Origin: Leptogorgia sarmentosa
Taxonomy: Eukaryota
Direction of reading: 5' to 3'
Assembly: GCA_964658305.1 (NCBI GenBank)
Contig: OZ210885.1
Coordinates: 2,418,001-2,482,000, forward strand
Length of the DNA: 64,000 nt
In this document: positions 1-64,000 of the stretch, in pieces
Layout of the letters: each line of letters starts with the position of its first letter
How positions within the stretch are numbered: the first letter of the stretch is position 1
Notes under the pieces: model-generated
Databases searched by the model: none
What the model was told of the DNA's origin: nothing
Seen by the model: the letters and a program-made list of their open reading frames with translations, nothing else
Translations under genes and position numbers: made by a program

Positions 1-673
1 GTGTCCACTGAGCTATACCAAACTGCTGGAGCACAGTGAACTGTAATTTCAATTCTGGAATGACAGCGCGGAAACTTGCTTTAAGACTACGTTCACACTA
101 TGCCGGCACGGTTTGAAAACGGCCATGCGTTCACAGCTGTGCCGGAGTGAAATTGTTTGAAAACGTCACTTTTGCCGTTACGATTTGACCACGCTTTCCA
201 ACGGCGGTGAAACGAAAACGGACCTGCCGGCGTAGTATGAACATCGGTTCCGTTATATTTTTATTCCAGTTTAGCCTCATATTTAACGCTCAAACACTCG
301 CTAAGCCTCAAAATTTACTTAGCGGCCTTTGTGAACGCAAACGCAGATTTGGACGGCCGGGGGCGACTGTGGGTCCAAATGAACGGGGGTCTAAATCAAC
401 TGGGACACCTGGTTATCTTCAAAAGATAATTCTATATCTTTGTTAATTCGATAAGCATTCTATATCTTTATTAATTTGTGTACAAATCAATGTTGAGACA
501 AAAACACCATGTTATTCAGAATTACTTTTTAAAGACATCTTGAACGCTAAATCAGTGCAGCAAAATAGCCAGCAAAATGCCTTGACAAAATGACAAATTG
601 AATGTTCACACGATTACACTGAATGATTTAAATGCGACACCACAGAATCTGTCCAATCAAGACTTGCTTATTA

Positions 674-3194
674 TCACTCACATAGATCGCTGTCTTGTGG
701 AAGTCTTTCATATTTATGGACGTAATTCGAAAACCGAATGTACACCAACAAGGAAATTAAGAACGCAGCTGACGACAACGAATAGATAAATAATGTCAAA
801 TGTGTTCCCAAGGCATGAAACAGAACTCCCATGAGGGTCGATCCAGCGTCAAATCCAACACCAAAAACTGTTTCTTGTATTCCTAAAAATATCAAAATTC
901 ATCATCAAAGCAACACTAACTATAAATCCCGAAAGGAAAAATATTGTATGAGGTGTAATATCAATTTTATACCACAAAAATTCTGCAAAACCTATCGCTA
1001 GAAAGAAAACGTCTAAAGTTTTCCACTATCCTCTATATTATGAATGTTTATGAATGATGTTGTGACGTACTCAGGTGCAGAATGTTATTGTGATGGTACT
1101 CCGAGTATATACCCACACCGGGCAGGCTGAAGCCTGGCCTCGGTGGGAATCGAATCCGTGACCTTTGGTTTACTAGTCCAATATGAACGTTTATATTATA
1201 TCAGAAACTTACAGATATCGAAGGAACTAGTGAGTTCCGACATATCATACATTTGAACCGACTTGACCTCGTAGCTCAGTTGGTAGAGCATTGGCCATTG
1301 GACTAGTAAAGCAAAGGTCGCGTGTTCGATTCCCACCGAGGCCAGGCTAATTTTTCAGGCTGCCCGGTGTGGGTATATACTCAGAGTAACATCACAATAA
1401 CATCCTCTATATTGCTGTGAACCATGCATGCGGTGATGCGGAAACTAATTATTCTGTGTGCGAGTAACCTTCTAACGTTTCAAATTATGACCTAGGGTTG
1501 CATGATTGTATTCAAAGGCGTTTGTCTTAAAAGGGGGGTTAGGGCTAAGTCAAACGTCGAACTTATCAGGTGCCGAACCTAATGCAAATGAGCTCAAACA
1601 AAGAACTTGGCTCCGATTAACATTAGGTTCGGCACATGAAAAGTTCGGCGTTTGACATAGTCCTTACAGTCTCGCTCTTGTGCGATATAGCTACTGCCTT
1701 TGATTACAAATACATTTTCTCCTTTTATGTATCTTGTTGAATAAACCGTTTTTACCACAAGCACCAACTTAATTCTCGTGAGGGACTTTGATCAGATGAC
1801 CTACCTAGAATCATACTTGCGTTTTCCTTCGATGCAGCCTTGTAGAAAACCACAGTGAAGGCGCAATAACTGATACCAAGGGCAGCTGCTTGAAATGTGT
1901 CGATGACCAGAACCAACCACGCAATACGTGTGAATGAGAGAGCAAGAAATGACGAGGAATACAGAAACAATGCGATACAAACGGTTTGTAAATCACCAAT
2001 CTTCCTTATCAAGTAGGTCGAGGAAAGTGTAAACACGGCTAAAAAACCTCTTCTGATTGAAACTGTACCAGCAAGTAGCAATGGACTTGCAGATAATTCG
2101 TCTAAGTACCAAAACTCCCAGTATGCTTGGAACGCTGAGCAAAGGGCAGTGTAAAATAACACAATAAAGATAAACACGTAATGCATATTAAAAATATCAG
2201 ATTTTACACCAGACCAGTTAAAACTTTTCTTCTCGCTATATTCAAACATTAACCAAGGCAACGATACTAATGACAGTGTAGTGACAAGACCTCCCCAGCA
2301 AAAAGCGATGAAGTAACCGTATATCTCAACCCCACATATGGATATTCTGACGAACCAAGCAAGCACAGCTACACAAGACGCTGATAGAGCAGTGCCAACA
2401 TAGCTCCACATATAATAGGCGCCGTAACTCGCATTTTCCTCCTTTAGAAAAGTAACAGTAGCAAGGTTTACCAGTGATAAATTTACACAATCGAAACACC
2501 ATGTCAACGATCTTGAAAGTAACAGTACGAAAAATAGAGCACTTAGCAAGCGTTGAGGACGGACATCAGAATGATCAGATGAGTGAGTTGTATTGTTAGA
2601 GCTGGTAAAGTGGAATGAATTTTCTACGGGTACAGAACTGTTTGTTGTAAAATAAGTTAAAGCCGGATAAGTCTTGAATCCAGATGGCGGTGTTGTATAG
2701 TGTGAATCATGAGTAAATTCAGAGTGTTGTGACGACATTGTCACTTTAGGTCGAGTAAAGACCGATGTACTCCTTAGGGCAAATAATGGCTCGCTTGCGT
2801 CTTTACCATGCTTCAAATGCATCGAACCGTTTCTCAATATTTGTTGTTGTTTTACTTCCAGAGAGTTGTTAGATGTCGTGGAGTTGCACATAGGATGTAG
2901 TGGAGGTATAATCAAGGCTGAAACTGGCAACGTGTAACAAATCAAGACTGTGACTGTTCCAACGACAATCACAATCTTTCTTGCTCGAAATTTCTCACCG
3001 AAAAAGAGGCACAATGGAATGAATAAATTCATCACGCCGAAGAGAGTTGTCAAGCCAATCTGAGCTGGGTTAAAACCAACCTGTTTCATGAACAGACTAA
3101 AATACTCACGGTAAAGATTGCTGCTGCCTTGACAACTGAAATAGTACCATTTCAGCGCGATAGACTTGACTGAAAATCTTGCCATTGCTACCAT
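674..3194 (-). CDS. MFS transporter, MFSD6-like; 2 coding exons (3194-1805, 882-674), ~532 aa
   Basis: Multiple hydrophobic helices and MFSD6-like N-terminus (KWYYF..YFSLFMKQVGFNPAQIG). A phase-1 GT-AG intron (1804-883) joins SMIL-G-IQETVFGVGFDAGS in frame. Confidence 0.8.
1062..1403. mobile_element. Two tRNA-derived SINE-like copies in inverted orientation inside the MFS intron (~1062-1183 minus, ~1265-1403 plus)
   Basis: The plus copy has an A box TAGCTCAGTTGG and B box GTTCGATTC followed by a non-tRNA tail. The left segment is its reverse complement. Confidence 0.7.
1542..1663. mobile_element. PIF/Harbinger-like MITE
   Basis: Imperfect TIRs gggctaagtcaaacg.../...cgtttgacatagtcc flanked by TTA on both sides (1539-1541, 1664-1666). 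Confidence 0.65.
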
Positions 3195-3380
3195 ATGTTG
3201 CTGTGCGGGTTAGTGAAAGTATGGTCGTTAGTGATGGCAATGCATGTCGCTCGCGCGAACATTACATATATATATTAGCGATAGAACTTATTAGGCACTG
3301 TTTAGATGTATATTTACGCAGCCGCCCAAAAGTCTAGGAGGTTGTTTAATTATACGTATGATCCTGTTATATGACCCCTT

Positions 3381-3627
3381 ACCCGGGATTTATGAAGCGT
3401 TAAATGATTTTGAGGTATTGAAATGAGTCATAGTTTATGATTTAACGACAGGATGTTTGTTCTGCTAAAATGTCAAACAGATCAGTAAAATGTTGTTGGG
3501 CATTGATACTTTGGTAAAATATATCTTTTCTATTGATCAGTACTAGAAGTGACCTAACTTTGGTTGTTTCGCTTCAATAACTCATTTCAATACCTCAAAA
3601 TCATTTAACGCTTCATTTCACCCGTGT
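3381..3627. mobile_element. MITE-like foldback element
   Basis: ~37-bp perfect inverted repeat atgaagcgttaaatgattttgaggtattgaaatgagt near both ends. Confidence 0.6.
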
Positions 3628-5687
3628 GAGTGCCTCGACGCCAACCATGATGGCGTCTCGTGAGACTCGGCCCCCCCCCATTTCAAACCGTTCCTACACC
3701 CCTGAAATTGTGATAATGCTGTGATACGCCCAGAAAAATATAATTCAACAAATATGTGTGAGGGGCCCCGCGCTGAACATCTGCCACAGGCCCCGCGCGA
3801 TGTTAATCCGGCCCTGGGGGGGGGGATAATATTCATAATTCGTGTTATGCGTTACTAATTTCTTTTGAAATCAATTGTTTTCAAGGTCTGTCAACACGAA
3901 TATATGCCCATGATAATAAATATGAGTCGCTTCGTGTTACTGAATGGTGGCAAGTGGAAGAAGTATTCTCCATGTGTGCTAAGTTTGTACCCAATTCCCG
4001 ACAAGTGATACTCAACCCCGATACTCAAGCACGATACGCAACCGCGAACTTCAACCGCTATTATTGTTACGTCTATTTGACATCTCATGCACCGTGAAGC
4101 ATCAAGTCTTGATTTAGTAAAATGCTCTATATCACCTGCCGAGGCATTATGAATGTCACATAAAATATACAGCCTATACGTGTCTTTAAACGGGCAAAAA
4201 CCCTGTCTGTAGTCACGCTGAAAGCTGGTTGCATAGTTGTAATTTAGTAGCGCTACAACAGCCACGGTTAAAGGCGTGCAATTGCGCAGAAAGCTTGCTT
4301 TATAAATAATACATTTTTGGCGGTCCTGCCTTCGCGAGAGAGCTGGACCTCGCGATCGTCGTTGTAAACAGCGGTCCTGAGCATGCGCAAGCTAAATTAG
4401 CCAATCAGAAACCAGAACTTTCAAAGTGAAAACAACAAAAAATCATAAAAATGCTATTTGTTTCTAAATATTTTATTTATATAAATTCGGCTCCCAAAGG
4501 AGATGCAGTATGCATTTTCTGATGCTATGAAATGCCACACGAATAATACAACAGCTATGAGGTGTCTTGTCAAATTTAAACCATTGGTCAACTGATCATT
4601 TTATGGAGTTTAATTCCGAGAAATGTGTACATCTTACTATTTCATGGGGGGCTGGTAAATGTGTAGTGTGGGCGACGGATTAATGTATAGAATTAGTTCG
4701 GTTATATTGGAAAGTTCGGTAATTATTATGTTCCTACTTACCGTTCAAATCGTAAAAATATTAAATATGTTTCCATGGGTTTTTTTAAGGAGATCTTGTA
4801 CCTGTTTTCCATCACCTGCATCGCACGTCGCATGCTAATTCATCAGCGCGTTTCCTCTATATGCCATAGCGCCTTGCAGGTTTCAGTGGCGCCGGCAGGG
4901 GGGGAGGGGCGTGGGAGCTGCCCCCGAATATTTCTCCAAGTGTAATTTAGATAAGAAATAAGACCAGAAGGAGATGAAATGTTCAAGAGATCCGCGAAGT
5001 GGAATTGTCTTCTATTTTAGCCCATAATCTTTGATTGAGGTATGTGGAAAAATATCCGCTGACCTCATTGGCATGGTCCGACTCCTCATTTGCCCCACCT
5101 CCGAAATAAAACCCTGGCGACCCCACTGTCCTACACTGACTTTAAGAACTCCTCAGGTAACAACCTCCTCTCTTTCCCTGTTAAATTTATCTCATCTAAT
5201 AAAATGTGACTATAACGAAATTTGAATAATAATTAAACTCATTCTCTAAATGTCACCAAAAATGAAGTTAAATTTTTTCAAGACAACGGTAAATGATTTT
5301 TCATAAAAACTCTTTGAATTCAATGGAGTTCCATTAGAAAATGTCTTGCAGTCCAAACAAATGAAAATCCAACTTAGACCAGTCACATCTTAAAGTGGAA
5401 GCAAATTGCGTTGTCATCTTTGTTATTAATAAACGATTAAGGTCATTAACATGCATACAATACAGTATGACTCCTCACAGAACAACCGAATTTTTGAACC
5501 TTTTTGAAACAATAGGTTATACTTTAACTACTTTTCTATATACACATTGCCACATAACGCTTAGTGCCATTTAATTTTCCATTAATTAATTACGTTTGAG
5601 CACTTTGTTTGTCCTTACCAAACGCAAGCTAAAAATATTCATTATTGTATACAGGTGACTGTCCTTAATTGTTCAAGCCTGCAACGT

Positions 5688-6623
5688 TCAATGTCGCCCA
5701 ATACTACTGCAAATGTTGAAAGCTTGCTTTCGTAGTAATGGACTTTGCCAAAAGAAAATAAGTGAATTAAGACTAGAATTTAACGCGCATACTGTTGCAG
5801 CCCAAGATTGGGCAGCTCGGAATTCGGCCGGTTCTGCGTTAATAAAAATTACATTAAGAATTGGCGCTTGTAAAAAGCACAGATAGAATGTAACCACAAC
5901 TAGAGCACATGATTTACCCAATTTTAACTCTCTTAAAAATTGTTTTTTCTTCGCGAACTCAGATGAGCTGTGTTTTACAGATGAATCGGTGAATGCTGTG
6001 TCCGAATTTCGCCCTGCAAGATAAATCTTTGTGTAGGCAAATGCATTAAATGCCAAAGGGATGCATAGATACGCCACACCAAGTATGTTGTATGCTTTTT
6101 TTGAAGCAACTGCCAACGGAACTATTACCATCAACAGTACACCTGTCGAACAAGTATATATCAAGAATCTTTTCTTCGTCAAATATGTAAGATGAATAAT
6201 TGGATGTAAGATGCCCATGTATCTCTCAAATGTTATTGCACATGTTGTAGTCAACGTTAAGCCAAACGGAACCAGAGCTATCATTGAAAGAACAAAATTT
6301 GTAACGCATTTCGCGCTACCCAAGACTTCCCTTGCTCTGAGAAATGTTTCCAAAGGAAGCGAGATTGCTCCAACTGCCAAATCAACCACTGCTTGAATGA
6401 GAATGAGAAAATAACAAAGCCTTTCTTTTAGCTGGGAGCTCCTGGTGATAGTGAGCACTGAGATACCGTTTAAAAGTATTGTAGGGATCACTAACACGGA
6501 ATTCGCCACACACACAGCAATTTGATTATTGAAATACTTTCTTGACGGAAATTCCAGTATTATAAAAGAGACACTGTCGAAAAAAGAGAAAGTCTCTATG
6601 TAATCATACGTCGTATTATTCAT
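5688..6623 (-). CDS. Intronless rhodopsin-like (class A) orphan GPCR, copy A, ~311 aa from MNNTT (an upstream ATG at 6653 is also in frame)
   Basis: 7 hydrophobic segments, TM1 N, TM2 DLAVG, TM3 ERY, TM7 NSSLNSLIFFW, N-glycosylation sequon NNTT. Confidence 0.88.
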   Translation of the reverse strand: MNNTTYDYIETFSFFDSVSFIILEFPSRKYFNNQIAVCVANSVLVIPTILLNGISVLTITRSSQLKERLCYFLILIQAVVDLAVGAISLPLETFLRAREVLGSAKCVTNFVLSMIALVPFGLTLTTTCAITFERYMGILHPIIHLTYLTKKRFLIYTCSTGVLLMVIVPLAVASKKAYNILGVAYLCIPLAFNAFAYTKIYLAGRNSDTAFTDSSVKHSSSEFAKKKQFLRELKLGKSCALVVVTFYLCFLQAPILNVIFINAEPAEFRAAQSWAATVCALNSSLNSLIFFWQSPLLRKQAFNICSSIGRH

Positions 6624-9600
6624 TTTCCAATGCAAAATAACAACTCTGTTCATGCTGCTTCTACTAACAAAGAAATATCGCTATATGAAATAGGTTGACA
6701 GATGGAATATTAAAATTGTAGGCAAAGTTAAATATTTCATATAGCTAAAGTAAATTATTTACGCAAATTGCTATATGATACTCATTACCGTTTTACATTG
6801 TATAGCAATAAGGATGCAATTGATACTCCCACATATGTGATATTTTGAAAAACTTTATTTGCATAAATGTGTGTAGTTCGATCTAAAGTAATATGGAATA
6901 GGTTCGGATCAATTGACTTTATCGCCACCCATGCGCATGGGGTGGCGTATATTCAAATGTGAAAATTTTACGATAAAGTCAATTGATCCATACTTAGGTT
7001 CTTATATTACATAAGTAATAAGTTCTCGCACAGAATATCGTCTATGAATGTCTTCAATAATTGCAACCAGATAGTCCGGCAGTGATAATAGTCTGTACTA
7101 GGTCCAAAATGGGGGCGATCTCGCGTTCCCCGTCTCGACCATTTTCGCTGCATGTTGAACTTTTAAAAGCGAATATTATCATTGATGTTCAATTATATTT
7201 TCCCTGAAGGATTTTCAATCGCGACCAAAAAGCAAATTTTGGACAGCTGTCTTTATCCCAATAATGATCGCATTGTTTCCTAAGCTAATATTTAATGACA
7301 TTTAATTATTTTGAAACGTTGCTTCATAATTAGCCTACTGCCAAAGTGCATATTCTATAATGTGTGAGGTAATTTGATACATATGCATATTCAAGTGAAT
7401 TATTAATTTCTAATCAATGATGCAGTTGACTACTTATACGGGATGTCCAAAAACGAGTCTTTATAAATTTCGGCACGCTGCTGCGTGCTCGTTTCTGTAG
7501 GAAATAAAACGAAATTCGCAAAACATGAGTGAAATTTTCGAGAACAAGTGTAATTAGCCATTTCTGAATAAAGCAAAGCAAAGGACTGGGTCTAGTCTCT
7601 CGGTTTGTAGGGACAAAAATGAACAATATGCCGAATATGACATCTAGGAAGTTCTCCTAAAGTTTTTCTAACTTCCTAGGGCCGTTTGTTCAAAAGGCGG
7701 TTAGTTTAACGCTGGGTTAACATAAAATTCAAAGAAAATTATCCAACAATTTGTTTTTGAATTTAGAAATGTTTCGTCAGAAATCTTGTGGAGATCAATG
7801 AGAGTTTTCTTTGAAGTTTCCAAGTAAACAGATTTGCAGAAATACACAAACTAAAACACTGCTTTAAATTTTAACCCAGGATTAGCCTTTCCTAAAGTTT
7901 TCTAACTTTGTGAAGTTCTTTGTGCATCCTGAAATGCAGAAATTATAATTAAGGCATGTTTTAATATTTATTTAGCTCGTTCACTTTAATTTGTTTCCCC
8001 TCCAAGCGTCAACTAGACCCAGTCCTTTGCTCGATTGGGAAATGGCTAATTTCCTACAATATAATTGTAGTGCCACAGAATACTAATCAGTAGTTTTTTT
8101 TCGTAGGCGCTCTATTCCTCATCATTCGTCACTCAACAGCGAAACCATTTGTTTACATTCATTTGCCTCTGAGGAAATTTTTTCCAATTTTCTAGTTGTT
8201 AAAAATGTTCAACTTTTGTCTTCCCTATGACTGTGTAAAAGACACTCTCCCCTGTATTTTGAAAATTCAAATTTCAATTTTTTTTCGATTATCCTACATT
8301 ATAAGTACCCAAACAATCTATATCAACCAAAACCTCCGTACCCTGTGTCGCTTGGCGAAATTGAATTTTGTTCACTTTTTTATAGATCCTGTATAAAACA
8401 ACAAATGGTCTGATTTAAATGGACTTTTTAATACTCCACAGTCTTCTCTCTGCTCTGAGACAACGAATTTGAGGTCATTTCCGCTATAAAAGTGTTGGGA
8501 GAATCCCTTGAATTTAAAAACTGAAAATGTTTCTCGACCAACAAGAATTTATAGGGATAAAATGGATCTCTTTCATTCTCTGAGCGACAGCTGAAGAATT
8601 CAAAAGCTCGAACGAAATGGAGCAGTCAGTCAGGCAGGGCCGACCAATCATACTGCGCCGTTTTAATTTTGGCGGGAATTTCCATGAATAATTGCAATAA
8701 TAAATTTTGATAACATGCCTTACATTTATAATTGGAACAAGAAAGCTTAAAAATTGGCATGGTATCTAACCAGAATTCCGTTTAACACATCAATACACGT
8801 TATTTTTTTGTACAGTCGTAATATAAAATACAGCCTTTTTGAAAGCCTTTTTGGAAATGCATATTTTCTGCGCACATTACGTGCGGAAGTTGTATTTTTC
8901 CAGTGCATGGAAGCTACAAGACCTTTATCAATTCAGTTTTATGAATATTTAGTGATTATTGAATGAGGTCTATATAGGATATTACACGGTTCGCTCGAAG
9001 ATATGGATTTTATGTTCTCGTGGCAAGAACAATATCTCACGAGTGAGCGCAGTTCTGTTTATTATATGGACTTATTCAGAGTGGCACAAATACATAACAA
9101 CTACCCTTTTAATGAAAACATGCAGTCTAAAACACGACAATTAATGGCTTTAAAATTAGCCTTTAGTAAATATAGATTATAAAATACCGCTTTATTGTAG
9201 TTTATTGTAGTATTGTAGCTTTATTGTTCGTCGCAAAACGTACTAATATCGTCTTCACTTAAATTCACAAACCTTGAAGTAGAAGCATTTGTAAACAGCG
9301 AAAAAGGCGGGAAGGTTATGTCACCCTACTGACATACGGAAAATACGCGCACCATATCCCGGATGTAGTGGCGTATGAGTTCTACGAGTGTTTTAGTTCC
9401 CAATAAAATACCGCTGTTCATATAATAATGTAGGATATGAGGAATTATGACCGAATTCAATAATTGTTTTCTTTTTTAACTTTTAGCGGAATAAACGCTT
9501 GCATTTTAAACACGATTAAGCATTCTTTGGCGAAGCCCTCTGCATTTTCCCGCTTTTAACATTAGCAGCATAAATTATTCGACACCATAATGTCACTTAA

Positions 9601-9762
9601 TTTTCAATATACGACGTATTACGTCATAATGTCCGGTATAATATGTGTTTTCAATTTACGACATGATTACGTCATAATGTCGTATATGTGTTTTACCGAA
9701 CAGATATGAGGATTTCATCCACAGTTCTTAACCAATAAAATCTGGTGAATTAGTTGAAATTA

Positions 9763-9921
9763 ATAAACAATTATTGAATTCGGTCCTCGTAGGATATGGG
9801 GAATTATTCAGGCCTCGGTTTGTGTTATCTGCCTCAGCCTTCGGCTTCGGCAGATAACACAAACCTCGGCCTGAATAATTCCCCATATCCTACGAGGACC
9901 GAATTCAATAATTGTTTTATT
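9763..9921. repeat. Near-perfect ~155-bp palindrome with a branched GC apex; absent from unit B
   Basis: aaacaattattgaattcggtcctcgtaggatatgggg... is mirrored by ...ccccatatcctacgaggaccgaattcaataattgttt; apex ctgcctcagccttcggcttcggcag. Confidence 0.85.
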
Positions 9922-12095
9922 ATTTATTTGTATATAGCGCTTGCAAAAACACGCAATTGCAAGGTACTGGAAATAGAACAATAATATAGTGTTCGCAAGA
10001 CTGAATAAGCCAATCAGACTACAAGAGAAAATGTTCTTATAGCTGTTGTACATTTCAAGGTCGCAGTCAGAGCAATTCAACATAGCTAAACAAAAATTAA
10101 ATCAAACAAATTTATTTCAACTCAATATAAACGTTTGGAAGAACCTTTCCTTTGAGGAAGCCATTTGTATTTTCCACAATTTTCCCGCTTTTGGCATATG
10201 CAGAATAAATTAGTCGACGTCATAATGTCGTATAATTTCAATATACGACATAATTACGTCATAATGTCGTATATGAGGATTTATTGCACTGCTCTTAACC
10301 AATCAAAACTCTTGAATTATTTCAAATAAATAATAAAAATAATTATTGAATGAGGTTGAGGAAGATATGAAGAATTATCTGAGCATCATTTTTTCATTAA
10401 CGATAAACTCGAACAAATCGAAATAGCGGTAAGTTTTCCGATGCCATATTTAGTGTAGCCAATATTATCTGCTAAACAATGATTGTTGCTGCCGACCGAA
10501 GGGAGGCAGCATACTATTCTTGCGGTGGTAACTCGTGCCCAGACCTCCGCGGAGTTATGTATAGTAGCCGTCGAAAATCGAGATTTGTTTCGTGACGTAG
10601 GCAATTTTATGACGTAATCAAGAGATCAGCGGGTACTGGACAGACCAACTCATGACGACTATTTTTGGAAGTTTTCGAAATTCGCAGCTGTTCGAAGTTT
10701 TGCTACGATCTTCATAAATCATAATTGTCGTAGTTGGCCGACATTGCCATCGCAATTCGTAAATAGCGGGCAAACTTAGATGTGTAACACAGTAGAACTC
10801 GTCACAACAAGATAGCCATAATTATAGGCAACATATTTGCGTGCTTTCGCATTTATAGCTTTCGTGTTTGTTTTCGCCATCTCCGACTCTTCGTCGCCTC
10901 GCGGTATTGCCATTCATTTACTAATGTACTCCTGATGCAAAAGAATAATTTACTACAATTAAACTCAGTCGGTTGCTCCTTGTTGCTTTGTAATGCGACT
11001 ATATGACTCGACAACGCTGATATGAAAAGAGTCGACGGCATCACTAAGCTTGAGTTGTTTGTTTACCAGACATACCGGGGATTTACAGAATTTTCGATAC
11101 TAAAAGAACTAAACCACATATAGGCATACAAAAGTAAATCCAACGTTGGCCTGATACTGTAAGTAAACTGGATATTTTATTACGACGCAGAAGTAGCGCG
11201 CACTTTATGATTTAACTCATTTAAGATCATTTGTTCAGCACGATGGATATATTATAATTTTAATAAGGTCAGATGTCAGAGATTTATCTGATTTGCTTTT
11301 AACACGCGCGCTGCTGCGATTGCCAGTTGCTCCTGACAATAAAATAGTGATTACTTTCTCGTATCACGTCCGGAATGTTTTCTTAGTTTTCTTTTAAAAA
11401 ATATGATTTTAGTGTTAATATAAAACTGTTTGCTTCCGGTGATTCCGATGAGTCTGCTGTTGACGCGTTTGGCAAGGGCGCTGCGTGCGAAAAACCTAAG
11501 CGAGGTCGGGCCACTGAACCACAGATTAAGACTCTTAATCTGTGACTGAGCTAAAGAATTACAGTCTTTCTTTAACTCAGTGGGTCTGGCACGGTTTTGT
11601 TTTTGTTGAAAGACCACTTACTTTCCTAAAAACTTCCGAAGACATTCTTCGATTTTTTTCTCACTCTCTCGAATTGTTTTTAGTGGTTAGGGTTAGGATG
11701 CTACGGTTAGGGTTAGATTTATGGTTTGGGACTTGTTTATTTTGTGAAAATTACGTGCCAAAGAAAGTGGGTGCTTCAGATAGTAACTCCTAGTTTAAAA
11801 CTTGTATAAACGTGTTCACACAAAGACAAATAATATGATATGCTGCTGTTTTGATTTAAATCCCAACCACCTGCTGTTTTCAATCAAATCCTATCATTTG
11901 TTACGGCAAGCACGACACCGAGAGAAAGTATTGGTTGAAAACCGAATATAACCTACTTTGTGGAGTAGTGTGATACAGGTATGTTGTTCATGCATCCATT
12001 TTCTGATTATCCCAAACACTGTCTTATCTTACTTTAGATTTTGTTCAGTAAAAGTTGAGAAATACTTTAATGTATGATTCATAATTATTCACCAG

Positions 12096-12334
12096 GGGCC
12101 GGTTGTATCAAAGGCGTTTAGCTTAAACGGTGGATAAGCAAAATTTTAAAAACACTCCTATTCATTTTGTAAATAATTGAACCCAAATTTTATCAACTAA
12201 ATGTGTAGCTCTATGCATGGTTGTTATGTTTACACAGAAAAATTTAGTTTCCTTGTAGTGAATACTTCATAATTTCGTTTGATATTTTCGACTTATCCAC
12301 CGTTTAAGCTAAACGCCTTTGATACAACCGGCCC
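12096..12334. mobile_element. Harbinger-type MITE, 239 bp, recent insertion
   Basis: Perfect 43-bp TIR gggccggttgtatcaaaggcgtttagcttaaacggtggataag, 3-bp TSD CAG. The empty site ttcaccaggaatt is visible in a sister repeat unit at ~44156. Confidence 0.88.
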
Positions 12335-12826
12335 CAGGAATTATTTATTCAAGACAGATTTAAATTTCCTATAAATTGAACATGCCATGCAGACTTGTCC
12401 TGTATGTCGTATAGAAGTGAATGATCTCTAATCTTGCGAATAGTCAATCCGGCTGACTGAATTGAATTCGAAGTAAAATCATTTATGAGAGAAACGTCAC
12501 TAGATATCCAACATAAAAGCGTGGCATTTTTCGTGGGAAACAATATTTCATCGAAAACAGGTTTGTTTTAAATAATTTACTGCTTAGTTTCAGGTCGTTT
12601 TTCAATAATACAGCAAAAATTAATTTTACTTCGTTTGTAGCGAAAGCTGCACGAATATATGCAATTATGTGTTAATTATAATTTATTAATTTATTACACA
12701 TTAACAATCGTTTATACGATATTTTGGGGGAGCTAACTTCGATGTGTGGATTCATAGATTGCGTTAAAATGCATGTAACAGGATATTTGATGCAGTCTGG
12801 GAAATGTTAAATTCTGAGGTTTGTCG

Positions 12827-12882
12827 CTTTCACTTTCTCAGAAGAAGTTCTTTCACTTTCGCCTCAAAATAACATGACGTCA
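12827..12882. promoter_or_regulatory. Putative immune enhancer module: IRF site, GAS/STAT site, IRF site, CRE
   Basis: CTTTCACTTTC at 12827 and 12850, TTCTCAGAA at 12835, TGACGTCA at 12875. Repeated at ~14298, 41602, 43140 and 44636. Motif match only. Confidence 0.5.
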
Positions 12883-15446
12883 TTGTGAGTGGTCATATGA
12901 AGTGTCACGAAGCTCTTGCGGGGGCGCGGCGCAAAACAGTTGGTAATTTAATTACAGAATAGTCTTTCACATGTTTCTTAAAAAGTTGCATGCCAACTGT
13001 CTATTTGTGCGTGCTCGAGATTTAAAAACATTCCAGTGTTTTCTCGATAAATGAGACATGCCTTTATGTGAAGAAAAATTTTAACTACGTATAATTAAGA
13101 CAAACCAAAGCACTTATTACACAATGCATTTGTAGTAAACAGCGGCAGATGGTCTGGTCGTCAGATAACTGAAGTTCAATGAATGGCAAATTATTCATTC
13201 TAGAACTAATTTTCCGCAATTTATTATTGTTGCTATACAATATTGTATTATTATTATTTTGTTGTCATACCTAAGTTTCGTAATAATATTGCATCGCCAC
13301 TTCGTTTTTGAGGCTTCGTCACTTTTATATTTCTAAATATTATTATGCAACAATGATCATGTCATTCTTCTCGCATGAAACAGGCTGTAGTGGCAATTTT
13401 TGAGACAAAACTATACTATTTGTACGTGGTATCGAGCGCTCTTGGAATTTCGTTAGCCAAAGCAGCATAATTTAAATGATAAGGTATAGAAACGCAAATT
13501 GAAATAGCGGGAAGTTTTTCGATTCCATATTTAGTTTAGCCAATATTATCTGCTGAACAATGTTTAAAACTTGTATAAACTTGTTCATACAACGACAAAT
13601 ATGATCAAATCCTATATTCCTATCATTTGTTACGGCAAGCACGACACGGAGATAAAGTATTGGTTGAAAACCGAATATAACGTATTTTGTGGAGTTGTGT
13701 GATACAGGTATGTTGTTCATACATCCATTTTCTGATTATCCAAAACACTGTCTTATCTGACTTTAGATTTTGTTCAGTAAAAGTTGAGAAATACTTTAAT
13801 GTATGATTCATATAATTATTCACAAGGAAATATTTATTCAAGACAGATTTAAATTTCGTATAAATTGAACATGCCATGCAGACTTGTTCTGTATGTCGTA
13901 TATATAAGTGAGTGATCTCTAATCTTGAGAATAGTCAATCCGGCTGACTGAATTGAAGTCGAAGTAAAATCATTTATGAGAGAAACGTCACTAGATATCC
14001 AACATAACAGCGTGGCATTTTTCGTGGGAATTAAGACTTTCAATCTTTCATTCAAAACAGGTTTGTTTTAAATAATTTACTGCTTAGTTTCAGGTCGTTT
14101 TTAAATTATACTGCTAAACTTTTACTTTGTTTGTAGCGAAAGCTGCACGAAAACATGCAAATATGTAAACATTAACAATGGTTTATACGATATTTTGGGG
14201 GAGCTGACTTCGATGTGTGGATTCATAGATTGCGTTAAAATGCATGCAACAGGATATTTGATGCAGTCTGGGAAATGTTAAATTCTGAGGTTTGTCGCTT
14301 TCACTTTCTCAGAAGAAGTTCTTTCACTTTCGCCTCAAAATAACATGACATCATTGTGAGTGGTCATATGAAGTGTCACGAAGCTCTTGCGGTGTCACGA
14401 AGTGAAGTGTCACGAAGCTCTTTCTATTTGTGCGTGCTCGAGATTTAGAAACATTCGAATGTTTAATTTTCTCGCTAAATGAAAGATCCTTCTATATTAA
14501 GAAAAAATTTAACTACGTTTAAGATAAACCAAAGCACTTATTACACAATGCTTATGTAGTAAACAGCGACAGGTGGTCTGGTCGTTAGGGTTAGGGTTTC
14601 TGACATCAATCCCCCCCACCGCCGCCCAATTAACGTTCTATCGCCGGCCCTGTGTGAATGGCATAGTTAGAGACAACCTTTGTATTTGGAATTAAACTAT
14701 GTAAATACAAAAGGAGCCCACAGTAGTGTTTTTCCGCCTTATTTGTATTTTCCAGGATTTATCTCTTTTCACGAGTCCAGGTTCTCTTATAGTCAGTTGT
14801 GGTCTTGTTGCATTGGTTCTTGCCTTCGGTTTTTGTCTTTTCACAAGCTTCTATCACTCTTCATATTTTTGAGATAAATGACGACTACTCAATGATAACC
14901 AACATTATATATATAGAACAAGATATACTGTATAAATATCACATTAGATCAAATGTCATTGCCTATAATTATTACTATATAGCAAACTTTGTCACCTAAA
15001 TTTCAATGACCTAATTTATACATTTTGCAATTTGAAAGTCATAATTCGCATTCATTTTGAGGAAAATTTAAAATCTCGAAATTTCACACGGCAGAACGTT
15101 GACACACAAACTGGTTCTATAAAACTCTTAATTTCGTACGCGTTAACTACTTTCATAGTTAAATGGTAGTTAGCTCTAGAAAACGCATTTCTTAATGGTT
15201 AACTTTCGCACGTTTTTATACAACCGGCCCCAGTTGTACACAAGGCCACCCAGCTTAACCTGGGGGAATTTAAAATTCAAAAATTTCCAGTTTGCCTATA
15301 AATTGAGACTGAAATATTCTCCAGAATTGCGAAATCTTGGTCGGGAGTGAAAAGAGCTTTCTTCTTTGGAGTTTCGAAGTATATGGGAATTTAGCTGTAC
15401 ATATATTTGTTGTTTTTTAGGTTAGAGTGACGTATCATACCACACA

Positions 15447-18320
15447 ATGGCGGGAGAAACAGTAGGATTTAACGATCCAATTCATGGCTACATGGAATTT
15501 GATCCTTTATTGGTGGAAATCATACATACTCCATCCTTTCAAAGAATGAAGAACATCAAGCAACTGGGTGGTTCATATTGGATCTTCCCTGGTGCCTCAC
15601 ACAATCGCTTCGAACACTCACTCGGCACTGCGCACCTGGCTGGAATGATGATTGAAAGATTGAGAAATGTAGGCGATGGTAGAGATTATGTAACGGATGA
15701 AGACGTCTTGTGCGTTAAGATTGCAGCACTCTGTCATGTAAGTAATATAAGTAATATAAGTAATATAAGTGTGACTTTGTCTATTGATATTTTTTTAAAA
15801 TATTTATATATAAAGAAAAACGGCATGCAAGGTTGTTTGGCTGAGGTAGCTCGTCTACTTTAATGTATGTATGTATGTAAAACTTTATTTCAATACGCTA
15901 ACTTCGACAATTATTTACAAACTGGTTTCCATGAAGGGCGTATACACACAAAGAGCTAAATGTTAATTATATAAAGAACAAAATATGTAAGAATCCCACC
16001 CTAAAATTTTAACATCATCCTCCCAAACCTCTACCCCCCAACAAGTAACCACCCACTCACCCACACGCAAAACTAACCCCCCTCCCGCCCACAATCTATA
16101 TTGCTTCCCATCATTTGGTCCTGGAGAAATTAGCTTATTATCTACTTAAATGCAATTTCGCCTTAAATGCATTGTTTTAAATGACGTAATTGACTCAGCC
16201 GCCTTGACATCTTGCGGGAGACTATTCCATAGAATTGCTCCACTGTATCCAAATGTTTTCTTTAGAAATTCCGTTTTGGGTTTTTTTTAACGAGAGATCA
16301 GTTTCGCTATTGCGTAAATCATAAATATTCTGCGATGCATTTCTCCGAGAAAAAAGATCTTTAAGGTTTGGCGCAGTGTGGTTCCCCAAGGTTTTATACA
16401 TCAATACTAGCTTGTTTTGTTCTCGTCTCCTAGCCAGGGTTTCTCAGCCCAATTTGTTTAGGACTTCAGACGATCTTACATCGTAGTCAGCTCCGGTAAT
16501 CACCCTTGCTGCTCGATTTTGAAATTTTTGCAATTTGTCTTGAAGTTCCAAGCCACAGTTATCCCACAGGGGAGAAGAATATCTTTAATGTACTTCAAAT
16601 GCCTATGAAAGGAAACTTTTTGTTGCAATATATTAATTGAAGAACTTTTAAACACATTTAAGTTCTTTATATATTTTTATTACAGGGCTTTGTTGATGAG
16701 ATACTTCAGTTTGAATCTTTTCCTTTGCCCGTTAATGACGTCACACATTGCATGATGAGTCATAATTAATTAAACTATAAATTGTTCCTGTAAATAGACG
16801 GTTTAGAAAATAAATCGTACGTTTTTGTAATTAGCGGGCATGGGAAAAGATTCAAACTGAAATATCGCAAAGCACTGTATAAAACATTATAAAAGAACGT
16901 GTACTACAATTTTAAAAGTTCTTTCATGCATTGTAACAATACTTTTCGTTTCATACGCACTTTAATATCAGATACAAGACAGTGTTAATAAGCTTTGCTT
17001 CCTACGAGGACGTTATGTCAATGTTTTTCCATTTCACAGGACTTGGGTCACGGCCCATTCTCCCATGTTTTTGATACGACCATGAAAAAGAAATTAATTG
17101 AGTACCATGAATGTCAAATTGACAAATTGTCTGATCAGGAATCTACCGATGCTGTTGAGAAGTTAGCGTACCACGAAAGGCAAAAAAAATATTTGAAAAA
17201 TTGGGAGCATGAAGATGCATCGTGTAAAATGTTTGATTATATGATAGAGGAAAACTACAAACTGAAAAAGGCTTTTGAAAAAAGAAATTTGGACAGAAGC
17301 AAGAGAGAGCTCATAAAAGAGATTATTAAAGGTACAAGCCCTGACGAGATTATTAAACGTGAAAGCCCTGAGGACGATAAATTGATAAAACAACTGAAAA
17401 TCAATGGTAAAGCGAAATGGTTTCTGTTTGAAATTGTGGCTAATAAAGTCAACGAAATCGATTGTGATAAGTTCGATTATTTTGCCAGAGACTGTCACAA
17501 TCTTGGAATGAAGAGCAATTTCGATCATCTTCGCTACATTTACAATATCCGGATTATGCCAAAACCCGACACGGAAGAGCTGCACTTATGCGTACGTGAC
17601 AAACTTAAATTTAATCTGTACGAGCTCTTCCACACCCGATGGTCATTACATCATCGCGCTTACCAACATAAGACCACCAAAGCTATCGAGGAAATGATTA
17701 CCGATGCTTTTGTTCTGCTAGAAGAAAAGTACAAGTTCTCCGAGGCCATACACGATATGAAGGAATATGCTAAGCTCACCGATGGTATCTTTTACGAAAT
17801 CTTGAACAGCAGTGATACCGATGAGAAAACCCAGAAAGCGCAAGCAATTCTCAGAAGAGTTCAGGAGAGAAATTTATATGAGTTTTATCACGAGTTTCAA
17901 CCGAATCAAAAGTTAGAAATCAACGATTTGGAAGCTGCAAAAGAAATAGCGAAGTTATCAGGAGGCCAGGTTTCTCCAGATGATTTTTTTGTGAGAACTG
18001 TAAATATCCATTTTGGCCAGAAGGAGAAAGACCCCGTGGAATCTGTCCTATTTCACAAAAAGAATCTTAAAGTTATCGATCCAATTCATAGAAGTGACGT
18101 ACTAAGCAGAATGCTCCCCGAAAAGTTTTCTGAACAGTATGTTCGTGTTTATGGAAAGAATCGCAACGACAAAAAAAAGATCATTAAGGACAGTTTCAAA
18201 AAGTGGAGCAAAGATAAAAAAATTGTTCGTGATAATCAGTGGGCAAGTGTGGCAAGTGTGGTAATGCTGACGGTGTCGGTGGCAGGGGCAGGTGTTCTTT
18301 CAAAATATTTATTCAGATGA
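15447..18320 (+). CDS. SAMHD1-like: SAMHD1-like HD-domain dNTP triphosphohydrolase A (no SAM domain); exons 15447-15737 and 17040-18320, ~523 aa
   Basis: [34 protein letters not shown] (phase-0 intron), [18 protein letters not shown] and YQHK motifs all intact. An acceptor at 15420 implies an upstream 5'UTR exon. Confidence 0.92.
15865..16577 (-). mobile_element. 5'-truncated LINE (CR1/L2-like) 3' end in the SAMHD1-like A intron
   Basis: Decayed ORF2 C-terminus ([18 protein letters not shown]...LMYKTLGN...YDLRNS...[13 protein letters not shown]) with a (TACA)n tail. Absent from the paralogous intron at ~46293. Confidence 0.8.
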
Positions 18321-20296
18321 CTTTTTCCCTATTTAATAAATGAGCTTTGATAAAAAAATACGTGCCTGATCCATTCTGAACCTTTCGATCCTGTACTGCT
18401 GCTTTCAGGTGACGATGTTGCTTGAGGGATGCTACAGGAAGCACATGTCGGTGTTCTACTGATGTTGCTAGACCTGACTGTTTTTTATTACTTTGGAATG
18501 GCTTTTGCGTCAACCGGCCTCAAATATCAACATTTATGATCCACTTACTGATGAACATTTATACGGACACGATAATGAAAACTCCATGCATGCAATACGA
18601 ACTTGTGGTAGCTATATCGTAAATGGATAATACGTTATACTGTGAACTGCATACATCTATATAGTTTATTGTAAGTTCTGTTTATGTGCTTCTATCAAGT
18701 GGCAGGCTAAATCGAATGCACGACATAGATACTAAAACACAGGAGAATCATTGCTGAACCGAAATTAGTTGAAAAACGCTAACGATACATGTATATCACT
18801 GGTCTCGCCGTAGGTTAGCGCATGCAAGCATTTTGATGTTGAAACTAAAAAAAACTAAAATTTTTAGTATAATTTTTGATTCGGTACAGCCTATCGTCTT
18901 CACTTTCAGGAAAACACACAATTTTGTGCCGCTGTTTTCACGATTCATGTTGATTGTTCTTTATTCACAACAGCAATCATTTTTTAAATAAATATTTATT
19001 TGTTTTTGTAGTCGCCCCTGCGTCATTAGGATTGGCAGTTATAGACGGCTGGCGACCGTCCGCGTTATCAAAGCTGCGCAGTGCTTTGATTTTTTTTCGG
19101 AATCTTTCTGTTACCCTGAGCGTATACATTTTACATGTCCGTCAATCTCTGGGTTCAGTAAGATTTCGAAAATAAAGTTTAAGGCTTCTCGTGTTATAAC
19201 GAAAAGTCTAACATTTTAGACACAAAGTCTAACAAAAAGACATTTTAATAGTTAGTACGAGTACGAATAATCAATAATGTAATTAGAATTGAATTGTAGA
19301 CATATTTAAATGAATACATGTAGTGATGATATTCAAATAGTGATTTAAAATAATTTCCTTAATTTTCCTTCCTGACCATGTAACCGTCCCACTCCGGCTG
19401 GTAAATAATTGGAAAGGTTAAATACTCTTTTGAAAAGATCATGATCAACATGGCGGCCATAACTCGTAAATAAAATACGTAAGCGCTGATCAACCGTGAA
19501 GTAATCTCTATGTATCCCATGAGAAACAAACGGACATGTGTTTTGCGTTGGCGTTGTATCTCGCCCCTGCGACTCGATCTGGGGTTGAAATTCAATATGG
19601 CGGCCAGGGTATCAAATTTCTATTCAGCCCCATGTAGAAAATCACCTATAGCAGCCGTACAAGGTGTCACAAAAACCATTGAAATTAACGCATGTTTGAA
19701 TTTGAATTTTGAATCTTGTTTTTTTTTAATTTTAATGTCTTTATACTTTGCGCCATTCGTCAAAACAAAAACTCGCCATATACTAAATTATTATTCTCCA
19801 AAGCCGCTATTTTTTACGCAACCGTGCTGCTGTCGAATGTCCAAAATATGTTTTTCCGGCATTAGATTGCTCATTGCATGCCATTTAAACTCGAGCACAT
19901 CAATTATGAAATCAAACAGACTATTTTAACATTTTTTTATTCTATATTCAATTGCTCTCGAATACGAGAATTGACCTACATTTTTACAAATCAGTTAGTA
20001 CTACCATAGCTATAACACGAATTTATCATATAATCTTATTTTCAACATTAAATATCTATACGATTTAATACGAGGAAATATATTTTCATAAGGCCAGTTT
20101 ACACTTGGAATTTTTGCTTTTAGTTTTCCAGTTTTAATAATTAAAATGTGAAGGAGTGAATTCATATTAATAATGAATTTGAGTGGTGCAGGCTTCACTG
20201 GTTTACTTGTTCACATCTATCAAAATTCAAAATGAGAACCGCGGCAAAATTTGCAAGTGTAAAGAGGCTTTACGATGGGGAAAATCCATCAATTTA

Positions 20297-20593
20297 AAAG
20301 AGCATCTTTAATTCAGCAAAATTGCAAAAGTTTGGTTGCGAAATGTTGTAAAGTAAGGAAAATATGACCTTGTGAAGTTGGCAATTTTTGTATAATTATG
20401 TTTGTATTACGCGCGGAGAAACGTTACCACGTGCACGAAAATGTAATACATTTTTTTCGAACGAGGTATGACGTTTTTCCGCGCGTAATACTAAAATATA
20501 CAAAAATTGCCAACTTCACAAGGTCATATTTTCTTTACTTTACAATATTTTGCGACCAAACTTTGCCATTTTACTAAATTAAAGATGCTCTTT
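20297..20593. mobile_element. Foldback/MITE-like element
   Basis: ~120-bp imperfect inverted arms (aaagagcatcttta...ttggcaatttttgtata / tatacaaaaattgccaa...taaagatgctcttt); absent from unit B. Confidence 0.6.
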
Positions 20594-21854
20594 CTGCTGT
20601 TATAATATCATTTCTTATTTCAAATTGTTTTAAAATTTGGTCTATAAGGTTAAAGGTCCATTATACAGTACATTCTTTTCTTAAATAGTCAAATAATGCT
20701 GAAAAAGCTTTTTACCATGGTCTGTTGGTAAACACCTCCGAAAACACTACTTAACCAACTACTCAAAACTTTTTACAGGACAGGACTACCCATACATTTT
20801 GAAGTACAATGCTATAATTATTTCGAAATTTTCTATATTATTTACAAGCTCAATGTTAACAAGAAATTAATTGGACACATTTATACCACATATAATTATT
20901 TTTTGCCCATCAATACGAAAACTGGAAGCTAAGGTAAGAAACAGAGGTCTGTCGAGTTCTAAAAGATCCAGGTCAGTGGCTCTCATTCAAAAACCTGCTT
21001 TGCTTGATCCGATCATTCAGCGGAAGGAGTGGCTATTTAGTGCAATGTTGCTCCACCCCCAAAGACTCTACTGAGTTTTGTCGTACCTTTTCCTCTTGTA
21101 CTTATTTCGACAAATACGTACATAAAGTTAAGCATATGAAAAATACGCTGTCGGAATCGGGTCTCAAACTGATTTGTGATACGGTATGTTGGGAAAAAGT
21201 TGCAATTGCACTAAATAGGGAGTGAGAACCGTTCACTTTTCACACACAACGAATGACTATATTCTCCCTTCAGCAGATACACATACAGCTCGATGCTCAA
21301 AATCAAATTCTATACACAATTTTCGGAAACACTACCAGGTGATCTCAATACACGGAAAAGGACTGGGACTAGCTGTCAGATAGAAATCCATTTTTCGATT
21401 GAAACAACTGCATCTCTTCCATAATATACTTATTGCCAAAGCTATAGTTCTCATAACCAAACATAATTACAAAATTTCAACTAGTTTCGTACAGAATAAC
21501 GAAAGATATAACCGAGTGAATATAGAAAAATGAATTTGTATTCGAACGACCTTTTCTGAACGCTGACTGGCTGAAACACGAACATGAGATCACCTGGAAT
21601 ATAATTTTCCTACAGAAGTTGGATCAATTTTAAACGGATTCTTTCCCTTTTTAATTTTTATGGAACTGTTAATGGACCGAATGATCGTTTTAAACGTCTT
21701 TTCATATTTTCCTATTAATTTTAACCTGCTGAATTTTGATTTCTTGAACTCAAATATTTTGCGTCATCCACAGATTTTGCGAAGTAATCCATTACAATAT
21801 ATAAACTGAATGATATTTACATAAACTCAATATTGCTGTGATTTACATCCGGAT

Positions 21855-24748
21855 CTAGCCAGGACATGATCCAGCCGTGTATCTATAATACGCCATCTGG
21901 CAGACACCATGAAAGTGAACAAATGCTCCTGCTACAACCAATACGTGAAAGATTTGATGACTTTGAAACTACAAAAGAAAAGTTACGTATTTGGTTGAAA
22001 ATTATGTTTCCAACCCTCTTCTTTCAGGTTATGTTTTCAAGGCCCCCATTTCCTCCTCCCTTTAACTTAAATGATGATCTGTCTATGAATATGAATTTCT
22101 GTTATTACAGTCGATTTCGAGTCAAGCACTTTTCACTAAAATCTTCCCAAGTTCGTTATGAAAACTACAAAAGATCGTTGCGAAGTTCAAAAATTCATAA
22201 TGAATTTGATTGGCTACTTTTTAACGTTTAGCCAATCATAAACTTTGTTTACAAACTGGTTTGTGAATTTCATTATAAACTTTTGAGCTACGGAAACAGC
22301 TTCCAAAGTCCGGAACGAATTTTTTGTGAAAAGTGACCTGAAATCGACGGCAACAAGTCAAACCAGACTTGATTTCTCGAAAGTGGATAGAAAAAGTTAT
22401 TTTCGGAAGGGTAAATGGTTCCTTTACGAGTGGAGTAGTCACTAAACTCCGTGAACAGTTGAGTAAAATTCATTGACTATAAGTTAGATTTTCCGGCTGG
22501 AATCGAACCTATGCCTGTGCGACGTTGAGCACTGGTCTGACCACTAAAGCTACGGAGGTGGTACTTTTTCAAACTCAAAATTATGAAACAAATCTACAGA
22601 AAATAAAATTATCGTGTGCATCCCCATTTTAAGGAATTAAAATACAGTATGTTGGGCTTATGATGGGCTTAATTAATATGTGTTTTGGTTCAATTGGTTG
22701 CTAATATACCTGCGAATGGGTTGAGGGTAAATCAATATGTTTTTATGGCACTTCACTCGACGTGGAATATTTTTTGATGGATTAAATGGTTTTAGTATCG
22801 CGAGTGGAATATAGCACAATTAATCCCATTAGAAAATATTCCATATAATTATTATACATCGAGTAAATTGACATAAAATCATAATTAGTACCCTCAACCT
22901 ATAGAAAAAGTTACATTGCCGATTAGAAAAAAAATCCAAACTATTTGCGCATTTGTGCTATGTAAAAAAGAGGAAACTTACCACAATATTGCATTTTCCG
23001 GGGAAGAAACGTTCTGGAATCCTTGTTGCGTAAAGAACGGCCCCAGTGATATACAGTACGCCCATCAATATCAGCCAGCCCATGGAGGCTTGCTTCAGAG
23101 CTATTGTAATGCCATGTGCGATCAGAATATGGACGCAGGGAATAATACCAGAGCAGCCGAGACCAACAAACACGACTGGAAAGGAAATAAAATTTAATGC
23201 AATTGGGCAGATTAAAACCCGTCTTCCAGTTCGCCATTTTTTTCGCGCAAAGAAGCAAAAAGAGAATGTGATTGGTTGGTGAAGTCGTCAGTGTTTGTTG
23301 CCAGCCAATCATGTTGCTGTTTTCTCTTTTCGCGCGAAAAAATCTGCCTAATGGAAAACAGGCTTACAAACAGTCCCCGGGTGTAAGCTAGTCAGAGTTA
23401 TCACAGTCTATTTATAGAAATACCCGCTGAAAAAGACTGTCAGGTCGAAACCAGGCGTCAATTCTACTGTTCTAACATTATATGTGTTTTAATACAACTA
23501 TTCACTACACGCACTGAAGTTTTTTGCCCGCTAAGATTATTTACCTGCTCGAAGTACTCTGTATTTTGGCGTATTGAATTTCTCCCACAAAGAAATACAT
23601 ATACAGATGAAACCAAGCAAGCACACCATGGCTATATAAACAATTTTTGTTGTTGGATAGCAGTAGAAGCCATAGTAAAGACACGGAATGAAGGAACCGA
23701 CTATCAATAGAGCAATTCCCGTGTAGTCCAACCTATAATTATGAAAGTAGTATTTATTGAAAATAATTCAAGAGTTTTGATTGGTTAAAGGGGGGTTACA
23801 GTCCCTAATGTAAACAAACGCTTTGTTTACATTTTGAGTTGCTATATTTGTAAAATTTGATTGAACTACTGAATATTTGACACTTTTCGGGTTTGCTATG
23901 CTCCTAAAACAATATAAACCAGCGTTTCGATTCAAAAAAGTTTCAAAAAATCTGGACAATGTGGTCCACATTTGTTATGAGCAGAACCGATGCGCAGAAG
24001 CGACTGTAACCGGTCTTTAAGAGCCGCAGATGAAATATTCATCTTTGTTCAGTAAAACACATATATATATGACATTATGATGTCACACTAATTTATGTTA
24101 TGCTGTTTATGCCAAAAGTGAGAAAATGGCTCAAAGAAAGGTTCTTGTTTACAATCAGCAAGCATTTACCCCAAGTCCAATTTATCAATAAATGATAAAA
24201 CAATTTTTTAATTCAGTGCTAAAACAACCGGAAGCGAGCCAACTTCATACAGTATAAACTCACCTGCTAAATAGATTTGAGATTTTATCCGAGTGGCAAT
24301 CCATTGTATGGTAGAGGGTTGAAAATGCCAGACAAAACAGAGCTCCAGCAAAGAATGAACCAAAAACAAACTTTTCTGTTATATCTCTTGGGAAAGGGTT
24401 TGATAATGTCACTGGTCTGAGGTAGAAATACAATGTGACGCAGACAAATGCAATGAAGCCTAGCAAATGTGTCCAAATATTCCCAGTCTCTGTGTGTATG
24501 CGAAACATGCTTTTAAAGCAGAGTCGAAAGGATTCTAAAGGAGGCCGATGGCCATGATCAATGAAATCATTATCACGAAGCCATTCTGGCAACTCCCAAT
24601 GAGCCACAACACGCCAGCCTCGTTTTCCTGCTTCAATGACCTGCCGTGCCAAACGTTCAGCTTGTTCAGCGGCTTCTTTCACATGGATACGTTCGTTTAC
24701 ATTTTGAAACATCACTTGCAAGTTTTCTTCACCTCTTCCAATCAAAGC
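21855..24748 (-). pseudogene. ADIPOR-like: AdipoR/PAQR copy A lacking exon 1; exons 24748-24264, 23732-23545, 23175-22982 and 21968-21855 are open
   Basis: Same splice sites and exon lengths (485/188/194/114) as copy B. The duplication breakpoint falls in intron 1. It may still encode an N-truncated protein. Confidence 0.7.
22492..22558 (-). mobile_element. tRNA-derived SINE head remnant (truncated copy at ~52022-52070)
   Basis: Reverse complement shows A box gtagctttagtgg and B box ggttcgattcc without a full cloverleaf. Confidence 0.5.
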
Positions 24749-25250
24749 CTGGAAGTAATACAAAAGGCATTAAAATATCTGTCAGTAACAAACATTGTCT
24801 GAGACTGTATTTTGCCCAGGCATTACACCATCCATATATAGGTATCTACTATACATATTTATAAAAGAACAGGAAGTAAGTGAATAAATACAAGTCACAT
24901 GATTAGTACTGCATACACTAATTTTAGCCAAAATCGTAGAAGTTTTATGCTCAAATTTTGGTAAAGTTCATACATTCATTATCACTGTTCATAACTTCAT
25001 GTCAATACAGAGAAAAAAAATGAAAAAAAATGAGGCATTTCTTGCCTGATCTTGTGATCAATATTTTATCAATCTATTGCTGTGCACATGAACAAATATG
25101 TGAATTTCAGCTTAATGTATTGAGTCCACACAGCTATAAAGCTCCACCGCGAACTTCAACCGCTATTATTGTTACGTCTATTTGACATCTCATGCACCGT
25201 GAAGCATCAAGTCTTGATTTAGTAAAATGCTCTATATCACCTGCCGAGGC

Positions 25251-26082
25251 CAGGGGCGAAAATATGGGGGGTGTGGGGGGGTGGTCCACCTCCCCCAAAG
25301 GCACAGGCCAGTCGGTCTCAAAATACGTACAACAGGTCTCAAAATACAAAATTACGCAATAGAAGGATTAAATACGTTGCTGTGCGAAGACCGACATATT
25401 ATCACGAGACCGACTGCATTTATAACAATAAATTATAAAAAGTAAATTGATTATGCAGTTTACGAATGGTGTTATGCGGACAGGCGTCATTTGGGGAAGA
25501 TTGCGAGAAAACTGTGACGGCAACACCAACCGGAAGTAACGGGTGAACTAGTTTTTGCTGACTTTGCAGTAATTTCAAATTCGAAAATTCGGGCACTGAT
25601 TTTGAGCATAATTCGTGCAAAAATCTTAGGAATAAGGTAATGTCAACAATCCTCCAGTCGTTCACCTGAACGAGCGTACCAAAAAAGTGGAGTTAGAACT
25701 CTGAAATCACCGTTTCCAGCAATCCAGAGGTTGTAAAAGTTCAAAAATTTGTCGCTCGGTGGCGCCTCGTGACATTCGCTACCCTCAAATTCGGTCCAGC
25801 TCATTCCCCGTTTCAACGTTGCCGTTGAAGTCGCCGTCGTGTAGTCTTAAGGTCTCTAATGGTGTTGTGCGGACAGGCGTTCTAACACCTTCCTTCTAAC
25901 GGATAACATGCTCTCAAAATGCTGGAAATGCCATTTCCGAGACCCAAATTTCAAAATTTTCCCGGGGGAGCATGCCCCCAGACCCCCCAAGGTTCCGCGT
26001 GCCTTCGGCACTCGAATCGGTCTGCATTATGATTTACCCCCCCCCCCCCCCGCCTCAAACAAAATCGATATGTACGCCCCTG
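25251..26082. mobile_element. Non-autonomous hAT-type element, 832 bp
   Basis: TIR CAGGGGCG...CGCCCCTG with 8-bp TSD GCCGAGGC (25243-50, 26083-90). The empty site is at 4138-4145. Confidence 0.9.
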
Positions 26083-27632
26083 GCCGAGGCATTGCATTAT
26101 AAATGTCACATAAAATATACAGCCTATACGTGTCTTTAAACGGACAAAAGTTCTGTCTGTAGTCACGCTGAAAGCTGGTTGCATAGTTGTAATTTAGTCG
26201 CGCTACAACAGCCACGTTTAAAGGCGTGCAATCACGCGGAAAGCTTGCTTTATAAATAATACATTTTTGGCGGTCCTGCCTTCGCGAGAGAGCTGGACCT
26301 CGCGATCGTCGTTGTAAACAGCGGTCCTGAGCATGCGCAAGCGAAATTAGCCAATCAGAAACCAGAACTTTCAAAGTGAAAACAACAAAAAATCATAAAA
26401 ATGCTATTTGTTTCTAAATATTTTATTCATATAAATTCAGCTCCCAAAGGAACAGATGCAGTATGCATTTTCTGATGCTATGAAATGCCTCACGAATAAT
26501 ATAACAGCTATGAGGTGTCTTGTCAAATTTAAACCATTGGTCAACTGATCATTTTATGGAGTTTAATTCCGAGAAATGTGTACATCTTACTATTTCATGG
26601 GGGGCTGGCAAATGCGTAGTGTGGGCGACGGATTAATGTATAGAATTAGTTCGGTTATATTGAAAAGTTCGGTAATTATTATGTTCCTACTTACCGTTTA
26701 AATCGTAAAAATATTAAATATGTTTCCATGGGTTTTTGGAGATTTTGTACCTGTTTTTCAACGTCGTTTCCATCACCTGCATCGCACGTCGCTCGCTAAT
26801 TCATCAGCGCGTTTCCTCTATATGCCATAGCGCCTTGCAGGTTTCAGTGGCGCCGACAGGGGGGGGCGTGGGAGCTGGGAGAGCGATATTCAGGGGAATA
26901 TTTTTCCAAGTGTAATTTTGATAAGAAATAACACCAGAAGGAGATGAAATGTTCAAGAGATCCGCGAAGTGGAATTGTCTTCTATTTTAGCCCATAATCT
27001 TTCATTGAGTGTATGTGGAAAAATATCCGCAGACATCATTGGCATGGTCTGACTCCTCATTTGCCCCACCTCCAAAATAAAATCCTGGCGACCCTACTGC
27101 CCTACACTGATTTAACAACTCCTCAGGTAACAACCCCCTCTGTTTTCCTGTTAAATTTATCACATCTAATAAAATGTGACTACAACGAAATTTGAATAAT
27201 AATTAAATGAAGTTAAATTTTTTCAAGACAACGGTAAATGATTTTTCATAAAAACTCTTTGAATTCGATGGAGGTCCATTAGAAAATGTCTTGCAGTCCA
27301 AACAAATGAAAATCCAACTTAGACCAGTCACAACTTAAAGTGGAAACAAATTGCGTTGTCATCTTTGTTATTAATAAACGATTAAGGTCATTAACATGCA
27401 TACAATACAGTATGACTCCTCACAGAACAACCGAATTTTTAAACCTTTTTGAAACAATAGGTTATACTTTAACTACTTTTCTATATACACATTGCCACAT
27501 AACGCTTAGTGCCATTTAATTTTCAATTAATTAATTACGTTTGAGCACTTTGTTTGTCCTTACCAAACGCGAGCTAAAAATATTCATTATTGTATACAGG
27601 TGACTGTCCTTAATTGTTCAAGCCTGCAACGT

Positions 27633-28568
27633 TCAATGTCGCCCAATACTACTGCAAATGTTGAAAGCTTGCTTTCGTAATAATGGACTTTGCCAAAAGA
27701 AAATAAGTGAATTAAGACTAGAATTTAACGCGCATACTGTTGCAGCCCAAGATTGCGCAGCTCGGAATTCGGCCGGTTCTGCGTTAATAAAAATTACATT
27801 AAGAATTGGCGCTTGTAAAAAGCACAGATAGAATGTAACCACAACTAGAGCACATGATTTACCCAATTTTAACTCTCTTAAAAATTGTTTTTTCTTCGCG
27901 AACTCAGATGAGCTGTGTTTTACAGATGAATCGGTGAATGCTGTGTCCGAATTTCGCCCTGCAAGATAAATCTTTGTGTAGGCAAATGCATTAAATGCCA
28001 AAGGGATGCATAGATACGCCACACCAAGTATGTTGTATGCTTTTTTTGAAGCAACTGCCAACGGAACTATTACCATCAACAGTACACCTGTCGAACAAGT
28101 ATATATCAAGAATCTTTTCTTCGTCAAATATGTAAGATGAATAATTGGATGTAAGATGCCCATGTATCTCTCAAATGTTATTGCACATGTTGTAGTCAAC
28201 GTTAAGCCAAACGGAACCAGAGCTATCATTGAAAGAACAAAATTTGTAACGCATTTCGCGCTACCCAAGACTTCCCTTGCTCTGAGAAATGTTTCCAAAG
28301 GAAGCGAGATTGCTCCAACTGCCAAATCAACCACTGCTTGAATGAGAATGAGAAAATAACAAAGCCTTTCTTTTAGCTGGGAGCTCCTGGTGATAGTGAG
28401 CACTGAAATACCGTTTAAAAGTATTGTAGGGATCACTAACACGGAATTCGCCACACACACAGCAATTTGATTATTGAAATACTTTCTTGACGGAAATTCC
28501 AGTATTATAAAAGAGACACTGTCGAAAAAAGAGCAAGTCCGTATGTAATCATACGTCGTATTATTCAT
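27633..28568 (-). CDS. Intronless class-A orphan GPCR, copy B, ~311 aa
   Basis: Nearly identical to copy A; protein differences are at the N-terminus (IETFS vs IRTCS) and the upstream ATG is lost. Confidence 0.88.
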   Translation of the reverse strand: MNNTTYDYIRTCSFFDSVSFIILEFPSRKYFNNQIAVCVANSVLVIPTILLNGISVLTITRSSQLKERLCYFLILIQAVVDLAVGAISLPLETFLRAREVLGSAKCVTNFVLSMIALVPFGLTLTTTCAITFERYMGILHPIIHLTYLTKKRFLIYTCSTGVLLMVIVPLAVASKKAYNILGVAYLCIPLAFNAFAYTKIYLAGRNSDTAFTDSSVKHSSSEFAKKKQFLRELKLGKSCALVVVTFYLCFLQAPILNVIFINAEPAEFRAAQSWAATVCALNSSLNSLIFFWQSPLLRKQAFNICSSIGRH

Positions 28569-31500
28569 TTTCCAATGCAAAATAACAACTCTGCTCTTGC
28601 CGCTTTTACTAACAAAGAAATACAGCTATATGAAATAGGTTGACAGATGGAATATTAAAATTGTAGGCAAAGTTAAATATTTCATATAGCTAAAGTAAAT
28701 TATTTACGCAAATTGCTATATGATACTCATTACCGTTTTTCATTGTATAGCAATAAGGATGCAATTGATACTCCCACATATGTGATATTTTGAAAAACTT
28801 TATTTGCATAAATGTGTGTAGTTCGATCTAAAGTAATATGGAATAGGTTCGGATCAATTGACTTTATCGCCACCCATGCGCATGGGGTGGCGTATATTCA
28901 AATGTGAAAATTTTACGATAAAGTCAATTGATCCATACTTAGGTTCTTATATTACATAAGTAATAAGTTCTCGCACAGAATATCGTCTATGAATGTCTTC
29001 AATAATTGCAACCAGATAGTCCGGCAGTGATAATAGTCTGTACTAGGTCCAAAATGGGGCGATCTCGCGTTCCCCGTCTCGACCATTTTCGCTGCATGTT
29101 GAACTTTTAAAAGCGAATATTATCATTGATGTTCAATTATATTTTCCCTGAAGGATTTTCAATCGCGACCAAAAAGCAAATTTTGGACAGCTGTCTTTAT
29201 CCCAATAATGATCGCATTGTTTCCTAAGCTAATATTTAATGACATTTAATTATTTCGAAACGTTGCTTCATAATTAGCCTACTGCCAAAGTGCATATTCT
29301 ATAATGTGTGAGGTAATTTGATACATATGCATATTCAAGTGAATTATTAATTTCTAATCAATGATGCAGTTGACTACTTATACGGGATGTCCAAAAACGA
29401 GTCTTTATAAATTTCGGCACGCTGCTGCGTGCTCGTTTCTGTAGGAAATAAAACGAAATTCGCAAAACATGAGTGAAATTTTCGAGAACAAGTGTAATTA
29501 GCCATTTCTGAATAAAGCAAAGCAAAGGACTGGGTCTAGTCTCTCGGTTTGTAGGGACAAAAATGAGCAATATGCCGAAAATGACATCTAGGAAGTTCTC
29601 CTAAAATTTTTCTAACTTCCTAGGGCCGTTTGTTCAAAAGCGGCCTAGTTTAACGCTGGGTTAACATAAAATTCAAAGAAAATTATCCAACAATTTGTTT
29701 ATGAATTTAGAAATGTTTCGTCAGAAATCTTGTGGAGATCAATGAGAGTTTTCTTTGAAGTTTCCAAGTAAACAGATTTGCAGAAATACACAAACTAAAA
29801 CACTGCTTTAAATTTTAACCCAGGATTAGCCTTTCCTAAAGTTTCTAACTTTGTGAAGTTCTTTGTGCATCCTGAAATGCAGAAATTATAATTAAGGCAT
29901 GTTTTAATATTTATTTAGCTCGTTCACTTTAATTTGTTTCCCCTCCAAGCGTCAACTAGACCCAGTCCTTTGCTCGATTGGGAAATGGCTAATTTCCTAC
30001 AATATAATTGTAGTGCCACAGAATACTAATCAGTAGTTTTTTTTCGTAGGCGCTCTATTCGTCATCATTCGTCACTCAACAATAGTGCGCTAAAGCCCGT
30101 TTTCCACTCCGCCGCCGCCGGCGAAAAAAATTGATAGCGAAACCATTTGTTTACATTCATTTGCCTCTGAGGAATTTTTTTCCAATTTTCTAGTTGTTAA
30201 AAATGTTCAACTTTTGTCTTCCCTATGACTGTGTAAAAGACACTCTCCCCTGTATTTTGAAAATTCAAATTTCAATTTTTTTTCGATTATCCTACATTAT
30301 AAGCACCCAAACAATCTATATCAACCAAAACTTCCGTACCCTGTGTCGCTTGGCGAAGTTGAAATTTGTTCACTTTTTTATACATCCTGCATAAAACAAT
30401 AAATGGTCTGATTTAAATGGACTTTTCAATACTCCACAGTCTTCTCTCTGCTCTGAGACAACGAATTTGACGTCATTTCCGCTATAAAAGTGTTGGGAGA
30501 ATCCCTTGAATTTACAAACTGAAAATATTTCTCAACCAACATGCACATGAACTTAAAATGGATCTCTCTGATTCTCTGGGCGAAAGCTGAAGAATTCAAA
30601 AACTCGAACGAAATGGAACAGTCACTCAAGCAGGGCCGACGAATCATACTGCGCCTTTTTAATTTTGGCGGGAATTTACCATGAATAATTGCATTAATAA
30701 ATTTCGATAACATGCCTTACCTTTATAATTTGAACAAGTAAGCTTAAAAATTGCTATGTATCTAACCAGAACTCCATCTAATCTAAACACATCAATAAAC
30801 GTTATTTTTTTGAAAGCTTTTTTTGCAGATGCATATTTTGTGCAGCACATTACGTGTGGAAGTTGTATTTTTCCAGTGGAAGCTACAAGACCTTTATCAA
30901 TTATGTTTTATGAATATTTAGTGATCATTGTAGGATATGAGGAATGATAAATAATTCAGCATATCCTGCGAGAACCGAATTTAATTATTGTTTTCGTTTT
31001 TAATGTTTATCGGTATAAACGCATGCATTTTAAACAAGATTAACCATTCTTTGACGAATCAAAACTCAAAACTGCTGAATTAGTTGAAATTAAAAATAAT
31101 TATTGAATGAGCTAGGTTGAGCAAGATATGAAGAATTATCGGAGCATCATTTTTTCATTAACGATAAACTCGAACAAATCGAAATAACGGAAAGTTCTAT
31201 ATTTAGTTTAGCCAATAATCTGCTGAATAATGTTTAAAACTTGTATAAACTTGTATAAACATGTTCACACAAAGACAAATATGATCTCTTGCAGTTTTGA
31301 TTTAAATCCCAACCACCTGCTGTTTTCAATCAAATCCTATCATTTGTTACGGCAAGTACGACACGGAGAGAAAATCATGTATGTTGTATAGAAGTGAGTG
31401 ATCTCTAATCTTACGAACAGTCAATCCAGCCGACTGAATTGAAGTCGAAGTAAAATCATTTATGAGAGAAACGTCGCTAGATATCCAACATAACAGCGTG

Positions 31501-33081
31501 GTATTTTTCGTGGGAATTAAGACTTTCAATATTTCATCTAAAACAGGTTTGTTTTAGCAAAATAGAAATTTTCTACTTTGTTTCAGGTCGTTTTTAAATA
31601 ATACTGCTAAACATTTAGTTCGTTTGTAGCGAAACCTGCATGAATACATGCAATTTATTATGTGTAGACATATTGTGAGCCGTCATATGAATGTCACGCA
31701 GCTCTTGCGGGGGCGCAGCACCAAAACAGTTGGTAATTTAATTACAGAATAGTCTTTCACATGTTTCTTAAAAAGTTGCATGTTCAACTGTCTATTTGTG
31801 CGTGCTCGAGAATTAAAAAACATTCCAGTGTTTTCTCGATAAATGAGACATGCCTTTATGTGAAGAAAAATTTTAACTACGTATAATTAAGATAAACCAA
31901 AGCACTTATTACACAATGCATTTGTAGTAAACAGCGGCAGATGGTCTGGTCGTCAGATAACTGAAGTTCAATGAATGGCAAATTATTCATTCTAGAACTA
32001 ATTTTCCGCAATTTATTATTGTTGCTATACAATATTGTATTATTATTATTTTGTTGTCGTACTAAGTTTCGTAATAATATTGCATCGTCATTTCGTTTTC
32101 GAGGATTCGTCAGTTTTATATTTCTAAATATTAGTATGCAACAATGATCATATCATTCCTCTCGGATGAAACAGGCTGTAGTGGCAACTTTTGAGACAAA
32201 ACTATACTATTTGTTTCATGTATGTGGTATCGAGTACTCTTGGAATTTCGTTAGCCAAAGCAGCATAATTTAAATGATATGGTACAGAAACGCAAATCGA
32301 AATAGCGGGAAGTTTTTCAATTCCATATTTAGTTTAGCCAATATTATCTGCTGAACAATGTTTAAAACTTGTATAAACTTGTTCATACAAAGACAAATAA
32401 TATTTTGATCTCATGCTGTTTTTTTATTTAAATCCCAACCACCTGCTGTTGTCAATCAAATCCTTTCATTCGCTACGGCAAGTAGGACACAGAGAGAAAA
32501 TATTGGTTGAAAACCGAATATAACGTATTTTGTGGAGTAGTGTAACACAGGTATCTCCTTTATGCAAAGTTGAGAAATACTATAATGTATCATTCATAAT
32601 TATTCACTAAGCTTTATTTATTCGAGACATGTTTAAATTTCGTATAAATTGAACAAGCCCAGACTTGTCTTTGTATGTCGTATAGAAATGAGTGATCTCT
32701 AATCTTACGAATAGTCAATCCGGCTGACTGAATTGAATTCGAAGTAAAATCATTTATTATTGCAACGTCGCTAGATATCCAACATAGCAGCGTGGCATTT
32801 TTTGTGAGATAAAAATAATATTGGTTGAAAACCGAATATAACGTATTTTGTGGAGTAGTGTAATACAGGTATCTGCTTTATGCAAAGTTGAGAAATACAA
32901 TAATGTATCATTCATAATTATTCACTAAGCGTTATTTATTCAAGACATATTTAAATTTCGTATAAATTGGACAGTAGTATAAGAAAGGCCGATCGAGCCG
33001 GATTTTTGAGGTGGCGCGAGGTGGCGCGAGGTGGCGCGAGGGGGCGCATGCGTATTGAGGCTTTGAACTCATTAGAATATC

Positions 33082-33741
33082 GTGCTGTGATTGGTTGAAC
33101 AGCGTGACGTTACGCTATAGTGTGCTGTGATTGGTTGAACAGCGTGACGTTACGCTATAGCCGCGCTGTGATTGGTTGAACAGCGTGACGTTACGCTATA
33201 GCCGCGCTGTGATTGGTTGAACAGCGTGACGTTATGCTATAGCCGCGCTGTGATTGGTTGAACAGCGTGACGTTACGCTATAGCCGCGCTGTGATTGGTT
33301 GAACAGCGTGACGTTATGCTATAGCCGCGCTGTGATTGGTTGAATAGCGTGACGTTACGCTATAGCCGCGCTGTGATTGGTTGAACAGCGTGACGTTACG
33401 CTATAGCCACGCTGTGATTGGTTGAATAGCGTGACGTTATGCTATAGCCGCGCTGTGATTGGTTGAACAGCGTGACGTTACGCTATAGCCACGCTCTGAT
33501 TGGTTGAACAGCGTGACGTTACGCTATAGCCACGCTCTGATTGGTTGAACAGCGTGACGTTACGCTATAGCCACGCTCTGATTGGCTGAACAGCGTGACG
33601 TTACGCTATAGCCGTGCTCTGATTGGTTGAACAGCGTGACGTTACGCTATAGCCGCGCTCTGGTTGGTTGAACAGCGTGACGTTACGCTATAGCCGCGCT
33701 CTGATTGGTTGAACAGCGTGACGTTATGCTATAGTCACGCT
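33082..33741 (+). repeat. 16 x 41-bp tandem array in the left TIR/subterminal region
   Basis: Unit gccgcgctgtgattggttgaacagcgtgacgttacgctata; about 3 degenerate inverted copies at 40968-41080. Confidence 0.95.
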
Positions 33742-33852
33742 TTGAATGATTGTTGGCATAAAACTATACCGTCGTCATTTAATATCATTGTTTTAGTCTT
33801 TACCCTACAAGAGGCAACACAGCTATCCCTTTGGAGAAATTTATTTTGAGAT

Positions 33853-36800
33853 ATGGCTAAACAACATCAAAAAAGTATCTTGTAAGTTATAATGCACTCT
33901 ATTTGCTTTTAATTGTAACAGTGTTAAGAGTACGGTTTTTTACTTTAGGAGAGATCAATTTATGGAAGATCTTGAGAATTAGGAGAAGAATCGACAACTG
34001 TGCGCGTTGGCAGCTGACGACATGTTTGAGTCTTCGTCGCCTGAAACCCAAGAGCAAGTTCCTGCCGAATGGTGTGACTCGAAAGAACCTGAGAAATTCG
34101 GTTGTGTGTTTGATCAATGTGGTGAAGTGTTCACACGTTCGAACGATCTGAGACGACATATCCGAAGAGCTCACACGGCTGAACGACCACACGCATGTAG
34201 TACGTGTGGTAAGGATTTCAAGACAACAGATGATTTAAGACGCCACAAAAAAAACCATGAAGAAAAAACCTTCGAGTGTCATAAATGCTACAAGAAATTT
34301 GCTCGAAAGGTATTTTTCGTTTACTCTTTGAATTAGGATTATTGATAATGTATAGACTATATTGTATATTTTTTGTTACTAGGATAACCTCGACAGGCAT
34401 TTGAAAATGCACGAGAAAAGGGGAGCCGAACGCGAATATACGTGTAATATCTGTGATAAGGTGTTTCGAGATATATTCCCGCTACAAGCTCATCAACGAA
34501 ATGTGCATAAGATTGTTGCTGGAAAACGGAAAAAGACTGATACTACAACAACCCGAGTAAACCAAGGTAAGTAAAAAGAGTCAATTATATCGTTGAAACC
34601 GATCTTCGAGACTTCGAATTTGAAACTTTTTTTCTCTGTAGGGACATCGAGCGGTGGGCAAGTTAGTGGTCGTAAACGCAAGGCAACTGATGGTACGTCA
34701 GCCCAGACAAAACGAGCTAGAGTAAACGAAGGTTGGTGTAAAAGATTGTGTGTTGACATGATAGTAAAACATATTATTGAAATATTTGCTTCCCTATAGG
34801 AAGTTTAAAGTTTAGGCAAATTTACCGTGTGTTTGAAAAACAATTATAACTTGTTTCCCAGGGACATCGCCTACCATTCCACCGAATCAGTTTCCTCAAG
34901 ATCCAATCTACCCACCACCTGATCTTCCTTCGATACTTCATCGAGAAAACTGGCGCACCATCCGGACTAGACAAAGTCGTGGCAATCGAGTTCAGGACTG
35001 GTATAATTATCGCTTGGGCTCCTTGAATATGGGTGAACTTGTGCAAGATATTGAACGTATATTCCTAGACCAAACGACCGTTTTCAAACTGAACCTTTCC
35101 TTCGGTTTTGTACTATTTAATAATGACACGGAACAGATGCAGTACCACCATTCGTCAGCCAATAACAACCGGGTATTCGAGGCACCGTTTTTGGTTCGCA
35201 GTCGTGAAAATTTGCAACAAATTCGGTCAGCGTTAGAAAATCTGGACGTGTTTTAATGGGCTCGCCAACAACGTCCCAACTCCAAGTGGGTGGTTGCGGA
35301 TATCCTTAACGCGACATTCTACGTGACAAAACTCCGCGATCACCCTATTGGACGTAGTACTCGTTTACCCAAATACGTGCTGGAGAATCCCGCTGTTGTT
35401 TCACTAGATTGTGATAGAAATACTGGATTACCGTACGAGGACAAACTGTGTTTTTTCCGTTGTTTGGCTCTACACCGTGGATGTCACTCAAAAAATTTAG
35501 AACGCGACACACAACATTATTTTGAACGGTACGTTGAAGATGTCGATGATTTTGATGGTGTGACACTTGAAGAACTTCCCGACTTGGAAAAGTTATTTGA
35601 ACTAAACATTTACGTGTATCGACTCGTGGAATGTGAGGACGAAGATACTGAGAAAACCAAGATCGTTGCACAACTTATTCAGAGATCTCACCGTACTTTT
35701 GCCAACAGCATATATCTCAACCTCTATGAAAAGCACTTTAGCTATATCAAGAATATAAATATGTACTCAAAGTCTTACTGTTGCTCTAAGTGTGAGAAGC
35801 TATGGAAAACAGCAAAAGCTTTAAATCAACACGAGAAAACCTGCGAAGCGACTGTCCGACACGTGTTCCCTGGTGGTGTCTATAAAGTCCCACAAACGAT
35901 ATTCGATTTGCTCGAAGACGAAGGTGTTGTGATCCCCGAAGAGTTGAAGTACTTTCCGTATCGGGCAACATTCGACTTTGAGTGCTATTTTCAGAAAGAA
36001 GACGACCACCCTAGAAACACAGCAAAGCTTACATGGGAAGCCGAACATGTCCCGTTGAGTGTCTCTGTTTGCTCCAACGTCCCTGGCTATGATGAACCAA
36101 AGTGTTTTGTGTCCTCTGGCAATACAAAAGAAATGATCAAACAATTTATTGACTATTTGGTACAAATCAGCCAGGAGAGTTATGCATTGCTGTTGCACCA
36201 CTTTTCCGATGTGTTTGAGCAAATCAACCGACGAATGGAAAACAATGGGGTAAGTTGAGCATTTGAATGATTAAATATTATATACTTGAATCTTGAATCT
36301 TGTTGAGACTTGTACTTATGACTATATTATGTTTAGGTGTGTACTGAAAGTAGTAGCGGTGATATAGAAGAGATGTTTGCAGACGAGGCAAATGAGGTAT
36401 ATATGATTTTCAACGGTTTAAAAATGTTCAAGTTCCACATACCATTTAATCCATTCTTATCTTTTAGGATGAAAATGAAAAGACCCACCCTCTCGAGAAA
36501 CTTCGGGACAAGTTGGAACACTATCTCATGGAACTGCCCGTCCTCGGATTCAACTCTGGCAAGTACGACATCAATGCTGCGAAAAACCCCTTCTTTGCTC
36601 ACCTAGTGAAACATGAGGAAGTCCAGTTTGTGATAAAGCGAAACAACAATCACATGTGTCTGAAGACCTCACACTTGAAGTTTCTCGACATTACAAACTA
36701 CTTGGCTCCTGGATTTTCCTACGAACAGTTCCTCAAAGCCTACGAGTGCACGCAGACCAAAGGATATTTTCCATACGAATGGGTCGACTCCCTTGATAAG

Positions 36801-39083
36801 TTAAATTTCCCCACCTTACCACCTCACGATGCGTTTCATTCAGCACTTTCCAACACCGACATCACCAACGAACATTACAGCTATTGTCAAAGCGTGTGGA
36901 ACGATCATGGTATGGAAACTTTTCGAGACTTTTTGGTGTGGTATAATAATCTTGATGTTGTTCCCTTTCTCGAAGCTATTGAAAAAATGAGCCAGTTTTG
37001 GAAAGAACGAAATATCGATATTTTTAAGGATGGTGTAAGCGTGCCAGGTTTGACGATGAAATATTTATTTTCCAATGTTCCCGATATATACTTCTCACTA
37101 TTTACTGAAAAAGACAAAGACTTGTACTATACCATGAAAGATAATAACGTTGGTGGTCCCAGTATTATATTTAACAGATACCACGAAAAAGACAAGACAA
37201 ATATACGCAACGTAGAAATGACAAGAAAGAACTTAAAACCCAAACCCTGCAAGAAAGTGGTCGGTTACGATGCGAATGCTTTATATCTTTGGGCGATCAT
37301 GCAAGATATGCCAACGGGGCAGTATACTCGTCGACTGGAAAGTGACAACTTTAAGAAGAAATGGAGTGGTAAAATGGCTGTAGAGTGGTTGGAGTGGCAA
37401 GCTTACCAACGTGGTGTTAAAATTAGACACCAAAATAACAACACAGAGAAGAGAATTGGAGCTCGTCGCCTTCCAGTGGACGGATTCTGTTCCCAAACAC
37501 AAACGGTGTTTCAATTTTACGGTACATTACTGCGTGGGACACATCGATTAAAGATACCACGTTTGTCGCAAATTGCTAATTTTCCCTTTTCTCGTATTAG
37601 GTTGTTATTGGCATGGCCATGATTGCCACTTAAACCAGGGCAAAGACACCAACACGACGCGGGACAAACCCATGAAAGACTTGCTCGAAGAGACACGGAG
37701 AAACAGTTCTTACATCCGTAAGCAAGGTTTCAATCTTGTCGAGTGTTGGGAATGTGAATGGCGTGAGAGAAAAAAGACGAACAGAGAATTACAACGATTT
37801 ATCGCTACTCGACTACGACGACCCTTAGACAAAGTGAAGACAATGACTCTACAGTCCATTCTCGATGCTGTGAGAGATGAAAAGTTATTTGGGTGCGTAG
37901 AGTGTAATATCCACGTTCCAGAACATTTACGTGAACAATTTTCTGAAATGTGTCCTATATTCAAAAACACCGAGATATCTCGAGACGATATAGGCGACTT
38001 TATGAAAGCCTACGCCGAAGATAACGACATCATGCGTCGACCTCGCAGAAGTCTCATTGGAAGTATGGTCGGTGAAAAAATTTTGTTGGCCACACCTCTC
38101 TTAAAGTGGTATTTGGAACATGGTTTAGAGGTACGTATTACGTATAGGTTAATAAGCATAGGTTTCATTACTAATGTCATTTTTGTTTTTTATAGGTAAC
38201 ACACGTCTATCAGGTGATAGAATATACACCTAAACCATGTTTCAAACCCTTTGGTGACGCTGTATCGAATGCCCGTCGTGCTGGAGATGCTGACCCGGCC
38301 AAAGCAATAATCGCAGATACGATGAAACTCGTTGGGAATTCGTCGTATGGGAAAACTATTACGAACAAAGAGCGCCATCGTCAAGTGAAATTTTGCGACG
38401 ACAACAAAGTGTCAAGCTTAATCAACTCGCCATTTTTCCGTGAATTGAACGCTATCGACGACAACACGTACGAAGTGGAAAGCAGCAAGAAAAAAATTAA
38501 ACTGGACCTGCCTCTTCAAGTTGGATTCTTTGTTTATCAATACGCCAAATTACGTATGTTACAATTTTATTATGATTTTTTAGATAAATATTTAGACAGG
38601 TCGGATTTCGAATATTGCGAAATGGATACCGACAGTGCGTATATTGCCATTAGCGTGGAACGTATAGAAGATTTGATAAAACCTGAAAATATGTGTGAGT
38701 TTGAGAACGATAAATGTAACTGGTTTCCTCGAACGGACACGGTAGAGCATGCAAAATATGACAAGAGAACGCCTGGTTTATTTAAAGTTGAGTGGGAAGG
38801 GGATGGATGTATCAGTCTTTGTAGTAAAACGTATTATTGCTTTGGGGATGGGAAAGATAAATTTAGTTGTAAAGGTGTAAATAAGACAAATAATGTAATT
38901 AACAAGGATAAATATTTAGATGTCATTTTGAGTAAACGTAGTGGGTCTGGTGTAAATAGGGGATTCAGGGTTTTAAATAATAAGATGTGCACATATGTTC
39001 AAGTTAAAAACGCTTTTAGTTATTTTTATCCAAAACGTAAAGTTTTGGAGGACGGTGTAACAACTATTCCTTTAGATATTTAA
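33853..39083 (+). pseudogene. pPolB: C2H2-zinc-finger-fused protein-primed family B DNA polymerase, 9 exons, ~1527 codons, two in-frame stops (33980, 35254)
   Basis: Exons 33853-33881, 33949-34309, 34383-34566, 34642-34731, 34862-36249, 36337-36396, 36468-37521, 37601-38130, 38196-39083. Exo motifs FDFE, GFNSGKYD, YNNLDV; pol motifs YDANALY, KLVGNSSYGK, MDTDS, KGV. Exon 1 is the least certain. Confidence 0.9.
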
Positions 39084-39353
39084 GATTTTGTAAATAGTAG
39101 TTTGTAAATATATCTTCCTATACCTAATATGTGTGTATGACTATCCAAATAACAATCTGTGTTGAGAAAAACTTATATATGCATATATCTAAATTAATTG
39201 GAGACCCTACGGTGGGTATGGGGTAGTTTTGCTTTACGGGACTCGCGGGACTTAATTTGTCCCTCCATGGGACTTTTTTCCTATTTAGTTTTCATGTTGT
39301 AGTTTGTTAAGTTTAGTTTACATCATGCCACGTTTGCGTAAAGACTGCCCGCT

Positions 39354-39782
39354 ATGTGGGAAACAGGGTTTGATGAAACAATGATTCAGCCAGTTGGAGT
39401 AAGCGTCGTACCCCCTAAACCAACTGACGACAAGCTTGTAACACAACCAGAAGACAGCGTAAATTTACCTAACAATGTTGAAGCTGATATTATGGAAAGT
39501 GTTCCTCCTACGATGAAATCTCGAGCCCGACAACTGGTTAAAAAATTGAAAGAAAATAAAGATTTGATTACATGGGACGACAAAGGCCAGATAATCTACG
39601 AGGGAAAACCTGTGGTGGGGAGTAACGTGATAGATCTTGAGAATGATGCCCTACGTCACAGAAAACAATCAGAGATTTTAAAACTGGGGCAATGCATGAA
39701 CTGGAAGAGGAACCCCAATAGTCGACCATACAAATGGTTTAGAAATAAAAAACATAGAACTAAAAGATCGTTTGTGTGTTGA
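39354..39782 (+). pseudogene. Fragment of a conserved Polinton protein of unknown function
   Basis: SVPPTMKSRARQLVKKL...ITWDDKGQIIYEGKPVVGSNVIDL resembles, from memory, a recurrent Polinton ORF; it appears truncated. Confidence 0.5.
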
Positions 39783-39788
39783 ATACAT

Positions 39789-40259
39789 TTATTGCACAAA
39801 AAACCATTTACATATAAAATCCCTTACAAGCGCATCGTTTCATTCCTTGTCGTTCGTAAACATATTAGTAATAGTTGACATGGGTATATTTCTACATCTA
39901 TGTAGTGCATAAAACCGAGACAATACTGTCCACACACATTAGACCATGCTGACTGTAAAGTTAACTTATTATAAATAAAAGTACTGCTATTATCTTCTAA
40001 AAATGTTTTAAAGTTCTCGCTGTAGTAGCTAGGTTTTTGTCCGTAAGAATCCATAAATTCCCCTTTTCGCATCAGCTGTCAGGTAAATAGCTACCCAGTG
40101 CGAGCCAGAACCATCACTAGTATCGACATTCACAACAAATCCCCTGGGCTTTTTTTCTGATATAGTATCCGGTAGACGATCCGAAGACACCACACTCGTA
40201 AACACTGACTTGGTAAACGAATCACTTTGAAGCACGTTTAGAATCTGTAGAGTGTTCAT
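39789..40259 (-). pseudogene. Adenain-like cysteine maturation protease (two frameshifts, one stop)
   Basis: VVNVDTSDGSGSHWVAIY / EFMDSYG / LQSAWSNVCGQYC give the His-Asp-Gln-Cys set across two frames; a third frame gives FYALHRCR...NDALVRDF. Confidence 0.88.
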
Positions 40260-40260
40260 T

Positions 40261-40550
40261 CTAACTGTTAAAATCGCACAGCACGTTGCGGTTAGCGTCG
40301 ATTTCAATAAGGTTTTGAAACTCTCCGAGCACCACGATATTTATAGCCCAGTTAAGAGCGGTACCAAACTGAACTTCCAGTGAGACGTTGCCGTTTTTAA
40401 TAGGTTGTAGATGATCTCTTGAACAAAGATCGGCTGTCAGATCAAACACGAACAATGTGTAACCTACTGTAGCTTTAGGGTACTCGTCGCGCGAGATGCC
40501 ATTACCTTCGTTCTGAAACAGCTTATTCGCACCAGCATACAATGTTTGAA
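40261..40550 (-). pseudogene. C-terminal remnant of the double jelly-roll major capsid protein
   Basis: GNGISRDEY..GYTLFVFDLTAD...GNVSLEVQF..ALNWAINIVVLGEFQNLIEIDANRNV is typical of a Polinton MCP C-terminus. Its stop lies 1 nt before the protease ATG. Confidence 0.82.
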
Positions 40551-43500
40551 AAACTAGATTCATATTAATCTAGTTTTTCATATCTCTGAGGATGGTTCTG
40601 AAATACAATGTTTGAACAATCGTATCTTTAACCATTCGCATCTTTCCCAAGCGCCCATGTCCGTAACACCTTCGATGTAGGCAACCACTTTCACGATAAG
40701 CTGTCGCAGCTTTTCCAAACATATAGCAATCTTGATCGGGGCAAAAGAATTCACAACTCTGCCATTGTATTCAACTCATTCCATTGTATTACGACAAACT
40801 TGTAGGTTCTCCAAGGCTTTTTTCAAACGGTCCAATCCTTCTCTAGCGTCGTCCTGAAAAATTATCGGTTTTTGACTAAAGCAAAAACACCAAACCAAGT
40901 GTAACCCAAACATTGATGTCGGAATCACTTGACAGTGTAGTTATATAGCCTTATGGCAAAAACCATGAACCAATTAGAGCGCGGCTATACTTAACGTCAC
41001 GCTGTTGGACCAATCAGAGCGCGGCTATAGCGTAACGTCACGCTGTGTTCGTCACGCTGTTCAACCAATCAGAGCACGATATTCTAATGAGTTCACGACC
41101 TCAATGCGTATGCGCCACCTCGCGCCACCTCGCGCCACCTCAAAAATCCGGCTCGATCGGCCTTTCTTATACTACTTTGGACATGCCATGCAGACTTGTC
41201 CCGTATGTCGTATAGAAGTGAGTGATCTCTAATCTTGCGAATAGTCAATCCGACTGACTGAATTCGAAGTAAAATCATTTATGAGAGAAACGTCGCTAGA
41301 TATCCAACATAACAGCGTGGCATTTTTCGTAGGGAAGACATTCAATACTTCATCCAAACCAGGTTGGTTTTAAATAATTTACTGCTTTGTTTCTGGTCGT
41401 TTTTAAATAATACTGCAAAACTTTCAGTTCATTTGTAGCGAAAGCTGCACGAAAACATGCAATTATGTGCAGACATTAAGAATCGTTTATACAATATTTT
41501 GGGGGAGCTGACTTCGATGTATGGATTCATAGATTGCGTTAAAATGCATGTAACAGGATATTTGGTGCAGTCTGGGCAATGTTGAATTCTGAGGTTTGTC
41601 GCTTTCACTTTCTCAGAAGTTCTTTCACTTTCGCCTCAAAATAACATGACGTCATTGTGAGCCGTCATATGAAGTGTCACGCAGCTCTTGCGGGGGCGCA
41701 GCACCAAAACAGTTGGTAGTGTAATTACAGAATAGTCCTTCACATGTTTCTTAAAAAAAATGCATGTTCAACTGTCTATTTGTGCGTGCTCGAGATTTAA
41801 AAACATTCCAGTGTTTTCTTGATAAATGAGACATGCCTTTATGTGAAGAAAAATTTTAACTACGTATAATTAAGATAAACCAAAGCACTTATTACACAAT
41901 ACATTTGTAGTAAACAGCGGCAGATTGTCTGGTCGTCAGATAACTGAAGTTCAATGAATGGCAAATTATTCATTCTAGAACTAATTTTCCGCAATTTATT
42001 AAATTAAATAATTGTTGCTATACAATATTGTATTATTATTATTTTGTTGTCATACTAAGTTTCGTAATAATATTGCATTGCCACTTCGTTTTTGAGGCTT
42101 CGTCACTTTTATATTTCTAAATATTATTATGCAACAATGATCATATCATTCTTCTCGCATGAAACAGGCTGTAGTGGCAACTTTTGAGACAAAACTGCAC
42201 TTTTTGTTTCATGTATGTGGTATCGAGCGCTCTTGGAATTTCGCTAGCAAAAGCAGCATAATTTAAATGATAAGGTATAGAAACGCAAATTGAAATAGGC
42301 TTTAGCGGGAAGTTTTTCGATTCCATATTTAGTTTAGCCAATATTATCTGCTGAACAATGTTTAAAACTTGTATAAACTTGTTCATACAAAGACAAATAT
42401 GATCTCCTGCTGTTTTGATTTAAATCCCAACCACCTGCTGTTGTCAATCAAATCCTATATTCCTATCATTTGTTACGGCAAGCACGACACGGAGAGAAAA
42501 TCTTGGTTGAAAACCGAATATAACGTATTTTGTGGAGATGTGTAATACAGGTATGTTGTTCATGCATCCATTCCTGATTATCCAAAACATTGTCTTGCCT
42601 GACTTTAGATTTTGTTCAGTTAAAGTTGAGAAATACTTTTATTAATGTATGATTCATAATATTCACAAGGAAATATTTATTCAAGACAGATTTAAATTTC
42701 GTATAAATTGAACATGCCATGCAGACTTGTTCTGTATATGTCGTATAGAAGTGAGTGATCTCTAATCTTGAGAATAGTGAATCCGGCTGACTGAATTGAA
42801 GTCGAAGTAAAATCATTTATGAGAGAAACGTCACTAGATATCCAACATAACAGCGTGGCATTTTTCGTGGGAATTAAGACTTTCAATCTTTCATTCAAAC
42901 AGGTTTGTTTTAAATAATTTACTGCTTAGTTTCAGGTCGTTTTTAAATTATACTGCTAAACTTTTACTTCGTTTGTAGCGAAAGCTGCACGAAAACATGC
43001 AAATATGTAAACATTAACAATGGTTTATACGATATTTTGGGGGAGCTGACTTCGATGTGTGGATTCATAGATTGCGTTAAAATGCATGTAAGAGGATATT
43101 TGGTGCAGCCTGGGAAATGTTAAATTCTGATGTTTGTCGCTTTAACTTTCTCAGAAGTTCTTTCACTTTCGCCTCAAAATAGCATGACGTCATTGTGAGT
43201 GGTCATATGAAGTGTCACGAAGCTCTTGCGGGGGCCAGAACAAAACAGTTGGAAATTTAATTACAGAATAGTCTTTCACATGTTTCTTAAAAAAGTTGCA
43301 TGTTCAACTGTCTATTTGTGCGTGCTCGAGATTTAAAACCATTCCAGTGTTTTCTCGATAAATGCGACATTCCTTTATGTTAAGAAAAATTTTAACTACG
43401 CATAATTAATTAATTAAGATGAACCAAAGTACTTATTACACAATGCATTTGTAGTAAACAGCGGCAGATGGTCTGGTTGTCAGATAACTGAAGTTCAGTG

Positions 43501-45896
43501 AATGGCAAATTATTCATTCTAGAACTAATTTTCCGCAATTTATTATTGTTGCTATATAATATTGTATTATTATTATTTTGTTGTCATACTAAGTTTCGTA
43601 ATAATATTGCATCGCCACTTCGTTTTTGAGGCTTCGTCACTTTTATATTTCTAAATATTATTATGCAACAATGATCATGTCATTCTTCTCGCATGAAACA
43701 GGCTGTAGTGGCAATTTTTGAGACAAAACTATACTATTTGTACGTGGTATCGAGCGCTCTTGGAATTTCGTTAGCCAAAGCAGCATAATTTAAATGATAA
43801 GGTATAGAAACGCAAATTGAAATAGCGGGAAGTTTTTCGATTCCATATTTAGTTTAGCCAATATTATCTGCTGAACAATGTTTAAAACTTGTATAAACTT
43901 GTTCATACAAAGACAAATATGATCTCCTGCTGTTTTAATTTAAATCCCAACCACCTGCTGTTGTCAATCAAATCCTATATTCCTATCATTTGTTACGGCA
44001 AGCACGACACGGGGATAAAGTATTGGTTGAAAACCGAATATAACGTATTTTGTGGAGTTGTGTGATACAGGTATGCTGTTCATGCATCCATTTTCTGATT
44101 ATCCAAAACACTGATTTTCTGACTTTAGATTTTGTTCAGTAAAAGTTGAGGAATATTCACCAGGAATTATTTATTCAAGACAGATTTAAATTTCGTATAA
44201 ATTGAACATGCCATGCAGACTTGTACTGTATGTCGTATAGAAGTGAATGATCTCTAATCTTGAGAATAGTCAATCCGGCTGACTGAATTGAATTCGAAGT
44301 AAAATCATTTATGAGAGAAACGTCACTAGATATCCAACATAGCAGCCTGGCATTTTTTCGTGGGAATTAAGACTTTCAATCTTTCATTAAAAACAGGTTT
44401 GTTTTAAATAATTTACTGCTTAGTTTCAGGTCGTTTTTAAATAATACTGCTAAACTTTTACTTCGTTTGTAGCGAAAGCTGCACGAAAACATGCAATTAT
44501 GTGTAGACATTAAGAATTGTTTATACGATATTTTGGGGGAGCTGACTTCGATGTGTGGATTCATAGATTGCGTTAAAATGCATGCAACAGGATATTTGGT
44601 GCAGCCTGGGAAATGTTAAATTCTGATGTTCGTCGCTTTAACTTTCTCAGAAGTTCTTTCACTTTCGCCTCAAAATAGCATGACGTCATTGTGAGTGGTC
44701 ATATGAAGTGTCACGAAGCTCTTGCGGGGGCCAGAACAAAACAGTTGGAAATTTAATTACAGAATAGTCTTTTACATGTTTCTTAAAAAAGTTGCATGTT
44801 CAACTGTCTATTTGTGCGTGCTCGAGATTTAGAAACATTCGAATGCTTAATTTTCTCGCTAAATGAAAGATCCTTCTATATTAAGAAAAAACTTAGCTAC
44901 GTTTAAGATAAACCAAAGCACTTATTACACAATGCTTATGTAGTAAACAGCGACAGGTGGTCTGGTCGTTAGGGTTAGGGTTTCTGACATCAATTCAAAA
45001 TAAAACAACTGATTTCAAAAGAAATCAGTTGGCAGATCGCCAAATTATGAATATGCACCCCCAACCCCCCCCCCCCCCCCCACCGCCGCCCAATTAACGT
45101 TCTATCGCCGGCCCTGTGTGAATGGCATAGTTAGAGACAACCTTTGTATTTGGAATTAAACTATGTAAATACAAAAAGAAGCCCACAGTAGTGTTTTCCC
45201 GCCTTATTTGTATTTTCCAGCATTTATCTCTTTTCACGAGTCCAGGTTCTCTTATAGTCAGTTGTGGTCTTGTTGCATTGGTTCTTGTCTTTTCACAAGC
45301 TTCTATCACTCTTCACATTTTTGAGATCAATGATGACTACTCAATGATAACCAACATTATATATATACATAGAACAAGATATACTGTCTAAATATCACAT
45401 TAGATCAAATGTCATTGCCTATATTACTATATATATAGCAAACTTTGTCACCTAAATTTCAATGACCTAATTTATACATTTTGCAATTTGAAAGTCATAA
45501 TTCGCATTCATTTTGAGGAAAATTTAAATCCTCGAAATTTCACACGGCGGAACGTTGACACACAAACTGGTTCTATAAAACTCTCAATTTCGTACGCGTT
45601 AACTACTTTCATAGTTAAATGTAGTTAGCTCTAGAAAACGCATTTCTTAATGGTTAACTTTCGCACGTTTTTATACAACCGGCCCCAGTTGTATACAAGG
45701 CCACCCAGCTTAACCTGGGGGAATTTAAAATTCAAAAATTTCCAGTTTGCCTATAAATGAGAAATATTCTCCAGAATTGCGAAATCTTGGTCGGGAGTGA
45801 AAAGAGCTTTCTTCTTTGGAGTTTCGAAGTATATGGGAATTTAGCTGTACATATATTTGTTGTTTTTTAGGTTACAGTGACGTATCATACCACACA

Positions 45897-48318
45897 ATGG
45901 CGGGAGAAACAGTAGGATTTAACGATCCAATTCATGGCTACATGGAATTTGATCCTTTATTGGTGGAAATCATAGATACTCCATACTTTCAAAGAATGAA
46001 GGACATCAAGCAACTGGGTGGTTCATATTGGATCTTCCCTGGTGCCTCACACAATCGCTTCGAACACTCCCTCGGCACTGCGCACCTGGCTGGGATGATG
46101 ATTGAAAGGTTGAGAGATGTTGGCGATGGTAAGAAATATGTAACGGATGAAGACGTCTTGTGCGTTAAGATTGCAGCACTCTGTCATGTAAGTAATATAA
46201 GTGTAACTTTGTCTATTGATATATTTTTTTAATATTTATATAATAAAGAAAAAGCATGCAAGGTTGTTTGGCTCAGGTATCTCGTCTACTTTAATATCTT
46301 TAATGTACTTCAAATGCCTATGTAAGGAAACTTTTTGTTGCAATAAATTAATTAAAGAACTTTTAAACACATTTAAGTTCTTTATATTTTTTTATTACAG
46401 GGCTTTGTTGATGAGATACTTCAGTTTGAATCTTTTCCTTTGCCCGTTAATGACGTCACACATTGCATGATGAGTCATAAGAAATTAAACTATAAATTGT
46501 TCCTGAAAATAGACGGTTTAGAAAATAAATCGTACGTTTTTGTTTGTCCTTAATCTCTATATTACGTCATTATTTCAAGAATTTGATTCATTGAGGACAC
46601 AGATAACTGGTATTTCACGACAACTCATTATGCAAAATGTGACGTAATTAGCGGGCATGGGAAAAGATTCAAACTGAAATATCGCAAAGCACTGTATAAA
46701 ACATTATAAAAGAACTTGTACTACAATTTATAAGTTCATTCATACATTGTAACAATAATTTTCGTTTCATACGCACTTTAATATCAGATACAAGACAGTG
46801 TAATAAGCCTTGCTTCCTACGAGTACGTTATGTCAATGTTTTTCCATTTCACAGGACTTGGGTCACGGCCCATTCTCTCATGTTTTTGATACGACCATGA
46901 AAAATAAATTGATTGAGTACCATGAATGTAAAAACACCGATGCTGAGAAGTCGTTAGAACATTTGATAAATTGGAAGCATGAAGATGCATCGTGTAAAAT
47001 GTTTGATTATATGATAAAGGAAAACGAAGAACTGAAAGAGGCTTTTGAGAAAAGGGATCTTGACGAAAGCAAGAGAAAGCTCATAAAAGAGATTATTAAA
47101 GGTACAAGCCCTGACGAGATTATTAAACGTGAAAGCCCTGACGACGAAGAATTGAAAAAAGAATTACTGACAAAAAAAGAGATCAAATGGTTTCTGTTTG
47201 AAATTGTGGCTAATAAAGTCAACGAAATCGATTGTGATAAGTTCGATTATTTTGCCAGAGACTGTCACAACCTTGGAATGAAGAGCAATTTCGATCATCT
47301 TCGCTACATTCACAATATCCGGATTAGGCCAAAACCCGGGACGAATGAGCTGCACTTATGCGTACGTGACAAACTTAAATTTAATCTGTACGAGCTCTTC
47401 CACACCCGATGGTCATTACATCACCGCGCTTACCAACATAAGACCACCAAAGCTATCGAGGAAATGATTACCGATGCTTTTGTTCTGCTAGAAGAAAAGT
47501 ACAAGTTCTCCGAGGCTATGTCCGATATGGGGAAGTATGCCATGCTGACCGATAGCATATTTTACGAAATCTTGCACATGAGGGATCGCAATGGCAAAAC
47601 CAATGAAAAAAGCGAAGAAGAGCGAAAAGCGCAAGAAATTCTCAAAAGAGTACAGGAGCGAAAATTATATAAGCTTTATGACGAGTTTCAACCCAGTCAA
47701 GATGATTTCAAGATAGATGATTTAAAAGCTGCTGCAGAAGAAATCGCAAAACTATGCGATCCGGAGGTTGATCCAAAACAATTACTTCTCACTATTGTAA
47801 AAATCGATTTTGGGCAGGAAGAGAAAGACCCTGTAGAATCTGTCATATTTTACGAGAAAAAAGAAACAAAAGAGGAAAATGTTAAGTATACGTACGAAGT
47901 TTGCCTCCATAAAATTGGTAAAGAAGACGTAAGCCGAATGCTCCCAGAACGGTTTATTGAGCGGTACGTTAGAATCTATGGAAAGAAAGAAGATATCGAA
48001 GGTGAAAAGAAAGAAGATATCGAAGGTGAAAAGAAAGAAGATATCGAATGTGAAAAGAAAGAAGATATCGAAGGTGGAAAGAAAGAAGATATCGAAGGTG
48101 GAAAGAAAGAAGATATCGAAGGTGGAAAGAAAGAAGATATCGAAGGTGGAAAGAAAGAAGATATCGAAGGTGGAAAGAAAGAAGATATCGAAGGTGGAAA
48201 GAAAGAAGATATCGAAGGTGAAAAGAAAGAAGATATCAAAGGTAAAAAGAATGAGAAAGAAATTGTTCAGGGCGGTTTTAGAAAGTGGGCGGAAAAATAT
48301 AAACAAATTTCAAATTGA
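45897..48318 (+). CDS. SAMHD1-like: SAMHD1-like HD-domain dNTPase B; exons 45897-46187 and 46855-48318, ~584 aa
   Basis: Same catalytic motifs and intron position as copy A, with a divergent C-terminal half. Confidence 0.92.
47983..48246 (+). repeat. Coding minisatellite, 11 x 24 bp, KKEDIEG(E/G)
   Basis: Unit aagaaagaagatatcgaaggtg(a/g)a, in frame within SAMHD1-like B. Confidence 0.95.
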
Positions 48319-49099
48319 CATGAAATCCTTGAATATCCTTTTCCTGAATAGTCATTTTTGTATATTTTACTCACAGTAATTAAACTTAGGGTAATCACAT
48401 GTAATAATTAAATACATATTTCAGGTTCATTAATTTCATTGAGAACTTTTTTGCTCGATTTGATCATGTTAATTGCAGTATAAGTATCAGTGAGAAAAGC
48501 CGATCGGACAATAATTGACTTTTATCACTAGGGGGAGGAGGCGGAGTCTTTTTGTTAAAAATATTTCACTGACATTGCCCCGAAAACTATTAATTTATTT
48601 AAACAACTAGCTAAATACAAATTCTACTGTTCTATAATATTAGCTTTAATCATCAACCAACGTAGCTTATCGCGCAATTAAAATGTGCACTTCAACAAAA
48701 GTATTTGTTCTTATTACCTTTTTGCTGCCAAATATTGCAATAATGCGATCAATCTCTCATCATTCATGAGAGTGTTTTTTTAAAGCTTTGTCACAATACA
48801 TACTGTAACTATTTTAAATAACCTACTGTTTATAATTTAACAATACAAGAATTTGCAACAATTGTGACAGGGTATTCACAACAGCAATAATATTTTAAAT
48901 TAATATTTATTTGTTTTTGTAGTCGCCCCTGCGTCATTAGGATTGGCAGTTATAGACGGCTGGCGACCGTCCGCGTTATCAAAGCTGCGCAGTGCTTTGA
49001 ATTTTTTTCGGAATCTTTCCTGTACCTGAGCGTACATTTTGCTTGTCTGTCAATCTCTGGGTTCAGTAAAATTTCGAGAAAAAAAATAAAGTTTAAGTT

Positions 49100-49810
49100 T
49101 CATGGTGCTATAACAAAAATTATTATATGGCTGACATAAATGCCGCACGCTGATTGGTTGATTAGCGGTCCGGAAAAAGTCATCTTGCCCGCTCAGGAAA
49201 GTCATCTTGCCCGCTCGTGAAACTATTGTACAAATAAAATTTTTAAGGAAACTAAATCTTATTATGCCGTACCGTGACGATGAAGAACACTCCCCGATTG
49301 AATTTTACTGTCCCAGAAAAACACACGACACAAAATGCTGAGTTTTAAAGTGAAAATAACGGCGAACAAAAGAACAGTTCGAAAACTGTTGCGAACATGA
49401 TTGTTTTCACAGCACTTAAATGGCTTCATTTCGCATCGAACATTTGTTGTTTATCACGACATTTACATTATATTTTTTTATTCAATTTTTTCCTTTGTTG
49501 TATTTTTATTGTTTTGTTGTTGTACAGCAGTGAACGGCCAGAAACCGCCATTCAGTATGCCAGTGTATACGGCTGAACGTTTTAGCAGCGAAAGTGTTTT
49601 CTAGTTCTTTCTACAATGTCAGAACAAATTGCGATCGAACAAAGCCATATAATAAATCCCTTATTAACCTCATTTGCTCTGTCTGTACGGGAAAGTATTG
49701 CCTTCGGTTTTTAACGCACAGACCTCGCTCCTTCGTCGCTCGGTCTGTACGAAAACCCTCAGGCAATACTTTCCCGTACAGACCTCGCACTCGGTTAATA
49801 AGTCCTTAGT
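49100..49810. mobile_element. ~700-bp non-autonomous insertion ending in a long imperfect hairpin (~49662-49803); absent from unit A
   Basis: The flanks align to ~19190-19250. Hairpin arms ttattaacc...gtctgtacgggaaagtattgcc / ggcaatactttcccgtacagac...ggttaataa. Confidence 0.65.
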
Positions 49811-51370
49811 CTAGTACATGCATTAACGTTTTTAATGGTTAGTACGAGTACGAATAAGTAATTAGATATAAATAAGTTATTACATGTAGTAATATTCAAA
49901 TAGTGATTTAAAATAATTACAAGTCATTTGTTGTTTGCGACTGTCAAGTGGGAATATTATATGACACAAATATTACCGAATGTTTTCGCTTATTAAATGA
50001 AAATGTATAATTGCGTGAATTCACAAATTTCCCTGATGTGGCAAGGATTGTTAGTAAAGCATTCTTGGTTCGCAGTCAATTTCAGCTGACCATGTGGCAT
50101 CCCATCCCGGCTGGTGCCAATAATTGGAATGGTTAAAATACTCTTTTCTCATATATTATCAACATGGCGGCCATAACTCGTAAATAAAATACGTAAACAC
50201 TCGTCAACCGTGAAGTAATCTCTATGTATCCCATGAAAAACAAACGGAGATGTGTTTTGCGTCGGCGTTGCATGTATCTCGCCCCGGCGTCTCTGGGGTT
50301 GAAATTCAATATGGGTTCTGGCCGCATCAAATTTCTATTCAGTGAGCCCTATGCAGGAAATCACCAATAGCAGCCGTACAAGGTGTCCCAAAAACCATTG
50401 AAATTAACGCATGTTTGAATTTTAATTTTGAATTTTGTTTTTTTTTAATTTTAATGTCTTTATACTTCGCGCCATTCGTCAAAACAAATACTCGCCATAT
50501 ATTAAATTATTGCTCTCTAAAGCCGCTATTTTTTACGCAATCCGTACTGCTGTCGAATTACAAAAATATGTTTTTCCGGCTTTAGATTGTTCATTGCCAT
50601 TTAAACTCGAGCACATCAATTATGAAATCAAACAGACTATTTTAACATTTTTTATTCAATATTCAATTGCTCTCGAATACGAGAATTGGCCTACATTTTT
50701 ACAAATCAGTTAGTAGCTATAACATGAATTTATCATATAATCTTATTTTCAACATTAAATATCTATGCGATTTAATACGAGGAAACATCTTTTCATAAGG
50801 CCAGTTTACACTTGGAATTTTTGCTTAGAATTTCTTATTCTATGAGGTTAAAGGTCCATTATACATTCTTTTCTTATTAATAAATAGTCAAGTAATGCTG
50901 AAAAACATTATACCCTGGTCTGTTGGTAAACACCGCCGAAAACACTACTTAACCAACTACTCACAACTTTTTACAGGACAGGACTACCCATACATTCTGA
51001 AGTACAATGCTATTAATAATTATTTTGAAATTTTCTATATTATTTACAAGCTCAATGTTAACAGGAAATTAATTGGACACACTTATACCACATATAAAAT
51101 TTTTTTGCCCATTAATAAGAAAACTGGAAGCTAAGGTAAGAAACAGAGGTCTGTCGAGTTCTAAAAGATCCAGGTCAGTGGCTCTCATTCAAAAAGTGGA
51201 CCGAGTGATCGTTTTAAACGTCTTTTCATATTTTCCTATTTTAACCTGCTGAATTTTGATTTCTTGAACTCAAATATTTTACGTCATCCACAGATTTTGT
51301 GAAGTAATCCATTACAATAAACTGAATGATATTTACATAAGCTCAATATTGCTGTGATTTACATCCGGAT

Positions 51371-54300
51371 CTAGCCAGGACATGATCCAGCCGTGTATCT
51401 ATAATACGCCATCTGACAGACACCATGAAAGTGAACAAATGCTCCTGCTACAACCAATACGTGAAAGATTTGATGACTTTGAAACTACAAAAGAAAAGTT
51501 ACGTATTTGGTTGAAAATTATGTTTCCCATATATTTCCAACCCTCTTCTTTCAGGTTATGTTTTCAAGGCCCCCAATTCCTCCTCCCTTTAACTTAAATG
51601 ATGATCTGTCTATGAATATGAAGTAAAAATTTCTGTTATTACAGTCGATTTCGAGTCAAGCACTTTTCACTAAAATCTTCCCAAGTTCGTTATGAAAACT
51701 ACAAAAGATCGTTGCGAAGTTCACAAATTCATAATGAATTTGATTGGCTACTTTTTAACGTTTAGCCAATCATAAACTTTGTTTACAAACTGGTTTGTGA
51801 ATTTCATTATAAACTTTTGAGCTACGGAACCAGCTTCCAAAGTCCGTAACGAATTTTTTGTGAAAAGTGACCTGAAATCGACGGCAACAAGTCAAACCAG
51901 ACTTAATTTCTCGAAAGTGGATAGAAAAAGTTATTTTCGAAATGGTAAATGGTTCCGTTACGAGTGGAGTAATCACGAAACTCCGTGAACAGTTGAGAAA
52001 AATTCATTGACTATGGCTGTCTTCCGGCTGGAATCGAACCTATGCCTGTGCGACGTTGAGCACTGGTCTGGGTATTTTTCAACTCAAAATTATGAAACAA
52101 ATCTACAGAAAATAAAATTATCGTGTGCATCCCCATTTTAAGGAATTAAAATATGTTGGGCTTATGATGGGCTTAATTAATGTGTGTTTTGGTTCAATTG
52201 GTTGCTAATATACCTGCGAATGGGTTGAGGGTAAATCAATATGTTTTTCTGGCACTAATTCACTCGACGTGGAATATTTTTTGATGGATTAAATGGTTTT
52301 AGTATCGCGAGTAGAGTATAGCACAATTAATCCCATTAGAAAATATTCCATATATTATACATCGAGTAAATTGACATAAAATCATAATTAGTACCCTCAA
52401 CCTAAAGAAAAAGTTACATCGCCGATTAGAAAAAAATCCAAACTATTTGCGCATTTGTGCTATGTAAAAAAGACGAAACTTACCACAATATTGCATTTTC
52501 CTGGGAAGAAACGTTCTGGAATCCTAGTTGCGTAAAGAACGGCCCCAGTGATGTACAGTACGCCCATCAGTATCAGCCAGCCCATGGAGGCTTGCTTCAG
52601 AGCTATTGTAATGCCATGTGCGATGAGAATATGGACGCACGGAATAATACCAGAACAGCCGAGACCAACAAACACGACTGGAAAGGAAATAAAATTCAAA
52701 AGCCGAAGTTTTTACAAAAGCATTAGTATGACTGTGTGCCAATTTGGCAATGGGAAGATAAAAGCCCGTCTTCCACTTCGCCATTTTTTTCGCGCAAAGA
52801 AGCAAAAAGACTAAAAAGAGAATGTGATTGGTTGGTGAAGTCGTCACTGTTTGTTGCCAACCAATCATGTTGCTGTTTTCTCTTTTCGCGCGAAAAAAAT
52901 TGCCTAATGGAAAACAGGCTTACAAACAGTCCCCGGGTGTAAGCTAGTCAGAGTTATCACAGTCTATTTATAGAAATACCCGCTGAAAAAGACTGTCAGG
53001 TCGAAACCAGGCGTCAATTCTGCTGTTCTAACATTATATGTGTTTTAATACAACTATTCACTACACGCACTGAAGTTTTTTGCCCGCTAAGATTATTTAC
53101 CTGCTCGAAGTACTCTGTATTTTGGCGTATTGAATTTCTCCCACAAAGAAATACATATACAGATGAAACCAAGCAAGCACACCATGGCTATATAAACAAT
53201 TTTTGTTGTTGGATAGCAGTAGAAGCCATAGTAAAGACACGGAATGAAGGAACCGACTATCAATAGAGCTATTCCAGTGTAGTCCAACCTATAGATAATG
53301 AAATTAGTATTTATTGAAAATAATTCAAGAGTTTCGATTGGTTAAGAGCTGCAGATGAGATCTTCATCTTTGTTCACTGTAAAACACATACTGTATATGA
53401 TATGAGGTCACACTAATTTATGCTGTTTATGCCAAAAGTGAGAAAATGGCTCAAAGAAAGGTTCTTGTTTACATTCAGCAAACATTTACCCCAAGTCCAA
53501 TTTATCAATAAATGATAAAATAATTTTTTAATTCAGTGCTCTTAGGATATGTTGAATTATCATGTTAAAGGCTTAAAATTGTTACAGTATCTGCCAAAGC
53601 TGAAGGCTGATTTGACCTCAATCAATAATTGTTTATTATACAAGCAAGCTAACTTGCTTCATACAGTATAATCAGCTCTAGGTGCAGACTAAACTCACCT
53701 GCTAAATAGATTTGAGATTTTATCTGAGTGGCAATCCATTGTATGGTAGAGGGTCGAAAATGCCAGACAAAACAGAGCTCCAGCAAAGAATGAACCAAAA
53801 ACAAACTTTTCTGTTATATCTCTTGGGAAAGGGTTTGACAATGTCACTGGTCTGAGGTAGAAATACAATGTGACGCAGACAAATGCAATGAAGCCTAGCA
53901 AATGTGTCCAAATATTCCCAGTCTCTGTGTGTATGCGAAACATGCTTTTAAAGCAGAGTCGAAAGGATTCTAAAGGAGGACGATGGCCATGATCAATGAA
54001 ATCATTATCACGAAGCCATTCTGGCAACTCCCAATGAGCCACAACACGCCAGCCTCGTTTTCCTGCTTCAATGACCTGCCGTGCCAAACGTTCAGCTTGT
54101 TCGGCGGCTTCTTTCACATGGATACGTTCCTTTACATTTTGAAACATCACTTGCAAGTTTTCTTCACCTCTTCCAATCAAAGCCTGGAAGTAATACAAAA
54201 GGCATTAAAATATCTGTCAGTAACAAACATTGTCTGAGACTGCATTTTGCCAAGGCTTTACACCATCCATATATGGGTATCTACTATAAATATTTATAAA

Positions 54301-55816
54301 AGAACAGGAAGTAGGTGAATAAATACAAGTCACATGATTAGTATACTGCATACACTAATTTTAGTCAAAATCGTAGAAGTTCATACATTCATTATCACTG
54401 TTCATAACTTCATGTCAATACAGAAAAAAAAATGAAAAAATTGAGGTATTTCTTGGTTGATCATGTGGTCAATATTTTGTCAGTCTATTGCTGTGCACAT
54501 GAACAAATATGTGCATTTCAGCTTAATGAGTCCACAAAACTTTGGACTTTTCCTTAAAACCCTTATCATAACACTAAAAATGCAAATACTTTCTGGGCAG
54601 CCATTGGCAAGAATTAATTTTGAAATAGACAATTTCTACAGTGAGAACTGAAAATACAAAGTGATTTCACTTTCAGTTTTGCAGCACAGAATTAATACTT
54701 TCAACACTGTCAATTAGTATTTACAGTGAAGCCTTTTAATTTCATATTCACAATAGGAATTGCAGAATTAAATCATGCCAATGTTACTACTCACTACAGC
54801 ATCTAGTGCAAGCAGATTAGTTATTACGTTTCTGACAGGGCAGGTAGTGCATAGCAACATACAAAGGCAGCAAACATTCTACTCACTATCCAAATAATAC
54901 ATGAAAATTTCACATTCCAAGCAAAGGCTCTTTGTCAGCAATCAGGAACTAATTCCTGATGATGGGCCTTTACTCAAAACGTTGAATCTTATTGTATTGT
55001 TTTGGGTAGTGAGTAGAACGTTTGCTGCTTATTCATAATTTGACATTTTTTAAACATAACAACTACACGACATTCAGTTGTAATCTAGCTATAAAGCTCA
55101 ATGGTCAATGCTGTTGATAGGACTGGCCCTTGTAATTTACAGTTATTTACCGGTATTAAAGGAGATTACAAAACACTATGTGACGGCGGTGACGCCATTA
55201 GAGAAGCTTTTATATTGTTACTGTAGAAATAGCATCTGTTTGATATTTTTGCAAATATCAGGCCTGTATCACATTAAGCAATCTAAAATTCGGTTTGGCA
55301 AATTGCACATAACAAAAACAACCTCATCACTACAAAAGCGTTGTTTTTGTAAAGACGCTAATGTTGTTATAAATTAATAATTAAGGTTAAAATTTCATAG
55401 CGTTCTGACATACACAATAACACAATATCATCAACAAAACTCAAAAGTTACACAATTTGGAAATTAAAAGAAGGGAAATAAAAGCCTGTAAATAGTTATA
55501 CGGAAACAAATAAAAAGAGTTATTTCAATACCTTGGCTGCATTGTAATCTGCTTGCAATCCCGCTTGAATGTCTCCTAATATCCTTGAGCACCCAATGTC
55601 TGTTGTCGAAGCCAAACTTTCCTGTGAACCGCTAATATTTCGAGTCATTTCGGTTGCTGGCGAACTTCCTTCTTCATCCAGCTCGGCTGCTGTACGAACT
55701 GGGTTTGTAGTTTCCTCTTCATCGGGCAAATAATCAGTGGATATTGTAGGAGTGATATTATAATCCATTGCTTTATTCCACTTTCGATCTCTTACTGAGG
55801 AGTGAAGTCGCTTCAT
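51371..55816 (-). CDS. ADIPOR-like: Adiponectin receptor / PAQR family protein, complete; exons 55816-55532, 54183-53699, 53288-53101, 52677-52484, 51484-51371, ~421 aa
   Basis: LPEWLRDNDF, HTETGNIWTH, STLYH, LDYTGI, RIPERFFPGK and SHQIFH motifs; all junctions are GT-AG and in frame. Confidence 0.92.
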
Positions 55817-56095
55817 AAAGTCGCCTAGCCAACGGTATCTTTTTAACTAATTAAACCACGCCACCAGTAATAATGCAAAACCACAAAATAAAACAAAATC
55901 TCGAGCAAGAGAACGAGCCAAAAAGCTTTCAATATCAAAAGCAAAAGCCTCCTGTATAATGACTACAAAGGATTTTCTCGCTATCTTCTTTCCAGTGAAT
56001 GTTTCAAATAAATACGGTAACTTCCGGTTTTGTGACCGGGATGGCGTGATCATACAAGGTCACTTCCGCTTGGACTTTAATCGAACAAAAAGGTT

Positions 56096-56192
56096 TAGCC
56101 TGAAATCAGACCTACGTTTTGCTGCCCTAAAATTCGCGGGTGATGGTCCCGCGAATTTTAGGGCAGCAAAATGGAGGTCTGATTTCAGGCTA
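56096..56192. mobile_element. Short palindromic MITE (TAGCCTG...CAGGCTA)
   Basis: Near-perfect 97-bp hairpin. Confidence 0.7.
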
Positions 56193-56668
56193 CAAAAAAA
56201 ATGCAAGTAACCGGCGAATTGTTCCATTTCTTCGTTTTTTAATTGACAAGCATGCCAAACACGGTGCAAAGAGTTGAAAAGCACAAAAAATTAAGAAAAA
56301 TAAAAGAAATACCAATATTGGTACTTTATTTCGCTATTTCTTCAGTTTTAAAAATGTCTAGGGCCGATCTGCCCCCCCCTCCCCCCCACCCCCCCATGTC
56401 CTCAACTGCGGTGAGTTCCAGTCAAGGATAGCGTGCAAAGATTCGGTCGTTACAAGCTCATATTTACTAAGCCGTCGAATTGTTATACAATATTTATCAT
56501 TTATATACCCGGAGCGAGGGTGATTCCAGTTATTATTATATATTTAAAATAACACAAACCTTGGCATCAATAATTCCTCATTATCCTACGAGAACCGAAT
56601 TCAATAATTGTTTATTATACGAAGCTACTGGTTACGTGCTTCCTGCTCTCCGCACTATTACATGGGCT

Positions 56669-57000
56669 TTTTATCATTTATATACCCGGAGCGAGGGTGA
56701 TTCGACGAAATATTACCCGAAGATCATGGTATTTCCCGAGGACGAAGTCCGAGGGAAATACCATGATCTTCGGGTAATATTTCGTCGAATCACCCTCGCT
56801 CCGGGTATATAAGTGATAAATATTATACCTCAAATTCAAATTGTCCAATCAAAATACCGTATTTCTATCACGTGATGGGGTGCTTTTTCCAGGTATTTCG
56901 CCTAGAAAATGAGATATATTCTGTATCTCACTTTAATAGAAATCTCACGTGATAGAAATACGGTATTTTGATTGGACAATTTGAATTTGAGGTATAATAT
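56669..57000. repeat. Near-perfect ~150-bp palindrome (56669-56820) followed by ~55-bp inverted repeats (56821-57000)
   Basis: Arms tatacccggagcgagggtgattcgacgaaatattacccgaagatcatggtatttccc are mirrored exactly; apex gaggacgaagtccga. Confidence 0.85.
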
Positions 57001-57478
57001 CTTAATATATATACTGGAGTCTGGACGAGCCAAAGTTTACTGAAAATACCAGAGCCTCGTTTCAGGCTTTTAGCGTTTGTAATGTAGGAACTTGATGATG
57101 GTTGGAACAAATAGTGTAAAGTCGCCCAGGAATAAAAGACAAACACATACGACTCGAATTAAGCAAATCAGTATTTTTAAAATACAGAATTCAATGATAA
57201 TGTTAGTGCATATTATACTGTATAATTATACATTTAATAATAAGTACTGCATAATATGACTGTACGCACGTCAGAACTTCAGTGTGATTTCCGTCGTTAG
57301 ACTCGTTACGAATAGTTTACAGTTCAATCCTTCCAACTACGATCGCATTCGCAAATTATTTTTATGTTCGCATTTCTTGGATTTGGGGAAGTTTCCGAGC
57401 TTTTTTATCATTGGATTATCAATAAAGCAACCATGGCTACATAATTCATTGAAAAGTGTTTGTGGTTTAGAATACAAT

Positions 57479-60400
57479 ATGCCTGTGATAATTATTCTAT
57501 TTTGTGGTCTTAGTGTCGCAGGTAAGTTCGATCAAGATTTTGTTGACCTAGTTTCGTTTTACTGATCCGATTCAGAAACGAATGGTTTTAATGCGTGCTC
57601 GAATATTTGAAATTGACTCAAATCCCTATAAAGTATGACCCAAGTATTTTATCAACAAGTTTGCTTTATAAATGTGCGTAAAGAATATTGTAAACAAAGA
57701 CTACAAAGAATCTACTTGTATTTATTTTATTGAACCATTTTAGTCCTTTTTTTATAAAACACAAAACTATAGATACTACGTAACTGTTAATATTTTAATT
57801 CTAAACGTTTCGACATGTATCAAAGTCATCATCAATAGAATCTCATATGGTTCATGAAGAACCAAGTAATCATCAATAGAACCTATATATGGCTCATCAA
57901 GAATCAACTCATCATCATTACTAGTCAGTAAAATCTATCATTCTACCGATTATGACTTGTAATACATGTCGAAATGTTTAGAATTAAAATGTTAACAATA
58001 TACGGAGTATCTATAGTTTTGTGTTTTATAAAAACACTCTATGGCAGTCGAAATTATTGATCTTCTAGCTTTAGATATTATACTATAATAATAAATATTT
58101 CGTTTATACCCCAGTACTAGTAGCCCAAGAGAGGTTGGTATTCCTGTGTATAGAACATATAAACGAACGTCCAGTCTCCCGTAAATAGCTCACGGACGCA
58201 TGCATGTGACGTAATGATAATATAGAGACATTACGTCCATCATATTTGCTTCAAAAAACATACGTCATTAATATAATTGTGGTCAATTTCCTGGACGCTG
58301 ATTGGCTAAAAAGCTCCAACAACTGTGCGAATTAAACTGTAAATTTAAAAACATCAAGTAAACCTAAAGTAAATTTTTTGTTTCTCGTGATAAATTTACG
58401 ATGGATTTTGATTTGTTGGATATTGAAATTGCACTGAAATTGACTACAATGATATTAAAAGGAAATTACACTTGTTCTCGAAGTATTAATGAAAAATTGC
58501 ACTTGTGTTTGGCGAAATACCGCTCGTGCCTCGCACTCGCGTGCAATTTTATACTTCCCGAACCGTGTAATTTCCTATGCTAATTGTGCTAAAAATTAAA
58601 CACTTAATACCGTGTTTTCATTTGCAACAAATCCCTTTCCTATTAGGTTTAGCTTTCAGCCTGGCTTTCAGTATTGGCCGTACCGACTGCTTGTCTGAGA
58701 TTTAATAAAAATAGAATCAATGCTTTTGAATGAATGGTCGCTTTAAAGCCTTTAATTTTAAAACATTTAAAGCGAATTTAGGCGATAAAGAACACATGAA
58801 AGTTCATAACTATGCTTCACGATATTTTACTGGCTGTCCCTAAAATACTCGAGGCCTAGGCTGTAGGGCCTTAGAAATGAGACAAGACTAAAAGAAGAGT
58901 TCGTAAAATTTAAAGCTTTGCTGCTTTATCGAACGTCAGCTCCAGATATTTCACAAAACATTCCAGTATATCATACTTGATGGCATTTCAAGTTTTGAAT
59001 TATATTTATAGCTTTAAGTGAGTCAGCGTTTTCACCGCGTTTAAGGATATATTTTTCATGTTATGCAGTCACACAATGATCATTAGGGTACGCATTATAG
59101 CCTTGAAGTTAATATTATGGTTGGGGGATAGGATGTGATAGATCTGAATTAGTGTGCGTAACATGAAAATATAACCGCGTTGAGCTAGCAACAAAAAGTC
59201 TGAAACGAATATTTCAAACGTCATAACATTGTTTGCGGAACAGATAGAAATGGAAAGTTTAGCAATAAATTTTGTTTTTACTTATTTATTTGATTAATTC
59301 GACTGTACTTGAAAGCTTCTCCTATCATGAACCTTTTTTTTACATTTCTTAGTTAGGTACCAAGCGGTCCCTCCTTACCCCTGGCTTTTAGAGTAAAATG
59401 CGAGTCATACTACTTTATTATATGATATGTCTTAATAGCAGGTGCTTTCTATAACACACGGACACCCATCACCCGCCTGCCACAGATGGCACACCCTTCT
59501 ATGACACACCTATCTACCACCGGCAACACGAATATTTAAGGTGATTTTGTGACATGCATTCCACTGATAATATTTTAATTTCTCCCATTTAGCAAGTCTG
59601 AGAATAAATAGTAAGAATACAGATGTGGATGTACTCTTAGGCAATAATGTTGAATTAAAATGGCAGTTCACTACGACAGCTGCAGAAACAAGCTTTATTT
59701 TCGCAAATATCAAATTATCATCAGCCACACTAACAGATGTAAATGTAGCTGTATCTACGTCCGAGTTTGTTCTTGTCATGGATGAACCCTATAAAGGTAG
59801 ATCATGGACAGCAACACGCCTTCAAAACAGCAAAGAAATTATCCTGCACGTCAAAAATGCGAAAATGGTGGATGATGGTGTATATTCCTTGGAATTATAC
59901 TATTTGACAAGTGGGTCACCTATATCTCACAAACACGGAATAAGACTAAATGTTCTCGGTAGGTTTCAAATATCCTAGTGATTATGTTTTCATTGCATTG
60001 TCGTACATCTCGCAGTGACCTGTCGTATTGCTTGTTTGCAATCACGTGACTTTTCGCCCGAATGACGAACAATTGTACACGAGTGATGAGTGGAAAAATT
60101 CACATCAGTCATCGAATCATTCAGAAATTCAGTCATTTGTAAACACTAAAAGGGCACCTTTGCCCCCAAGATGGTCACGTCACCAAGATTTACACTAAAA
60201 GGGCACCTTTGCTCTCCTTAGGAAAGGGCAAGGGGGCGCTTGCCCCTCCGCCCCCCCCCCCATCTCCGGCGTCCCTGCTTATATCCTTGCAATATTTAAA
60301 CAAATATTATCTAATTCACAATTGTAGCGCTATGCTATTGTTCATCATTGTTTGCAGTTATTCTTATGGATAAGAAAGTTAGCTATGGACAAGTAATGTG

Positions 60401-63400
60401 ATCTAAGTACATAAGTACATAGTACATAGTGTAATAGTACATAATGCCGCAAAGCCCCTCCGGAATTTTGATTTTTGCGAAAAATGTAACTCAGCACGTG
60501 TTCCCGGGAGGAAATATTTGTGCACACAACATGGCGGACGAGCGGTAAAGAGTGGACCTTGAGTCAGTAATTATAATGTTGCCAAGTTTCAACAATGTTT
60601 GAATATTACGTTGCCAAAGCGGTTATTCTCAGTTAGTGGCTGAAATGAGTGACCAGTCAACCTAGTATACCCTTAAAACTTTACAGTGCTCAACGGAACA
60701 TTTGTTTAACATCATGCACATTTGTTTATAAATATGGCACACATAGAATTAGGAGCAGTGTCTACCGGGGGAAAATTTTTTTTCACTTTCTTGTCGGGAT
60801 TACTGGATTTACACGGTCATTCCGAATGTTAAAAATAATGGTGTAAAACCTGAAAACTTTCATGATTTGTCCGCTTGCTCACATGAGAATAAGCAACTTG
60901 CAGTAGACTTGACTTAAGTAGCATCTTAGTGTTGGCAAACCACATTGAATGTTTTTTGTTCAGTAAAACCACATTACCCAACTGGCAGTTTTGATTCTGG
61001 AACTAAAACTTCAGATGAAGGAAAACAAGTTACCATAAAATGTGAGCCAGAAGGAAGTCCAAAGCCAATTGAAATAATCTGGGAAAAAGACAATCGCGTA
61101 TATAAACGAACAGATACAAACGACCCAAACTTGTCATTTGATAATGTCAGGAGAGCTGACACGGGAACGTACGTGTGTAAAGCAAGAAATAAAGCTGGAG
61201 ACGCCGCTATGGAACCCTCCACCCAGCTGATCGTCAAATGTAAGTTTACTTTGAAACACTACTCAAAATTGTCTTAGATTGTGTTGCACTCCTGTGAATG
61301 ACCAATTGAATATTTACCGTATTCCAGGTTTTCTTGTTTCGTTGTCAGGGCCGGCGCGTCAATTTTTAATTTTGAACCTCTACAACTCCGGAGGAAATGG
61401 TCATTTCAGAAAGCGTTGAGCGCCTATAACTTCATAATGTTGAATTAATGGCAATGATGAGACTGAGATTAATGAACTTGTAAACCACCAGGGAAAATGC
61501 AGGGGCCCGATAAATTCTTGGGCCCCTGGGCACTGGCCCAAGGTTCCCAATTGAATGAGCACGCGTGATGTTGACGTTTCTCATTCATACGAAAGACGTG
61601 CACGTTCCTATGTGCACACTTTCTAACGTACTTCCCTGCCCAATTTTTTGGAACCATGTCGACTGACTCAACTGAAAAAGTCTCAGGCATACCACTCATA
61701 TAAAACATATTCGCAAAACTTGAATAAAAATCATTCCAATAGTTTCTGTGCCGTTTTCGAGCTCTTAAATGTTAGGGTCATTAAACCCCTTTACTGTAAA
61801 CGATCAGGTATTATCTCGCAGACATCACGGAGTGATGTAGTTATAAATAATCTCACTGGAGGGTGCTGAAGGTGGTTTCCTATTCCCATTTCAAAGCCCG
61901 AAATTTTGACTAAATCCCAGTGTCTAAGAGCAGAAATCCCATCGTCTCAATGGCTGTCCTGCTCAAATCTTATAATCCCATTGCCATTTTCTATTGTTTT
62001 CTTGCTGATGAATCTCAGTCCAGTGCATGAAATCCAATTTCCCCAGTAAAAATAAGCAAATTCCAGTTCCCATTTTACTTCTTACTGTGATGTTAGAAAC
62101 GTGACAACTGGCTGGCGTGACAGTTGGCGTGGCTGTAACAAGTTTTGCGATTATATTCAATTTTTGTCACGGCCGCAAAGTCGGTACTATATGCCATATT
62201 ATTGGTGGTAATACCCCCTTACCCACTCGGCCCCTCCCCCACGGTCGCGCCGACCATAATCGTTGCAGTTAACTGAAACGCTACAAAAAACTTACAATAG
62301 GCCTACAGGTTATTCGACATAAGGTTCACGGTTAATTCGAAGAAGGTTGTCCAAAAAATCAGTGGGGAAGATACAGTATGATGAGCATTGCTTATTTAGA
62401 CGTTGCTCATCCTCCCTTGCTGTTTGAGCGCTTTAGATCCTAATTTGAGGCCACAATTTTTTTAAATTGCTCTCAGAATATTTATTGACAACCATACATT
62501 TCTTTACAGATAAACCTGTAAATACAGAATTTGTTGCAAAATCGCCTCTTCTCGATGGTACCACTGTGAATCTAGAATGTACTGCAGATGCAGAACCCAA
62601 AGCTGAATACAGCATTTCTGGTGGAGGAATAGCCCCAGGCCCTAACAGCGATAAAACTGGGATATTTCCATTCAGAGTACACCTTAGTCGGGACGGCAGG
62701 AATGTTACATGTACTCCTTTAAACAGACTTGGAAATGGGCCAGCAAGAAGTCTCATTCTTGATGTACAAGGTAAAATACTTTTTGTTCACGTACGAACTG
62801 CATCACATACAATTCCAGATGAAATACAACTAGCACAATTTTATTGTAACTGCGCTGAGCATTACATAAAGAGGGTTACAAGTCGCACCGCTTCAGGGGC
62901 ATGTAAAGTAGGTATGAATGTCCAAGAATTTGTTAAATGTTAATTTAATAACAAAATTACTTTTTAACATACGCTTTTTTTTACCAGTGAAACCAAAAAT
63001 TGTTTCATTTCCATCTGAATGGGATGCAACTGAAGGAAAAAATACTTCTGCAAAATGTGAAGCTACCGGAAAACCTGCACCTGAGATAATCTGGCTCAAA
63101 AATGGCGCGCCTTTACGAAACATGCCTGAAGATTTTGTTAGTGGTAAAGATCCAACTGGAGTATTTATAACTACATCCACTCTGACATTGTCTCCTGCAA
63201 CAAGAATTGATAATGGGAATTATGGATGTCAAGCGAGAAATAAACATGGAAATGTTAGAAAGACCGTTGGGTTGAAAATGAAATGTAAGTAGCTCCTTTT
63301 GGTCTCGCAGTGTAATGTAATCTTAAAGGCGTGTTCAAACGATGCCAACAATATGTTGATCCAACATCATCCAACATTGTTTAATGCAACATGTTGCCCT

Positions 63401-63814
63401 CGTTTGAACACTGCTTTGCATAATGTTGGTTTGATTTAAAGCTTGCTTACAATTTAAATCATCCAACATCGTGCGACATCGTTGCCCTAACATTACATAA
63501 TTATGATGTTGTTACTAATATTTTTGTATGTATAAATTTCTTTACAGATGTTCTTAAACCTTTATATACAAAATTTGTTGCAAAATCGCCTCTTCTCGTT
63601 AATACCACTGTGAATCTAGAATGTACTGCTTATGCCAACCCCAAAGCTGAATACAGCATTTCTGGTGGAGGAATAGTGCCAGGCCCTAACAGCGATAAAA
63701 CTGGGATAGTTTCATTCACAGTAGACCTTAGTCAGGACGGCAGGAATGTTACATGTACTCCTTTCAATACACTTGGAAATGGGCCAGCAAAAAGTTTAAT
63801 TCTTGATGTACAAG
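57479..63814 (+). CDS. Multi-Ig-domain secreted or cell-surface protein, 5' part; exons 57479-57521 (signal-peptide-like), 59593-59958, 60964-61239, 62510-62770, 62988-63284, 63548-63814; continues past the window
   Basis: One domain per exon and all introns phase 1. I-set motifs C..EGSPKP...W.K...DTGTYVC and C.ATGKPAP.I.W.K...DNGNYGC. The first exon assignment is less certain. Confidence 0.82.
57749..58034. repeat. Inverted repeat pair (~90-bp arms) in the Ig-gene first intron, possibly Penelope-derived
   Basis: ttttataaaacacaaaactatagatact...gtttcgacatgtat is mirrored at 57960-58034. Confidence 0.55.
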
Positions 63815-64000
63815 GTAATAAAAATACTTTTTGTTCAGAATAGTAATAATAATATAGATTGGGTTCTTAATGTGGCAGGTTACTATACCTCTTCAAGCAA
63901 AACTGTTCACGAACCGCATCACATACAATCCAAATGAAATACAACAAGCACATGCAGTGTTATTGCATTGAAACTGCGCTGTGCAATAACGTATAATATC

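Follow-up and report, generated by a model that had tools for sequence, protein, structure and literature searches.

Tandemly duplicated 5' ends of octocoral SAMHD1-like genes carry spliced leader exons and a predicted IRF/STAT/bZIP element

The 1.5-kb repeat in front of two SAMHD1-like genes (S1, S2) of Leptogorgia sarmentosa is a tandemly duplicated 5' end of these octocoral genes and carries spliced non-coding leader exons. Five copies of a compact cluster (module) of two IRF-E sites, one GAS and one CRE lie in the window, by which we mean the whole stretch of 64,000 nucleotides that was analysed, and we give a probability of roughly 0.55 to the reading that this putative IRF/STAT/bZIP element in intron 1 of the duplicated 5' end acts as an immune enhancer and not as a core promoter. 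Support for it comes from the splicing, from shuffled sequence, from a second IRF-E site and a GAS that stay intact, from SAMHD1 homology, and from published work on human SAMHD1 as an IRF3 target and on motif enrichment in Nematostella.

Leader exons inside the repeat unit

The window holds intron-bearing DNA of animal type (33-42% GC), in which the unit is confined to two arrays, with two units before S1 and four before S2; their modules number two and three, in agreement with the counts of a preliminary description of this DNA. Six public runs cover the region, none of them recorded as RNA, and X4-X6 are three samples from one study.

Array 1, 10414..14588, plus strand: unit A0 10414-13494 (interrupted by a MITE and an insertion of 1.3 kb) and unit A1 13495-14588
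Insertion of 1.3 kb, 10485-11792, in unit A0
MITE, 12092-12338, 247 bp with inverted ends, in unit A0; very abundant in run X1
Array 2, 31175..44972, plus strand: units B0 31175-32292 (without donor A and module), B1 32293-42292 (interrupted by a Polinton), B2 42293-43812 and B3 43813-44972
Polinton/Maverick-type element, 32973..41176, 8,204 bp, with a 6-bp target duplication and inverted ends with 41-bp arrays, inserted in unit B1 with about 425 bp between it and the module that follows
Leader exon A of S2, 43614..44070, plus strand: 3' end from a splice joint; contigs start at 43614 (one run) and about 44028 (another); equivalent S1 donor at 13707
Leader exon B, 13870..14060, plus strand: donor 14060/14061 (equivalent 44396/44397); presumed, approximate start; TATAAA at 13859
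S1 first coding exon, 15421..15737, plus strand: ATG 15447; N-terminal part of a SAMHD1-like HD domain
S1 second coding exon, 17040..18320, plus strand: hydrophobic tail at its end
S2 first coding exon, 45871..46187, plus strand: ATG 45897
S2 second coding exon, 46855..48318, plus strand: 24-bp x 11 repeat near its end, without hydrophobic tail

We treat X4-X6 as RNA because a GT..AG joint from 15737 to 17040 is present in 3/3 of these runs and missing from X1. Their contigs, which stem from this one study and come without start-site, strand or level information, gave three joints in total on 41200-46250. A GT..AG joint from 44070 (donor A) to 45871 was found in 3/3 runs, and a second, in X6 only (1/3 runs), leads from 42899+AC to 45869 with letters that match the donor copy at 14045-14060. 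The third, in X5, runs from donor A to a more divergent first coding exon: a third SAMHD1-like paralog, outside the window, is also spliced from donor A (a match to it at 45914 was seen in runs X5 and X6). Donors A and B both lie inside the unit and match the gene-proximal units best, which ties the repeat to the 5' ends of SAMHD1-like genes, as had been supposed; the coding exons begin at 15421 and 45871, next to the acceptors proposed earlier (15420, 45870). Reading upstream across the two leader joints, we found no in-frame ATG and therefore regard the leader exons as non-coding; an N-terminal protein extension was rejected on the same ground.

Within the unit, the order is donor of leader exon A, donor of leader exon B, module. 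On its left, the array meets flanking DNA ahead of exon A, and on its right about 290 bp past the module; the most likely order in a single ancestral copy is therefore exon A, exon B, module, coding exon. Measured from the donors, the gene-proximal module follows B by 238-240 bp and A by about 570-590 bp; as the gene-proximal donors splice to the first coding exon, intron 1 contains this last module. One copy further upstream is found 880-930 bp before donor A, and upstream copies overall 0.9-2.8 kb before the donors. Near the transcript 5' end, modules occupy positions 238-590 bp after and 880-1260 bp before used leader donors.

This bears on the literal model of the preliminary description, in which each module is a core promoter with a start at a GC patch and a first exon of its own, spliced from ttg/gtaatt. 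The supposedly shared patch plus donor (TTGGTAATT) is exact only at 12940 and at 31730, the latter in the unit without module; elsewhere the stretch reads TTGGTAGTG at 41713 with its GT kept, has no GT at 43249 and 44745, and is replaced in the 14298 copy, so that 3/5 copies miss the GT. None of the three joints on 41200-46250 leaves this donor, the leader donors lie upstream of the gene-proximal module, which itself is within a spliced-out intron, and contigs run continuously, at low depth, across modules B2 and B3, as fits intronic RNA or carried-over DNA. One spliced exon A contig does extend upstream to 43614, no more than about 420 bp from module B2, and some transcripts may thus begin a short way downstream of an upstream module. 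On balance we hold the core-promoter model to be very unlikely.

Units are 87-95.5% identical to one another, which dates them to roughly the time of the segmental duplication described below or before it, and the gene-proximal units A1 and B3 are mutual closest matches. The repeat does not behave like a high-copy dispersed one, an outcome that the preliminary description had named against itself, nor like a transposon or a structured RNA: within the window the unit occurs in the two arrays only, X1 depth at the module (470-730 versus 350-450 at the coding exon, depth not being copy number) is more than 100-fold below that of the MITE, and Rfam gave no match at E 0.1 in 11700-15500. Gene-proximal units are free of insertions and the distal ones carry three insertions and two deletions (the 1.3-kb insertion, the MITE and the 8.2-kb Polinton-type element; deletions taking donor A and the module). 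The pattern suggests spare copies in decay rather than a tuned amplification, and since distal units are decaying, unequal crossing-over likely accounts for array copy number more than any tuning of dosage does. The Polinton-type element is inserted directly after the TATAAA of unit B1 and has a type-B polymerase spread across several frames as well as a zinc-finger frame; frames near 40029-40569, which gave no Pfam match, we take to be protease-like and capsid-like. Many further short inverted-repeat elements are found across the window.

A cluster of IRF-E, GAS and CRE sites

Module A0, 12827..12882: IRF-E 12827-12837 (minus strand), GAS 12835-12843, IRF-E 12850-12860 (minus strand), CRE 12875-12882; all intact; 880 bp upstream of leader donor A
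Module A1, 14298..14353: CRE changed; within S1 intron 1, 238 bp after donor B
Module B1, 41602..41654: all sites intact; about 2.5 kb upstream of S2 donor A
Module B2, 43140..43192: first IRF-E changed; 930 bp upstream of donor A
Module B3, 44636..44688: first IRF-E changed; within the intron removed by the joint 44070-45871

All five modules were found where they had been described, and the changes noted there were seen as well: a mutated CRE at 14298, a mutated first IRF-E site (C>A) at 43140 and 44636, and a deletion of about 180 bp, at 31671/31672, that removes the module from the sixth unit. The described span of 56 bp holds for array 1, that of array 2 being 53 bp. On the minus strand, GAAAGTGAAAG occurs at 12827/12850, 14298/14321, 41602/41622, 43160 and 44656, and 8/8 matches in the window fall within the five modules. 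A GAS-type TTCTCAGAA overlaps the first IRF-E site and is intact in 5/5 copies, as is the second IRF-E site; both IRF-E sites are intact in 3/5. The loose GAS form TTCN2-4GAA is common, with 30 sites in the window. The CRE TGACGTCA is present in 4/5 copies and reads TGACATCA in the 14298 copy. That these motifs had been called IRF-E, GAS and CRE agrees, for the first two, with the definitions given in PMC7819612 (ISRE with two GAAA cores, AANNGAAA; GAS as TTCN2-4GAA): the IRF-E sites follow AANNGAAA with two or more GAAA cores, and the GAS follows TTCN2-4GAA.

Elsewhere, kB-like sites and a CRE lie between the GPCR and the arrays (8498-8688, 30468-30506), one kB-like site overlapping a GAS-like site at 8674-8688, and a weaker kB-like site is found at the start of four units (13509, 32307, 42307, 43827). 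The kB-like or CRE-like sites at 8498, 8674 and 30468 had been considered as the true promoter and were dropped once the donors were mapped inside the repeat unit.

Taken as a single event, the cluster is beyond chance in shuffled sequence. Two strict IRF-E sites within 70 bp were seen in 0/4000 dinucleotide shuffles of the 1,486-bp unit, two loose ones (GAAANNGAAA) in 3/4000, and one loose IRF-E with GAS and CRE in 0/4000; with 300 shuffles of the 32 kb of non-redundant window the corresponding numbers were 0, 8 and 0. These counts concern a motif set chosen after seeing the sequence, with five copies of a single origin; its motif definitions were afterwards checked against PMC7819612.

Among the five copies, variable columns make up 3/53 in the module versus 158/944 in the other ungapped columns (p=0.033, unfiltered), and versus 119/877 once misaligned ends and the rearranged GC patch are removed (p=0.14, a weak test); in the filtered alignment 138/877 sliding windows are as conserved as the module. 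Inside it, motifs (2/33 variable bases) are kept no better than spacers (1/20). Module conservation is thus not significantly above the rest of the unit among the five copies, which counts against the immune-enhancer reading, as does the finding that the two intronic copies (14298, 44636) have each lost one of their sites.

A rival reading takes the cluster for chance or relic intron-1 sequence, passively copied with the leader exons, its second IRF-like 11-mer made by a short local duplication. Besides the missing excess of conservation, lesions in 3/5 copies, the complete deletion in the sixth unit, the single origin and the picking of motifs after the fact agree with this, and so does the record from Nematostella: a search by name brought up no gene called SAMHD1 in the differential tables for cGAMP in PMC8713801, where viperin is present, nor in the rows covered of the poly(I:C) supplement of PMC8476169, differential sheets included, where RSAD2 and IRF are. 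Annotation gaps could account for this absence; as they stand, the two data sets give no support, by name search, to SAMHD1 induction in cnidarians. Against passive copying speak the shuffles, in which a loose IRF-E, a GAS and a CRE never came together inside 70 bp (0/4000 for the unit, 0/300 for 32 kb), and the location of the cluster at the 5' end of a gene whose human homolog is a known IRF target. We regard passive copying as possible though rather doubtful, and prefer the immune-enhancer reading.

Looking for orthologous loci in metagenome contigs, we obtained two from 76 pattern matches, one a 1,776-base contig with 65 bases before the ATG, the other a weak match. At least 123 stretches in viral contigs have a doubled IRF motif; all 80 listed have spans in steps of three, unlike the spans of 31 and 34 found here, and are likely simple or coding repeats.

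The sites might also be functional for something other than induction, be it Blimp1/PRDM1-type repression or constitutive, IRF-driven expression in a cell type. The BLIMP1 consensus AAGTGAAAGTGAA overlaps IRF-E, an overlap described as likely ancient in PMC2938208, the GTGAAAG core is common to both, and spliced transcripts are present in 3/3 runs of unknown treatment. BLIMP1, however, is a repressor and leaves GAS and CRE unexplained; both sites are without the 3' T of the GAAAGT core extension, and an overlapping GAS with a CRE nearby would better fit signal-driven activation. We consider this option improbable, and keep to an inducible enhancer.

Two SAMHD1-like genes in a segmental duplication

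S1 and S2 are homologs of SAMHD1 and predicted dNTP triphosphohydrolases. Comparison with human SAMHD1 structures gave E 2e-64 with exon 2 and 2e-31 with exon 1, and HD metal and catalytic motifs are present in both, placed with what we take to be the human residue numbers. In exon 1, HD was the sole Pfam match, with no N-terminal SAM domain found in S1 or S2; both also lack the C-terminal TP motif. For S1 (15447-18320), the best named relative of exon 2 comes from the octocoral Paramuricea clavata (64% and 62%), with Xenia and Dendronephthya next (about 40-46%), which points to a host that is most likely an octocoral. The S1 tail (18237-18320) is hydrophobic (19 residues of mean hydropathy 2.0), ends in a basic tip and resembles a tail anchor; it is shared by 11/120 fetched homologs, ten of which are among the 14 closest, and the sister group to the tailed homologs has a TP motif and a basic tail instead. 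Judged by these predicted proteins, a membrane-anchored octocoral SAMHD1 subfamily is likely. In S2, the repeat at 47979-48251 (24-bp x 11) is coding and rich in Lys, Glu and Asp.

Self-comparison of the window revealed a tandem segmental duplication with parts at about 4041-25130 and 25146-54536, each holding a rhodopsin-type GPCR, a SAMHD1-like gene (S1 or S2) and AdipoR-like exons. Non-coding flanks of the two parts are 96.6-97.5% identical in 4/5 stretches tested and 90.0% in the remaining one. At the junction (25130-25146) there are about 15 bases that are absent from both flanks, without N, and the 105 bases that follow are identical to 4041-4145. We tentatively favour real paralogy over false duplication by assembly, because S1-type and S2-type pieces recur in three other samples and because of these novel bases without N.

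Exon 2 of S1 (17040-18320) and S2 (46855-48318) are only about 84% identical versus about 97% for the flanks, with divergence increasing towards the 3' end. Over 124 codons of the later part of exon 2 we obtained a dS of 0.59, a dN of 0.28 and a dN/dS of about 0.5, when neighbour genes between the two parts have a dS of 0.013 (GPCR) and 0.046 (AdipoR). Because this is far above the neighbour genes, the comparison points to older or converted 3' halves, and suggests conversion from another paralog or old haplotypes. Positive selection on the SAMHD1 paralogs was not shown (dN/dS 0.2-0.6 by simple counts).

Around these genes, the AdipoR-like copies (22958-24769 and 52460-54204) differ by seven silent changes and one replacement, and copy 1 is without the upstream exon found at 55520-55846, a pattern that fits a recent duplication joining two diverged alleles, or an alternative first exon. 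Outside the duplication, 1752-3209 (minus strand) holds an MFS-type transporter frame (Pfam), and 59571-63843 (plus strand) what we take to be exons of a gene with immunoglobulin-like repeats.

Interpretation and known systems

Under the enhancer reading, the module would at first have been part of intron 1, some 240 bp beyond donor B, before tandem duplication placed spare copies upstream of working leader exons. Cnidarian IRFs may bind the two GAAA-NN-GAAA sites, STAT the overlapping TTCN3GAA and an ATF/Jun dimer the CRE, and factor binding may raise the predicted dNTP-destroying enzyme after nucleic-acid sensing without interferon, of which we know no description in the coral host. A wider scenario can be envisaged, tentative and to our minds rather unlikely in its entirety, in which octocorals put an expanded, fast-diverging and partly membrane-tailed SAMHD1 subfamily under an interferon-free IRF/STAT antiviral regulon independently of vertebrates, tandem duplication of leader exon and intron-1 enhancer varying the response between paralogs or haplotypes.

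If the element works as an enhancer, SAMHD1 would be under IRF control some 600 million years from vertebrates; if it does not, what is left is a duplicated 5' end of an ordinary sort, in a gene cluster of immune-like character. On whether cnidarian IRFs or STAT directly drive antiviral genes, published evidence is divided: according to PMC8476169, Nematostella genes induced by poly(I:C) show enrichment for STAT, IRF, NF-kB and ETS motifs in a region spanning promoter, first exon and first intron, whereas cGAMP induction was not reduced when single Nematostella IRFs or STAT were knocked down (PMC8713801), which counts against the enhancer reading. With four sites, five copies that differ by single-site lesions and mapped splicing, this compact natural element is a ready substrate for testing.

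With the enrichment published in PMC8476169, interferon-type motifs in cnidarians are not new. IRF2 is induced in Nematostella and Stylophora (PMC13319465, whose main text is without motif analysis) and an IRF in Cassiopea (PMC11444771, no motifs in the part available), and the cGLR preprint does not mention SAMHD1. Our literature searches, which covered few subscription journals, brought up no publication dealing with a regulatory element or an expansion of SAMHD1 in cnidarians.

By sequence and position, the cluster resembles a vertebrate ISRE/GAS element, with function predicted. Like the IRF-E/ISRE and GAS elements covered in PMC7819612, it combines two GAAA-NN-GAAA sites fitting AANNGAAA, TTCN3GAA and a further factor site; unlike these, the coral sites are in intron 1 and in upstream duplicates, and binding is only predicted. 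Human SAMHD1 is, according to PMC4944147, a direct IRF3 target with a site at -31 to +19 and STAT1-independent induction. The coral genes share with it the gene family, an IRF-type element near the 5' end and an induction that could be interferon-independent, a likeness of element type and position; the human site, in contrast, is promoter-proximal and STAT1-independent, a point against the enhancer reading, and the coral proteins are without SAM domain and C-terminal TP motif. The Nematostella enrichment (PMC8476169) concerns many-gene statistics in a hexacoral, with no single element dissected in the parts that bear on this, as opposed to the octocoral cluster described here. Still, it involves the same motif classes in a cnidarian, and the region searched includes the first intron.

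Follow-up and report, generated by a model that had tools for sequence, protein, structure and literature searches.

A likely tail-anchored subfamily of SAMHD1 in octocorals

Introduction

SAMHD1, an enzyme of major importance for antiviral defence and genome stability, is treated as soluble and is controlled by phosphorylation of Thr592. In Leptogorgia sarmentosa, a SAMHD1-like gene (gene A) encodes a protein ending in a hydrophobic stretch, which raises the question whether a member of this family is held on a membrane and, if so, on which one. The gene lies in a window of 64,000 nucleotides of animal DNA with ∼37% GC (contig OZ210885.1, positions 2,418,001 to 2,482,000, forward strand), for which an original prediction had proposed a membrane-tethered dNTPase that it did not recognise as a described form. 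That assessment stands, as no membrane-anchored SAMHD1 was found in the titles or abstract openings of the literature searched, which covered few subscription journals. In three papers that use the term "tail-anchored", it refers to TREX1, to tail-anchored proteins generally, or to a poxvirus protein (PMC4895045, PMC13656305, PMC13251384). The only paper found that joins SAMHD1 and octocorals lists Samhd1 among heat-changed genes in red coral (10.1101/2025.05.12.653513).

If true, the natural exchange of the Thr592 switch for a membrane anchor in one lineage would mean that dNTPs can be depleted locally. TREX1, whose anchor was also added late, would be a parallel, and coral innate immunity would gain a candidate gene family.

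Gene structure and transcripts

Gene A consists of two coding exons (15447-15737 and 17040-18320, + strand) encoding 523 amino acids (aa) in total. A second SAMHD1-like gene, paralog B, lies ∼30 kb downstream in a duplicated block. Their features are as follows.

13676..13707, + strand: probable non-coding 5′ exon, 3′ end only, with a GT donor after it; loose contig ends at 15419 (X4, X6) match it by eye with one mismatch
15421..15737, + strand: first coding exon of gene A, with TAG at 15423-15425 and ATG at 15447; N-terminal half of the HD domain, to the His206 equivalent
15738..17039, + strand: intron of gene A (GT..AG); X4 and X11 contigs connect 15737 with 17040
17040..18239, + strand: second coding exon of gene A, completing the HD domain and adding the C-terminal lobe; matches human SAMHD1 at E 2e-64
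18240..18302, + strand: predicted transmembrane segment of gene A, W498-S518, from its KD19 (defined below), GRAVY, and low hydrophobic moment; character conserved in the clade
18303..18320, + strand: basic end KYLFR (18303-18317, net +2) and TGA stop (18318-18320) of gene A; crossed unspliced by contigs
18321..19300, + strand: likely 3′ UTR of gene A; contigs continue to 19279-19300, where the region used for contig alignment stops; AATAAA at 18335, 18987, and 19171
45897..48318, + strand: paralog B, exons 45897-46187 and 46855-48318, 584 aa; active site same as in gene A, no anchor

The stretch at 13676..13707 is inside a repeated block, and the source copy of the 5′ exon is uncertain. Contigs with another 5′ end (loose ends, X4 and X11) join at 15464, which suggests that this organism has three or more SAMHD1 paralogs.

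The protein begins straight in the HD domain. Its first exon matches PF01966 and SAMHD1 structures (phmmer, E 1.7e-32), and no SAM domain match, signal peptide, or nuclear localisation signal (NLS) was found at the N terminus. Because an in-frame TAG precedes the ATG by 8 codons, none of these can lie upstream. The intron interrupts the H|D motif. The Trp of the last conserved F..W helix (∼human W572) is encoded at 18204-18206 and is followed by a short charged linker.

Transcript evidence consists of contigs, not reads, and we infer an RNA origin for those of runs X4 and X11 because these runs hold gene A pieces spliced over the intron; intron-skipping and tail-crossing pieces are different records of the same runs. 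The original prediction would have failed if the 3′ end were spliced away, but the tail and stop are crossed unspliced by X4 record 18 (17997-18499) and X11 record 11 (17392-19279), and no splice joint was seen between 18200 and 18320 in contigs of these runs, a format that rare splice forms would escape. Donor-like GT sites are present at 18229 and 18261, again with no joint in the contigs. An artefact of the gene model, in which an intron is read through, was therefore rejected as the main form, all the more as homologue P0003, which is full length and spans the intron position, carries the tail. Within the tail, X4 record 18 has a single synonymous change (18269), and a natural variant has lost 6 nt in frame with hydrophobicity kept; an identical tail occurs in homologue P0201. 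In an X9 contig, 73 tail bases are exchanged for 68, which may shift the frame.

A conserved active site and an altered GTP site

Residues were numbered on orangutan SAMHD1 (P0144, 626 aa), the list of functional positions being drawn in part from two papers (PMC7045340 and PMC11074143). Gene A is identical to this reference at 19 of 19 active-site positions. Its substrate pocket, which we take to comprise Q149, L150, R164, H215, E234, K312, Y315, D319, R366, H370, Y374, and Q375, is identical at 12 of 12. The HD metal-ligand and catalytic residues named in PMC7045340 are all present (ligands H167, H206, D207, and D311; catalytic H210, D218, and H233). Between the HD motif and His233, at 17090-17195, there is a variable helical insert of ∼10-35 residues, found only in the octocoral clade when compared with other SAMHD1s.

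Conservation extends to the second (dNTP) allosteric site, identical at 11 of 13 positions, and to the dimer-dimer interface, where H364 and S368 are kept and D361 is replaced by Glu; R333, R352, K354, N358, H364, and R372, which belong to these two regions, are all retained. The first (GTP) allosteric site is identical at only 3 of 8 positions (Q142, F165, and R451), with the changes K116V, V117G, D137H, R145K, and K455E. Exon 1 carries altered positions of this site at gene A residues 6, 7, 27, and 35; the original prediction had missed the change. K455E is also seen in P0005 and P0007. D137H and R145K occur together in gene A and in 10/10 full-length octocoral-clade homologues aligned, whereas B has D137 with R145K. 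Both are also found in soluble-tailed octocoral paralogs (P0016-P0038) and hence predate the anchor. In human SAMHD1, D137A and R145A lower tetramerisation and catalysis, according to PMC7045340. With the GTP site altered, dNTPase activity of gene A is likely on the residues it retains, but not assured, and the pattern across octocoral SAMHD1 paralogs suggests that they respond to another activator or to none.

A model of exon 2 (mean pLDDT 85.5, and largely >80 as far as exon-2 residue 390) has the HD-domain fold of SAMHD1 with its C-terminal lobe. All matches listed by Foldseek for this model are SAMHD1 chains, one of them within a Cullin4 model entry. Gene A thus resembles human SAMHD1 in fold (Foldseek, E 9e-22), in sequence (E 2e-64), in its 19/19 active-site residues, and in most second-site residues. 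It differs by lacking a SAM domain and an N-terminal NLS, by having a hydrophobic tail for the Thr592 segment, and by a GTP site changed at 5/8 positions. For lack of a SAM domain and NLS, and with the T592 region replaced, it is a SAMHD1-family paralog rather than a canonical SAMHD1.

A hydrophobic tail in place of the Thr592 segment

The tail is as originally written: 21 uncharged residues (W498-S518) followed by K-Y-L-F-R, encoded at 18240-18317. By simple hydrophobicity scales, we found a best 19-residue Kyte-Doolittle mean (KD19) of 2.00 in a window ending 6 residues from the C terminus. The six highest KD19 windows of the protein are all within the tail, whose GRAVY is 1.73 over 21 residues and whose hydrophobic moment is 0.10. 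By these scales there is one hydrophobic segment within ∼30 residues of the C terminus, as in tail-anchored proteins, with no signal peptide and no other membrane segment. A GPI-anchor signal was rejected because gene A has no N-terminal signal. In the AlphaFold model, tail pLDDT is below 50 and only part of the tail is helical.

Human residues ∼584-626, including the Thr592 site, correspond in position to this tail. In a sister clade of octocoral paralogs, the same helix leads to TP-x-K and then to a basic tail, a region aligned with human Thr592. The anchor starts 10-14 residues past the W572 equivalent in most members, or 22 in P0209/P0339, and so occupies the position of the Thr592 segment. 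Judged on these alignments, the tail is a replacement of that regulatory segment, a point that the original prediction had missed. Thr592 is a CDK site tuning the stability of the SAMHD1 tetramer, and deletion of 584-626 abolishes tetramerisation of the human enzyme (PMC7045340).

The soluble-tailed sister clade (P0016-P0028) is among the closest known comparisons. Its members are 49-57% identical to exon 2 (among the best 120 of 1,876 matches), and the full-length ones aligned share the SAM-less start and D137H/R145K. They differ in having the CDK-like TP-x-K site and basic tail where the anchored clade has its hydrophobic segment.

Conservation of the tail among homologues

A single tail of this kind could arise by chance, since 849 of 42,534 random starts in the window (2.0%) yield an open stretch of 25-49 codons with KD19 ≥1.5. 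We therefore looked at homologues, in three sets (the best 120 of 1,876 matches, the best 120 of 2,470, and the best 150 of 4,654). In the first set, whose closest named members are from the octocoral Paramuricea clavata (62-64% identity), C-terminal KD19 is ≥1.5 in 11 of 120, with 10 of these 11 among the 14 closest. The tail is not confined to gene A: 10 of the 14 closest homologues in this set end, like gene A, in a hydrophobic, non-amphipathic, basic-ended tail. A census among the matches listed found a tail in 19/26 clade proteins (near-duplicates counted; B, the 313-aa fragment P0336, and P0340, an unrelated 57 aa, excluded) versus 4/312 outside the clade. The frequencies among the closest homologues and outside the clade place the tail above chance. 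A recent chance extension in gene A alone was likewise rejected, the tail being spread over the clade in homologue counts and trees.

Tail sequences have diverged far more than the enzyme, being 34% identical versus 69% for the cores (mean over 55 pairs of 11 anchored proteins), and yet their character has been kept. Changes at uncharged tail positions leave the residue uncharged in 604/676 cases, compared with 331/540 in the 60 columns upstream, a count that is partly circular because the rows were picked for hydrophobic tails. The tail ends are net +1 to +3 in 13/13 clade members scored, with none neutral or acidic, and in 15/15 anchored tails examined the hydrophobic moment is 0.01-0.25 and the mean hydrophobicity 0.54-0.80. 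The best KD19 windows of P0009, P0010, and P0014 reach 1.95-2.56. Ala, Gly, and Ser abound in the anchored tails, four of which reach only KD19 1.50-1.58, and in the most hydrophobic ones the unbroken uncharged run is only 14-15 residues.

That the tail is not a membrane anchor but a degradation signal, a segment packing on protein, or a tolerated leftover of an old extension seems to us very improbable. Hydrophobic C termini can act as degrons, the tail is frequently lost (see below), and its hydrophobicity is marginal in some members. Nevertheless, tails only 34% identical still share hydrophobicity, position, and a basic end, which also survive an in-frame deletion, and the low hydrophobic moment disfavours a helix packing on a surface. 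The tail-anchor-like character originally proposed is borne out by a position at the extreme C terminus, the lack of an N-terminal signal, hydrophobicity with a low moment, and a basic end kept in diverged homologues. We consider it highly probable, on this conserved character, that the tail would insert post-translationally into the membrane of an organelle, leaving the HD domain cytosolic.

Outside the clade, P0096, of a hydrozoan-like clade, has, at this position, a hydrophobic tail unlike that of the clade, and its two closest relatives are without one; this singleton is either an independent gain or chance. The tails of P0220, P0266, and P0280 are singletons as well, two of the three without a basic residue after the segment. 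Convergent gain outside the clade is not claimed, because 4/312 is about the chance level (2.0%). A tail-focused search was uninformative, returning the query alone among 171 candidates, and the ESM Atlas gave scores of 0.86 only, leads at best.

Probable gain and losses of the tail

Trees were built on sequences without tails. In a quick tree of 72 rows, 17 rows (11 of them anchored) form one clade within the octocoral paralogs (SH-aLRT 100). In a C-lobe tree of 32 rows, all 14 anchored rows are in a branch supported at 96/96, with P0017 outside, and five label changes are needed. We read these trees as a single gain followed by at least four losses, which affected B; P0006/12/15; P0011; and P0332. 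The anchor is missing from P0338 as well and is counted as lost there. P0017 may never have had an anchor, although its position may be a long-branch effect. The anchor is lost even between proteins >90% identical. P0011 ends just short of the segment kept in P0009, and the difference between P0332 and P0013 looks, at the sequence level, like a frameshift.

Paralog B is among the losses. The tail had originally been noted as absent from B, and it is: B terminates 9 residues past the last conserved Trp, nowhere exceeds KD19 0.98, and is followed by no remnant of the gene A tail in a local DNA alignment. Missed at that point was the direction of the change. The C-lobe of B groups with those of the anchored P0003/P0004/P0007 (support 99/95), so B has likely lost an anchor that was, as far as the trees can tell, likely an ancestral trait of the whole clade. 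The N-terminal half of B is near-identical to that of gene A. Between the two genes, dS is 0.63 in the C-lobe but 0.06-0.08 across exon 1 and catalytic core, a mosaic that suggests gene conversion between old paralogs. No positive selection was seen between A and B, with dN/dS of 0.4-0.6 by region. Between its last strand and last helix, paralog B carries a charged unit of 8 residues repeated ∼11 times, encoded by a tandem repeat with a 24-nt period (47979-48251). Pairing of an anchored with an anchor-less copy seems to recur: A with B, and P0008/P0017 and P0013/P0012, the two members of each of these pairs coming from contigs of equal length. Tandem duplication and a rapid turnover of copies would suit an immune family.

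Likely target membrane and consequences for the enzyme

Mitochondria, perhaps shared with peroxisomes, are the likeliest target by analogy with mammalian tail-anchored proteins, whose mean tail charges are 1.12 for mitochondria, 2.5 for the shared mitochondrial/peroxisomal class, 0.21 for the ER, and 6.03 for peroxisomes (PMC5450235). The clade charges of +1 to +3 fit the mitochondrial and shared means and not those of the ER or peroxisome, by rules that are mammalian or yeast. Of the mitochondrial or peroxisomal tail type originally envisaged, the mitochondrial or shared part fits the charge, and a purely peroxisomal target is less likely, the gene A charge of +2 being far below the peroxisomal mean of +6. 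FIS1/GDAP1-type mitochondrial and shared tail-anchored proteins similarly have one moderately hydrophobic C-terminal segment and a short tail of +1 to +3, but they are not homologous, and the targeting of gene A is extrapolated from mammalian rules.

A real tail anchor directed instead to the ER or outer nuclear membrane would place gene A much as TREX1 is placed, its dNTPase domain facing the cytosol at the nuclear envelope or on viral factories derived from the ER. Tail GRAVY values of 1.73-2.0 straddle the yeast ER threshold of 1.75, the best windows of gene A and of P0009, P0010, and P0014 lie above it, and greater hydrophobicity can override tail charge (PMC5450235). The tail anchor of TREX1 itself lies in the ER and outer nuclear membrane (PMC4895045). 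We regard this destination as unlikely, given that all 13 clade tails scored are net +1 to +3 against an ER mean of 0.21.

A mitochondrial location agrees with what has been reported for the family: human SAMHD1 occurs in mitochondrial fractions and binds VDAC1 and MAVS (PMC12239581), reaching mitochondria via partners and without an anchor of its own, and a review states that SAMHD1 regulates mitochondrial dNTP import (PMC13656305). By analogy, a role of SAMHD1 at mitochondria is plausible. We conclude, with moderate confidence, that gene A is a tail-anchored, SAM-less SAMHD1 paralog, likely acting as a cytosol-facing dNTPase on the mitochondrial outer membrane.

On this proposal, a duplication in an octocoral ancestor would have been followed in one lineage by the exchange of the CDK site and basic tail for a tail anchor, with cell-cycle control and nuclear entry given up. 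Moderate hydrophobicity and the +1 to +3 end would direct the protein to mitochondria, perhaps shared with peroxisomes, where the anchored enzyme would cut the local dNTP supply at the membrane surface, most plausibly in innate defence or control of mtDNA supply. Anchor-less copies such as B would recur through truncation or frameshift, providing a soluble form.

Gene A raises the question of activation in a SAMHD1 whose GTP site is altered and which has no 584-626 segment. It could be anchored and no longer a tetrameric dNTPase, but a dimer, a scaffold, a nucleic-acid binder, or a decoy for viral SAMHD1 antagonists. Apart from the GTP site, the 584-599 segment required for human tetramers is lost (PMC7045340), and SAMHD1 tetramers have D2 symmetry (PMC11074143), from which it would follow that four tails on short linkers (10-14 residues in most members) should not all face one membrane. 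Loss of the dNTPase is quite improbable in our view, because the 19/19 active-site residues are kept together with R333, R352, K354, N358, H364, and R372, because D137H and R145K are common to the soluble-tailed paralogs and so older than the anchor, and, weakly, because dN/dS is ∼0.5 in the A-B catalytic core, where there are few changes. If the anchored dNTPase does form D2 tetramers that cannot seat four short tails in one membrane, it might form mixed tetramers with anchor-less paralogs such as B, their ratio setting the mitochondrial dNTPase, or act as a nucleotide-gated tether bridging two membranes; both of these are doubtful. For the dNTPase reading, A and B are a ready anchored/anchor-less pair for testing local dNTP pools at the mitochondrial surface.

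As a functional precedent, TREX1 is the closest working analogy. It too is an innate-immunity enzyme of nucleic-acid metabolism, with a C-terminal helix on a membrane and a cytosolic catalytic domain (PMC4895045), and its anchor is a late addition, proposed to have occurred more than once (PMC4895045 and PMC12206365). TREX1 differs in its unrelated fold and substrate, in its location at the ER and nuclear envelope, and in having a long disordered linker versus 10-14 residues in most anchored SAMHD1s. Taken as a whole, the tail is a real and conserved feature, likely expressed, and likely defines a tail-anchored subfamily within the known SAMHD1 family.

Other features of the window

The two SAMHD1-like genes are part of a tandem segmental duplication (14611-25117 and 45075-54528), each copy holding in addition an HlyIII/PAQR-family gene on the minus strand (24260-24769 and 53695-54204). 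Between the paralogs, at 35257-39083, are multi-frame fragments of a DNA polymerase B of the protein-primed type (PF03175), presumably a broken Polinton/Maverick-like element. A 4-kb block holding a single-exon rhodopsin-family GPCR is duplicated at 96.7% (4144-8138 and 26094-30081). A long ORF of the MFS_1_like family occupies 1752-3209 on the minus strand, and a tandem array with a period of ∼41 bp is present at 33081-33752.

Follow-up and report, generated by a model that had tools for sequence, protein, structure and literature searches.

The window, a stretch of 64,000 nucleotides from Leptogorgia sarmentosa, contains a Polinton/Maverick element of 8.2 kb at positions 32973-41176. The analysis, too, points to a likely octocoral host. 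The element begins with AGTAGT and finishes with ACTACT, as in the first of the two terminal types, (AGT)2//(ACT)2 or (AG)3//(CT)3, described for Polintons in the available part of PMC8097293, and it is flanked by a perfect 6-bp target-site duplication. It sits within one unit of a 1.5-kb host repeat, other units of which are without the element. Contigs from four of six runs (X1, X2, X3, and X5), none of the six on record as RNA, were compared with the window. The features of the element outside its polymerase gene are as follows.

32967..32972, no strand: left target-site duplication TTGGAC, second copy at 41177-41182; joints bypassing the element in contigs of X3 and X5
32973..33218, plus strand: left terminal inverted repeat, starting AGTAGT; outer 65 nt 100% complementary to the right end
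33083..33745, plus strand: array of ~16 units of 41 bp, TGACGT in each and ATTGG in nearly all
39369..39665, plus strand: Polinton gene remnant matching an unnamed ORF between the ATPase and integrase genes of locus L018
39744..40265, minus strand: frameshifted remnant matching a 204-codon ORF that follows the capsid-like gene in L018
40261..40569, minus strand: probable double-jelly-roll major capsid protein remnant, C-terminal part
40968..41176, minus strand: right terminal inverted repeat, finishing ACTACT

The ATTGG and TGACGT sequences of the 41-bp array are presumably CCAAT-box and CRE-like motifs, and the array is a predicted promoter/origin region. The 102-aa capsid remnant matches ORFs of L018 and L009 and scores 0.98 to double-jelly-roll clusters, with PF21738 on 45% of one cluster (recognition 1950, below 2300); a Pfam search with the remnant itself gave no match. 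The remnant at 39744..40265 is taken to be protease-like from its motifs, and a PDB search with it gave no match. Loose contig ends support an internal deletion junction near 40570-40620. Neither a retroviral-type integrase nor a packaging ATPase was found in the 8.2-kb copy. Since L018 has rve and Pox_A32 genes beside its homologous, intronless pPolB, the window copy is an internally deleted derivative with a broken polymerase gene and not an autonomous member. No intact full-length element of this Polinton family was seen in the data examined, the terminal 20-mer of the element matched none of the 80 loci, and a search of viral contigs returned 0 loci.

The polymerase gene lies on the plus strand and is divided as follows.

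33853..33881, plus strand: exon 1, coding part as proposed, with putative start codon; joint 33881-33949 in X1 and X3
33882..33948, plus strand: intron 1, 67 nt, phase 2
33949..34309, plus strand: exon 2, C2H2 zinc fingers; in-frame stop at 33980, later in-frame ATG at 34022
34310..34382, plus strand: intron 2, 73 nt, phase 0, interrupting a zinc finger
34383..34566, plus strand: exon 3, C2H2 finger and basic linker
34567..34641, plus strand: intron 3, 75 nt, phase 1
34642..34731, plus strand: exon 4, short basic linker
34732..34861, plus strand: intron 4, 130 nt, phase 1
34862..36249, plus strand: exon 5, N-terminal pPolB region, Exo I FDFE at 35971; in-frame stop at 35254
36250..36336, plus strand: intron 5, 87 nt, phase 0
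36337..36396, plus strand: exon 6, 60-nt acidic linker; loose contig ends
36397..36467, plus strand: intron 6, 71 nt, phase 0; junction support weakest of the eight
36468..37521, plus strand: exon 7, Exo II, Exo III, Pol A (YDANALY at 37266) and start of VSR; Pfam PF03175
37522..37600, plus strand: intron 7, 79 nt, phase 1, within the VSR nuclease motif; common to relatives
37601..38130, plus strand: exon 8, remainder of the VSR domain
38131..38195, plus strand: intron 8, 65 nt, phase 0; absent in every relative examined
38196..39083, plus strand: exon 9, Pol B (38325), Pol C DTDS (38625) and stop codon

The gene product combines C2H2 fingers, pPolB, and VSR, and the full set of Exo I-III and Pol A-C motifs of protein-primed family B polymerases is present, which agrees with the original prediction of a Polinton pPolB carrying introns of the spliceosomal type. 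PF03175 matches exon 7 at 27.5 bits (cut-off 25.8). Positions 849-919 of profile A1 match E. coli Vsr with E 2e-4, and Pfam Vsr is found in L018 at E 5e-4, below the cut-off. The Cys/His motifs of exon 5 presumably form an OTU-like pattern. The exon lengths total 4584 nt, as predicted, and the frame is the one with the fewest stops in each of exons 2-9, but the proposed single frame is not open: the in-frame stops at 33980 and 35254 interrupt it, and the window copy cannot make the polymerase protein. The three split motifs said to be restored by splicing, CHKCYKKFARK-DNLDRHLKMH, FQFYG-CYWHGH, and HGLE-VTHVYQVIEY (hyphens mark the joints), were found as quoted.

All eight introns have the predicted GT and AG ends, are 65-130 nt long, and keep the frame. 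Their GC content is 29%, against 42% in the exons, and the last 12 bases ahead of the acceptor hold 8-11 pyrimidines in each of the eight; a CTRAY branch-like motif at -25 occurs in two. Random segments of the same lengths within the gene have GT..AG ends in 0.35% of cases. Because the segments had been picked in the original prediction, the joints in contigs and the jumps in homologs, and not this figure, are the test. The eight introns are real, and their ends and pyrimidine tracts are those of U2-type introns.

Junction evidence had been named beforehand as a test, and joined contigs are found for seven of the eight introns in X1-X3. These runs belong to a single study and are probably RNA, their kind not being on record, and the joints were observed in contigs rather than in raw reads. 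Exact joints occur in 3/3 runs for each of introns 2, 3, 4, 7, and 8 and in 2/3 runs for introns 1 and 5. For intron 6, no joint occurs among the 15 joints listed of 21, and the only support is a loose end of 11 letters in X3, which matches the last letters of exon 6. In X1, exon 5 of a divergent sister is joined to a variant of exon 6 (loose end at 36251). Contigs of 2.4 kb cover exons 7, 8, and 9 joined, with ~99% identity to the window. The spliced sequence derives from near-identical sister copies, and several divergent copies are present in the runs. X5 holds the intron-bearing form, with a gapless contig from 38101 through intron 8 to 38530 and contigs within intron 6. Joined forms are unseen in X5, which is not proof of their absence. 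An extra skip of 183 nt has GT..GT ends and occurs in X5 too, and is therefore a DNA deletion. The contigs of X1-X3 leave the 41-bp array uncovered, as well as the greater part of 39363-40486, and they stop 20-60 nt beyond the stop codon; neither observation is counted as evidence.

Alignments of homologs skip introns 7 and 8 rather than running through them. Among 120 proteins examined, those matching both sides are contiguous across intron 7 in 114/116 cases and across intron 8 in 105/106. In the junction scan, only candidates with slack 0, a high score, and a GT donor were counted; most of the "inside" candidates proved to be GC-rich insertions in the protein with low scores and were set aside. 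Intron 7 is not a copy-specific insertion, as it is present at the same site and in the same phase in the relatives L006 (113 nt) and L010 (125 nt). It is also implied where P0002 ends and P0127 and P0132 start, with pyrimidine-rich read-through. In a tree of one 351-residue region (40 of 115 rows), a clade with 100/99 support unites the window with L006, P0002, and two Paramuricea proteins. The placement of L010 is weak (84/89), which leaves gain versus loss of the site-7 intron outside this core clade undecided. Exon 9 of the window and of L006 differ at 126/885 bases, 95 of them at third positions, and at 26/295 residues, a pattern of purifying selection in a lineage with intron 7.

Intron 8, on the other hand, is absent from 69/69 loci and from relatives that are 86-92% identical, including P0121 at 92%, and was therefore likely gained recently. 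Other lineages carry introns at different sites or shifted by 1-4 nt. Introns at site 7, exactly or 1-4 nt apart, are found in the window clade, L010, and L055, and introns at the site after DTMKL, with the same tolerance, in L002-4 and L055; relatives with the DTMKL intron group with Porites and Exaiptasia proteins. Most relatives are without core introns. In 47/80 loci, 900 aa or more can be read without a stop; three near-identical loci with a single late intron are among these 47.

The source of the introns was sought in their sequences. In 272 comparisons, no family resemblance was found among the eight introns of the window or nine introns of relatives, except for the orthologous pair of L002 and L003. 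The introns have no terminal inverted repeats, and a search of the window and the fetched loci gave no further copy in the window. These results make it very unlikely that an introner (intron-generating transposon) family made them, even though introners exist in dinoflagellate eupolintoviruses, according to the available part of PMC12166617, and intron 8 has a 5-nt repeat at both junctions and a recent look. Duplication of flanking exon DNA was rejected as a source, as one of 16 tests gave p 0.012 (intron 7, downstream), which is not significant after 16 tests. A duplication of the exon 3/4 module is a lead only: the same 8 letters come after introns 3 and 4, and tests of the upstream ends and of the introns gave p 0.185 and p 0.21.

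Very probably, the locus represents a Polinton family whose polymerase gene has eight GT-AG introns, likely removed by the major spliceosome of the host, with the window copy being a deleted member with two stops. Intact members would consequently need host splicing for the zinc-finger/pPolB/VSR protein. The predicted dependence of the replicase on the host spliceosome is thus supported, with the qualification that it pertains to sister copies, because the window copy is defective and internally deleted. Host RNA polymerase II would transcribe the element from its left end. The introns would have been gained singly, at (A/C/G)G-G sites, while the lineage resided in animal nuclei; the gain of intron 7 would predate the split from L006 and P0002/P0127, and that of intron 8 would be recent. 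They may be tolerated passengers and not a switch, and intact, mobile copies may persist in the host genome.

The introns could alternatively be a control device, in which regulated retention or skipping switches the polymerase, or yields short zinc-finger products, according to the state of the host cell. An X1 contig covers the interior of intron 6 at a depth of 12.6, and retention of this intron would shift the frame. In addition, separate clades share the two intron sites described above, and relatives such as L003 appear to have short introns on both sides of the zinc fingers. However, a contig with a retained intron could be pre-mRNA or DNA, positions differ among lineages, of which many are without core introns, and an AG-G-like context also explains repeated use of a site. 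Also, no alternative GT-AG joint occurs among the 15 of 21 joints listed, the 183-nt skip being a DNA deletion. Regulation of this kind is considered unlikely.

Returning to the reading of spliced introns in a mobile family, two further proposals dispute either the splicing or the mobility. If the segments were insertions in dead copies, the joined contigs would be intronless DNA copies, from a sister lineage or a retrocopy. The runs have no kind on record, flank joints and empty-site joints occur in X3 as well, close relatives such as P0121 are intronless at site 8, and the window copy is decayed, all of which would suit this proposal. It is nevertheless highly improbable, as every one of the seven joints has GT..AG ends and a pyrimidine tract, contigs with the joints are nearer to the window than any intronless relative is, and intron 7 has diverged in sequence with its site and phase kept in lineages under purifying selection. 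The least probable proposal is a domesticated host gene of Polinton origin that gained introns as host genes do. Spliced and probably expressed forms exist, and NCBI models of relatives carry the names of host zinc-finger proteins. On the other hand, the gene lies between intact termini with a perfect duplication, in a single host repeat unit, several divergent copies occur in the runs, and the window copy has stops.

A broader proposal, for which we hold a little less than even confidence, is that zinc-finger/VSR pPolB Polintons of marine invertebrates repeatedly and actively gain replicase introns, in parallel, at a few hot spots, with intron 8 separating copies that are 86-92% identical. 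These elements would be a hidden branch of polintoviruses, dependent on splicing, in which the birth of introns could be watched in nature; splicing might even act as a replication switch. Intron gain can be tested directly in such a multi-copy element, using close relatives with and without intron 8 and the shifted introns found in other clades. Through splicing, the element also depends on the nucleus and on a host whose spliceosome is compatible, and this would have consequences for its horizontal spread.

Polinton core genes have been described and filtered as intronless. In the available parts of the sources, two papers describe them so, one survey scored Genewise "introns" as decay, and another required 900-aa ORFs. 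As a result, functional lineages with introns would count as fragments or fossils, or would be given the names of host zinc-finger genes, a misnaming already seen in several database relatives. No literature report of spliced Polinton core genes was found in the main-text passages searched. Spliceosomal introns in these genes are not mentioned in the available parts of PMC8502044, PMC12220804, PMC11161782, and PMC11244446, or of bioRxiv 2026.10.13.758929, 2026.06.19.733378, and 2026.07.28.741278.

Compared with animal Polintons/Mavericks, as described in the available parts of Barreat and Katzourakis 2021 (PMC8097293) and Widen et al. (bioRxiv 10.1101/2022.07.12.499685), the window copy shares terminal inverted repeats, 5'-(AGT)2//(ACT)2-3' ends, a 6-bp duplication, pPolB, and a putative capsid remnant, but at 8.2 kb is without integrase and ATPase. 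The pPolB2 of marine nematode and mollusc Polintons (Jeong et al. 2023, PMC10748475) likewise has VSR inside pPolB. The available main text mentions neither spliceosomal introns nor zinc fingers. According to that text, the search discarded matches shorter than 650 aa and ORFs shorter than 900 aa, a filter that the window gene fails, its longest stop-free stretch being 384 aa. As had been predicted, the gene would be missed by ORF-based searches, and ORF-called relatives are broken off at intron sites. Stony-coral polintoviruses (Stephens et al. 2024, PMC11131425) are described in the available part of the paper as coral-integrated elements with expressed PolB, and the strings intron, splic, and exon occur 0 times in its main text. 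The eupolintoviruses of dinoflagellates (PMC12166617) also have spliceosomal-type introns inside polinton-like elements. As far as the available part describes them, those are copies of introner families, mostly non-coding and acquired after integration, whereas the window introns are mutually unrelated, lie in a core gene, are inherited in the case of intron 7, and are seen joined out. With eight introns in its pPolB, the window element departs from the Polintons described in print, whose core ORFs are intronless. Adenovirus, a nuclear, protein-primed DNA virus related to Polintons, also needs host splicing for its polymerase, through the E2B pol and pTP genes. In E2B, splicing adds a short leader exon to a long ORF, whereas the window introns cut the zinc-finger, VSR, and polymerase regions themselves.

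The Polinton polymerase gene in the window is interrupted by eight introns, and these are very probably genuinely spliced out. All eight have GT..AG ends with pyrimidine tracts, measure 65-130 nt and have a GC content of 29%, compared to 42% in the exons.

Features of the element
32973-41176, Polinton/Maverick element
33853-39083 (+), polymerase gene pPolB, nine exons
33882-33948 (+), intron 1
34310-34382 (+), intron 2
34567-34641 (+), intron 3
34732-34861 (+), intron 4
36250-36336 (+), intron 5
36397-36467 (+), intron 6
37522-37600 (+), intron 7
38131-38195 (+), intron 8

The gene is present in six sequencing runs, none recorded as RNA, and four of these have been compared with the window: X1-X3 from one study (45-49 million letters of contigs) and X5 from a second study (220 million letters). 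Contigs joined exactly across the intron have been observed for introns 1 and 5 in X1 and X3, and for introns 2, 3, 4, 7 and 8 in X1, X2 and X3. Contigs of ~2.4 kb from X1-X3 span exons 7, 8 and 9 joined, at ~99% identity, while X5 contains the intron-bearing form. Based on the exact joints, we infer that X1-X3 are RNA. No joint for intron 6 is present among the 15 of 21 joints listed; X3 has a loose end whose 11 letters agree with the last bases of exon 6, and X1 has a contig over the intron interior. A form with a 183-nt gap at 35376-35560, with GT..GT ends, is found in X1, X2, X3 and X5. Since it also occurs in X5, it is attributed to a DNA deletion in a sister copy and not to splicing.

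Among 120 homologous proteins, 114 of the 116 matching both sides of intron 7 are contiguous across it, as are 105 of 106 for intron 8; in P0001 and P0002 the residues on either side of intron 2 are likewise adjacent. For introns 1 and 3-6, which fall in variable linkers, homology gives no information. Together, joints and contiguous proteins support the original prediction of a Polinton polymerase gene with spliceosomal introns. The predicted 4584-nt frame is kept on splicing but is not open, as it contains stops at 33980 and 35254. At 35254, contigs of X1 (at about half depth) and of X2, X3 and X5 (entirely) carry a different letter, which shows that the stop is not a family-wide feature. 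Within 34383-34869, exons 3 and 4 share similar basic end motifs, introns 3 and 4 are both phase 1, and the first eight letters of exon 4 recur at the start of exon 5. Duplication of an exon-intron module in the exon 3/4 region is possible but not significant by shuffling.

The encoded protein has C2H2 fingers in exons 2-3, a PF03175 match in exon 7, and all of the Exo I-III and Pol A-C motifs, identified by pattern matching. A pattern match suggests putative OTU-like Cys and His residues. A VSR nuclease domain is cut by intron 7. VSR-bearing pPolB2 is known from marine Polintons (PMC10748475, in part), and the layout TP-vOTU-Exo-palm appears in the text available from PMC11161782. A distant group of related metagenome loci (L039-L045, L049-L050, L052, L059, L063-L075, L077-L080) has the same polymerase without ~140-150 residues at the VSR position. 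NCBI labels the Polinton polymerases P0001, P0023, P0031, P0044 and P0052 as host zinc-finger proteins (ZSCAN22, MSN4, Krueppel-related).

The element is 8204 bp long, with ends AGTAGT...ACTACT, inverted termini whose outer 65 nt are fully complementary, and a perfect 6-bp target duplication, TTGGAC. The insertion lies within a single unit of a ~1.5-kb host repeat that has at least six copies (31278-32966, 41177-45000, 11800-14600); other units are empty, and X3 and X5 have contigs skipping the element. Immediately 5' of the gene, 33083-33745 holds ~16 tandem 41-bp units, with TGACGT in every unit and ATTGG in 15, resembling a transcription-factor site array; the right end of the element has only ~3 such units. 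The 3' side of the polymerase has only three remnants, matching ORFs of L018, a relative whose zinc-finger/pPolB/Vsr frame of 1670 codons is intronless and which also has an A32 ATPase and an rve-chromo integrase. A tentative resemblance to double-jelly-roll capsids is seen in one of the remnants. The 8204-bp window copy yielded neither an integrase nor an ATPase and is non-autonomous. Loose contig ends near 40570-40620 indicate that other copies continue differently there. The closest named polymerase comes from Paramuricea clavata (80%). Of 67 relatives of a flanking host gene, those with a named organism all belong to Paramuricea or Dendronephthya, which makes an octocoral the likely host. 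The window also contains large segmental duplications of 85-97% identity (4144-8810 vs 26094-30812; 14611-25117 vs 45075-54528), which take in a single-exon GPCR gene (PF00001) as well as a gene with an HD-associated domain, one copy of which has a 24-bp repeat expansion at 47931-48302.

The history of the introns has been surveyed in the best 80 of 189 metagenome loci. The position of intron 7 is interrupted in three of 47 covering loci, in L006 and L010 at the same position and phase as the window and in L055 one base off. P0002 stops at this site and P0127 starts there, on equally long contigs, and P0132 starts with a read-through resembling intron 7. In a midpoint-rooted tree of the exon-7 region (40 of 115 rows), the window groups with L006, P0002 and two Paramuricea proteins (support 100/99); L055 falls in a separate clade (99/99), and L010 is weakly placed. 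Exon 9 of the window and L006 differs mostly at third positions (22/9/95), so purifying selection has maintained the polymerase in a lineage that carries intron 7. The position of intron 8 is uninterrupted in all 69 covering loci, and in P0121, P0124, P0125 and P0132 at up to 92% identity; the simplest account of intron 8 is therefore a recent gain.

Other lineages have introns of their own. A site after DTMKL, uninterrupted in the window, is interrupted in four of 67 loci (three near-identical, and L055 four bases off). The L002-L004 lineage, distinct from that of the window, has a phase-0 intron there (L003, 9930-10015), and L003 has putative short introns around its zinc fingers. At the same site 20 of 66 database proteins carrying the motif (P0003-P0049) run off into V-S or V-R, and C-terminal ORFs beginning VGNS are deposited as separate proteins. 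Introns of L055 are offset by 1 nt and 4 nt relative to sites used by other clades. Two loci carry further independent sets.

Independent intron sets in related loci
L055: 2863-2936, 3890-3968, 4637-4716
L010: 1064-1208, 1465-1602

Comparison of the introns with each other and with introns of relatives gave no sign of an introner family, and an origin as copies of their flanks found no significant support. We read them as tolerated gains; that they additionally act as a switch seems unlikely. In the most likely mechanism, host RNA polymerase II transcription begins at the left end, a predicted start for which the 41-bp array is the candidate, and the introns are removed by the major spliceosome. 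Intact family members would then produce a ~1500-residue polyprotein for protein-primed replication.

The significance is limited in that the window copy is dead and splicing is, as a mechanism, nothing unusual for a nuclear element. In the literature searched, which did not extend to Repbase, subscription papers and supplements, no report of spliced Polinton core genes was found among the results listed. In the text available from PMC8097293, introns were not observed in intact vertebrate elements, which its authors describe as agreeing with Kapitonov and Jurka 2006; Widen et al. (bioRxiv 10.1101/2022.07.12.499685, in part) term the core genes intronless; and the accessible main text of the coral polintovirus paper PMC11131425 has zero occurrences of intron, splic or exon. 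The longest stop-free stretch of the window gene, 384 aa, is below the 900-aa ORF filter given in part of PMC10748475. With support at the level of junctions, the spliced polymerase gene contradicts the intronless state given for the family, and comparison with relatives points to recent and near-parallel intron gain. The dinoflagellate elements with introners, as described in part of PMC12166617, are a different case from the window introns. The terminal motifs and 6-bp duplication of the element match those described for Mavericks in the available text of PMC8097293.

What the first reader, a model, noticed from the sequence alone, without database searches (positions are those of the whole stretch)
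33949..35860. Kruppel-type zinc-finger array, NLS and OTU-like segment fused to pPolB
Seen: four C2H2 fingers (first linker TAERP), basic NLS-like motifs (KRKK; RKRK..KRAR), then DKLCFFRCLALH...NLYEKHFSYI and a C2HC finger (CSKC...HEKTC) before Exo I. Known: Polinton pPolBs carry N-terminal terminal-protein and OTU-like protease regions. Inference: the fingers may bind the element's own 41-bp or 10-bp TIR repeats, or tether the protein-capped genome to chromatin, and may be released by self-cleavage.
Basis: partly seen in the sequence, partly recalled or inferred. Interest (0 to 1): 0.7.

Follow-up and report, generated by a model that had tools for sequence, protein, structure and literature searches.

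The report
Polinton polymerase carries end-reading zinc fingers
A virus-like jumping element has zinc fingers fused in front of the primer protein of its DNA polymerase, and their contact residues are predicted to fit short repeats about 36 bases inside the element's own ends, so the enzyme likely finds its own replication start sites; this copy is broken.

Summary
The region is the start of a nine-exon pPolB gene in an 8.2-kb, internally deleted Polinton (AGTAGT ends, 6-bp target duplication). This copy has two in-frame stops. Terminal protein plus OTU is published. The fingers occur across the clade (53 of 120 listed homologues; one intronless ORF in a Polinton with all core genes) and I did not find them in print. 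The scan noted a similar fusion once on other DNA. New here: under a simple recognition code, fingers 3-2-1 predict GAG-GCT-GCG, which fits the terminal 10-mer (7 of 9, starting at +36) but not the 41-mer. In 5 of 13 elements, each with a different repeat, the element's own end scored best for its own fingers (permutation p 0.014, optimistic; two clear misses). The best reading is a self-carried, family-specific origin-recognition module on the terminal protein. Binding is predicted, not shown.

The parts
32973..41176 (+). Internally deleted Polinton, 8204 bp, AGTAGT...ACTACT ends, flanked by the 6-bp target duplication TTGGAC
   Evidence: a joint 32966 to 41177 (host repeat without the element) in X2, X4, X5
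33008..33047 (+). Left terminal 10-bp repeat, 4 copies, first at +36 from the end; predicted finger target
41112..41141 (-). Right terminal 10-bp repeat, 3 copies, first at +36 from the end
33084..33752 (+). 41-bp array, 16.3 copies, with CCAAT-box-like and CRE-like words (labels recalled); not the predicted finger target
33853..33881 (+). Likely first coding exon (29 nt)
   Evidence: X2 record 6 has 29 letters ahead of 33949
33949..34309 (+). Exon 2: acidic leader, fingers 1 and 2, first half of finger 3; in-frame stop at 33980-33982
34383..34566 (+). Exon 3: second half of finger 3, finger 4 (non-canonical helix with Pro at +3), KRKK
34642..34731 (+). Exon 4: bipartite basic patch (NLS-like, untested)
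34969..35346 (+). Terminal-protein (D1) domain; candidate priming Ser at 35281-35283; in-frame stop at 35254-35256
   Evidence: model; Y-family little-finger matches (4ir1 Z 5.1, rmsd 3.1, 90 aligned); Ser or Thr in 55 of 55 ungapped rows, 7 gaps
35356..35763 (+). vOTU cysteine protease domain; Asp 35440, Cys 35449, His 35734
   Evidence: Z 8.3, rmsd 3.8, 109 aligned; Asp 61 of 62, Cys 62 of 62, His 60 of 62 rows
35782..35844 (+). Single C2HC finger between OTU and exonuclease
   Evidence: ligands kept in 56-59 of 62 rows
35845..39083 (+). Exonuclease and polymerase part of pPolB over exons 5-9 (introns 36250-36336, 36397-36467, 37522-37600, 38131-38195), with a Vsr-like motif at 37603-37626
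   Evidence: spliced contigs in X1 and X2 for the last two introns
39342..39779 (+). Remnant similar to an unnamed core ORF of L011
   Evidence: tblastn E 8e-13
39800..40569 (-). Broken remnants of the maturation protease and of the major capsid protein C-terminus
   Evidence: tblastn and tblastx to L011; L011 ORFs identified

Best explanation
The zinc fingers are the N-terminal part of this Polinton's terminal-protein/OTU/polymerase polyprotein, and they likely bind the short repeats 36 bases inside each end, which would place the terminal protein and polymerase on the replication origin. Shown: the fusion, the domain order, the folds, the repeats and their position. Inferred: fingers 1-3 read the 10-mer; the 10-11 bp period puts sites on one face of the helix; Ser at 35281 primes synthesis; OTU cuts between terminal protein and OTU, so fingers and basic patches stay on the genome ends; helices and repeats change together, making origin use family-specific. 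This copy is dead and would need proteins from other copies.
For: Fusion: phase-consistent exons; a chain of spliced contigs in X1 and X2; 11 of 120 listed homologues carry both PF00096 and PF03175; L011 has one intronless 1636-aa ORF with fingers, PF03175 and Vsr beside ATPase, integrase, capsid and protease. Target: predicted GAG GCT GCG against GAG GTG GCG, 7 of 9; GAGGnnGCG occurs 7 times in the two ends and once in the rest of the window. Covariation: L011 predicted GAG GAG GYn, repeat matches 8 of 8 at +33; L001 GYC GAG, 6 of 6 at +36; L006 GCG nAG, 5 of 5 at +36; L074 GAW nAG KCW, 7 of 8 at +48. These five elements are 35-66% identical in the OTU region. Permutation p 0.014 for 13 elements and 0.05 without the window; scrambled codes reach the score 10 of 300 times; reversed finger order gives -0.6 against 7.65.
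Against: No binding data. The window's match alone is not significant: 2.7% of random 10-mers, 7.8% at 70% GC and 15.7% of shuffles of the unit do as well, and finger 2 misses two of three bases. Of 13 elements, L040 and L078 miss (ranks 11, 12), L038 is uninformative, and L002, L003, L008, L058, L071 rank 3-6. L002's fingers fit L008's end better than its own. The best-single-site statistic gives p 0.07. One-per-group subsets give p 0.002-0.16, 11 of 16 under 0.05. The code was fixed after I had compared pairs by eye, and the termini of L002, L006 and L008 were chosen partly by spacing, so the p-values are optimistic and the +33..+37 test (p 0.003) is partly circular. L037 has an 11-bp array that does not fit its atypical finger by eye. 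Binding to the ends would not by itself show a role in replication.
Confidence: 0.5

Rival explanations
1. The fingers do bind the element's own terminal repeats, but for another step: autoregulation of the adjacent pPolB promoter, holding the ends for integration or excision, or packaging.
For: The same covariation data. The left repeats lie directly upstream of the 41-bp enhancer-like array and the pPolB gene.
Against: The first site starts at +33 to +37 in the window, L001, L006, L008 and L011 and sits at both ends. The fingers are on the same chain as the priming domain rather than on the integrase.
Confidence: 0.23
2. The fingers and basic patches are a sequence-tolerant DNA or chromatin tether plus nuclear import signal for the protein-capped genome, like the N-terminal domain of phi29 terminal protein, and the repeat matches are chance among G-rich words.
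For: The phi29 TP N-terminal domain binds DNA without sequence specificity and localises the genome (PMC4974454 passages). Arg-rich helices predict G-rich sites and the ends are G-rich. There are misses in L040 and L078 and partial fits in five elements.
Against: Own-end preference survives permutation, scrambled codes and reversed order. There are perfect fits to non-G-rich words such as GTCGAG in four copies in L001.
Confidence: 0.21
3. The finger exons are a separate or recently captured host zinc-finger gene, not part of the polymerase.
For: Database names such as 'Zinc finger and SCAN domain-containing 22'. No single contig spans from fingers to polymerase.
Against: Intronless single ORFs in L011 and P0093-type proteins. 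Fingers lie upstream of the OTU in 53 of 120 listed proteins and in 46 of 62 loci with enough upstream DNA. No SCAN family appears among the Pfam labels.
Confidence: 0.04

Closest known systems
Polinton pPolB with TP-vOTU-Exo-Palm architecture (PMC11161782; read: sections 5 and 6, passages on vOTU)
   Same: Domain order, TP fold related to the Y-family little finger, Ser next to Pro before the last strand, intact Cys/His dyad.
   Different: Adds a C2H2 array before the TP and a C2HC finger after the OTU. The main text has no occurrence of 'zinc' or 'C2H2'; supplement not seen.
Alpha adintovirus PolB (OTU plus pfam03175; PMC8502044 passages) and Vsr-bearing pPolB2 of marine Polintons (10.1101/2023.08.22.554363 passages)
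   Same: OTU, PF03175 in relatives, Vsr-like insertion (L011 Vsr E 5e-4, below the curated cut-off).
   Different: Neither main text mentions fingers on PolB ('finger' 0 occurrences). This gene has eight introns.
Adenovirus origin: core origin bound by pTP-Pol plus host factor sites NFI and NFIII/Oct-1 (PMC2685984 passages)
   Same: Sequence-specific sites a short way inside the terminal repeat that serve protein-primed replication (works-like analogy; recruitment details recalled).
   Different: Adenovirus borrows host factors. Here the reader of the sites is predicted to be part of the element's own terminal protein.
phi29 terminal protein N-terminal domain (PMC4974454 passages)
   Same: DNA-binding and localisation module N-terminal to the priming domain; NLS described in such proteins.
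   Different: Basic, helical and not sequence-specific; the TP fold is unrelated.
Ziftr zinc-finger genes of some adintoviruses (PMC11071296 passage)
   Same: Zinc-finger proteins encoded by adintoviruses.
   Different: Described as separate genes, not fused to PolB, with no target named in the passage seen.

Membership tests
Polinton/Maverick | Terminal inverted repeats with (AGT)2 ends and 6-bp target duplication | tested here: met
Polinton/Maverick | Protein-primed family B polymerase | tested here: met
   DFE, YDANALY and DTDS motifs; homologues with PF03175. The window's single exons gave no Pfam hit.
Polinton/Maverick | Capsid and maturation protease genes | tested here: met
   Broken remnants only; identity via L011
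Autonomous Polinton | Integrase, ATPase and an intact polymerase | tested here: not met
   No match to L011's integrase or ATPase in 39084-40990; two stops in pPolB. L011 holds these genes.
vOTU protease | OTU fold with catalytic Cys and His | tested here: met
   22 of the top 23 rows are titled OTU or deubiquitinase/ubiquitin protease
vOTU protease | Cleavage between TP and OTU | not testable with these tools
   Inferred from PMC11161782; a conserved Pro-Ile-Gly lies at the boundary (57-59 of 62 rows)
PRD1-like terminal protein (D1) | Four-stranded sheet with two helices, little-finger-like, Ser or Tyr before the last strand | tested here: inconclusive
   Topology and Ser fit. Z 5.1-5.3 to little-finger domains is below the level the tool calls clear, but 4ir1 is the same entry the paper uses.
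Classical C2H2 DNA-binding array | Tandem C2H2 fingers with short linkers and Arg/Asn/Asp at helix positions -1, 3, 6 | tested here: met
   Fingers 1-3; finger 4 is atypical
Classical C2H2 DNA-binding array | Sequence-specific binding | not testable with these tools
   Prediction only
KRAB or SCAN zinc-finger host genes | KRAB or SCAN effector domain | tested here: not met
   No such Pfam family on exons 2-3 or among homologue labels

The most novel reading that the evidence does not exclude
A large clade of animal Polintons carries a reprogrammable origin-recognition module on its terminal protein. The finger helices and the terminal repeats co-evolve, so each family replicates only its own ends (an iteron-like specificity system) without the host factors that adenoviruses need.
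Probability: 0.45. Interest if true: 0.82.

Novelty: new variant of a known kind. Interest (0 to 1): 0.66.

Why it matters
How Polintons recognise their ends to start protein-primed replication is not addressed in the papers I read. This gives a named protein module, a named DNA target and several natural finger/repeat pairs, so the question can be tested with short proteins and oligonucleotides. If true, it would explain how many Polinton families share one genome without cross-replicating and which ends deleted copies need. It also offers a natural series of C2H2 code changes. Some database 'zinc finger and SCAN' entries in cnidarians are Polinton polymerase fragments.

Tried and rejected
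No whole genome is held for this window, so copy number was not measured. No RNA holder is listed; the six runs are of unrecorded kind. A closer view of the splice joints in the finger exons was not obtained, so that link rests alone. Viral-contig scans confirmed no relative, nor did the phage collection. The genome-contig scan gave five loci but no usable finger/end pair. The search for right-hand ends found only L074's. Dropped from the 13-element test: L076 (same ends as L074), L056 (finger 2 missing), L013, L018 and L082 (terminus doubtful), L009 and L083 (terminus but no fingers found), L037 (atypical finger, terminus unsure), and all loci without a terminus. L071's OTU row is out of frame and was ignored. 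The 41-mer as target was rejected (3.6 in the real array; a 7.7 from an artificially doubled unit is a junction artefact). The one-per-group values printed are invalid (division by zero) and were replaced. A Foldseek PDB search was not run. Literature: searches found no paper describing fingers on Polinton pPolB or their target. The library lacks most subscription papers and Repbase Reports, and supplements were not read, so a prior mention is possible. PMC248603 is not held.

Full report
Setting. The finding lies in an 8204-bp element at 32973-41176 with AGTAGT/ACTACT ends and the 6-bp target duplication TTGGAC. It is inserted in a copy of a roughly 1.5-kb host repeat. Contigs of X2, X4 and X5 join 32966 to 41177, which shows that repeat without the element; the repeat is multicopy, so this need not be the same locus. 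The closest named proteins are from Paramuricea clavata at about 80% identity, so the host is likely an octocoral-like cnidarian (inference). Beyond the polymerase gene only remnants remain: a piece of an unnamed core ORF, the capsid C-terminus and a broken protease, identified through L011. No integrase or ATPase match was seen in 39084-40990. The element is a deleted, non-autonomous Polinton.

Gene model. Nine exons (33853-33881, 33949-34309, 34383-34566, 34642-34731, 34862-36249, 36337-36396, 36468-37521, 37601-38130, 38196-39083) are bounded by GT-AG introns with consistent phases and total 4584 nt. Two in-frame stops (33980-33982, 35254-35256) break this copy. All four laid runs list another letter at the second stop at full depth, so that stop looks private to this copy.

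Splicing evidence. The runs are not on record as RNA, but X1 and X2 (one study) hold contigs that skip the last two introns. They have zero depth at the listed intron places 34586-34622, 34848 and 36277, where X4 and X5 have cover. For the finger exons the evidence is a chain. X1 record 1 and X2 record 6 lie on exon 2 and each runs on for 230 letters, and their depths (11.2, 10.1) recur at 34653. X1 has a joint 34567 to 34656. One depth value (18.3 in X1, 7.85 in X2) covers both 34697 and 34867. No listed contig spans fingers to polymerase, and the contigs come from several family copies.

Domains. Fingers: Pfam zf-C2H2; the best solved relatives are ordinary DNA-binding arrays. The model of 34864-35860, read with X at the stop and 62 aligned sequences, has mean pLDDT 87.8 and pTM 0.58. 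Residues 165-300 match viral and cellular OTU domains (best Z 8.3, rmsd 3.8, 109 aligned). Residues 42-159 match Y-family polymerase little fingers (4ir1, Z 5.1; weak on its own). PMC11161782 (sections 5 and 6 and passages read) gives this little-finger-like fold as the terminal protein and proposes that vOTU cuts between TP and vOTU. Catalytic Asp, Cys and His are kept in 61, 62 and 60 of 62 rows. The candidate priming residue is Ser or Thr in all 55 ungapped rows. A Vsr-like motif places the enzyme near the pPolB2 type of 10.1101/2023.08.22.554363 (passages; L011 Vsr E 5e-4).

The fusion is general. Of 185 hits the best 120 were listed. Of these, 53 have at least one finger upstream of the OTU (59 raw, less six rows where the OTU motif was missed and the downstream finger was miscounted); many others are partial. 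Eleven carry both PF00096 and PF03175. Named hosts include Paramuricea, Actinostola, Exaiptasia and Branchiostoma. Of 80 metagenome loci kept out of 160, 62 had at least 1000 nt upstream and 46 of these had a finger 350-1800 nt ahead. L011 has one intronless 1636-aa ORF with fingers and polymerase, followed by ATPase, integrase, capsid and protease genes. The helices vary strongly between families.

What the fingers may read. I used a small fixed code: Arg or Lys at -1 and 6 for G; Asn, His, Asp at 3 for A, G, C; Ala, Ser, Thr, Val, Glu at 3 for pyrimidine; Gln, Asp, Thr, Asn at -1 for A, C, T, A/T; Lys at 6 also T. It is partly recalled and partly in line with Table 1 and passages of PMC1920264. 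Only fingers joined by linkers of up to 8 residues were used. Window helices RSNDLRR, TTDDLRR and RK|DNLDR (bar = intron) predict GAG GCT GCG. The terminal 10-mer reads GAG GTG GCG, 7 of 9, starting at +36 at both ends. The 41-bp array scores 3.6 against 7.7. Alone this is weak: chance 3-16%.

Covariation test. I collected 12 related elements with fingers and a left end: nine with an exact AGTAGT, three inferred. With the mean of the three best sites in the first 130 nt, the own end ranked first without ties in 5 of 13: window, L001, L006, L011, L074, each with a different word. Ranks were 3-6 for L002, L003, L008, L058 and L071, 11 and 12 for L040 and L078, and L038 tied everywhere. Permutation p was 0.014 (0.05 without the window); scrambled codes reached the score 10 of 300 times; reversed finger order scored -0.6 against 7.65; one-per-group subsets gave p 0.002-0.16. 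The single-best-site version gave 0.07. A test limited to sites starting at +33..+37 gave p 0.003 and 2 of 300, with subsets at 0.004-0.27, but it is post hoc and partly circular. In the L001/L002/L003/L008 group (82-95% identical) the repeat words GTC, GAT, GAG and TAG recur in the ends and among the finger predictions but are not always paired in the same copy. This may reflect recombination or decay, or a loose code. The code and set were fixed after inspection by eye, so all p-values are optimistic.

Mechanism. Most likely, the polyprotein enters the nucleus by its basic patches (inferred). Fingers 1-3 bind the phased repeats inside each end (predicted) and position the TP serine at the terminus for priming (inferred). 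OTU then parts the polymerase from the finger-TP piece, which stays on the 5' end (inferred from PMC11161782). This would work like the NFI and Oct-1 sites of the adenovirus terminal repeat (PMC2685984 passages; recruitment details recalled), but with a self-encoded reader. The phi29 TP has an N-terminal DNA-binding domain without specificity (PMC4974454 passages), which is the model for the tether rival.

Novelty. TP-vOTU-pPolB is known. Fingers on it and a target for them were not found in searches or in word look-ups in PMC11161782, PMC8502044, PMC8097293, PMC3671162, PMC11071296 and the nematode preprint (passages only, no supplements). Verdict: a real, clade-wide variant of a known polymerase with a testable and moderately supported origin-recognition role; this copy is dead.

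Noticed in passing
window 35377-35559: All four laid runs hold a contig that skips 183 nt including the OTU catalytic Cys motif; it stands in the DNA-like runs too, so a deleted family variant exists. P0030 lacks a similar stretch.
   Followed up: no
window 33084-33752; L013 1023-1519: The 41-bp array carries CCAAT-box-like and CRE-like words (labels recalled); L013 has 40-42 bp repeats with similar words upstream of its polymerase. Possibly a host-factor enhancer array.
   Followed up: partly
window 32999-33007; L001, L006, L040 ends: A CCGG followed by a T-rich run sits just before +36 in several families; it could be a conserved origin element.
   Followed up: no
window 33853-39083; L011 2688-7598: This pPolB gene has eight spliceosomal introns, one splitting a finger, while L011's is intronless.
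   Followed up: partly
window 34152, 34197, 34226: Among the 40 listed differences of 430, three fall in fingers 1-2: two at helix positions +5 and +1, which are outside the three scored positions, and one at a zinc ligand in two runs.
   Followed up: no
window 15311-24549 and 45761-53984; 5260-7406 and 27205-29350: Two segmental duplications (about 30 kb and 22 kb apart) carry HD-domain genes (one with a 24-bp repeat at 47979-48251), a haemolysin-III-family membrane gene exon and a rhodopsin-type GPCR.
   Followed up: no
L074 509-6268: Another deleted Polinton of about 5.8 kb with long terminal inverted repeats and a finger array.
   Followed up: partly
L081-L085: Five Polinton-like contigs sit in bacterial MAG records, probably host DNA carried into the bins.
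   Followed up: no
P0004, P0006, P0010, P0012, P0018, P0019, P0030, P0041: Entries named 'Zinc finger and SCAN domain-containing 22' are Polinton pPolB gene models without a SCAN label.
   Followed up: partly
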